In this document: piece after piece, positions 1-23,607 of the stretch
How positions within the stretch are numbered: position 1 is the first letter of the stretch
Layout of the letters: every line of letters begins with the position of its first letter
Origin: Candidatus Hermodarchaeota archaeon
Lineage (GTDB): Archaea > Asgardarchaeota > Lokiarchaeia > Sigyniarchaeales > SOKP01
Length of the DNA stretch: 23,607 nt
Assembly: GCA_048885925.1 (NCBI GenBank)
Contig: JBHLLG010000041.1
Location: forward strand, 1-23,607
Reading direction: 5' to 3'
Notes under the pieces: generated by a model
Told to the model about the DNA's origin: nothing
What the model saw: the letters and a program-made list of their open reading frames with translations, nothing else
The model's database searches: none
Translations under genes and position numbers: made by a program

Positions 1-2361
1 TTAACAGGAGAATCAGAGCCTGTAAGAAAAGTTGAAAGAGGAAATGCACTACCAAAAAAAGATATTTCTATAGGAGAACGTACTAACATGGTATTTTATG
101 GAACTTATATTTCAACTGGAAATGGTAAATCAATTGTAGTAAAGATTGGCGGAGATACCGAAATTGGTAAAATATCTCATGGATTAGAAGAAGCTGGAAC
201 AAGCGAAATACCAATACGTGAAAAGATGAATAATTTTGGAAAATGGTTAGGATTAATTATATTTATTTTCTGGTTCATCACGCTATTAATACTCTGGGCA
301 GCAACGGGAGAAGCAAATATTGTGAAAAGTATGAATTCTGCACTTGATCTCATGCCATTGAACATTCCTCTGCTCACAACTATCGTTTTGATAACAGGGG
401 TTTTAGCTATGGCCCATTATGGGGTAATTATTAGAAATCTTGCATCTGTAGATAGTTTGGGACGTGTAAGCGTAGTCTGTTCAGATAAAACAGGAACTTT
501 AACCAAAAATCAAATGTCAATTCAGCATGTCTGGACAAATGGTTCTATTTTTAGAGTTACTGGTAGTGGTTATAATCCTGATGGAGAAATCATTCTACTG
601 AATGATCCAAAAAACCCAATTTATGTAAAACATATTGATGAATATCCTTATTTAAAGTTATTATTGACTGCAGGATTTTTAAATAACAATTCTGCATTAA
701 TTAAAAATGAAATTGAGATTTCTGGGAGAACAATTCCTAATTGGAATGTAATTGGTTCTCCTACGGAAGGTGCATTAATGGTTTTATTTCAAAAAGGAAT
801 GGGAGATTACCTTCTTGATGATTATGAATCTATAACCGAATATCCTTTTGATTCCTCCTTAAAAAGGATGACCAAACTTTATAAACGAGATAGTGCTTAT
901 TATTCTTTTACTAAAGGTGCGAGTGAGATTTTAATTCCTCATTGTACAAAAATCTTATATAATGATACTGAAATTGAATTTAGTGAAGAAATTAAAAGTA
1001 AAGTAATGGAAATTGTAAATCTTTATGCAAATCAAGGTTACCGTATATTAAGTTTGTGTTATAGAGTGATGGATTTAATTCCACCTGAAGGAGAAAAAGG
1101 AAGAGAAGTAAGCGAATCTGATATGATATATATTGGTTTTGTCACTATTTTAGATCCTCCCCGAGAAGGTGTAAAAAATTCTGTAATGCAATGTCATGAA
1201 GCAGGAGTTGATGTTGTTATGATCACAGGTGATTCTCCTGCTACTGCAAAAGCGATAGCATCACAAATTGGGATTGTAACTCGTGAAGATGAAACTGTTA
1301 TTGAAGGAAAAAAAGTGAAAGAAATCGACTCATATGAAAAATTCAATCCAATTAAGGTGTTTGCTAGAGTCTCTCCAGAACATAAGGAAGACATTGTAGA
1401 AAAATATCAAGAACAAAATAAAGTAGTAGCGATGACCGGTGATGGTGTTAATGATGCTTTAGCTTTAAACATGGCAGACGTAGGAATCGCAATGGGCATC
1501 ACTGGTACAGATGTAGCTAAAGAAGCTTCTGATATGGTTATATCTGATGATTCATTTAACTCAATAGTAACTGGTATAGAACATGGGAGAGGAATTTTTG
1601 CTAGAATTCGAGCTTTGGTTTTCTTTTACATAGTTATTAATATTTTTGAAGGTATAGTTCAATTTATTTTAGCGGTAATTCTTTCTTTACCTTTTTGGGT
1701 CGATCCGGCCTCACCATTTTATTATCAGTGGATTTTTCTAACGATAACTCTCCATACATTTCCAGGTTTAATTCTTGCCTTTGATACTACCTCAAAGGAA
1801 GTTATGAAAGAAAAACCACGTGATTCAGAAGAAATACTTTCGAAAAATATATTTATTCTGTTATTTATATTTGGAATTTTGATGGCTATAAGCATGGTAA
1901 TAGTATATTATATTACATACAGTGGAATTTATGAAGTTGTTAATGCTAACATAGATTTTGGTCCATTTAATGATGCATATCTTTATGGAGGATCAGATCT
2001 TATAACAGATCTCCCGGTATTGAGAGAAGCAAAAACATTAACAATGCTTATGTTAACTTTATTTTTCTGTGAATCTTTTTTGGTATTTCAAATTAGACGC
2101 CCCAATAAATCTTTAGTAAAAAGCTTAATTGAAGATCGAAATAAGTTCATGTTTATTCTAATTAGCTTCTTATTCTTTGTGTTTATCGCCTTAATCTATA
2201 TCCCTGGTATTCAAGTTTTCTTAGCTGATTCTGGAATTAATTTTATGTTTATGTATCTAACAGGTTTGGATTGGCTAGTGTGTTTCTTAATTTCGTTGAT
2301 TTGCATTGTTTCATTTGAAATTGTGAAGTTTTTAGCTCGAAGAAAGAATATTACTTTTTAA
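1..2361 (+). CDS. P-type ATPase, type II-like, 5'-truncated by the window edge; substrate uncertain
   Basis: Frame is open from base 1 (LTGESEPV, the actuator TGES motif), so the true start lies upstream. Motifs: DKTGTLT phosphorylation site, KGASE, DPPR, MITGD, TGDGVND, plus C-terminal TM helices. Confidence 0.93.
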   Translation, partial: LTGESEPVRKVERGNALPKKDISIGERTNMVFYGTYISTGNGKSIVVKIGGDTEIGKISHGLEEAGTSEIPIREKMNNFGKWLGLIIFIFWFITLLILWAATGEANIVKSMNSALDLMPLNIPLLTTIVLITGVLAMAHYGVIIRNLASVDSLGRVSVVCSDKTGTLTKNQMSIQHVWTNGSIFRVTGSGYNPDGEIILLNDPKNPIYVKHIDEYPYLKLLLTAGFLNNNSALIKNEIEISGRTIPNWNVIGSPTEGALMVLFQKGMGDYLLDDYESITEYPFDSSLKRMTKLYKRDSAYYSFTKGASEILIPHCTKILYNDTEIEFSEEIKSKVMEIVNLYANQGYRILSLCYRVMDLIPPEGEKGREVSESDMIYIGFVTILDPPREGVKNSVMQCHEAGVDVVMITGDSPATAKAIASQIGIVTREDETVIEGKKVKEIDSYEKFNPIKVFARVSPEHKEDIVEKYQEQNKVVAMTGDGVNDALALNMADVGIAMGITGTDVAKEASDMVISDDSFNSIVTGIEHGRGIFARIRALVFFYIVINIFEGIVQFILAVILSLPFWVDPASPFYYQWIFLTITLHTFPGLILAFDTTSKEVMKEKPRDSEEILSKNIFILLFIFGILMAISMVIVYYITYSGIYEVVNANIDFGPFNDAYLYGGSDLITDLPVLREAKTLTMLMLTLFFCESFLVFQIRRPNKSLVKSLIEDRNKFMFILISFLFFVFIALIYIPGIQVFLADSGINFMFMYLTGLDWLVCFLISLICIVSFEIVKFLARRKNITF

Positions 2362-2438
2362 TTAAACACTGCTCTCCTTTTTTTATTAATTTTGTTTGAT
2401 CGATTAATTATTTATTTAGACATTGATTCCTTTCTTTT

Positions 2439-2996
2439 ATGTTAATTGGAAAGAGAATTAAATTATCTCCTATTAAAAGAGAGTATATAGAATCTTTTCT
2501 CAAATGGTTTAATGACCCAGAAATTACTCAATATTTAATAATGTATCGTCCTCTAACCAGAATGGAAGAAGAAGATTGGATCGAGAATTTGAAAAACCGT
2601 GAAGATACTATAGCTTTTTCTATTATCATTTCTGATGAAGATATTTTAGAAAAGTTAATTGGAGGTTGCGATTTACACAATATAAACTGGAAAAATAGAG
2701 TTGCGGAACTAGGAATCGTTATTGGAGAAAAAGAATTTCAAAATGAAGGACTTGGAACTGAAGCAATAGAATTATTATTAGAATATGGATTTAATACTGT
2801 GAATTTAAACAGAATCGAAATCGTCGTTTATGATTATAATGCAAGGGCCATAAAATCTTACACTAAAGTTGGTTTCATAGAAGAAGGTACGAAACGACAA
2901 TTTATGTGGCATAATGGTAGTTATCATGATGCGATAATAATGGGGATTTTAGCAGAGGAATGGAGAGAAAAAAAAGAAGTAAGGACTTATAGTTAG
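2439..2996 (+). CDS. GNAT family N-acetyltransferase, RimJ/RimL-like
   Basis: AELGIVIGEKEFQNEGLGTEA acetyl-CoA-binding motif and N-x-RA-x3-Y-x-K-x-GF-x2-EG signature. Confidence 0.9.
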   Translation: MLIGKRIKLSPIKREYIESFLKWFNDPEITQYLIMYRPLTRMEEEDWIENLKNREDTIAFSIIISDEDILEKLIGGCDLHNINWKNRVAELGIVIGEKEFQNEGLGTEAIELLLEYGFNTVNLNRIEIVVYDYNARAIKSYTKVGFIEEGTKRQFMWHNGSYHDAIIMGILAEEWREKKEVRTYS

Positions 2997-3103
2997 AATT
3001 TTAATAAAAGTTTTAATATTACTTTTTAGAAAAAATTACTTTTTAAAATATTTAATATTTCAAATCATTATATAAAAATAATTAAAAATAATAGTGGAAT
3101 AAA

Positions 3104-4417
3104 TTGACTAAATCAATAGTATCTATTGTTAAGTATGAAGAACCTCTGAAATCTGTACGTAAAGCAGTTGACTTAGCAAATGGATTTAATCAATTATCAT
3201 CTAAAGCAAAAGTCTTTATCAAACCTAATATCGTTTATTGGAATCGACATTGTGATTTTCCAAAATGGGGTGTAATTACTACTTCTCGCGTTATAGAAGA
3301 TATAATAATTTTACTCAAAGAACGAGGAATTGATGACATAACAGTCGGAGAAGGGATTGTATCTGAGGATGATGAAACAGCAGAGCATGCTTTTGAAAAA
3401 TTGGGATATAATAAATTAAAAGATCAATATGGCATCAATGTATTTGATACATTTAAAAGACCTTTTGAAAAAGTGGAATTAGTAGAAGGTTTATCCGTTA
3501 AAATGAATTCTGATATGCTTCACTCAGATTTTTTAGTTGACATTCCTGTTCTTAAAACTCATGCTCAATGTGTTGTTAGTTTCGGAATCAAAAACTTAAA
3601 AGGATTGATCAATATAGCTTCACGAAAAAAATTACATAGTGCTGATCCTATAAAAAATCTTCATTATAATGTTGCTCAACTAGCAAATAAAATCCCACCT
3701 TGTTTAAATATTATCGATGGGATCTATAGCATTGAGCGTGGTCCTGCTTTTGATGGTAAAGCTCATCGGAGTAACATTTTAGTAGCTTCTAATGACATTT
3801 TTGCTGCAGATGTTGTAGGTACTATGCTTTTTGATATTGATCCTTCAGCAGTACCCCACCTTGTGCAAGCGGCAAAAGATAGAAATCGTCCATTAGATTT
3901 ATCTGATATAGATATAAAAGGTGAAAAAGTAGAAGATCTTGCTTCACCTCATGAATGGGATTACATTTATGCAGATAATAATACCTTACCTCTTCCATAT
4001 CAAAAAGCTGGGATCTCTGGCATTAAATATCACAAATATGACGAAACTATGTGTACATATTGCTCGGGTTTAAATGGAATTCTATTATCAGGTATAAAAA
4101 TGGCTTGGAAGGGTGAACCATTTGATAATATCGAAGTTTTAACAGGAAAAGTTATGAAACCTACTCCTGGTATGAATAAAACTATTTTAGTCGGACAATG
4201 TATCTATAATGCCAATAAAGATGATCCAAATATAAATGAGTTGATTGCTGTTCAAGGATGTCCTCCTTCTGTAGAAGAATTACAAAAAGCGTTGAAACAT
4301 GCAGGAATTAAAGTACCTTCATACATTTTTAAAAATTTAGATAAAGCACCGATGCTTTTTATGGGAAGATATCAAAATAACCCCGAATTTGAGGAATCTT
4401 TTTATCAGATCAACTAA
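3104..4417 (+). CDS. DUF362 domain protein with C-terminal Cys-rich (Fe-S) domain
   Basis: IKPN, PVLKTH, GIKNLKG and IIDG motifs of DUF362; C-terminal CTYC...GQC...GCPP; TTG start. Confidence 0.82.
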   Translation: MTKSIVSIVKYEEPLKSVRKAVDLANGFNQLSSKAKVFIKPNIVYWNRHCDFPKWGVITTSRVIEDIIILLKERGIDDITVGEGIVSEDDETAEHAFEKLGYNKLKDQYGINVFDTFKRPFEKVELVEGLSVKMNSDMLHSDFLVDIPVLKTHAQCVVSFGIKNLKGLINIASRKKLHSADPIKNLHYNVAQLANKIPPCLNIIDGIYSIERGPAFDGKAHRSNILVASNDIFAADVVGTMLFDIDPSAVPHLVQAAKDRNRPLDLSDIDIKGEKVEDLASPHEWDYIYADNNTLPLPYQKAGISGIKYHKYDETMCTYCSGLNGILLSGIKMAWKGEPFDNIEVLTGKVMKPTPGMNKTILVGQCIYNANKDDPNINELIAVQGCPPSVEELQKALKHAGIKVPSYIFKNLDKAPMLFMGRYQNNPEFEESFYQIN

Positions 4418-4455
4418 TTCTTATTATAACTTTTTTTAAAATTAGGTGATATTTA

Positions 4456-5580
4456 ATGGATATTTCAGAATTAAAGATTGGAACTGAAAGTAGCATTTTC
4501 GGACCAGTTGATGAAGGAATTACCCGATTCACAAGATTAGAAGAGATTGGTTATGATTCTGTATGGATGGCAGATCATTTAATGGGTTGGACTCCAGAAT
4601 CGATTTGGACTCCCGATCTTATTAAAGCAGCAGCATTTCAGGAAGATCCTCATATTTTTCATGAGGTTTATTCAATAATGGCAGTAGTTGCTTGGAATAC
4701 CAACAAAATCTTATTAGGGACTAGTGTAACTGAAACTTTTAGAAGACATCCCGCAGTTTTAGCTCAAACCTTAATTACTCAAGATAATATATCTAAAGGT
4801 CGAGCTATTTTAGGAATAGGTGCGGGTGAAGGAGAGAATGTTATTCCTTATGGGATAAAATGGGAAAAACCTGTTAGCAGATTAGAAGAATCTATCAAAA
4901 TAATAAGACTTTTATGGGAAAGTGATAAAAAAATTGATTATAATGGGGAATTCTGGAAACTGAAAGATGCTGTTCTTACAATCAAACCTTTCAAGAGGGG
5001 TAGGTATCCTCCTATTTGGATAGCTGCACATGGTCCTAAAATGTTAGATTTGACAGGTAGACTTGGTGATGGCTGGTTACCCGCATATTCAGATCCTAAA
5101 GCATATAAATACCGTTTAAATCATATTCAGAATGCTGCTAAAAAAGCTGGACGAGATCCTGATGAAATTACACCTGGATTTTGGTCATATTTAGTCATTG
5201 ATGAGGATCATAATAAGTGTGATGAATTAATTGGAAGTCCTTATCTTAAAAATATGTTGTTAACAATGCCAAACTCAGTTTATAAAGAGTATGGAATGGA
5301 TCACCCATTGGGGAAAGATTTTTACGGATTACTTGATTATATCCCAACTCGATATGAACGAACGACAATTTTAGAAGCACTTAATAAAATTCCTCATAAA
5401 ATGTGTGATGATCATGTATTACATGGAACACCTGATGAAGTAATAGGAAAAATTGAAGAATATGCTAAGGTTGGAATGAAACATATTGTTCTTGCTAATA
5501 TGACTTTTCTAAACGATTTATCAAGAACTAAAAGTTCATTCCATCATATGCAAAAAGTACTGGATTATTTTAAAAGCTAA
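4456..5580 (+). CDS. LLM-class (luciferase-like) flavin/F420-dependent oxidoreductase
   Basis: GYDSVWMADH, RRHPAVLAQ, GRAILGIGAG, PPIWIAAHGPKML and GDGWLP motifs; GGTGA RBS upstream. Confidence 0.9.
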   Translation: MDISELKIGTESSIFGPVDEGITRFTRLEEIGYDSVWMADHLMGWTPESIWTPDLIKAAAFQEDPHIFHEVYSIMAVVAWNTNKILLGTSVTETFRRHPAVLAQTLITQDNISKGRAILGIGAGEGENVIPYGIKWEKPVSRLEESIKIIRLLWESDKKIDYNGEFWKLKDAVLTIKPFKRGRYPPIWIAAHGPKMLDLTGRLGDGWLPAYSDPKAYKYRLNHIQNAAKKAGRDPDEITPGFWSYLVIDEDHNKCDELIGSPYLKNMLLTMPNSVYKEYGMDHPLGKDFYGLLDYIPTRYERTTILEALNKIPHKMCDDHVLHGTPDEVIGKIEEYAKVGMKHIVLANMTFLNDLSRTKSSFHHMQKVLDYFKS

Positions 5581-5597
5581 ATTTACTTAATTTTTTT

Positions 5598-6368
5598 TTA
5601 TTTGAATCCCTGACAAAAAGAATCTACATTTTTTGGCAGAACCTCGTGATTATAACCTCCTTCTAATAAAGCATATCGCCGCCCTTTACATAAGCTCTCC
5701 GAATATTCCTTCATTAACCTTCCCAATTCTGTATAATCTTCTGGATATAATTTATGCCCCCAATCCTCAATGCCCTCATCAAATCCAGCTGAGGCAACAA
5801 AAATATCAATATCTTTTAAATCTTCCATATGTGATTCGACTTCTTTAATATACCCAGTTCTTCCGCTTGAATAAGGATTGAGAATTTTCACACTGAAATC
5901 ATCATCTCTATTTGTTAAGATATTTATGTTTCCATCGCCAGTATGAAGATCAAAATCTAAAACAAATGCAGATTTAATTTTTTTCTCTGAATAAATTTTA
6001 AGTAAACTAATACTTATATTATTAAAATAACAAAAACCCCAACAAGAATCCGCAGATGCATGATGCCCTGGGGGCCTAATGACTGCAAACGTTGGATTAC
6101 CATTGAATCCTTCTTCTGCGGCTAAGATTGCACCTCCTGCAGCTAATGATGCTAATTCGTATAATAACTTATCCCTTTTTATGTTTTGAAGATGTCTATG
6201 AGTATGGGCTCTTAAAATATCTTCTTCAGTTGCAGGCTCAGGAGTAATTATTTCATATTCATCATTTTTAGAAACTAAATTCATTATCCCTTCTAAACGT
6301 CCTGCAGATGCAGCAGGATCCCAAGCATATTCAGAATTATAATACTTTTCATGAAAAACAATCTTCAT
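5598..6368 (-). CDS. Zn-dependent histone deacetylase superfamily protein (compact form)
   Basis: RPPGHHA, GFCYFNN, DFDLHTGDG, SAGFD and LEGGY motifs. Confidence 0.92.
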   Translation of the reverse strand: MKIVFHEKYYNSEYAWDPAASAGRLEGIMNLVSKNDEYEIITPEPATEEDILRAHTHRHLQNIKRDKLLYELASLAAGGAILAAEEGFNGNPTFAVIRPPGHHASADSCWGFCYFNNISISLLKIYSEKKIKSAFVLDFDLHTGDGNINILTNRDDDFSVKILNPYSSGRTGYIKEVESHMEDLKDIDIFVASAGFDEGIEDWGHKLYPEDYTELGRLMKEYSESLCKGRRYALLEGGYNHEVLPKNVDSFCQGFK

Positions 6369-6468
6369 AATTTTTTCAATCCTATTTTATTACATTTAAA
6401 AATTTATATGATGAATATTATTTTAATCATTTTATTAGATTTATGGACTTATTTTATATTTTAAAAAA

Positions 6469-6747
6469 ATGCCTAATAATGATTTTGATATATATCGTAA
6501 TTTACAACTACACTTAGATCAATTTCCTATAGGATTTCCAGCAACAACTACCGGTATAGAATTAAAAGCATTAAAACATCTTTTTACAGAAAAAGAAGCG
6601 ATTATTGCGACAAAAATGAGTTGGTTATATGATCCTGAGCAACCTATTCAACTCAAAAAAAGAGAAGAAGAGATAATTCCTCCACAAGAGACTGAAGATC
6701 TCTATAACAAAATTATGGATAAAAAACAGCAATTAAGAAAAAAATAA
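6469..6747 (+). pseudogene. Probable internally deleted remnant of a 4Fe-4S-binding protein gene
   Basis: N-terminus (YRNLQLHLDQFPIGFPATTTGIELKALKHLFTEKEA) and C-terminus (PEQPIQLKKREEEIIPPQETEDLY) resemble, from recall, the two ends of a longer 4Fe-4S dicluster protein family. The 92-aa ORF has no cysteines. Confidence 0.55.
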
Positions 6748-6771
6748 ATAAAAACAAATTTGAAACTTTAA

Positions 6772-7716
6772 TTAAAGCCTTTTACTTAATTTATCGATCA
6801 TATCTTTTGTCATAGAAATAAGATCATAACTAGGATTCCAATCCCATTCTTCACGAGCTAAAGAATCATCAATTGTTTTTGGCCATGAATCTGCAATTTC
6901 TTGCCTAAAATCAGGTTTATAATCAATAGTGAATTCTTGAATATGCTTTTTTATTTCAGCAGCAAGTTCACCAGCGGAAAAACTAAATCCTGTTATGTTA
7001 TATACATGGCGTTTTAATTTAGATGCATCTGCTTCAAGAAGGTCGATCATACATTTATTACAATCAGGCATATACATCATAGGCAATACGGTATCTTCTT
7101 TTAAAAAGCAAGTATAACGCTTGTGTTTTATTGCCTCATAAAATATTTCTACAGCATAATCTGTGGTTCCACCACCAGGTAATGTCTCACTACTAATTAT
7201 CCCAGGAAGTCTCATTGAACGAGTATCAAGACCATATTTTTTAAAGTAGTATTCAATCAATAATTCACCGCTTACTTTTGTGATACCATACATAGTTGTT
7301 GGTTCTAAAATTGTTGTATTTGGTGTATTTTCTCTAGGAGTTGTTGGTCCAAAAGCAGCAATAGAACTGGGCCAAATTATTCTATCTATATTATAACTTC
7401 TTCCCGCCTCTAAAACATTGATCAAGCCATTTATATTAATATCCCAAGCTACTTGTGGCATTTTTTCTCCTGTAGCTGATAAAATTGAAGCCATATGAAA
7501 AATTGTATTGATATCGTATTCATACAATGCTTTTGAAAGTAATTCTTTATTTATAGCATCTAAATATATAACTGGACCATTTTCTGTTATATTCTTTGGA
7601 AGGGGAGTTTTTCTTCCAGTTGCTATAACATTATCATTTCCATATTTTTCTCTTAAAGCAGGAACAAGTTCACTTCCAATCTGCCCCGCTGCCCCTATAA
7701 CAAGAATTCTTCTCAT
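6772..7716 (-). CDS. tdh: L-threonine 3-dehydrogenase, SDR/epimerase type
   Basis: GAAGQIG Rossmann motif, HMASILSATGE, PSSIAAFG, YGITK catalytic motif, PGGGTTDYA, RQEIADSWP; kbl is nearby. ATG at 7716 is preferred over TTG at 7725. Confidence 0.88.
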   Translation of the reverse strand: MRRILVIGAAGQIGSELVPALREKYGNDNVIATGRKTPLPKNITENGPVIYLDAINKELLSKALYEYDINTIFHMASILSATGEKMPQVAWDININGLINVLEAGRSYNIDRIIWPSSIAAFGPTTPRENTPNTTILEPTTMYGITKVSGELLIEYYFKKYGLDTRSMRLPGIISSETLPGGGTTDYAVEIFYEAIKHKRYTCFLKEDTVLPMMYMPDCNKCMIDLLEADASKLKRHVYNITGFSFSAGELAAEIKKHIQEFTIDYKPDFRQEIADSWPKTIDDSLAREEWDWNPSYDLISMTKDMIDKLSKRL

Positions 7717-8072
7717 TTTAATCAAATATTAAGTTGTTGAATTAGATGTATAATTCATAATTTACTCAATTAAAAAAGGTTTATCCATAAAACATCCCTT
7801 TTTTACTAATTGAATTGATATAGAAAAAACCGAACTACTTTTTAAAATACTTTTAGTTTATAATTTTGATCATTTGTTTTAAAAAAATTAACAAGTGAAA
7901 TGAAAAGCGACTATTCTCTATTAACAAAAGAAGTATATAGAATATTGGATCTTTTTATAGATTCTTTAATTGTGTAATGCAACTTTATTGAGAGATACAT
8001 CTAGAGGTTTTTATATTATATTAGTCTCTATTTAATTACAATCCAATTTTATAATAAAAGAAGGTTTTAATT

Positions 8073-8579
8073 ATGGGAAAAGGTAGTAGTATTATTGCAG
8101 TAATTGCTCTAATCATTGGTCTTGGCGCAGTAAGTTTTATTATATATGACAATTTTATTGCCAGTTCTCCTGTATCACCAGCAGAAAATCAGTGGTATGA
8201 TTCCTCTACAACTGTGTTATACATGCCAGCAAGTGAAGCCTGGGGAACTATTTCTAGCATATCTATAGACTTTAACGTTAGTTCAGGACAAAATGTTTAT
8301 TTTTCATTTATGACTGAAATAAATTTTGATGATAGCTCTGCTCCCGATAGTTATGTCGAAATTCATTTTGAAGTAGATGGCTTTATGTGGTCTCAACCTC
8401 GACTTTATGTAAGAAGATATAATATTGCTTCTGCTCATGGCTTACGCATGTCTGCATCATTACAGCATTATAACACAACGATGACTTCAGGAATTCATAC
8501 TGTTACTATGATATATAAGGGAAATAGTACTGCTGATTCAGTTAGACCTTGTTCTTTATTTGTTCAAACTTTTAATTAA
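8073..8579 (+). CDS. Hypothetical protein with N-terminal membrane anchor/signal and predicted beta-rich extracellular domain
   Basis: Hydrophobic IIAVIALIIGLGAVSFII followed by Ser/Thr-rich alternating beta-like segments; AAGGT upstream; T-tract after the stop. Confidence 0.75.
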   Translation: MGKGSSIIAVIALIIGLGAVSFIIYDNFIASSPVSPAENQWYDSSTTVLYMPASEAWGTISSISIDFNVSSGQNVYFSFMTEINFDDSSAPDSYVEIHFEVDGFMWSQPRLYVRRYNIASAHGLRMSASLQHYNTTMTSGIHTVTMIYKGNSTADSVRPCSLFVQTFN

Positions 8580-8589
8580 TTTTTTTTTT
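8580..8589 (+). terminator. Oligo-T archaeal terminator candidate
   Basis: Run of about 10 T immediately after the stop of 8073..8579. Confidence 0.4.
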
Positions 8590-8810
8590 ATATCCTCTCA
8601 AATTCAGGATTTAAATTAGCACTAGTTATTATGCGCCCGATTATTCAAATAAATTTAATATAATTCATAATATAATCAAATAAAAAGGATTATTCCATAT
8701 CTTCTCATTTTCAGCACATAATTTCATTATGGGAAAAACTAATATACTTTTCTATATACCTTTAAAATAATTTTCTCAAAAAAAAAATCAGAGTTGGAAA
8801 GGTGTAAAAT

Positions 8811-9998
8811 TTGAAACGAGATCCTGTTGGTTTTTTGAAACAAGAAATGACTGAATTGCGGGACAACAATCTAGAATGGATTATACGATACCTTGAAGAA
8901 GGTTCGAAACCACACAGCACAGTAGATGGTAAAAAAGTCTTAATGTTGAACACTAATAACTATTTAGGACTTGCAACACATCCAAAAGTAATTCAAGCAT
9001 CTATAGATGCCACCAAAAAATATGGGGCTGGTGCTGGAGCTGTGCCCGTTATCGCAGGTTCTTTTGATTTAACAAAGCAATTCGAGAAAAAATTTGCTGA
9101 ATTTAAAGAAGTTGAGGCCTCGATTCTTTGCCAAACTGGGTTTGCAGTTAATTCGGGACTAATTCCTATGCTTGTTGGAAAACTTGATATTGTAGTCTCA
9201 GATGAGTTAAACCACGGTTCTATTATTGATGGTGTAAGATTATCTGGTGCTAAGCGAATTATATATAAACATTGCGATGTTGGTGACATGGAAAAGCAAT
9301 TAAAGGAAGCTGAAAAAGAAGGAGCAAGAAGGATTTGTATAATAACTGATGGAGTTTTCAGTATGGATGGTGATATAGCGCCATTAGATAAGATCGCTGA
9401 AGTTGCTGAAGATTTTGGAGCAATGATTTTTGTTGATGATTGTCATGGAGAAGGTGTTTTAGGTAATGGCCGAGGAATTGTTGCCCACTTTAATCTACAG
9501 GGAAAAGTTCATGTAGAGGGTGGATCTATGAGTAAAGGATTTGGTGTTTTTGGAGGTACTGTAGCTGGGTCAAAAGATTTAATTGAATTTTGTGCGAATA
9601 AGAGTAGAACTTATTTACTTAGTACCGCCCATCCTCCAGGTATAGTAGCGGCTAATACTGCATCTATTGAAGTTGTTGAAAGTGAACCAGAGCATGTAAA
9701 AAAAGTCTGGGAACATACAAATTACTTTAAAAAAGAAGTTCAGAATATGGGGTACAATACTGGAAATTCTCAAACACCTATTATTCCTTTAATTATAGGA
9801 GATCCTGGTAAAGCTCAAGAGTTAGCTAGGATTCTTTTTGAAGAAGAAAATATCTATGGGACCCCAATTGTATTTCCAATGGTAGCTAGAGAATTATCTC
9901 GAATTAGAGTACAGATGAATGCCTTGCTTACAAAAGAAGATTTAAACATGGCACTTACTTCAATTGAAAAAGTAGGAAAAAAATTAGATATTATATAA
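8811..9998 (+). CDS. kbl: Glycine C-acetyltransferase (2-amino-3-ketobutyrate CoA ligase), PLP-dependent AONS/KBL family
   Basis: NNYLGLA, SDELNHGSIIDG, ITDGVFSMDGD, DDCHG, SMSKGFG (PLP lysine) and RIRVQ motifs; TTG start with AGGTG RBS. Proximity to tdh favours kbl over bioF. Confidence 0.82.
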   Translation: MKRDPVGFLKQEMTELRDNNLEWIIRYLEEGSKPHSTVDGKKVLMLNTNNYLGLATHPKVIQASIDATKKYGAGAGAVPVIAGSFDLTKQFEKKFAEFKEVEASILCQTGFAVNSGLIPMLVGKLDIVVSDELNHGSIIDGVRLSGAKRIIYKHCDVGDMEKQLKEAEKEGARRICIITDGVFSMDGDIAPLDKIAEVAEDFGAMIFVDDCHGEGVLGNGRGIVAHFNLQGKVHVEGGSMSKGFGVFGGTVAGSKDLIEFCANKSRTYLLSTAHPPGIVAANTASIEVVESEPEHVKKVWEHTNYFKKEVQNMGYNTGNSQTPIIPLIIGDPGKAQELARILFEEENIYGTPIVFPMVARELSRIRVQMNALLTKEDLNMALTSIEKVGKKLDII

Positions 9999-10026
9999 AT
10001 TTTCTTTTAATTTTTTTATTTATTTC

Positions 10027-10611
10027 TTAGAGTGGTTTAGCTAAAATTGCTTTAACTCTTAATTGATCGAATAGACTTGTAGGCATTGTTTTAATTAGAC
10101 ATACCGTATCTGCTCCACGTCCAGTTCCAGCAATACATATGATATCTTTTTCTATATTACTAATTAATCCTGCATCAGCCACCATTGTAGCAATCTCGAT
10201 GCATACCTTTATCCCTTGACTAAAAAGAGTGCGAAAATATTTTGCCATTATCTCTACGGGACCCCATTGCTGTAATGAAATTCTCATACTACGTTCTGGA
10301 CCTGCTAAAGCATGAGTACCAATAAAGAACTTCATTCCTTTATTTTTAAGACTTGTAATTTTTTCTTCTGGAAACTCCTGTCTCTTATTTACACCGGCAA
10401 AATAATAAGAATGTGTTACTACAATCAGATTATAGTCAGTTGGATTGAAAATTTCAAGTGCTTTTTCAGCAGTCATACCAGTTGTACTAGCCATAACAAT
10501 ATCTTTAATACCAAATTGATTTGCATATTTTTGTGCAATTTCTAGTGCTTTTTTAGTGTTATGCGGGCCACCCTCCTCAAAATAAGTGACTTCAATTTTA
10601 AGATCAGTCAT
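10027..10611 (-). CDS. Pyruvate kinase C-terminal-like alpha/beta domain protein (MTH1675-like)
   Basis: YFEEGGPHNT, VMASTTGMTA, VVTH, FSQGIKVCIEIATMVADAG and AGTGRGADT motifs typical of this archaeal family. Confidence 0.8.
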   Translation of the reverse strand: MTDLKIEVTYFEEGGPHNTKKALEIAQKYANQFGIKDIVMASTTGMTAEKALEIFNPTDYNLIVVTHSYYFAGVNKRQEFPEEKITSLKNKGMKFFIGTHALAGPERSMRISLQQWGPVEIMAKYFRTLFSQGIKVCIEIATMVADAGLISNIEKDIICIAGTGRGADTVCLIKTMPTSLFDQLRVKAILAKPL

Positions 10612-10804
10612 ATTACATCATACTTATTAATTTTAACAGTTAAAATATAATTTTTTTATTAAGATAAAATACGATTATACTTAAATGATTATTATTGAGT
10701 TTAAAGTTGCTCTAAATAAAGGTTAAGATAGTTTTAAAAAGATCAAAATTTAAATAGATTTAACTATATTTTTTGTAAATTTAATAACAAACATGGGATA
10801 TCAT

Positions 10805-12256
10805 ATGAGTGAAAGAAAAGTATCTTTAAAAGAGAAAATACTATTTGGGACAAACGCTTTTCCAGATCAAATTTGAGTGAATTATAACGTCACTAAAGAT
10901 CAATTAACATACCAAGCGTTTACGATCTATGTTTTTACTTTTTATTTTGCAGTTGTAGGTCTTTCAATGCTTGAAATGTGGATTGGATTCGTTTTATGGG
11001 GTATTTGGAATATGTTTAACGACCCATTACTTGGAGCATTAAGTGAGAAAACTAAGCAGAAAGGGAAATTAGGAAAAAGAAAGTTTTATTTAATTATATC
11101 TTTTATTCCCTTAGCGTTGATAATGATTTTTCTTTTTACAGTACCTGCCAATTTTAAATTCTGGTATTTTATATTCATTATCTTTACTTTTGAGTTCTTT
11201 TACACAATGTTTTCAGTAAATACTAATGCTGTATTCCCAGAAATGTTTCCAACAGAAAAACAAAGAGGAGAAGTAAATGTTTTTATAAAAATTTTTACTA
11301 TGATTGCAGTAATATTTGCATCATTAATTCCAACTATTATTGTATCTCCCTCTTTGGTTCCTTTACTTGATCCAGGGGATCCAGGTTATGCTGCAGAAGT
11401 TGCTGACATTAATTTTAAATATATAGTCTCAGGAGTTGTTCTAGCTATAATAATATTGATCATGGCCGTATTATTCATATTCTTTGGGGTAAAAGAAAAG
11501 GAAGAGCAATTAATTGATTTTCAAAAACGACCAGGGTTCTTCGCATCATTGAAAATTACATTCTCAAACCGAACGTTTATAAAATTCACACTAGGAAATA
11601 TGCTTATTTGGTATTGCTTTAATGTATTATTAACTGTATTTCCACTTTATTCCGTTTATGTTCTTGGAAGATCTGAAGGAGCCCTTTTAATTGGAATTAC
11701 TTTAATGTTAGCACTTCTTTCTGCTGCTTTTCTTATGCCCATTCAAGCAAGGATTAGAAAAAAATATGGTACTCGTAAAGGCTTGATGATTGGCTTAGCA
11801 ATATGGATAGTCACATTATTTCCATTAGTTTTTCTATCAAACAATGAAATAAGTAGAACATTATCATTTTTTGTTTTCATATCGATAGGATTTGGATTAT
11901 CAGCAGCGCTATTTTTTATTGATATTATTCATGGTGATGTAATTGATCAAGATGCACTTAATTTTGGTGTAAAAAGAGCAGCGAGTTATTATGGAGTAAA
12001 TGCTTTTATCCATCGCTTTTCAATGATACTTGGAATTACAACTATTTATATCATATTTTCAGGAACTGGATGGAGTAGATATGTACCAGTCGTTGCTGAT
12101 CCATTATTAAGAGAAATAGGTATAAAAGCTTTGATGTTTCTGTTTCCTTCAATAGCACTCATTGGATCGCTCCTTTTTTTCAAATTTTACGATTTACACG
12201 GTGAAAAACTCGAATGGGTAAGAGAGGAACTAGAAAAGCATCCTGAATTAAAATAG
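10805..12256 (+). CDS. GPH/MelB-like (MFS_2) transporter interrupted near the 5' end by a 33-nt insert with an in-frame TGA
   Basis: ATG 10805 (or in-frame ATG 10793) gives MSERKVSLKEKILFGTNAFPDQ, a typical GPH N-terminus, in frame with the 10877 ORF. NDPLLGALSE, about 12 TMs and DVIDQD...KRAASYYG motifs. TGA at 10874-10876. Confidence 0.85.
10864..10903 (+). repeat. 7-bp direct repeat AGATCAA (10864-10870 and 10897-10903) around a hairpin
   Basis: Read directly from the sequence. Confidence 0.9.
10871..10903 (+). other. Candidate bulge-helix-bulge (BHB-type) intron / 33-nt insertion
   Basis: GATC(10865-68) pairs with GATC(10898-901), each followed by a 3-nt bulge (AAA, AAT). Inner stem TTT(G)AGTGA/TCACTAAA. 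Removing 10871-10903 yields ...CCA GAT CAA TTA ACA... (PDQLT) with no stop. Confidence 0.55.
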
Positions 12257-12305
12257 AAATGAAATTTTTTTTTCAATTTTTTTATATTAGATGGTAAATT
12301 TATCT

Positions 12306-13235
12306 CTAATTTAAATCTAACATTTTACGAGTTTCATCTAATGTTGCTGGTTTTCTCCCAATTTCATTTGCTAATCGAACCATTCTTTCTACTAATTGGG
12401 CATTACTCTTAACAAGTTCACCCTTTTGATAATATACTGTATCTTCAAGACCAGTTCTAATATTACCACCCATACTCATTGCGATCATTGTAGTTCTAAG
12501 ATTATATCTCCCTATAGTAACAACTTGCCATGTCGATCTTTTAGGAAGTAACTCAACTATATTCAAAAGATTTCTAACAGTAGCAGGTGCACCACCTTTT
12601 ATACCAAGTACAATACTGAAATGAAGTTTCTCATTTTTTTGAAAAACGCCCTTATCGATTAGTTCCATAATATTTGCCATATGGCTTATATCATATACTT
12701 CAATTTCAATACCAGCACCAATTTTTTTACATCCATTCACAAATTTTTTATTAAAATTAATGGGATTATTGAAAATTGAATTTGTTTCCATACCCCTCAT
12801 ATTAGTTCTAAACTCAAAAGTACCAGCATTTATAGTAAACATATCAGGTCGAGGATCTATATTTAATAAATTAAGTCTTTCCTCTAATGTAGCCATTCTA
12901 AGCGCTTGACCATATCTCCTTCCTGATTTACTTACTTTAACTCCATATTCTAAACGAGCTCCAATTCCATTTCCAATTTGAGTAATAATTGGACACTTTT
13001 CTTTTATTAATCGTACTGTTTTGTTATATATGTTAAGATCTGCTGTCGCTAAGCCATCCTCACCCCTTACATGAATATGACACACTGTAGCACCAGCTTC
13101 ATAACATTCTAATGCATCTTTTGCTTGTTCTTCAGGAGTGATTGGTAAATTAGGATTTGACCACTTTCCATGCGCACCTCCAGTAATAGCAGCAGTTATA
13201 ATTACTTTCTCATCAGATAATAAATTTGGCTTCAT
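12306..13235 (-). CDS. Beta-keto acid cleavage enzyme (BKACE/DUF849, Kce-like)
   Basis: IITAAITG, PNLPITPEE, AGATVCHIHVR (HxH), EIEVYD and GGNIRTGLEDT...SNAQLV motifs. Confidence 0.92.
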   Translation of the reverse strand: MKPNLLSDEKVIITAAITGGAHGKWSNPNLPITPEEQAKDALECYEAGATVCHIHVRGEDGLATADLNIYNKTVRLIKEKCPIITQIGNGIGARLEYGVKVSKSGRRYGQALRMATLEERLNLLNIDPRPDMFTINAGTFEFRTNMRGMETNSIFNNPINFNKKFVNGCKKIGAGIEIEVYDISHMANIMELIDKGVFQKNEKLHFSIVLGIKGGAPATVRNLLNIVELLPKRSTWQVVTIGRYNLRTTMIAMSMGGNIRTGLEDTVYYQKGELVKSNAQLVERMVRLANEIGRKPATLDETRKMLDLN

Positions 13236-13327
13236 AATTATCTTAATCTATCTATATCAATTTTTATATAATTACAAAATACTCCATTTATAATTTTATA
13301 ATAATTTACTTCATTTAATTTTAGTTT

Positions 13328-14167
13328 TTACTTTTTCTTCCATGTATAGAAACCTACACCTGTTTTCATTCCAAGTTTCCCATTATCAACCATTTCCTTA
13401 AGTTTGTCAGGTGGTTTATCTCTAGGATCACCACTTTCATGATAATAACTCATTTGGACTGCATAAACAGTGTCTAAACCAATACCATCCATTAAAACAA
13501 AAGGTCCCATTTTCATACCTGTAAAAGTCTTCCACGCTAAATCTATAGTTTCAATATCAGCATAATCTCCTGCCCAAAGATTTAAAGCTTCTCGTCTTGT
13601 AGCATGCCACATTCTATTAAATACAAATCCATGAGATTCTTTTTTTAATACAATTGGATGACATTCAATACTTTCTATCCATTTTTTACCAATTTCAAAT
13701 ATTTCATCGCTGGTTTTTGTGCCTCGCATAATATCAACCATTGGACGTCGAGGAATTGGGGGATAAAAATGAAGATTCAAAACTTTATCTTTTCTTTCAA
13801 CAACGCCTTCCAACTTAGAAACTGAAATTGAAGAACTATTCGTTGAGATTATAGCATTTTTAGGCGCAATTCTATCAATCTCAGAAAAAATTTTTTTTTT
13901 GAGTTCAATACTTTCGGGAATTGCTTCGATAACTAAATCTGCATCTTTAACTGTTTCTTCAAGCTCATTGTAATAATGGACATTATCAATTAATTCGTAT
14001 TTTTTATTCCGTTTTAATACTCCATTGATATAGTTTTTTGCCTCTTCCAATATTTCTAAATTTATATCAAAAATATTTACATTATAATTGTGTAGAGCTG
14101 TGATTGCTGCTATCTGTTTTCCTGTGAAACCAGCACCAATTACCGACACTTCTTTAATTTCGCTCAT
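13328..14167 (-). CDS. 3-hydroxyacyl-CoA dehydrogenase family protein
   Basis: VIGAGFTG, DLVIEAIPE, STNSSS, LHFY, GFVFNR, MGPF..MDGIGLD and GKLGMKTGVGFY motifs. ATG at 14167 is preferred over TTG at 14176. Confidence 0.9.
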   Translation of the reverse strand: MSEIKEVSVIGAGFTGKQIAAITALHNYNVNIFDINLEILEEAKNYINGVLKRNKKYELIDNVHYYNELEETVKDADLVIEAIPESIELKKKIFSEIDRIAPKNAIISTNSSSISVSKLEGVVERKDKVLNLHFYPPIPRRPMVDIMRGTKTSDEIFEIGKKWIESIECHPIVLKKESHGFVFNRMWHATRREALNLWAGDYADIETIDLAWKTFTGMKMGPFVLMDGIGLDTVYAVQMSYYHESGDPRDKPPDKLKEMVDNGKLGMKTGVGFYTWKKK

Positions 14168-14362
14168 ATTATTCAATTTCCATATTTTTTCATTATCTTA
14201 GTATTATTCTCTATATCATTTGAAGGTTCATAGATAATATTTAAATTGTGTAAGATTTCAGTTAATCATTAAAAATTTCTAAAGAATTTATAGAAATAAT
14301 TTAAATGATGAGATTAATAATTAGAAATAACAATAAAGAATTAAAAGTGAATAATTTTAAAA

Positions 14363-14596
14363 ATGACATTATGTTTTGTTTTAATGCAAATTAAAGCAGG
14401 GTTTGTTGAGAAAGTGGTTAGAAAGCTAAATGAAATTAAAGAGGTTAAAGAAACTTATGCTGTAACTGGAGGTATTGATATTATTGTTAAAGTTGAAGGA
14501 ATTGATGTTGAAACTATTGCAAAGACCATTCTGGCAAAAATCCATAATATTGAGGGCGTTGAGAGAACCGAAACTCATATCGTTGTACCCTTGTAG
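14363..14596 (+). CDS. Stand-alone Lrp/AsnC ligand-binding (RAM) domain protein
   Basis: 77 aa, YAVTGGIDIIVKV...IHNIEGVERTETHIV, no HTH domain. Confidence 0.88.
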   Translation: MTLCFVLMQIKAGFVEKVVRKLNEIKEVKETYAVTGGIDIIVKVEGIDVETIAKTILAKIHNIEGVERTETHIVVPL

Positions 14597-14809
14597 AAAC
14601 AAAATTGATACTTTTTTAACTAAATATAACAGATTTACTTAGATAATTAAGGAACATTAGTCGAATTTAGTGTGATATTCTAATTAATCTAATTGATAAT
14701 ATTTATATATACATAAGTGTTTAATCATACTTAATTGTTAAAAAAATTAACAAATTTTTTTCAATTAGGCGAATACTGATAACTTATTCTTCTTTGGAGG
14801 TAATTTAAA

Positions 14810-15889
14810 ATTCTTTTTTTATCAGCTGAAGGTTGGACTATTGGGGTCGTAAGATTGATTTTTGTCATATGGGGTATTATATGGGGTCCAATTTTGATCT
14901 ACCAAGGAAAAAAATCTAATGTTAAGCTTCTGATCTATTGGGGTATTTTCACGATCGGTGTTTATCTTACACTATTGGGAAGCGCGGTTGATTTTTTAAC
15001 TATCCTCATAACTGGCCAAAATATTAGTGGATTTTTATATATTCTCTTAAGTTGGCCCAATGTAGGTATTAATGTGTTTTTTGTAGTTTTTGTTCTAACT
15101 GAGCTTCTAGCACCAAAGTTTAAATGGTATTTTCTCTCAACTTATATAATCATGCTTCCATTTTATCAATTATCTCTTTTCTTAAATACATGGGATAACG
15201 TAATTTTAACATTTCCTATAATACCCGGTGAAGAAATAATTAACGATACTGTTTTGGGTTGGGTAGGGAATGCACTTTCGCGTGGACTCAATGAACTTAT
15301 ATTTTTAGGAGGTTTTGGTTTAATCTATAAAGGGATGCAATCTAAAGGTATAATTAGAAAAAAATACATCTATTTGGCAATAGCTATTTTCTTACTCTAC
15401 GTTCCTGCGATTTTTGATGCTCTTTTAGATATCCCGATACCTATTTTAGCTATAGTAAGTATCATCCAATTAGGATCTACATGGTTTAGTTATTTAGGAT
15501 TACGAAAAGAACCAGAAAGACGTGAAAAGAAAGTTAAAGAAGAAGTGAAAATCACTGATTCACTTTTTCGAATAATTCAAAGACCCGATCAAATTACCGA
15601 AGAAGAAGTTACCTATTATCGAGAGCAGAAAATTTGCGTGATTTGTAAAGGGAAGGTTGCCGGATTCAACATCTTTCTATGCCCAAACTGTGAAGCCTTA
15701 TATCATGAAGATTGTGCTAGAACGCTTTCTGATTTAGAAAATGCTTGTTGGGTCTGTAATCAACCGATTGATGAAAAAAAACCGACGAAACCCTTTAAAA
15801 TTGTTGAAGAAAAAAAGTTTGGTGAAAAATTAGTAAAAGAAGAGGAGACTTCAAAAATGGATAAAAAAATTTCTCAAGGAAAGGAGTGA
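14810..15889 (+). CDS. Multi-pass (about 7 TM) membrane protein with C-terminal C4HC3 RING-like zinc finger; putative membrane E3 ligase
   Basis: Hydrophobic helices followed by CVIC-x11-CPNC-x4-HEDC-x10-CWVC. Frame is open upstream of TTG 14855 to ATT 14810, 9 nt after GGAGG; start uncertain. Confidence 0.75.
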   Translation: MLFLSAEGWTIGVVRLIFVIWGIIWGPILIYQGKKSNVKLLIYWGIFTIGVYLTLLGSAVDFLTILITGQNISGFLYILLSWPNVGINVFFVVFVLTELLAPKFKWYFLSTYIIMLPFYQLSLFLNTWDNVILTFPIIPGEEIINDTVLGWVGNALSRGLNELIFLGGFGLIYKGMQSKGIIRKKYIYLAIAIFLLYVPAIFDALLDIPIPILAIVSIIQLGSTWFSYLGLRKEPERREKKVKEEVKITDSLFRIIQRPDQITEEEVTYYREQKICVICKGKVAGFNIFLCPNCEALYHEDCARTLSDLENACWVCNQPIDEKKPTKPFKIVEEKKFGEKLVKEEETSKMDKKISQGKE

Positions 15890-15897
15890 CTTAAACC

Positions 15898-16353
15898 ATG
15901 GCTACTGAAATTTCGAAAGGATTAAAATGGACCTTTTTTATTCATTTTGTTGTAACTCTATTATTTGGAGTTGTCTTTACTATGCTCGTTACTATGCTTG
16001 ACCAAGTGTTTGACCTCGTCAACTATCTAAAGATTATTGGCTGGCCTTATTTTGATCCAGTGATTTCAAATTTACTTGGATTTGCTTTTTTTGCACTTGC
16101 ATTATCTTCTTTTATAGCGTGGAAAGAGACCAAATGGGAAAAAGTGAAGATAATTGTGTTAATGGAAATTGCTTGGTTTATGGGTGGTACCTATGTAATG
16201 TTCTGGTCTCTGTATTCGGGGATGATGGCAATCCCAGGAGTTCCGGAATTACCTCCAATGGGGTGGATATATCTCATAATGTTTAGCGCTTTCTTAATTG
16301 CATTTATCGTTTTCTATATCCAACATGAAAAGGAAAAAAAAGAATCAGACTAA
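15898..16353 (+). CDS. Hypothetical 4-TM membrane protein
   Basis: Four hydrophobic segments; GGAGTGA RBS overlapping the upstream stop; 8-nt gap suggests co-transcription. Confidence 0.8.
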   Translation: MATEISKGLKWTFFIHFVVTLLFGVVFTMLVTMLDQVFDLVNYLKIIGWPYFDPVISNLLGFAFFALALSSFIAWKETKWEKVKIIVLMEIAWFMGGTYVMFWSLYSGMMAIPGVPELPPMGWIYLIMFSAFLIAFIVFYIQHEKEKKESD

Positions 16354-16360
16354 TCTCTTA

Positions 16361-17161
16361 CTAAGATTCTTTTTCCAGCTGTTTTTTCAAAAATTCAATA
16401 TTTTCCTTAAGAGTTTCCGCGATGGGATCATCAGTAATATTTAATCTCTCTAAAATCTGAATAGAATCTTCAAACAATTTTAATGCTTCTGGAAATTGAG
16501 AGCGCTTATAATACAATCCAGGAATATCAAAAAATTTATATTTAATACATTGAATTTGTGTTATTAAAATCCAGAAACATATCATCGTTGTTAATATCCA
16601 TTCTATTAATGGATTACGAGTGACTAAAAGAATTATCAAGAAAAAACCTATAAAAAAACCATAAAATGCTAAATATTTTTTAAATCTTGGACCGTGATAC
16701 ATTTTAGCCTTAGGCACATAATACATTAAGATGCTATAAAGAACAATATAAATTGATGAACCTACAAAACTAACCCCAGCAACAAAAAAATGAAAAGCAT
16801 TAAAGAAATACCAATATATTTCATCTGGGTTTTCAATTGGAGTTATTCCAACTAGGGCAATACAGACAGAAGTAAAAATGGATACTCCTGTTGCTAATCT
16901 TCTGATACTGTCTTTAATATTAATCAATTCTCTTTCAAGGTATATATAAAAGGGGATTAATAACGAACCTGTTACAACAAAACAAATACTAAATAACGAT
17001 TTCATTTCTCCCTTTGATAACGAACTTACTGTATTTTCTAACGGAGTATAATCCGGAGTAAGTAAAGCTGTTATCGGTAAAAAAATAATAATAAATAAAA
17101 CACCACCGAGACCAAAATATACTTCCATTTTTGATTCTTTATTTTTTGCCATTCTTGCCAC
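16361..17161 (-). CDS. DUF998-like membrane protein with helical C-terminal tail
   Basis: PDYTPLENTVSSL motif, LVGITP, a conserved-type His and IEW; five to six TMs; TPR-like tail (EALKLFEDSIQILERL). Start may be ATG 17152. Confidence 0.65.
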   Translation of the reverse strand: MARMAKNKESKMEVYFGLGGVLFIIIFLPITALLTPDYTPLENTVSSLSKGEMKSLFSICFVVTGSLLIPFYIYLERELINIKDSIRRLATGVSIFTSVCIALVGITPIENPDEIYWYFFNAFHFFVAGVSFVGSSIYIVLYSILMYYVPKAKMYHGPRFKKYLAFYGFFIGFFLIILLVTRNPLIEWILTTMICFWILITQIQCIKYKFFDIPGLYYKRSQFPEALKLFEDSIQILERLNITDDPIAETLKENIEFLKKQLEKES

Positions 17162-17375
17162 TTTTTAAAATAATAAGTTAAACTAATTTTGTAAAAATTT
17201 CACCTTATTGTATCTAATTATTACCTAAGATTTTATATAATTTGTGTTCAAATATGAATGATCTAACACAGAATAATTTCAAAAAATTAAAAGTTTAAAA
17301 TTTTAAAAGATAAAATTTATATTGAAATAAGTTTGATCTTTATAAATAGGTGAAAGTATCAAATATAATTATTAA

Positions 17376-17957
17376 ATGTTTAAAATTATGAATGACACTA
17401 AAGATAAATTTACTTTTAAAGTTACAGTTATCGGAGATGGGGCAGTAGGAAAAACATCTCTCATAAGAAAGTTTACTAAGGGTGGATTTCAAGAAGAATA
17501 TATTCAAACAATAGGAGCCCAATTTTCTGAATATAATGCGGAAATTGAGGGTGATAGTTCTAAATTATTTTTCTGGGATATAGCAGGTCAAGATACATTC
17601 CATTTTTTGCGCCCTGCTTTCTATAAAGCGAGTGCCGCTGCGATAATAGTTTACTCCCTTGAAGAAAATGATTTAGGGCGAGAAAGTTTTAAACATCTCT
17701 CTGCATGGTATAACGAAATAAAAAAATTTTGTGGTGATATTCCTGTTGTATTATTTGGAAATAAGGTTGACTTGATAGATGAAACCACTCTAAATGATGA
17801 GAGTGCCTTAAAATTTATAGAGAAACATGAGTTATTAGGATATTTTAAAACATCAGCAAAAACAGGACAAGGGGTTAATGATGCATTTCAAAAAATTATT
17901 AGAGAATTATATCATAAATACAAGGGAATCTATTCAGAAATAGATCATTCTAAATAG
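17376..17957 (+). CDS. Rab-like small GTPase (Ras superfamily)
   Basis: G1 GDGAVGKTS, G2 TIG, G3 WDIAGQ, G4 NKVD, G5 SAK; no C-terminal Cys prenylation motif. Confidence 0.93.
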   Translation: MFKIMNDTKDKFTFKVTVIGDGAVGKTSLIRKFTKGGFQEEYIQTIGAQFSEYNAEIEGDSSKLFFWDIAGQDTFHFLRPAFYKASAAAIIVYSLEENDLGRESFKHLSAWYNEIKKFCGDIPVVLFGNKVDLIDETTLNDESALKFIEKHELLGYFKTSAKTGQGVNDAFQKIIRELYHKYKGIYSEIDHSK

Positions 17958-18120
17958 AATTTTCCTCTCTTTTAGAATTTTTATTTTCAATTTCCTCTAC
18001 AATATTGAAATATAGAATTTTATCATTCGGAGGTTTTTGCTTTAAAATCTTTTTATCCTTAGAATAGATTATTTTGGGATTTGTCTCATTGGGTGTTATT
18101 TTTTTGTTTTTTTCATTCAA
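17950..18120 (-). CDS. Possible 56-aa Lys/Asn/Glu-rich small protein (not in the ORF track)
   Basis: Manual translation from TTG 18120 to TAG 17950: MNEKNKKITPNETNPKIIYSKDKKILKQKPPNDKILYFNIVEEIENKNSKREENSI. Strong purine skew on the minus strand; fills the intergenic gap. Confidence 0.4.
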   Translation of the reverse strand: MNEKNKKITPNETNPKIIYSKDKKILKQKPPNDKILYFNIVEEIENKNSKREENSI

Positions 18121-18220
18121 AATTTATCCACAGTTATGAAATTTAATTTATCATAATCATTTTAATTAATATTATTATCTTTTATTAAATTATTAAATTA
18201 ATTACAATAGGGTAAAAAAA

Positions 18221-20860
18221 ATTTTAAGAAAAATATTTATTATTGGTCCAGGAGGAATTCTTTGTTATTCGAAGAATTTCTTTGAACAATCAGATATTGA
18301 TGAGGGCGTAATTAGTGGATTTCTTACAGCTATAAGTAATTTTGCTAAAGAAATTAAAGGAGGTAAAGTTAAAGCTCTTATTTTCAAAAATTTTAATTAT
18401 ATATATTCATACTCTACTGAATTTGATTGTATCTTTGTAATCGTAATTGATAAAGAAGATTTAGAAGAAGAAGCGCGCATTAAAGTGGAATTAATGAAAG
18501 ATGAGTTTATCAGAAAGTATAAACCATACTTACAAAAATGGACTGGTAATGTAAGTGTTTTTGAAAGTTTTAATGAATTTGTAGAGGAAAAAATATTTAT
18601 TCCTCCAAAGATCTTATTAACTGGAGAAAAAGGAGTTGGAAAAACAACAATTATGAACTTTTTTGAAGGAGAAACGGTAATAGAGTTAAGTGATGATTTA
18701 GTTGAAATTATACAAAAACCAATTAACCTTATTGACTTTAAAGGGATAAAACAATGCACTATACGAGAAATAGATTTAGAAGAATTAGTAAAAAATTCAA
18801 ATTTTTATAAAAATTTATTAAATTCAGTAGATATTGTTCTAATTGTTACAAACTCAGGTGCAAGTAATCTAGGGAGAACTAAGAAACTGCTTTCATCATT
18901 AAAACCTATAATTCATAAAGCAGACTTTTATATACTTGCAAACTTCCAAGATTTAAAAGATAGTGCATTTGAACCAGATAAAATACAAGAAATGTTTGAT
19001 ATAAAGACATATGGTTTTTCTTCAAATAAAGAAGAATCTAAAGAAGAATTTGATTTTATTTTAAAGGAAATATTACAAACATCTATTTTAGATAAAGAAG
19101 AAGAGAGACGTAATTTTGCTGTCCAAGAAGTGTCAGAAGATCAAGATGAAGTTATTAAAGCAAGACAACTCGAAGAAGCAGTTGAGATAGAAGTGGATTA
19201 TAATGATATATGGGAACAAATAGAGAATGCAAGAATTTTGGAAAAGAGCGGAGATCATCTTGGAGCCGCGGAAAAATTCTCTTGTGCTGCTTCTCAATTC
19301 AAAGATTTATGTTCACATGCAATTCTTGAACAAGATAGAGAAGAATTAAACGCAATATATTACTTATGTAAGGCATGGGAATGTATGGAATTAGCTGAAG
19401 AATACGATAATCCTGATAAGTTTATAGAAGCAGTCGAGTTATTTAATAAGGCTAGTGAACTTTTTATTGACAATAAAGCAAAATCATTAGCGTTAGGAAA
19501 TTCTGCTTTTTGTCAAGCATTAGAACTAGGTTCTAAATTCGATAAGACAAGTGAAACATCTATCAAAGCAGAATATTATCCAAAGATTAAAATGATGCTT
19601 AGGAATGCAGCTAATTTGTATCGAAAAGGTGGATTTGAAAGTGAAGCAGATTGGGCGCTTGCTACTTCTACATATTTTGATGCCACGTGGTATATCATCA
19701 GAGCAGATGAAGAACTAAACCTTGATGAAAAGAAGAAGCTTCTAGAAATTGGTTCTGGTATGTTTAAATCAGCAGCAGAACTTTTTGGAAAAGCAGGATA
19801 TAAGGATAAAGAAAAAGAGGTTTTAGATCGCTTAGATTTGGTTGATAAAGAAGAAAAAATCATAATTTCTGCCCTTAATACCATCAGCGAACCGTTAATT
19901 TCAAAAAGTACAATAGATATCTTAGCACCTTCATTTCCACAAAAAGAAGAAGCATTAAAAATCAAAGAAAAAAAAGATAAAAAGAAGAAATATAAATTAA
20001 TTTATAGAGATCTACTTAGAGAATACCCTAAAATTCAAAAAAGGGAATTTAGAGTTGGAGTAGCTCAAATAGGAGTGTCTGTTACAGGAGATCTCATGAA
20101 AGAATTTTATGAAGAAAAAACTTCAGGTTTATTAGGACTTCGGGAAGAAAAAGTTGAATTTTTAATAGATAAAGTTAGAAATATGATTGAAAATGCCCAT
20201 AATAATAATGTAGATGTTTTAATATTCCCAGAAATGGCAATAGATCTCAATTATGGTAAATTTTTAGAAATAATATCAGATTTAGCTAATGCTTTTGATA
20301 TGTATATTATTCCTGGTTCATTCCATAATCTAGAAACTAAGCAAAATATTAGCATTGTAATTGGACCCGATGGAATTGTATGGGAACAAGAAAAACATAC
20401 TCCTGCAATTATACATTTTGAAGATAAAAAATTCGAAGAAGGGATAAAAGTAGATACATATCCAAGACAAACTATTGTATGTAATACTGAGTTTGGCAGA
20501 ATCGCTATAATAATATGTAGAGACTTTCTTGATATGGATTTACGCGTAGAATTAAAAAATTTTGAACCTGCTGTAGACCTTATTTTTAATCCCGCATACA
20601 CACCAGTTACAGCTGATTTCAAGGCAGCTCATTTTGATGCCCGAAGATCCATTTATGCTTATTGTTTTTTTGTTAATATAGGTGAGTATGGTGAATCTCT
20701 TATATACACCCCAGAAAAAGAGAGAATCGAAAGAATAATACCACCAAAAGAAGAAAATTTAATTTATAAGGATATCGATCTCTTTAAGCTTCGTTCAGAA
20801 CGTAAGAAATGGGAAAAAGAAAAAAAAAGTAAACGTCAATTTATCCAAAGTACTCGATAA
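18221..20860 (+). CDS. Fusion protein: longin-like domain + degenerate small GTPase + helical (TPR/SNAP-like) repeats + carbon-nitrogen hydrolase (nitrilase) domain
   Basis: Frame is open from 18197. The segment upstream of GTG 18485 reads ILRKIFIIGPGGILCYSKNF...ISGFLTAISNFAKEI (longin-like). P-loop GEKGVGKTT and G4-like NFQD. Nitrilase triad in IFPEM, QEKH and IICRD. Confidence 0.82.
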   Translation: MLRKIFIIGPGGILCYSKNFFEQSDIDEGVISGFLTAISNFAKEIKGGKVKALIFKNFNYIYSYSTEFDCIFVIVIDKEDLEEEARIKVELMKDEFIRKYKPYLQKWTGNVSVFESFNEFVEEKIFIPPKILLTGEKGVGKTTIMNFFEGETVIELSDDLVEIIQKPINLIDFKGIKQCTIREIDLEELVKNSNFYKNLLNSVDIVLIVTNSGASNLGRTKKLLSSLKPIIHKADFYILANFQDLKDSAFEPDKIQEMFDIKTYGFSSNKEESKEEFDFILKEILQTSILDKEEERRNFAVQEVSEDQDEVIKARQLEEAVEIEVDYNDIWEQIENARILEKSGDHLGAAEKFSCAASQFKDLCSHAILEQDREELNAIYYLCKAWECMELAEEYDNPDKFIEAVELFNKASELFIDNKAKSLALGNSAFCQALELGSKFDKTSETSIKAEYYPKIKMMLRNAANLYRKGGFESEADWALATSTYFDATWYIIRADEELNLDEKKKLLEIGSGMFKSAAELFGKAGYKDKEKEVLDRLDLVDKEEKIIISALNTISEPLISKSTIDILAPSFPQKEEALKIKEKKDKKKKYKLIYRDLLREYPKIQKREFRVGVAQIGVSVTGDLMKEFYEEKTSGLLGLREEKVEFLIDKVRNMIENAHNNNVDVLIFPEMAIDLNYGKFLEIISDLANAFDMYIIPGSFHNLETKQNISIVIGPDGIVWEQEKHTPAIIHFEDKKFEEGIKVDTYPRQTIVCNTEFGRIAIIICRDFLDMDLRVELKNFEPAVDLIFNPAYTPVTADFKAAHFDARRSIYAYCFFVNIGEYGESLIYTPEKERIERIIPPKEENLIYKDIDLFKLRSERKKWEKEKKSKRQFIQSTR

Positions 20861-20899
20861 CAATTAAAATGAATTAAAAAGAGTTATACTTTAAAAAAT

Positions 20900-21394
20900 A
20901 TGTCAATAGAGGAAGATTACATATTTCCAGTATATATTTATGAAAAAGTTATTGAACGAATAAAAGAATTAAGTAGCAATTTTGAAAAGGAGATCTTTGG
21001 TTATTTGGTGGGAAATCTCTTAAAATGGGAGGGAAAAACCTATATTATAATTAAAGAACAATTATTTATTGAAGGTGCTATTCATAGTAATAAATTTTCA
21101 ACTTCTCAAATCACGGGACAAGCCGGAGAATATGAAAAAGAATTTAAAAAGTTAAAAAATGAGGAAAAGGATGAATATTTGAGAATTTTAGGATGGTGGC
21201 ATTCTCATCCTAATTTTGGGTGTTTTTTATCATCAACAGATCTTAATACTCAAGAATTTTTCTTTCCTGAGTCATATCAAGTAGCATTAGTCATAGATCC
21301 AATTAGAGATGAATTTAAATTTTTTACCTTAGATAAAGCATCAAATAAAAAGTATAGGGCAGTAAGTAATGCAATAATATCATCCAAACCCTAG
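20900..21394 (+). CDS. JAB1/MPN+ (JAMM) metalloprotease, Rpn11-like deubiquitinase
   Basis: KEIFGYLVG glutamate, GWWHSHPNFGCFLSSTD (HxH-x7-S-x2-D) and ALVIDP. Confidence 0.93.
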   Translation: MSIEEDYIFPVYIYEKVIERIKELSSNFEKEIFGYLVGNLLKWEGKTYIIIKEQLFIEGAIHSNKFSTSQITGQAGEYEKEFKKLKNEEKDEYLRILGWWHSHPNFGCFLSSTDLNTQEFFFPESYQVALVIDPIRDEFKFFTLDKASNKKYRAVSNAIISSKP

Positions 21395-21460
21395 GTGTAA
21401 ATTTTAATTTATTAAGAATGGTTCTAAAATTAATAATGAAAAATAAAGTTTCATGAATAA

Positions 21461-22345
21461 ATGACAGAAAAAAAAGATAAATCGGATATAAGAATAATAA
21501 GTTTTGAGTCAATAGATACAGATAAATATGATCGCCAAAAGCGTATTGCAGGATGGGATCAATCAAGGGTTTCTAATGCTACTGTAATGGTAATAGGTGT
21601 TGGGGCTACTGGAAATGAATTAGTAAAGAACTTAGCATTAACAGGAATTGGTAAATTTATTATTATTGATTACGATATTATTGAAAAATCAAATCTTAAT
21701 CGCTGCGTTTTGTTTAATATGAGAGATGATATTGAAGGTAAATACAAGGTTGATGTTGTAAAAGAATCGGTTGAAATTCTAAATCCTGATGTAAAAATCA
21801 TAACTTGTAAAAGTAAATTGAATGATATTGATAGAAATTTATATAAAAAATCAGATGTAATCTGTTCTTGTGTGGATAACATCGAAGCACGATTAGAAGC
21901 AAATAATTATGCACATTATTATGGTATCCCTTTTATTGATTCAGGGATAGATGAATATTTTGGATCTATTCAAGCAGTATATTCAGAAATTAAAGATGCT
22001 CCATGCCTTCAATGTGGAATTTCTGATAAAGATTTAGATTTAATGTGGAAGAAATTTTCATGTACTGGACAAGAAATTAGTTCTGAAGATGGAGAAACAA
22101 CTAAAAAAATTGCCACTATTATAAGCACCACTTCGATTATTGGAGGAATTCAGACTCAACAAGTCATTAAATTTATCTTGAATTTAGATCACTTTAAAGA
22201 ATATGGGAATTGGGATTCTCAAATAGGAGAGCCTCTCATTGGAAAACAAATAAATTATAATGGACTTATAAATAAGTTTAATATTATAGAAAAGTTAAAA
22301 GATCCTAATTGCTGGACTTGTTCATATAAAAAAACTATTAACTAA
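21461..22345 (+). CDS. Ubiquitin-activating E1-like enzyme (ThiF/MoeB/UBA family)
   Basis: YDRQ, VIGVGATG, DYDIIEKSNLNR, CVDNIEAR, Zn ligands CLQC and CWTC, and candidate catalytic Cys in FSC. Confidence 0.92.
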   Translation: MTEKKDKSDIRIISFESIDTDKYDRQKRIAGWDQSRVSNATVMVIGVGATGNELVKNLALTGIGKFIIIDYDIIEKSNLNRCVLFNMRDDIEGKYKVDVVKESVEILNPDVKIITCKSKLNDIDRNLYKKSDVICSCVDNIEARLEANNYAHYYGIPFIDSGIDEYFGSIQAVYSEIKDAPCLQCGISDKDLDLMWKKFSCTGQEISSEDGETTKKIATIISTTSIIGGIQTQQVIKFILNLDHFKEYGNWDSQIGEPLIGKQINYNGLINKFNIIEKLKDPNCWTCSYKKTIN

Positions 22346-22448
22346 ATATACCTAAATATTAAATATATAGACTTAATTATGAATAAAATATAAGCAAAAA
22401 TGTAATCTTTAAATTTAATTTAATCAATATTTTTATTTGATAGAAATT

Positions 22449-23015
22449 ATGCCAGAATTGCCGTTTGAAATATGGAAAGATCGTATTAATAACGAAATTA
22501 AAAATTTAGAACATCTAAATGTAATTGAGAGAAATTCAATAGTTTGGCATGATAATAATGTAGAATTTTTGATAAATATTAGAGCTATTGGGTTTATATT
22601 AGGTGATTATCAAAAAGATGTAAATTTGATCCCTCAAAAATCTCATCGTATCTTTTTAAAAATTAATAGATCCTTTCCTTATCCTGGAGGACTCGATTTT
22701 TCTTGGTATTCAAACATTTTCCATCCTAATATTCATCCTGTTGAATTAATTTACTCTAAAGTAAGGGGTACGGGATATATATGTTTAAATGTTCTGAAAC
22801 AATGGTCTAGACTATCAGATCTAGAAACTACAGTAAAGGCACTACAAAAATTAGTAGAAAATCCTAATCCAGAAGATCCACTCAAATATGATATATGTCT
22901 TGAAGCTGCTGAGTTTTTCAAAAAAACTAGTATAGAAGATCTTAAAAAGCAATATAATATTGAAGAAATAGAAGAAGAACAGGATAAAGATGAAATAATT
23001 ATATTGGATGATTAA
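22449..23015 (+). CDS. Ubiquitin-conjugating E2 enzyme (UBC fold)
   Basis: FPY-P, IFHPNI, GYICLNVLKQW (catalytic Cys), NPNPEDPL and an acidic tail. ATG 22449 is preferred over TTG 22437. Confidence 0.92.
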   Translation: MPELPFEIWKDRINNEIKNLEHLNVIERNSIVWHDNNVEFLINIRAIGFILGDYQKDVNLIPQKSHRIFLKINRSFPYPGGLDFSWYSNIFHPNIHPVELIYSKVRGTGYICLNVLKQWSRLSDLETTVKALQKLVENPNPEDPLKYDICLEAAEFFKKTSIEDLKKQYNIEEIEEEQDKDEIIILDD

Positions 23016-23128
23016 AGTTTATAATTAACTCTTTTTCTATAAATATTATATTATAAAAGTAAAGAAAGTTTATGTTTTAATCAAAAATTCTTATCTTAAT
23101 AAAACTATATAATCTTTAGATAAGAATT

Positions 23129-23389
23129 TTATAGATTTCCGCCAATTACTCTTGCCCATAGTGATAATTTATCATTTTCTTGAAGCCCAAATTTATGTAC
23201 TGCATCTTCAATTGTTATTGTACTGGGTAATTCTTTCTCATGAAGAACTAAAGTATATGAGCGTTGCTCCGCACTTATGATTCCCATATGTTTAATAACT
23301 ATATCTATAATACGTTCAATTGGATGGTGTTCTTTAACATCTAACTTTATTAACTTACCTGTTCTTGTATCTTCAACCGATATTCTCAT
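23129..23389 (-). CDS. Ubiquitin-like protein precursor (C-terminal GG-NL)
   Basis: Beta-grasp pattern (MRISVEDTRTGKLIKLDV...GLQENDKLSLWARVIGG), diglycine followed by two extra residues; adjacent to E1, E2 and JAB. Confidence 0.88.
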   Translation of the reverse strand: MRISVEDTRTGKLIKLDVKEHHPIERIIDIVIKHMGIISAEQRSYTLVLHEKELPSTITIEDAVHKFGLQENDKLSLWARVIGGNL

Positions 23390-23451
23390 TAAATATCATC
23401 TTCTAATTGATTAATTTTTTTTTTACACTTAAATATATTCAAATATCTTAA

Positions 23452-23607
23452 TTACTTTTTACCTTTTTCATCTAATTTTTCCAAATCTTCAAATTCTTCA
23501 GTTAATTTAAAAGGTTTTGAAGGTTTAGATTTATCAATTGGTTCATTACACACCCAGCAAGCATTTTCTGCATTGGATAAAGCACGTGCACAGTTTTCAC
23601 AGTATAA
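23452..23607 (-). CDS. 3' end of a RING-like zinc finger protein (5' part outside the window), paralogous to the tail of 14810..15889
   Basis: Manual translation: LYCENCARALSNAENACWVCNEPIDKSKPSKPFKLTEEFEDLEKLDEKGKK*, closely matching LYHEDCARTLSDLENACWVCNQPIDEKKPTKPFK. Confidence 0.85.
   Translation of the reverse strand, partial: LYCENCARALSNAENACWVCNEPIDKSKPSKPFKLTEEFEDLEKLDEKGKK

What the first reader, a model, noticed from the sequence alone, without database searches (positions are those of the whole stretch)
10864..10905. Candidate bulge-helix-bulge intron inside a protein-coding (MFS transporter) gene
Seen: the MFS frame from ATG 10805 reads ...NAFPDQ-I*VNYNVTKDQ-LTYQAF, an 11-codon insert containing TGA. 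As RNA, GAUC(10865-68) pairs with GAUC(10898-901) as a 4-bp central helix. Each strand is followed by a 3-nt bulge (AAA 10869-71; AAU 10902-04). The insert closes a stem (UUU-g-AGUGA/UCACU-AAA) around a 9-nt loop. Established: the archaeal splicing endonuclease EndA cuts after the second nucleotide of each bulge, and mRNA introns of this type are rare, best known in crenarchaeal cbf5. Applying that rule cuts after 10870 and 10903, removes exactly 33 nt including the stop, and restores an in-frame 472-aa transporter. Inference: an EndA/RtcB-spliced mRNA intron in an Asgard archaeon, possibly regulating transporter expression. Caveats: the outer exon-exon helix is only about 1 bp (A10864-U10905), so the motif is relaxed. 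The 7-bp direct repeat also fits a duplication or mobile-element scar, and a repeat containing palindromic GATC produces part of this geometry automatically.
Basis: partly seen in the sequence, partly recalled or inferred. Interest (0 to 1): 0.88.

Follow-up and report, generated by a model that had tools for sequence, protein, structure and literature searches.

The report
Mini BHB intron in transporter gene
A 33-base, stop-containing insert in an Asgard archaeon's transporter gene looks and evolves like an RNA intron removed by the tRNA-splicing enzyme, and similar mini-introns interrupt several other genes of the same genome.

Summary
An MFS_2 transporter gene (ATG 10805 to stop 12256) is interrupted by 33 nt (10871-10903) carrying TGA 10874-76. 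The insert folds as a 4-bp helix (GAUC/GAUC), two 3-nt bulges and an 8-bp hairpin.

Orthologues without the insert read FPDQ-[LMIV]TYQ: 15 of 16 loci and 34 of 38. That is the junction the EndA cut rule predicts.

Seven species-level sequences carry the insert. The flanking gene is under purifying selection (dN/dS 0.106 at dS 0.72). The insert varies far less than fourfold sites (5/33 vs 77/138, p 3e-5). All changes lie in the loop or keep pairing by wobble (140/140 cells paired).

Two carriers have TAA where a bypass would need a CAA landing codon. A contig from another study carries the insert.

The same genome holds further 30-34-nt inserts of the same HBh' geometry in an EF-2 paralogue, a Ras-like GTPase, CdhC and an AMP-phosphorylase-like gene. 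Removing them restores split Pfam domains or the insert-less orthologue reading.

No RNA data were available, so splicing is inferred. Verdict: a relaxed BHB mRNA intron, one of a lineage-specific set. Confidence 0.85.

The parts
10805..10870 (+). Exon 1 of the MFS_2 transporter gene (22 codons, MSERKVSLKEKILFGTNAFPDQ)
   Evidence: The start codon and reading frame are conserved in G001 (22 codons, 3 conservative replacements and 3 synonymous changes). Orthologues have the same N-terminus joined directly to exon 2.
10871..10903 (+). 33-nt intervening sequence (proposed BHB/HBh' mini-intron), phase 0
   Evidence: Absent from 15 of 16 orthologous loci and 34 of 38. Present in 7 species-level sequences. 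5 of 33 columns vary against 77 of 138 fourfold sites.
10874..10876 (+). In-frame TGA inside the intervening sequence
   Evidence: Relatives carry further stops in the insert (TAA in L059; TAA at 10901-03 in L074 and L080), so read-through or recoding is not a common solution.
10865..10868 (+). Central helix H, 5' strand (GAUC, exon 1)
   Evidence: Pairs with 10898-10901. 28 of 28 cells paired in 7 sequences.
10898..10901 (+). Central helix H, 3' strand (GAUC; GGUC, GGUU or GAUU in relatives)
   Evidence: A10899G in 3 of 7 and C10901U in 2 of 7 sequences. Both keep pairing as wobble pairs.
10869..10871 (+). 5' bulge AA|A, closed by H and h'; predicted cut after 10870
   Evidence: Geometry. The cut between bulge nt 2 and 3 follows the rule stated for cbf5 introns in PMC2738675 (passages read). 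The junction matches insert-less orthologues.
10902..10904 (+). 3' bulge AA|U (AA|A in relatives), not closed by an adjacent exon helix; predicted cut after 10903
   Evidence: It lies in a 12-nt single-stranded stretch, 10902-10913.
10872..10897 (+). Intron hairpin h': 10872-75 with 10894-97 and 10877-80 with 10890-93, A10876 bulged, loop 10881-89
   Evidence: MFE. 56 of 56 cells paired in 7 sequences when G10875 is paired with U/C10894. The 3 variable loop columns all lie in 10881-89.
10852..10859 (+). Distal exon-exon helix, 5' strand (AAACGCUU)
   Evidence: Pairs with 10914-21 in the MFE and centroid folds. Invariant and fully Watson-Crick in 7 of 7 carriers. Partly formable in insert-less orthologues too, so its role is uncertain.
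10914..10921 (+). Distal exon-exon helix, 3' strand (AAGCGUUU)
10904..12256 (+). Exon 2 (450 codons plus stop)
   Evidence: Intact in all carriers whose locus covers it (450-461 aa; L074 open to the end of the held locus). dN/dS 0.106 against G001.

Best explanation
The 33 nt at 10871-10903 are an archaeal bulge-helix-bulge intron of the relaxed HBh' type inside the coding sequence of an MFS_2 transporter of a Promethearchaeota (Loki-type Asgard) archaeon. In the pre-mRNA, GAUC 10865-68 (exon 1) pairs with GAUC 10898-901 (the intron's 3' part) to form the 4-bp helix H. Each strand is followed by a 3-nt bulge. The intron's own 8-bp hairpin (h') closes the 5' bulge. No adjacent exon helix closes the 3' bulge. 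An 8-bp exon-exon helix further out (10852-59 with 10914-21) may hold the exons together. The splicing endonuclease EndA is inferred to cut between the 2nd and 3rd nucleotide of each bulge, after 10870 and after 10903. RtcB is inferred to join the exons and circularise the 33-mer. This removes the TGA and yields a 472-aa transporter reading ...FPDQ|LTYQ.... Shown here: the anatomy; the exact match of the predicted junction to insert-less orthologues; selection on the gene and on the insert; pairing-preserving variation; presence of EndA alpha and RtcB; and sister introns of the same design in other genes. Inferred: the cleavage and ligation themselves, the enzyme, and any regulatory use.
For: (1) Junction. 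Insert-less orthologues read FPDQ-[LMIV]TYQ in 15 of 16 loci and 34 of 38 loci.
(2) The interrupted gene is functional. Against the carrier G001, exon 2 (450 codons) has dN 0.076, dS 0.72 and dN/dS 0.106. Exon 1 keeps its ATG and frame. Exon 2 is intact in all carriers.
(3) The insert is constrained. 5 of 33 columns vary against 77 of 138 fourfold sites in 5 species (Fisher p 2.7e-5). In 6 sequences the figures are 6 of 33 against 49 of 68 (p 4e-7).
(4) Structure is kept. 140 of 140 cells are paired in 7 sequences. The three variable paired positions change G-C/G-U, U-A/U-G and G-C/G-U. The other variable insert columns are in the loop.
(5) Rivals fail. Extra stops occur in relatives. GTG 10877 is followed by TAA after two codons in G001. 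The CAA 'landing' codon is TAA in L074 and L080. No other copy exists in the genome. Of 5 genomes among 53 in the genus with the hairpin pattern, 3 are this locus and 2 are unrelated.
(6) DNA from another study carries the insert (X4 contig).
(7) Machinery. The EndA alpha subunit matches PF01974 at 101.7 bits. Its best solved match is chain 3p1z_B (E 5.5e-38), aligned without gaps over the N-terminal loop region. RtcB matches at E 4.8e-171. Asgard EndA is described as (alpha-beta)2 with the L1 loop that gives broad specificity (PMC5829648, passages read).
(8) Sister introns in the same genome have identical geometry. EF-2 paralogue, 30 nt: 21 insert-less loci read MTDSD|DEEQERGIT; in 14 carriers 97.6% of 252 cells are paired, one G-C to A-U compensatory pair occurs in 4 sequences, and the covariation score is above 500 of 500 shuffles. 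A second site, AH|IDHGK, is interrupted in 4 other species. Ras-like GTPase, 31 nt: Pfam Ras positions 1-34 | 38-157. CdhC, 30 nt: PF19436 positions 1-154 | 156-242. AMP-phosphorylase-like gene, 30 nt. The 31-nt length rules out tolerated in-frame insertions; two further candidates are 32 and 34 nt.
Against: There is no RNA evidence: no run on record as RNA holds the locus, so splicing is inferred only. The strict hBHBh' motif is not met. The adjacent exon helix is one pair and is not conserved, so the 3' cut site sits in a 12-nt open stretch. Folding energy is not better than shuffles (z -0.42 and -1.08). The MFS insert shows only one-sided, wobble-keeping changes and no two-sided compensatory change. 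The shuffle control therefore has no power (500 of 500). Only one EndA subunit was found; no beta subunit appeared with PF01974, PF02778 or a self-search. The motif is not specific on its own. One search gave 197,250 ORF-joining hits. For strict motifs, the true cut restores ORFs at 47 loci against 39-49 for shifted cuts. The distal exon helix is also largely formable in insert-less orthologues (8 of 8 pairs in 5 of 34, 7 of 8 in 10 of 34). Carriers are not one clade in the exon-2 protein tree (3 changes needed; one origin not excluded).
Confidence: 0.85

Rival explanations
1. The insert is removed at the RNA level, but by something other than EndA/RtcB. An unknown nuclease-ligase pair or another hairpin-recognising activity could do this, and the BHB-like geometry would be incidental.
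For: No cleavage assay or RNA data exist for this locus. The strict motif is not met because there is no adjacent exon helix. No EndA beta subunit was found.
Against: In 8 of 8 sites examined a 4-bp helix followed by 3-nt bulges sits exactly where the EndA rule needs it to restore the protein. These are the 7 G000 sites other than C1, plus EF2p site A in other species. At the two EF2p sites the boundaries are unique, with no repeat ambiguity. HBh' substrates are the known range of (alpha-beta)2 enzymes (PMC5829648; PMC2738675).
Confidence: 0.07
2. Programmed translational bypass, like phage T4 gene 60 or mitochondrial byp elements. The ribosome takes off at CAA 10868-70, skips 33 nt over the stop and hairpin, and lands on CAA 10901-03.
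For: The window has matched CAA codons 33 nt apart, a stop two codons after the first, and a hairpin in the gap.
Against: The would-be landing codon is TAA in L074 and L080, while the rest of the structure is kept. AUU, not the stop, follows the take-off codon. Sister inserts have no matched codons at their ends: EF2p has GAU against AAA, and the GTPase insert is phase 1. Comparison with gene 60 and byps rests on recall, not on a call.
Confidence: 0.03
3. A decaying pseudogene: a neutral insertion scar (duplication or footprint of a small mobile element with a 7-bp target-site duplication) that has inactivated the transporter.
For: There is an in-frame stop and a 7-nt direct repeat. Other genes in this MAG and its relatives carry single in-frame stops that look like point nonsense changes.
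Against: dN/dS is 0.106 over dS 0.72 with the insert present in both genomes. Exon 2 is intact in all carriers. The insert is far more conserved than fourfold sites. The repeat itself decays while pairing is kept. No other copies exist.
Confidence: 0.03
4. The gene is expressed in two pieces or from an internal start. A 23-aa peptide would be made from ATG 10805, plus a transporter starting at GTG 10877 or later. Alternatively the stop is read through or recoded; the genome appears to use selenocysteine.
For: GTG 10877 directly follows the TGA and opens a 459-aa ORF. In-frame TGA at conserved Cys positions of HdrA-like genes suggests Sec use in this genome.
Against: In G001 the GTG frame hits TAA after two codons, and other carriers have TAA inside the insert. 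No carrier-wide start or single recodable stop exists. Exon 1 is conserved as coding and is fused to exon 2 in all insert-less orthologues.
Confidence: 0.02

Closest known systems
cbf5 pre-mRNA intron of Crenarchaeota (Desulfurococcales, Sulfolobales)
   Same: It is a short intervening sequence inside a protein-coding gene with a mostly unconventional (relaxed) BHB. It is cut between the 2nd and 3rd bulge residues by a hetero-oligomeric EndA, and it has been gained and lost among related species (PMC2738675, passages read).
   Different: The host gene (MFS transporter, not Cbf5), the position and the lineage (Promethearchaeota) all differ. Here several unrelated genes of one genome carry such inserts. 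In 2020 cbf5 was called the only reported BHB intron in an mRNA besides a Haloferax 5'-UTR case (PMC7714728, passages read). Splicing of cbf5 is shown experimentally; here it is inferred.
Non-canonical tRNA introns of Asgard and TACK archaea (HBh'/hBH motifs)
   Same: They share the motif class (four central pairs plus one flanking helix), the presumed enzyme and a patchy gain-loss pattern. Asgard tRNA genes are heavily interrupted (bioRxiv 10.64898/2026.10.13.758758, abstract and passages read; PMC11291895, passages).
   Different: The host RNA is an mRNA, so there is no tRNA scaffold to supply the exon helix. I did not analyse the tRNA introns of this genome beyond an ARAGORN listing (31 tRNAs, 19 with predicted introns; unreliable).
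Haloferax volcanii HVO_1309 5'-UTR BHB intron
   Same: It is an mRNA substrate of EndA, confirmed in vivo and in vitro (PMC7714728, passages).
   Different: It lies in the 5' UTR, not the coding sequence, so its removal does not repair a reading frame.
Translational bypass elements (T4 gene 60; mitochondrial byps)
   Same: They are short stop-containing inserts with a hairpin and, in this window, matched flanking codons (recalled knowledge; anatomy).
   Different: Matched codons are not conserved and are absent from the sister inserts. The conserved features are those of an RNA cleavage motif.
HAC1/XBP1 unconventional mRNA splicing (Ire1 plus tRNA ligase/RtcB) in eukaryotes
   Same: It works alike: a small non-spliceosomal intron defined by RNA stem-loops is removed from an mRNA by an endonuclease, and the exons are joined by a tRNA-type ligase (recalled, no call).
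   Different: The endonuclease (Ire1, not EndA) and the motif differ, and it is a stress-regulated switch. No regulation is shown here.

Membership tests
Archaeal BHB intron, strict hBHBh' motif | Exon-exon helix h of at least 2 contiguous pairs directly flanking H and closing the 3' bulge | tested here: not met
   Only A10864-U10905 can pair. It becomes G..A in L059 and L031. The nearest exon-exon helix starts 5 nt upstream (5' side) and 9 nt beyond the bulge (3' side).
Archaeal BHB intron, relaxed HBh' class | [quoted passage not shown] | tested here: met
   GAUC 10865-68 pairs with GAUC 10898-901. 28 of 28 cells are paired in 7 sequences, and two positions vary by wobble only.
Archaeal BHB intron, relaxed HBh' class | Three-nucleotide bulge 3' of each H strand, with at least one flanking helix (h') of 2 or more pairs | tested here: met
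   AAA 10869-71 lies between H and the 8-bp intron hairpin. AAU 10902-04 follows the 3' strand of H. The class definition is as used in bioRxiv 10.64898/2026.10.13.758758 (passages).
Archaeal BHB intron (any class) | Cuts between the 2nd and 3rd bulge nucleotide give the functional mature sequence | tested here: met
   The predicted junction FPDQ|LTYQ equals the reading of 15 of 16 and 34 of 38 orthologous loci that lack the insert.
Archaeal BHB intron (any class) | Host encodes a splicing endonuclease able to cut relaxed motifs ((alpha-beta)2 or epsilon2 type with a specificity loop) | tested here: inconclusive
   One alpha-type subunit is present (198 aa; PF01974 at 101.7 bits and PF02778). 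Its best solved match is 3p1z_B, gapless across the N-terminal loop. My identification of 3p1z as the A. pernix heterotetramer and of the loop lysine is recalled. No beta subunit was found in a genome 95% complete.
Archaeal BHB intron (any class) | RtcB-type ligase present | tested here: met
   PF01139 match at E 4.8e-171, G000:C12:26362-27669.
Archaeal BHB intron (any class) | Spliced RNA and/or circular intron observed; cleavage by EndA | not testable with these tools
   No run on record as RNA holds the stretch. The one RNA run laid gave nothing.
cbf5 intron family (homologous intron) | Located in the Cbf5 gene at the catalytic-Asp codon | tested here: not met
   The host gene is an MFS_2 transporter. 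It works like the cbf5 intron but is not a member of that intron lineage.
Translational bypass element | Matched take-off and landing codons conserved; stop directly after the take-off codon | tested here: not met
   The landing codon is TAA in L074 and L080. AUU lies between CAA and UGA.
Miniature mobile element with target-site duplication | Multiple copies in the genome or relatives; flanking duplication | tested here: not met
   There is no second copy in G000. In 53 genus genomes the hairpin pattern occurs at this locus in 3 genomes and as unrelated sequences in 2. The repeat is degenerate in relatives.

The most novel reading that the evidence does not exclude
Protein-coding genes of one family of Promethearchaeota carry a population of 30-34-nt BHB (HBh') mini-introns. 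At least five are well supported in this genome: the MFS transporter, an EF-2 paralogue, a Ras-like GTPase, CdhC and an AMP-phosphorylase-like gene. Two more are probable. The EF-2 paralogue is interrupted at two different sites in different species. The introns are present or absent from species to species, which implies repeated precise gain and loss. That would be an EndA-based, non-spliceosomal system of intron turnover in mRNAs of close prokaryotic relatives of eukaryotes. Until now this has been documented essentially for one gene (cbf5) in Crenarchaeota.
Probability: 0.75. Interest if true: 0.9.

Novelty: new member of a known kind. Interest (0 to 1): 0.85.

Why it matters
BHB introns in coding sequences have been treated as a curiosity of one crenarchaeal gene. 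PMC7714728 (2020, passages read) calls cbf5 the only such case besides a Haloferax 5' UTR. My searches of the held library found no report for Asgard protein genes. If the reading is right, three things follow.

First, gene callers mis-annotate these Asgard genes as truncated, split or pseudogenes, including central ones such as CdhC and an EF-2 paralogue.

Second, the substrate range of the Asgard endonuclease includes minimal hairpin introns without an exon helix.

Third, intron gain and loss in mRNAs can be studied in the archaeal lineage nearest to eukaryotes, with dozens of presence/absence polymorphisms in one genus.

It also gives a directly testable prediction (junction reads, 30-34-nt RNA circles) for any Loki-type culture or metatranscriptome.

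Tried and rejected
RNA evidence: the look-up of sequencing runs listed no RNA holder. The RNA run X22 laid nothing. X3 had no contig across 10840-10887. None of this bears on expression.

Metagenome scan: the first pattern found 0 stretches. The second found 7, of which 1 was the MFS insert (L074) and 6 were unrelated.

Motif-only census: the relaxed scan gave 197,250 ORF-joining candidates. A tighter filter still left 4,885 groups. The strict scan gave 8,194 motifs. With 3' cuts shifted by -4 to +4 nt as control, ORF-restoring loci numbered 47 at the true cut against 39-49 at shifted cuts. There is thus no enrichment, and the number of CDS introns in the genome cannot be estimated this way. 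The MFS intron itself fails the strict filter because its hairpin has a bulge.

Paralogue-based search (self-tblastn) recovers only genes with paralogues. It gave the MFS gene (positive control), the EF-2 paralogue and the GTPase. Its other hits were adjacent genes that are fused in paralogues (HdrA/MvhD-like) or selenocysteine codons.

Three other MFS paralogue matches with stops in relatives were checked. G017:C19 and G029:C2 have single in-frame stops with no insert; no insert was seen at G027:C37 either.

The idea that the distal exon helix is specific to intron carriers was rejected. It is largely formable in insert-less orthologues.

Monophyly of carriers was not obtained.

The C1:385613-385643 candidate was left uncertain: exon 1 has only 17 codons and no homology check was done.

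Supplementary files of papers were not consulted; those of the Asgard tRNA-intron preprint and of PMC5829648 may bear on EndA subunits.
Full report
WHAT IS THERE. The window is a whole 23.6-kb contig (G000:C41) of a 3.9-Mb, 29% G+C assembly. Orthologue contigs are titled Promethearchaeota/Promethearchaeia MAGs, so the organism is a Loki-type Asgard archaeon. From ATG 10805 a frame runs 22 codons, then reads I, TGA (10874-76) and nine more codons. It continues as a 450-codon frame to the stop at 12254-56. The read-through product is an MFS_2/GPH-type transporter (PF13347, E 2e-41).

GAUC 10865-68 can pair with GAUC 10898-901. Each is followed by three unpaired bases (AAA, AAU). Between them lies a hairpin with a 9-nt loop, and AGATCAA is repeated at 10864-70 and 10897-903. 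The predicted fold also contains an 8-bp exon-exon helix further out, 10852-59 with 10914-21. Folding energy is unremarkable (z -0.42 for 86 nt, z -1.08 for 51 nt). BHB-like motifs that join two ORFs are very common in this A+T-rich genome (197,250). The case therefore rests on comparison.

THE JUNCTION TEST. A search of 40 related genomes found orthologues at 74-87% identity. Of 16 orthologous loci examined, 15 lack the 33 nt and read FPDQ-LTYQAF (one reads FPDQ-FTYQ). One (G001) has the insert at the same place. In a second, named collection, 34 of 38 loci covering the junction lack it and read FPDQ-[LMIV][TS]YQ, and 4 carry it. A pattern search of all 53 genomes of the genus added G053, and a metagenome scan added L074. 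That makes seven species-level carriers. Cutting after the second base of each bulge is the rule stated for cbf5 introns (PMC2738675, passages read). It removes exactly 10871-10903 and gives the orthologue reading.

IS THE INTERRUPTED GENE ALIVE? Between the window and G001, which both carry the insert, exon 2 has dS 0.72 and dN/dS 0.106. Exon 1 keeps its start and frame, with three conservative and three synonymous changes, while the upstream spacer has diverged much more. Exon 2 is open in every carrier. The insert is constrained. Among five species, 5 of 33 columns vary against 77 of 138 fourfold-degenerate sites (p 2.7e-5). Among six sequences the figures are 6 of 33 against 49 of 68 (p 4e-7). 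A pseudogene scar would not behave so.

IS THE STRUCTURE KEPT? In the 7-sequence alignment, all 140 cells of the 20 proposed pairs are standard pairs. Three variable columns of the insert lie in the loop. The other three are paired positions that change only in ways that keep a pair: U/C10894 opposite G10875, A/G10899 opposite U10867, and C/U10901 opposite G10865. These are one-sided changes, so the shuffle control has no power. Slid registers give 25-45% paired.

Two consequences matter. The direct repeat decays (AGGTTAA in L074) while pairing is kept, so the repeat follows from a palindromic H plus similar bulges and is not a conserved duplication. And the codon at 10901-03 becomes TAA in L074 and L080, which removes the matched CAA/CAA pair that a ribosomal bypass would need.

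Read-through, recoding and an internal start also fail. Relatives have extra TAA stops in the insert, and GTG 10877 is not usable in G001.

IS IT REAL DNA? A contig of a run from another study spans 10600-11019 without gaps. It has six differences, one being T10894C, the same pairing-neutral variant seen in relatives. A contig of a third study skips the 33 nt but differs at 18 of 129 positions, so it comes from an insert-less relative.

MACHINERY. The genome encodes one EndA subunit (198 aa, N- and C-terminal endonuclease domains). Its best solved relative is chain 3p1z_B (E 5.5e-38), aligned without gaps through the N-terminal loop region. That this entry is the A. pernix heterotetramer, and that the loop carries the specificity lysine, I recall rather than tested. 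It also encodes RtcB. No beta subunit was found. Literature read in passages says Asgard archaea have (alpha-beta)2 EndA with the L1 loop that confers broad specificity (PMC5829648).

SISTER INTRONS. A self-tblastn of 2,943 long ORFs against the genome and the motif scan converged on further inserts of the same design. Each has H of 4 bp, 3-nt bulges, an 8-10-bp hairpin abutting both, a length of 30-34 nt and no adjacent exon helix.

- EF-2 paralogue, G000:C2:56851-56880, 30 nt with TAA. 21 insert-less loci of the genus read MTDSD|DEEQERGIT, exactly the predicted junction with no repeat ambiguity, and 14 carriers were aligned. 97.6% of 252 cells are paired. One pair switches G-C to A-U in four sequences. 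The covariation score exceeds all 500 shuffles.
- Second site in the same gene. Four other species carry a different 30-nt, 2-3-stop insert at AH|IDHGK with H GCGC/GCGU. One species has both inserts.
- Ras-like GTPase, C12:62467-62497, 31 nt, phase 1. Removal restores TIGVDF. Pfam Ras positions 1-34 end exon 1 and 38-157 begin exon 2.
- CdhC, C16:1810-1839, 30 nt. PF19436 positions 1-154 | 156-242 lie across the junction.
- AMP/thymidine-phosphorylase-like gene, C5:45896-45925, 30 nt. Removal restores DKHST|GGVPGNK. By span and stops alone, 21 of 47 listed places in the genus carry it; I did not inspect these.
- Probable: a CdhA/Prismane-like gene (34 nt) and a ferredoxin (32 nt).

Lengths of 31, 32 and 34 nt exclude tolerated in-frame insertions.

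In a phylum-wide sample, stop-bearing inserts in the EF-2 paralogue occur in 9 of 38 matching genomes of family f1 and 0 of 111 outside it.

WHAT REMAINS OPEN. Splicing itself is not observed. The strict motif is not met. The 3' cut site is closed only by the distant helix, which insert-less orthologues can also largely form, so its role is unclear. Carriers of the MFS intron are not one clade in the exon-2 tree (three changes; a single origin is not excluded). This implies precise losses or recombination, as described for cbf5. The number of such introns per genome cannot be estimated from the motif. A regulatory role is speculation.

COMPARISON AND NOVELTY. It works like the cbf5 pre-mRNA intron of Crenarchaeota and like non-canonical tRNA introns. 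It is not homologous to the cbf5 intron, because gene and site differ. A 2020 paper states that cbf5 is the only reported BHB intron in an mRNA besides a Haloferax 5' UTR (PMC7714728, passages). Recent Asgard papers I read in passages treat tRNA introns only. Seven library searches found no report of BHB introns in Asgard protein genes. The library is incomplete, and supplements were closed.

I therefore file the MFS insert as a new member of a known kind. The wider pattern of many polymorphic mini-introns in mRNAs of one Asgard family is the part that would surprise specialists.

VERDICT. This is a relaxed (HBh') BHB intron in an Asgard mRNA, confidence 0.85. Interest is 0.85.

Noticed in passing
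L086:2352-2381 (- strand) = G000:C2:56851-56880: A 30-nt insert with TAA lies in an EF-2-like GTPase paralogue, with the same HBh' design: H UCAG/CUGA, bulges AU|U and AA|G, a 9-bp hairpin. It is present in 14 inspected species of the genus and absent from 21 inspected loci, which read MTDSD|DEEQERGIT. One compensatory G-C to A-U pair is seen.
   Followed up: yes
L126 (G040:C3), L127 (G016:C4), L128 (G068:C13), L129 (G041:C42): between the codons for ...SITAH and IDHGKTT: A second, different 30-nt insert with 2-3 stops interrupts the same EF-2 paralogue in other species (H GCGC/GCGU, 8-bp hairpin). G016 carries both inserts. G000 lacks this one.
   Followed up: partly
L135:1568-1598 (- strand) = G000:C12:62467-62497: A 31-nt (phase 1) insert lies in a Ras/Roc-like GTPase. 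Removal restores TIGVDF, and the Pfam Ras model is split 1-34 | 38-157 between the two ORFs.
   Followed up: partly
L133:611-640 (- strand) = G000:C16:1810-1839: A 30-nt insert with TAG lies in CdhC (ACS beta subunit). PF19436 is split 1-154 | 156-242 across it. Only a few genus orthologues show a longer span with stops (not inspected).
   Followed up: partly
L131:1197-1226 (- strand) = G000:C5:45896-45925: A 30-nt insert with TAA lies in an AMP/thymidine-phosphorylase-like gene. Removal restores the DKHSTGG motif. About half of the genus orthologues are 30 nt longer with stops (by span only).
   Followed up: partly
L132:349-382 (+) = G000:C6:5548-5581; L134:358-389 (-) = G000:C31:18957-18988; G000:C1:385613-385643 (+): Further candidates of the same design: 34 nt in a CdhA/Prismane-like gene (restores a Cys-rich motif), 32 nt in a ferredoxin (restores CxxCxxCxxxC), and 31 nt in an unknown ORF (uncertain).
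   Followed up: partly
G000 contigs C5, C11, C23, C31, C47 (HdrA-like genes) and C7 near 34158 (-): In-frame TGA sits at conserved Cys positions of HdrA-like proteins and in a hydrogenase-like C-terminal motif. This suggests selenocysteine use in this genome.
   Followed up: no
window 10729-10750: An A/T-rich block (…GTTTTAAAAAGATCAAA…) about 55-75 nt upstream of ATG 10805 is conserved between the window and G001, while the rest of the spacer has diverged. It is a candidate TATA/BRE promoter element.
   Followed up: no
L083 (G017:C19) and L084 (G029:C2); G000:C21:14033-14611 and other places: Single in-frame stops without any insert occur in otherwise conserved genes (MFS paralogues, small GTPases). 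They could be point nonsense changes, sequencing errors or recoding. They differ from the mini-introns.
   Followed up: partly
L025 (G001:C330:1-1603) and L028 (G001:C393 end): In G001 two contigs end or overlap within exon 1 and the insert of the MFS gene, so the assembly breaks right at this locus.
   Followed up: no

Follow-up and report, generated by a model that had tools for sequence, protein, structure and literature searches.

Ubiquitin-like conjugation genes, longin-GTPases and nitrilase outputs have each been described in prokaryotes. The report on Caldiarchaeum (PMC5654768) describes a eukaryote-like ubiquitylation operon encoding Ub, E1, E2, a small RING protein and Rpn11. Longin-GTPase ("Rag-like") fusions in Asgard archaea were noted by Liu et al. 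(bioRxiv 10.1101/2020.10.19.343400). Nitrilase domains serve as the C-terminal output of multidomain proteins in the reverse transcriptase-nitrilase defence proteins DRT1 (UG1) and UG5/DRT11 (PDB 9yfd), where they follow an α-helical repeat region. According to the DRT1/UG5 papers, defence requires the Cys of the nitrilase, whose core forms an oligomer, and the C-terminal tail acts as a lid that is domain-swapped in DRT1. Yeast Nta1 (PDB 5b62) shares the superfamily fold and the Cys-Glu-Lys chemistry, and its role is connected to ubiquitin-dependent degradation.

The DNA analysed here, called the window, comprises 23,607 nt from Candidatus Hermodarchaeota archaeon (GCA_048885925.1, contig JBHLLG010000041.1, positions 1 to 23,607, forward strand). 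It contains a fused gene (18221-20860, plus strand) whose 879 codons encode a longin domain, an Arf-like GTPase, a TPR-like helical domain and a carbon-nitrogen hydrolase. Genes for a JAB protease, an E1 and an E2 lie 3' of it, with 39 nt between the end of the fused gene and the start of JAB at 20900 (Table 1). No published description of this longin-GTPase-helical-nitrilase architecture was found in the literature. We somewhat favour the reading that the product is an effector amidase under adaptor control, attached to an accessory ubiquitin-like (Ubl) cassette and derived from one fusion event. In this Asgard lineage, the adaptor heading the operon of a small accessory ubiquitin-like tagging system has been joined to an intact amide-cleaving enzyme, which related proteins carry as an exchangeable "effector" module.

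Table 1. The fused gene, its domains and its neighbours in the window
Feature	Position	Strand	Basis
Membrane protein with at least 4 hydrophobic segments and a C-terminal C4HC3 RING/PHD-like zinc finger; candidate membrane E3	14855..15889	+	Hydropathy, Pfam
Small 4-TM membrane protein	15898..16353	+	Hydropathy; homologues in L045, L053, L055, L056
DUF998 membrane protein, divergent from the Ras-like gene	16361..17161	-	Pfam DUF998 5.9e-13
Canonical Ras/Rab-like small GTPase, directly upstream of the fused gene	17376..17957	+	Pfam Ras 1.3e-43
Fused gene: longin domain, residues 1-125	18221..18595	+	Fold match; start codon, purifying selection
Fused gene: Arf-like GTPase domain, residues 126-296	18596..19108	+	P-loop intact; NFQD replaces NKxD; lacks DxxGQ and switch I Thr
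Fused gene: TPR/SNAP-like α-solenoid, residues 314-557	19160..19891	+	Common to the TPR-helical-effector family
Fused gene: carbon-nitrogen hydrolase domain, residues 605-879	20033..20860, stop included	+	E671, K725, C766; invariant C-terminal ...IQSTR tail
JAB/MPN+ metalloprotease, JAMM motif intact (E31, H101-x-H103, S111, D114)	20900..21394	+	Pfam JAB 8.6e-11; invariant alignment columns
ThiF-type E1-like activating enzyme	21461..22345	+	Pfam ThiF 1.3e-45
Divergent E2 with HPN motif and Cys; tail an acidic run, then IIIL-DD	22437..23015	+	Pfam UQ_con 42.2 bits, cut-off 27
86-aa ubiquitin-like protein ending ...RVIGG-NL (precursor, 2-residue extension)	23129..23389	-	Sequence
Second RING-like membrane gene, C-terminal end, cut by the window end	23473..23607	-	tblastn 67% identity over 45 aa to the 14855-15889 product

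An accessory ubiquitin-like cassette

Like the Caldiarchaeum operon, the window encodes a GG-motif Ubl, a ThiF-type E1, a UBC-type E2 and a JAMM protease together. Unlike that operon, it has a divergent E2 (42 bits) and candidate E3s that cross the membrane several times and carry a C4HC3 finger, it includes a longin-GTPase (LG) adaptor and a Rab-like GTPase, and its genome holds a separate canonical Ub locus. The JAB, ThiF and UQ_con matches are all above the Pfam cut-offs, and the E2 tail is conserved in 16/16 E2 orthologues. The Ubl is 77-99% identical among the relatives' loci that contain it, and a paralogue on contig C71 matches Pfam ubiquitin at 1.5e-4. For the complete RING-like protein the Pfam matches (zf-RING_16 3e-4, Prok-RING_1 4.4e-4, PHD 2.5e-3) are all below cut-offs; paralogues of it are found beside the fused gene or the Ubl in 16/20 loci of relatives, and the second RING-like gene is present in full at the same position in G201 and others. 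Farther upstream, the gene of the 4-TM protein is conserved together with a RING-like gene in some relatives, its homologue lying directly 3' of one in L053 and L055, the DUF998 gene keeps its position in 13/20 loci, and a Ras/Rab-like orthologue (60-87% identity) is directly upstream of the fused gene in 13/20. The genome has two further E2 loci, one of them the canonical Ub-E1-E2-JAB locus on contig C4, and the cassette with the fused gene is accessory.

Reading frame of the fused gene

The frame is open from 18197 to a stop at 20858-20860. The start chosen by an earlier sequence-only reading, 18221, is ATT, a non-canonical start. The first in-frame ATG/GTG/TTG codons are GTG at 18485 and ATG at 18494, and initiation there would remove the longin domain. 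ATT occupies the start position in both the window and a 93%-identical relative (G201), and in the 88 codons ahead of the first canonical start these two differ by 15 synonymous and 2 non-synonymous changes, which indicates that the codons are translated. Four relatives have TTG at the codon equivalent to 18221, with GGAG 5' of it. The simplest reading is that translation would begin at the ATT or at a non-canonical codon nearby. It is very improbable that the long frame is instead mis-assembled, or a pseudogene lacking a start, with a 791-aa GTG/ATG-initiated product or none. Such an artefact or decay would fit the complete lack of ATG, GTG and TTG from the upstream stop to 18485, the public annotation of a 92%-identical relative (P0001, 788 aa), which begins at an internal Met, and the gene of G227, which is broken into 365-aa and 556-aa frames. 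However, an 868-890-aa frame recurs in 18 genomes on independent contigs, with two more copies cut by contig ends, and the substitution pattern and the relatives with TTG plus GGAG exactly at the start position argue the same way.

The longin-GTPase half and its linkage to ubiquitin genes

In structure comparison, residues 1 to ~125 adopt the longin fold of VAMP7 (4afi_B, Z 14.2, rmsd 2.2, 117 aligned) and Sec22 (3egd_C, Z 13.7), and residues ~126-296 match Arf1 (8rsq_A, Z 17.9). Free-standing LG proteins of the Asgard LG-JAB-E1-E2 operon have the same longin and Arf-like domains at 46-59% identity, carry a switch degenerate in the same way and likewise lie directly upstream of JAB; the window protein differs in continuing for 570 more residues into the helical and hydrolase domains. 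The motif DxxGQ is found in 13/13 distant LGs and in 0/31 operon-linked LGs, and because of this loss the GTPase probably does not work as a switch, its sequence keeping the nucleotide-binding motifs without the catalytic switch. The distant LGs all carry NKQD (13/13), whereas operon-linked copies have NFQD (28) or NMQD (3). In the tree, operon-linked LGs form one group apart from the canonical-switch LGs (SH-aLRT 99), inside which the fused LGs make up one side of a branch (SH-aLRT 96).

The fused gene was found in 20/399 Asgard genomes, all of family f1. Its linkage to ubiquitin genes is kept in 18/18 informative loci of relatives, 2 of the 20 fetched loci being too short to be informative. 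JAB-E1-E2 lies directly downstream in 9/20 loci. A further 3/20 have a RING-like gene directly downstream, with JAB-E1-E2 coming after a second, free LG gene at ~2.5 kb from the end of the fused gene, and in 6/20 the adjoining cassette genes are limited to the Ubl, a RING-like membrane gene or both. JAB-E1-E2 was not found within the fetched DNA of 6 of the 18 informative loci. Where JAB is directly next, the gap is 31-64 nt (10 loci, window included). Elsewhere, two to three tandem free LG genes head JAB-E1-E2 plus Ubl (L075-L077), one free LG gene precedes JAB-E1 in the same order at 40% identity (L058, L060), and one locus has LG-JAB (L059). At loci of hydrolase paralogues that lack an LG, Ubl, JAB, E1 or E2 genes were found in 0/10. 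The linkage to ubiquitin genes follows the LG half and not the hydrolase.

The helical and hydrolase half

Residues ~314-557 are modelled as an α-solenoid (pLDDT about 90), and residues ~605-879 match Pfam CN_hydrolase (34.9 bits, cut-off 23.2) and the structure of Nit2 (2w1v_B, Z 17.2). The Glu-Lys-Cys triad (E671, K725, C766) is invariant in 44/44 aligned homologues. The sequence-only reading, which had described this four-module fusion ahead of JAB-E1-E2 with its triad intact, is borne out here by the frame, the fold and Pfam matches and the 39-nt gap. The most conserved half of the hydrolase is modelled poorly (pLDDT 39-63 over HelCN residues ~440-540), and the model therefore gives no reading of pocket shape or oligomer contacts.

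This half is common to a large Asgard family made up of ~700 aa of TPR, the helical domain and a variable C-terminal domain, a slot that holds a nitrilase, TIR, metallophosphoesterase, cyclase, KaiC-like ATPase or RING-like finger. Among 40 scaffolds scanned, the C-terminal domains included TIR (6), KaiC (5), Metallophos (2), cyclase (2) and AAA (1). Members of ~1275 aa, annotated as "nitrilase-related carbon-nitrogen hydrolase", are 58-67% identical to the window protein across the helical and hydrolase domains, with the same triad and C-terminal tail. The window protein differs in having the longin-GTPase in place of the ~700-aa TPR N-terminus and in forming its own branch. Fused genes are the only family members found adjoining ubiquitin genes. 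The helical and CN modules also occur independently of each other among 541 matches. The hydrolase module (57-69% identity) is found in proteins of about 300 to about 1800 aa with TPR, kinase, STAND-type ATPase, α/β-hydrolase or β-helix; in 28 proteins scanned, its partners included TPR (12), α/β-hydrolase (6, one with AAA_16), β-helix (3), kinase (2, one with Ras) and an Arf-like domain (1). A branch with SH-aLRT 100 sets the HelCN sequences of the fused proteins apart on one side, as would be compatible with one fusion, and on balance the fused gene seems to stem from a single event inside one family of Lokiarchaeia-type Asgard archaea.

The PADLOC nitrilase models RTasNitrilase, CARF_nitrilase and RT_UG5-nitrilase match 44/44, 32/44 and 29/44 members, respectively. 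These defence-type models (DRT1/UG5, CARF) outscore the generic Pfam model, although scores from the two libraries are not strictly comparable. The top PDB sequence match is DRT1 (9yfd_A), a weak single-sequence match (E 0.012, 18 bits). As in DRT1, where it is reported to form a domain-swapped lid, the extreme C-terminus is conserved. Unlike DRT1/UG5, the window protein is archaeal, lacks a reverse transcriptase, has a longin-GTPase as its N-terminal partner and sits in a ubiquitin-like operon; alignment to the DRT models is limited to the nitrilase part.

Possible function of the fused protein

The favoured mechanism is that the LG half, as conserved first gene of an accessory cassette of JAB protease, E1, E2, Ubl precursor (GG-NL), multi-copy membrane RING-like proteins and Rab-like GTPase, was joined to a helical and hydrolase half taken from the family with TPR, helical and variable C-terminal domains. 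The LG would replace the TPR "sensor" and may bring a catalytically active Cys-Glu-Lys amidase to where the Ubl cassette works, or switch it on there. The fused protein would be cytosolic, and its site of action is probably the membrane, close to the RING-like proteins and the Rab-like GTPase. The hydrolase is probably oligomeric, and its invariant tail may be an active-site lid as in DRT1.

Alternatively, the hydrolase may be a ubiquitin-pathway protein amidase under GTPase/longin control, generating degrons by Nta1-like N-terminal Asn/Gln deamidation, or cleaving or modifying Ubl-protein amides. The gene does adjoin JAB-E1-E2, probably co-oriented in one operon given the short gaps, its Cys-Glu-Lys chemistry suits amide bonds, the C-terminal extension of the Ubl precursor starts with Asn, and Nta1 is a detectable structural match from the same superfamily (5b62_A, Z 12.1, rmsd 3.7, 211 aligned). 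However, Nta1 ranks 36th, ~5 Z units under Nit2, NitFhit and β-ureidopropionase and without sequence-level affinity, and defence-type nitrilases provide the best sequence models. What is linked to ubiquitin genes is the LG half, which stands free as first gene of the same operon in most genomes, and there the operon functions with no hydrolase; the hydrolase module occurs mostly outside ubiquitin contexts, and none of the ten LG-less paralogue loci holds Ubl, JAB, E1 or E2. A JAB protease is already at hand for Ubl processing and deconjugation, and no evidence pointing to a protein-amide substrate was found in this analysis. We consider this alternative improbable; of the sequence-only reading, the architecture, triad and conserved JAB/E1/E2 linkage stand, and the Nta1-like degron amidase that it proposed is unsupported.

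It is also possible, though unlikely, that the whole cassette is an antiviral or abortive-infection system comparable to bacterial E1-E2-JAB, with the nitrilase as a toxic output released when the Ubl machinery or LG senses infection. TIR, metallophosphoesterase and cyclase domains are typical immune effectors, and they share the scaffold slot with the nitrilase, which itself matches defence-library models in every member. The CN module is also fused to AAA_16/STAND-type and MalT-type TPR sensors, paralogues form tandem arrays (five consecutive genes on contig C1), the accessory cassette has a patchy distribution, and E1 and JAB match PADLOC Cap2/Cap3-type models, although such matches are expected of any ThiF E1 or JAB. 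The flanks, by contrast, are conserved housekeeping and metabolic genes, no recognised defence genes were found next to the cassette, and the TPR parts are not hypervariable (mean 55% identity in the paralogue family). We know of no counterpart to the membrane RING-like proteins and Rab-like GTPases in bacterial Ubl defence systems, which also counts against it. Less probable still is a trafficking role, in which the helical domain would be a Bro1-like ESCRT-III-binding module and the protein would couple Ubl-tagged membrane cargo, the Rab-like GTPase and deubiquitylation. Yeast Bro1 recruits a deubiquitinase, the neighbours include membrane RING-like proteins, a Rab-like GTPase and a JAB protease, and the helical family gives weak MIT matches. 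Among PDB structures, the helical domain matches Bro1 domains best (Brox 3um3_A Z 15.1, ALIX 2xs1_A Z 14.8, HD-PTP 3rau_A Z 14.8, yeast Bro1 1zb1_B Z 13.9; 228-239 residues aligned), but at rmsd 5-7 Å and ~1.4 Z above a generic TPR protein (3gw4_B, Z 13.7), in a comparison where helical repeats under ~Z 13 are common arrangements. Moreover, 0/7 helical segments matched Pfam BRO1 at E<=10, the language-model neighbours are TPR/SNAP clusters at 0.79, under the 0.9 level, and no ESCRT genes were found in the window.

The fairly conserved N-terminal TPR part of the paralogue family and the conserved housekeeping neighbours are atypical of fast-evolving defence islands and run against an effector or defence reading. 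The β-helix partner of the CN module occurs as β-helix/PKD, at odds with a purely "intracellular effector" picture.

The proposed cassette adaptor and its domains

The fused protein is best read as the longin-GTPase (LG) adaptor of a ubiquitin-type gene cassette, here bearing an effector-type amidase. Structurally, it is made up of a longin domain and an Arf-like GTPase, together the LG half, followed by a helical domain and a carbon-nitrogen (CN) hydrolase, together the HelCN half. An AlphaFold2 model of residues 1 to 305, built from a 44-sequence alignment (mean pLDDT 82), gives residues 1 to ~125 the order E-E-H-E-E-E-H, which is the β-β-α-β-β-β-α order of longins. This part matches VAMP7 (4afi_B, Z 14.2, rmsd 2.2, 117 aligned), Sec22 (3egd_C, Z 13.7), and the longin subunit of CPLANE (7q3d_C, Z 14.3). 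The longin and roadblock families of Pfam gave no match to the fused protein at E ≤ 0.01; divergent longins are often missed by sequence models. Residues ~126 to 296 form an Arf-like small GTPase, matching Arf1 (8rsq_A, Z 17.9) and SR-β (2fh5_B, Z 14.3), with Foldseek matches to Arf, Arl, Rab, and MglA.

The 44 aligned LG sequences comprise 31 operon-linked LGs (17 fused, 14 free) and 13 distant ones, and the P-loop GxxGVGK[TS] (G1, GxxxxGK[ST]) is kept in 43 of them. The remaining GTPase motifs separate the two groups. The G3 motif DxxGQ is found in 0/31 operon-linked LGs, the window protein reading IDLEEL at this position, whereas WDxxGQ is present in 13/13 distant LGs. The switch I "PT" is replaced in operon-linked LGs by a longer acidic segment, and their G4 motif is NFQD (28/31) or NMQD (3/31), preserving Asn and Asp but not Lys, against NKQD in 13/13 distant LGs. 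From these motifs, we infer that the operon-linked GTPase would bind nucleotide without a hydrolysis-driven cycle.

The model of residues 306 to 879 has a mean pLDDT of 70, within which an α-solenoid at residues ~328 to 554 is modelled confidently (pLDDT about 90). In the PDB, this solenoid is matched best by Bro1 domains (Z 13.9 to 15.1 over 228 to 239 residues, rmsd 5 to 7 Å), with generic TPR proteins just under them at Z 13.7. Pfam BRO1 matched none of seven helical segments at E ≤ 10, weak TPR/MIT-type matches being the only ones returned for the helical domain at that threshold, and its language-model neighbours in the protein atlas are TPR/SNAP clusters at a sub-threshold 0.76 to 0.79. 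We call the domain a TPR-like solenoid and regard "Bro1-like" as an improbable lead.

The hydrolase passes the Pfam CN_hydrolase model (PF00795; 34.9 bits, cut-off 23.2; residues 656 to 867 of the 887-aa frame). Its α-β-β-α sandwich matches Nit2 (2w1v_B, Z 17.2, rmsd 3.9, 219 aligned), the second half of the model being of low confidence, and further structural matches include nitrilase 4, NitFhit, and β-ureidopropionase, among others. Foldseek with the HelCN model returned generic nitrilase-superfamily matches alone, at rmsd 7 to 11 Å because the model is weak; a profile of the homologue alignment A2 found only a designed repeat protein in the PDB, aligned to the TPR part and uninformative for the hydrolase. 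E671 (FPE), K725 (EQEKH), and C766 (ICRD), which we take to be the canonical Glu-Lys-Cys triad positions, are invariant in 44/44 homologues, which likewise all end in ...IQSTR. The four-module architecture and intact triad proposed in the sequence-only reading are thus borne out, the former by structural and Pfam matches and the latter by this invariance. At the family level, NCBIfam leaves the fused protein, its paralogue, the Ubl, the RING-like protein, and the E2 unnamed.

Gene model

The ORF listing begins the gene at 18485 because no in-frame ATG, GTG, or TTG lies upstream, although orthologues are 868 to 880 aa long with the N-terminus MILKIFIIGPGG... In four relatives, a TTG start following GGAG aligns exactly, in a DNA alignment, to an ATT at window position 18221, and this ATT is common to the window and the 93%-identical relative G201. 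Over the 88 codons ahead of the first canonical start, the window and G201 show 15 synonymous and 2 non-synonymous differences (156 and 67 codon differences over the whole gene); the N-terminal part is therefore under purifying selection. The full 879-aa product originally proposed, with a non-canonical start, is the sensible gene model, upheld by the open frame, the TTG/ATT alignment, and this selection upstream of 18485. The public annotation of the closest relative (database protein P0001) begins at an internal Met and is 788 aa long, a type of start that leaves the longin domain absent from the database entries of that sub-lineage. An apparent extra N-terminal residue in the window protein relative to its orthologues was dropped, the DNA alignment showing equal length. 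At locus L057 (G227:C65, from a relative's genome), the orthologue is read as two frames, a 365-aa LG part and a 556-aa HelCN part, which may be either a genuine split or an assembly frameshift. No public RNA runs containing 17300 to 23400 were listed.

Features of the window and of related loci
Feature	Location	Coordinates	Strand	Description
Open frame of fused gene	window	18197-20860	+	stop 20858-20860
Fused gene, ORF listing	window	18485-20860	+	791 aa, GTG start
JAB protease	directly downstream of fused gene (39-nt junction)		+	JAB 42.1 bits, over cut-off; JAMM residues all present, invariant
ThiF-type E1	downstream of JAB		+	ThiF 155.8 bits, over cut-off
Divergent UBC-type E2	window	22437-23015	+	UQ_con 42.2 bits, over cut-off
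86-aa Ubl gene	window, opposite strand		-	product ends ...RVIGG-NL
Canonical Ras/Rab-like GTPase, DUF998 membrane protein, small 4-TM protein	upstream			Pfam, hydropathy
RING-like gene	upstream			multi-pass membrane protein, C-terminal C4HC3 RING/PHD-like finger
Second RING-like membrane gene	begins at window's end
Ordinary metabolic and transport genes	window	1-14200
Histone-deacetylase-family ORF	window	5598-6368	-	255 aa; two Pfam stretches, best 5-166 of 298 model positions
Ubl paralogue	contig C71 mini-locus (L080)	8905-9186	+	93 aa, 65% identical
GTPase-helical gene	contig C71 mini-locus (L080)	9173-10189	-	338 aa; degenerate GTPase and first part of helical domain, without longin or hydrolase
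RING-like membrane gene	contig C71 mini-locus (L080)	10695-11684	-
Tandem TPR-helical array	contig C1 (L078:8788-20000, L079:1-7916)	about 154800-173900		five genes, four of them about 1278-aa nitrilase forms
Third LG copies	relatives' loci L075, L076	L075:10335-11210; L076:10235-11110

The ubiquitin linkage belongs to the LG module

We read the 86-aa product as a Ubl precursor; it is 77 to 99% identical among the relatives' loci that contain it, and its paralogue on contig C71 of the same genome matches Pfam ubiquitin weakly. A Ubl with GG, an E1, an E2, and a JAMM protease encoded together amount to a eukaryote-like ubiquitylation cassette. The finger of the RING-like protein matches RING, PHD, and C1 models, all under their cut-offs. 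Contig C4 of the same genome carries a canonical Ub-E1-E2-JAB locus and contig C40 a third E2, which makes the window cassette accessory.

Homologues of the window proteins were located by tblastn at 20 relatives' fused-gene loci. The window order of fused gene, JAB, E1, and E2 with the divergent Ubl recurs in nine. In three others, the fused gene and a RING-like gene are followed by a free LG that heads JAB-E1-E2-Ubl, while two have the Ubl and a RING-like gene directly downstream of the fused gene and four have a RING-like gene alone beside it (one of these cut by a contig end); the last two loci are too short to judge. The fused gene thus lies beside cassette genes in 18/18 informative loci, with JAB-E1-E2 within about 3 kb in 12 of the 18 and gaps of 31 to 64 nt between the fused gene and JAB. 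Long fused frames (777 to 890 aa) are confined to 20 of 399 Asgard genomes, all in two genera of family f1.

The linkage extends beyond the fusion. Two or three tandem free LG copies stand directly ahead of JAB-E1-E2, then Ubl, in three genomes of the same family, and three genomes from another family of the same order, where the LG is 40% identical, have LG-JAB-E1 (two) or LG-JAB (one). The 14 more distant LG homologues (≤33% identity) have no cassette neighbours, bar one locus with E1-like and JAB-like matches 6 to 8 kb off. The two halves are both widespread, the LG half matching at E ≤ 1e-10 in 309/399 genomes and the hydrolase half at E ≤ 1e-40 in 141/399, with many paralogues. Ubl, JAB, E1, and E2 genes were found at 0/10 loci with LG-less hydrolase genes, drawn from the window's own genome and six others, so that it is the LG module that carries the ubiquitin linkage. 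The sequence-only reading had inferred a GTPase/longin-regulated protein amidase coupled to ubiquitylation. The linkage itself holds across relatives, and its assignment to the LG module is the main correction to that inference. Complex prediction for the LG module with JAB scored 0.00 ("no answer") and is uninformative either way.

A modular origin within an effector-like family

The fusion joined parts that also exist apart. In unrooted quick trees, 16 fused sequences lie on one side of a branch of the HelCN tree (SH-aLRT 100) and 17 on one side of a branch of the LG tree (SH-aLRT 96), beside the free LGs of same-family operons; both trees fit a single fusion. Loci where a free LG-JAB-E1-E2 operon exists alongside the fused gene belong to the earliest-branching fused group when the HelCN tree is midpoint-rooted. 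A plausible history is therefore that the LG gene would have been duplicated, one copy fused, and the free copy then lost.

Among 1.84 billion representatives searched, 541 matched at E ≤ 0.001, and in these the helical module (query 1 to 280) and the hydrolase module (query 270 to 574) occur independently. Of 28 proteins scanned for partners of the hydrolase module, 25 pass PF00795 at E ≤ 0.001. The partners are MalT-type or TPR_12 repeats (12/28), an α/β-hydrolase (6, one also with an AAA_16 ATPase), β-helix/NosD (3), a protein kinase (2, one also with a Ras domain), and an Arf-like domain (1), with none recognised in 4. Of 40 proteins scanned for what the TPR-helical scaffold carries at the C-terminus in place of the hydrolase, six have a TIR, five a KaiC-like ATPase, two a metallophosphoesterase, two an adenylate/guanylate cyclase, and one an AAA; the remainder show no C-terminal domain that was recognised. 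In sister proteins, the slot filled here by the nitrilase holds a TIR, cyclase, or phosphoesterase domain. By domain content, the TPR-helical relatives look like an uncharacterised polymorphic effector family. The six TIR carriers (database proteins P0162, P0165, P0172, P0186, P0153, and P0164) match TIR_2, some also ThsB_TIR; four of them have the full scaffold, and P0153 and P0164 are shorter proteins (413 and 534 aa).

Five further full hydrolase copies, each about 1280 aa, are encoded in the window's own genome; contig C1 has a tandem of four, and contig C7 has the other. In the C1 array, a C-terminal zinc finger replaces the hydrolase in the fifth gene (1070 aa) and shares 36% identity over 64 residues (E 3e-10) with the finger of the RING-like membrane protein in the window. 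Genes for a MoxR-type AAA protein and a vWA protein follow the array at a distance of a few kb.

What the amidase may do

Two relationships of the hydrolase bear on its function, one to the N-terminal amidase Nta1 and one to nitrilases of bacterial defence systems. No specific kinship with Nta1 over other branches of the superfamily is seen: Nta1 (5b62_A) ranks 36th at Z 12.1, it is outscored by at least 20 further chains of the nitrilase superfamily (maximum Z 17.2), and it is not among the PDB sequence matches at E ≤ 1. A protein-amide substrate, as proposed in the sequence-only reading, is possible, with nothing specific in its favour. The defence-type models fare better. PADLOC RTasNitrilase matches 44/44 family members (best 4.9e-16), CARF-nitrilase 32/44, RT_UG5-nitrilase 29/44, and Drt1a 8/44, and PADLOC nitrilase scores for the family lie above those of the generic Pfam model. 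The top PDB sequence match is DRT1 (9yfd_A), a weak one (E 0.012). Neither the fused protein nor any ORF of the window yielded an RT domain. With a DRT-type nitrilase present and an RT absent, the fused protein may therefore function like a DRT effector nitrilase without being a DRT system. DRT1 combines an RT, an α-helical repeat, and a nitrilase, with an oligomeric nitrilase core and a conserved C-terminal lid, and its substrate is reported as unknown (PMC13275509). For UG5, the nitrilase Cys is reported to be required for defence (PMC13436386).

If the fused protein is a cassette adaptor carrying an effector-type amidase, its LG would fill the position that the TPR sensor holds in sister proteins and would control or localise the enzyme. 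The amidase would act jointly with Ubl conjugation, probably in oligomeric form and with its C-terminus serving as a lid. Taken further, the longin-pseudoGTPase/JAB/E1/E2/Ubl/membrane-RING cassette would be an Asgard immune-type signalling module whose adaptor, in this lineage, is joined directly to a nitrilase effector of death or defence, a proposal we consider unlikely on present grounds. Were it true, archaeal Ubl conjugation would govern an innate-immunity effector using trafficking parts counted as "eukaryotic signature" proteins.

The Ubl systems and the longin/GTPase proteins of Asgard archaea are generally treated as two distinct collections of "eukaryotic signature" proteins; in the present case, a single conserved operon holds both. 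One lineage has the adaptor of this operon fused covalently to an enzyme of a class that serves bacteria as a defence effector. The arrangement offers a testable handle on the role of accessory Ubl cassettes in the closest archaeal relatives of eukaryotes and on the substrate of defence-type nitrilases. It also exposes a large uncharacterised Asgard family, made up of TPR, the helical domain, and a swappable effector, with TIR-domain members included. In the literature collection searched, no account of the fusion or of an LG-JAB-E1-E2 operon came up; the asCOG tables of Liu et al. may nonetheless include the family. Liu et al. mention longin-GTPase fusions in general and place most ESP genes outside conserved neighbourhoods (bioRxiv 10.1101/2020.10.19.343400). 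Of related papers, one assigns nitrilases to the nitrogen metabolism of Heimdallarchaeia, and another is a census of defence systems.

Other observations

In 16/16 orthologues examined, the E2 C-terminus has a stretch of acidic residues, then four aliphatic ones and D/E (for example, ...DKDEIIILDD). An E2-like tail is also present in 2/14 free LG proteins, both third LG copies (...DDDIIIIVD and ...DDDITIILN), and the fused protein lacks this acidic-aliphatic type. The E2/LG tail is SIM-like and possibly a docking motif for the Ubl. The histone-deacetylase-family ORF of the window, which may be truncated or divergent, is unrelated to the fused gene. Frames of 320 to 430 aa with a GTPase and helical part, similar to that of the C71 mini-locus, occur in many relatives.
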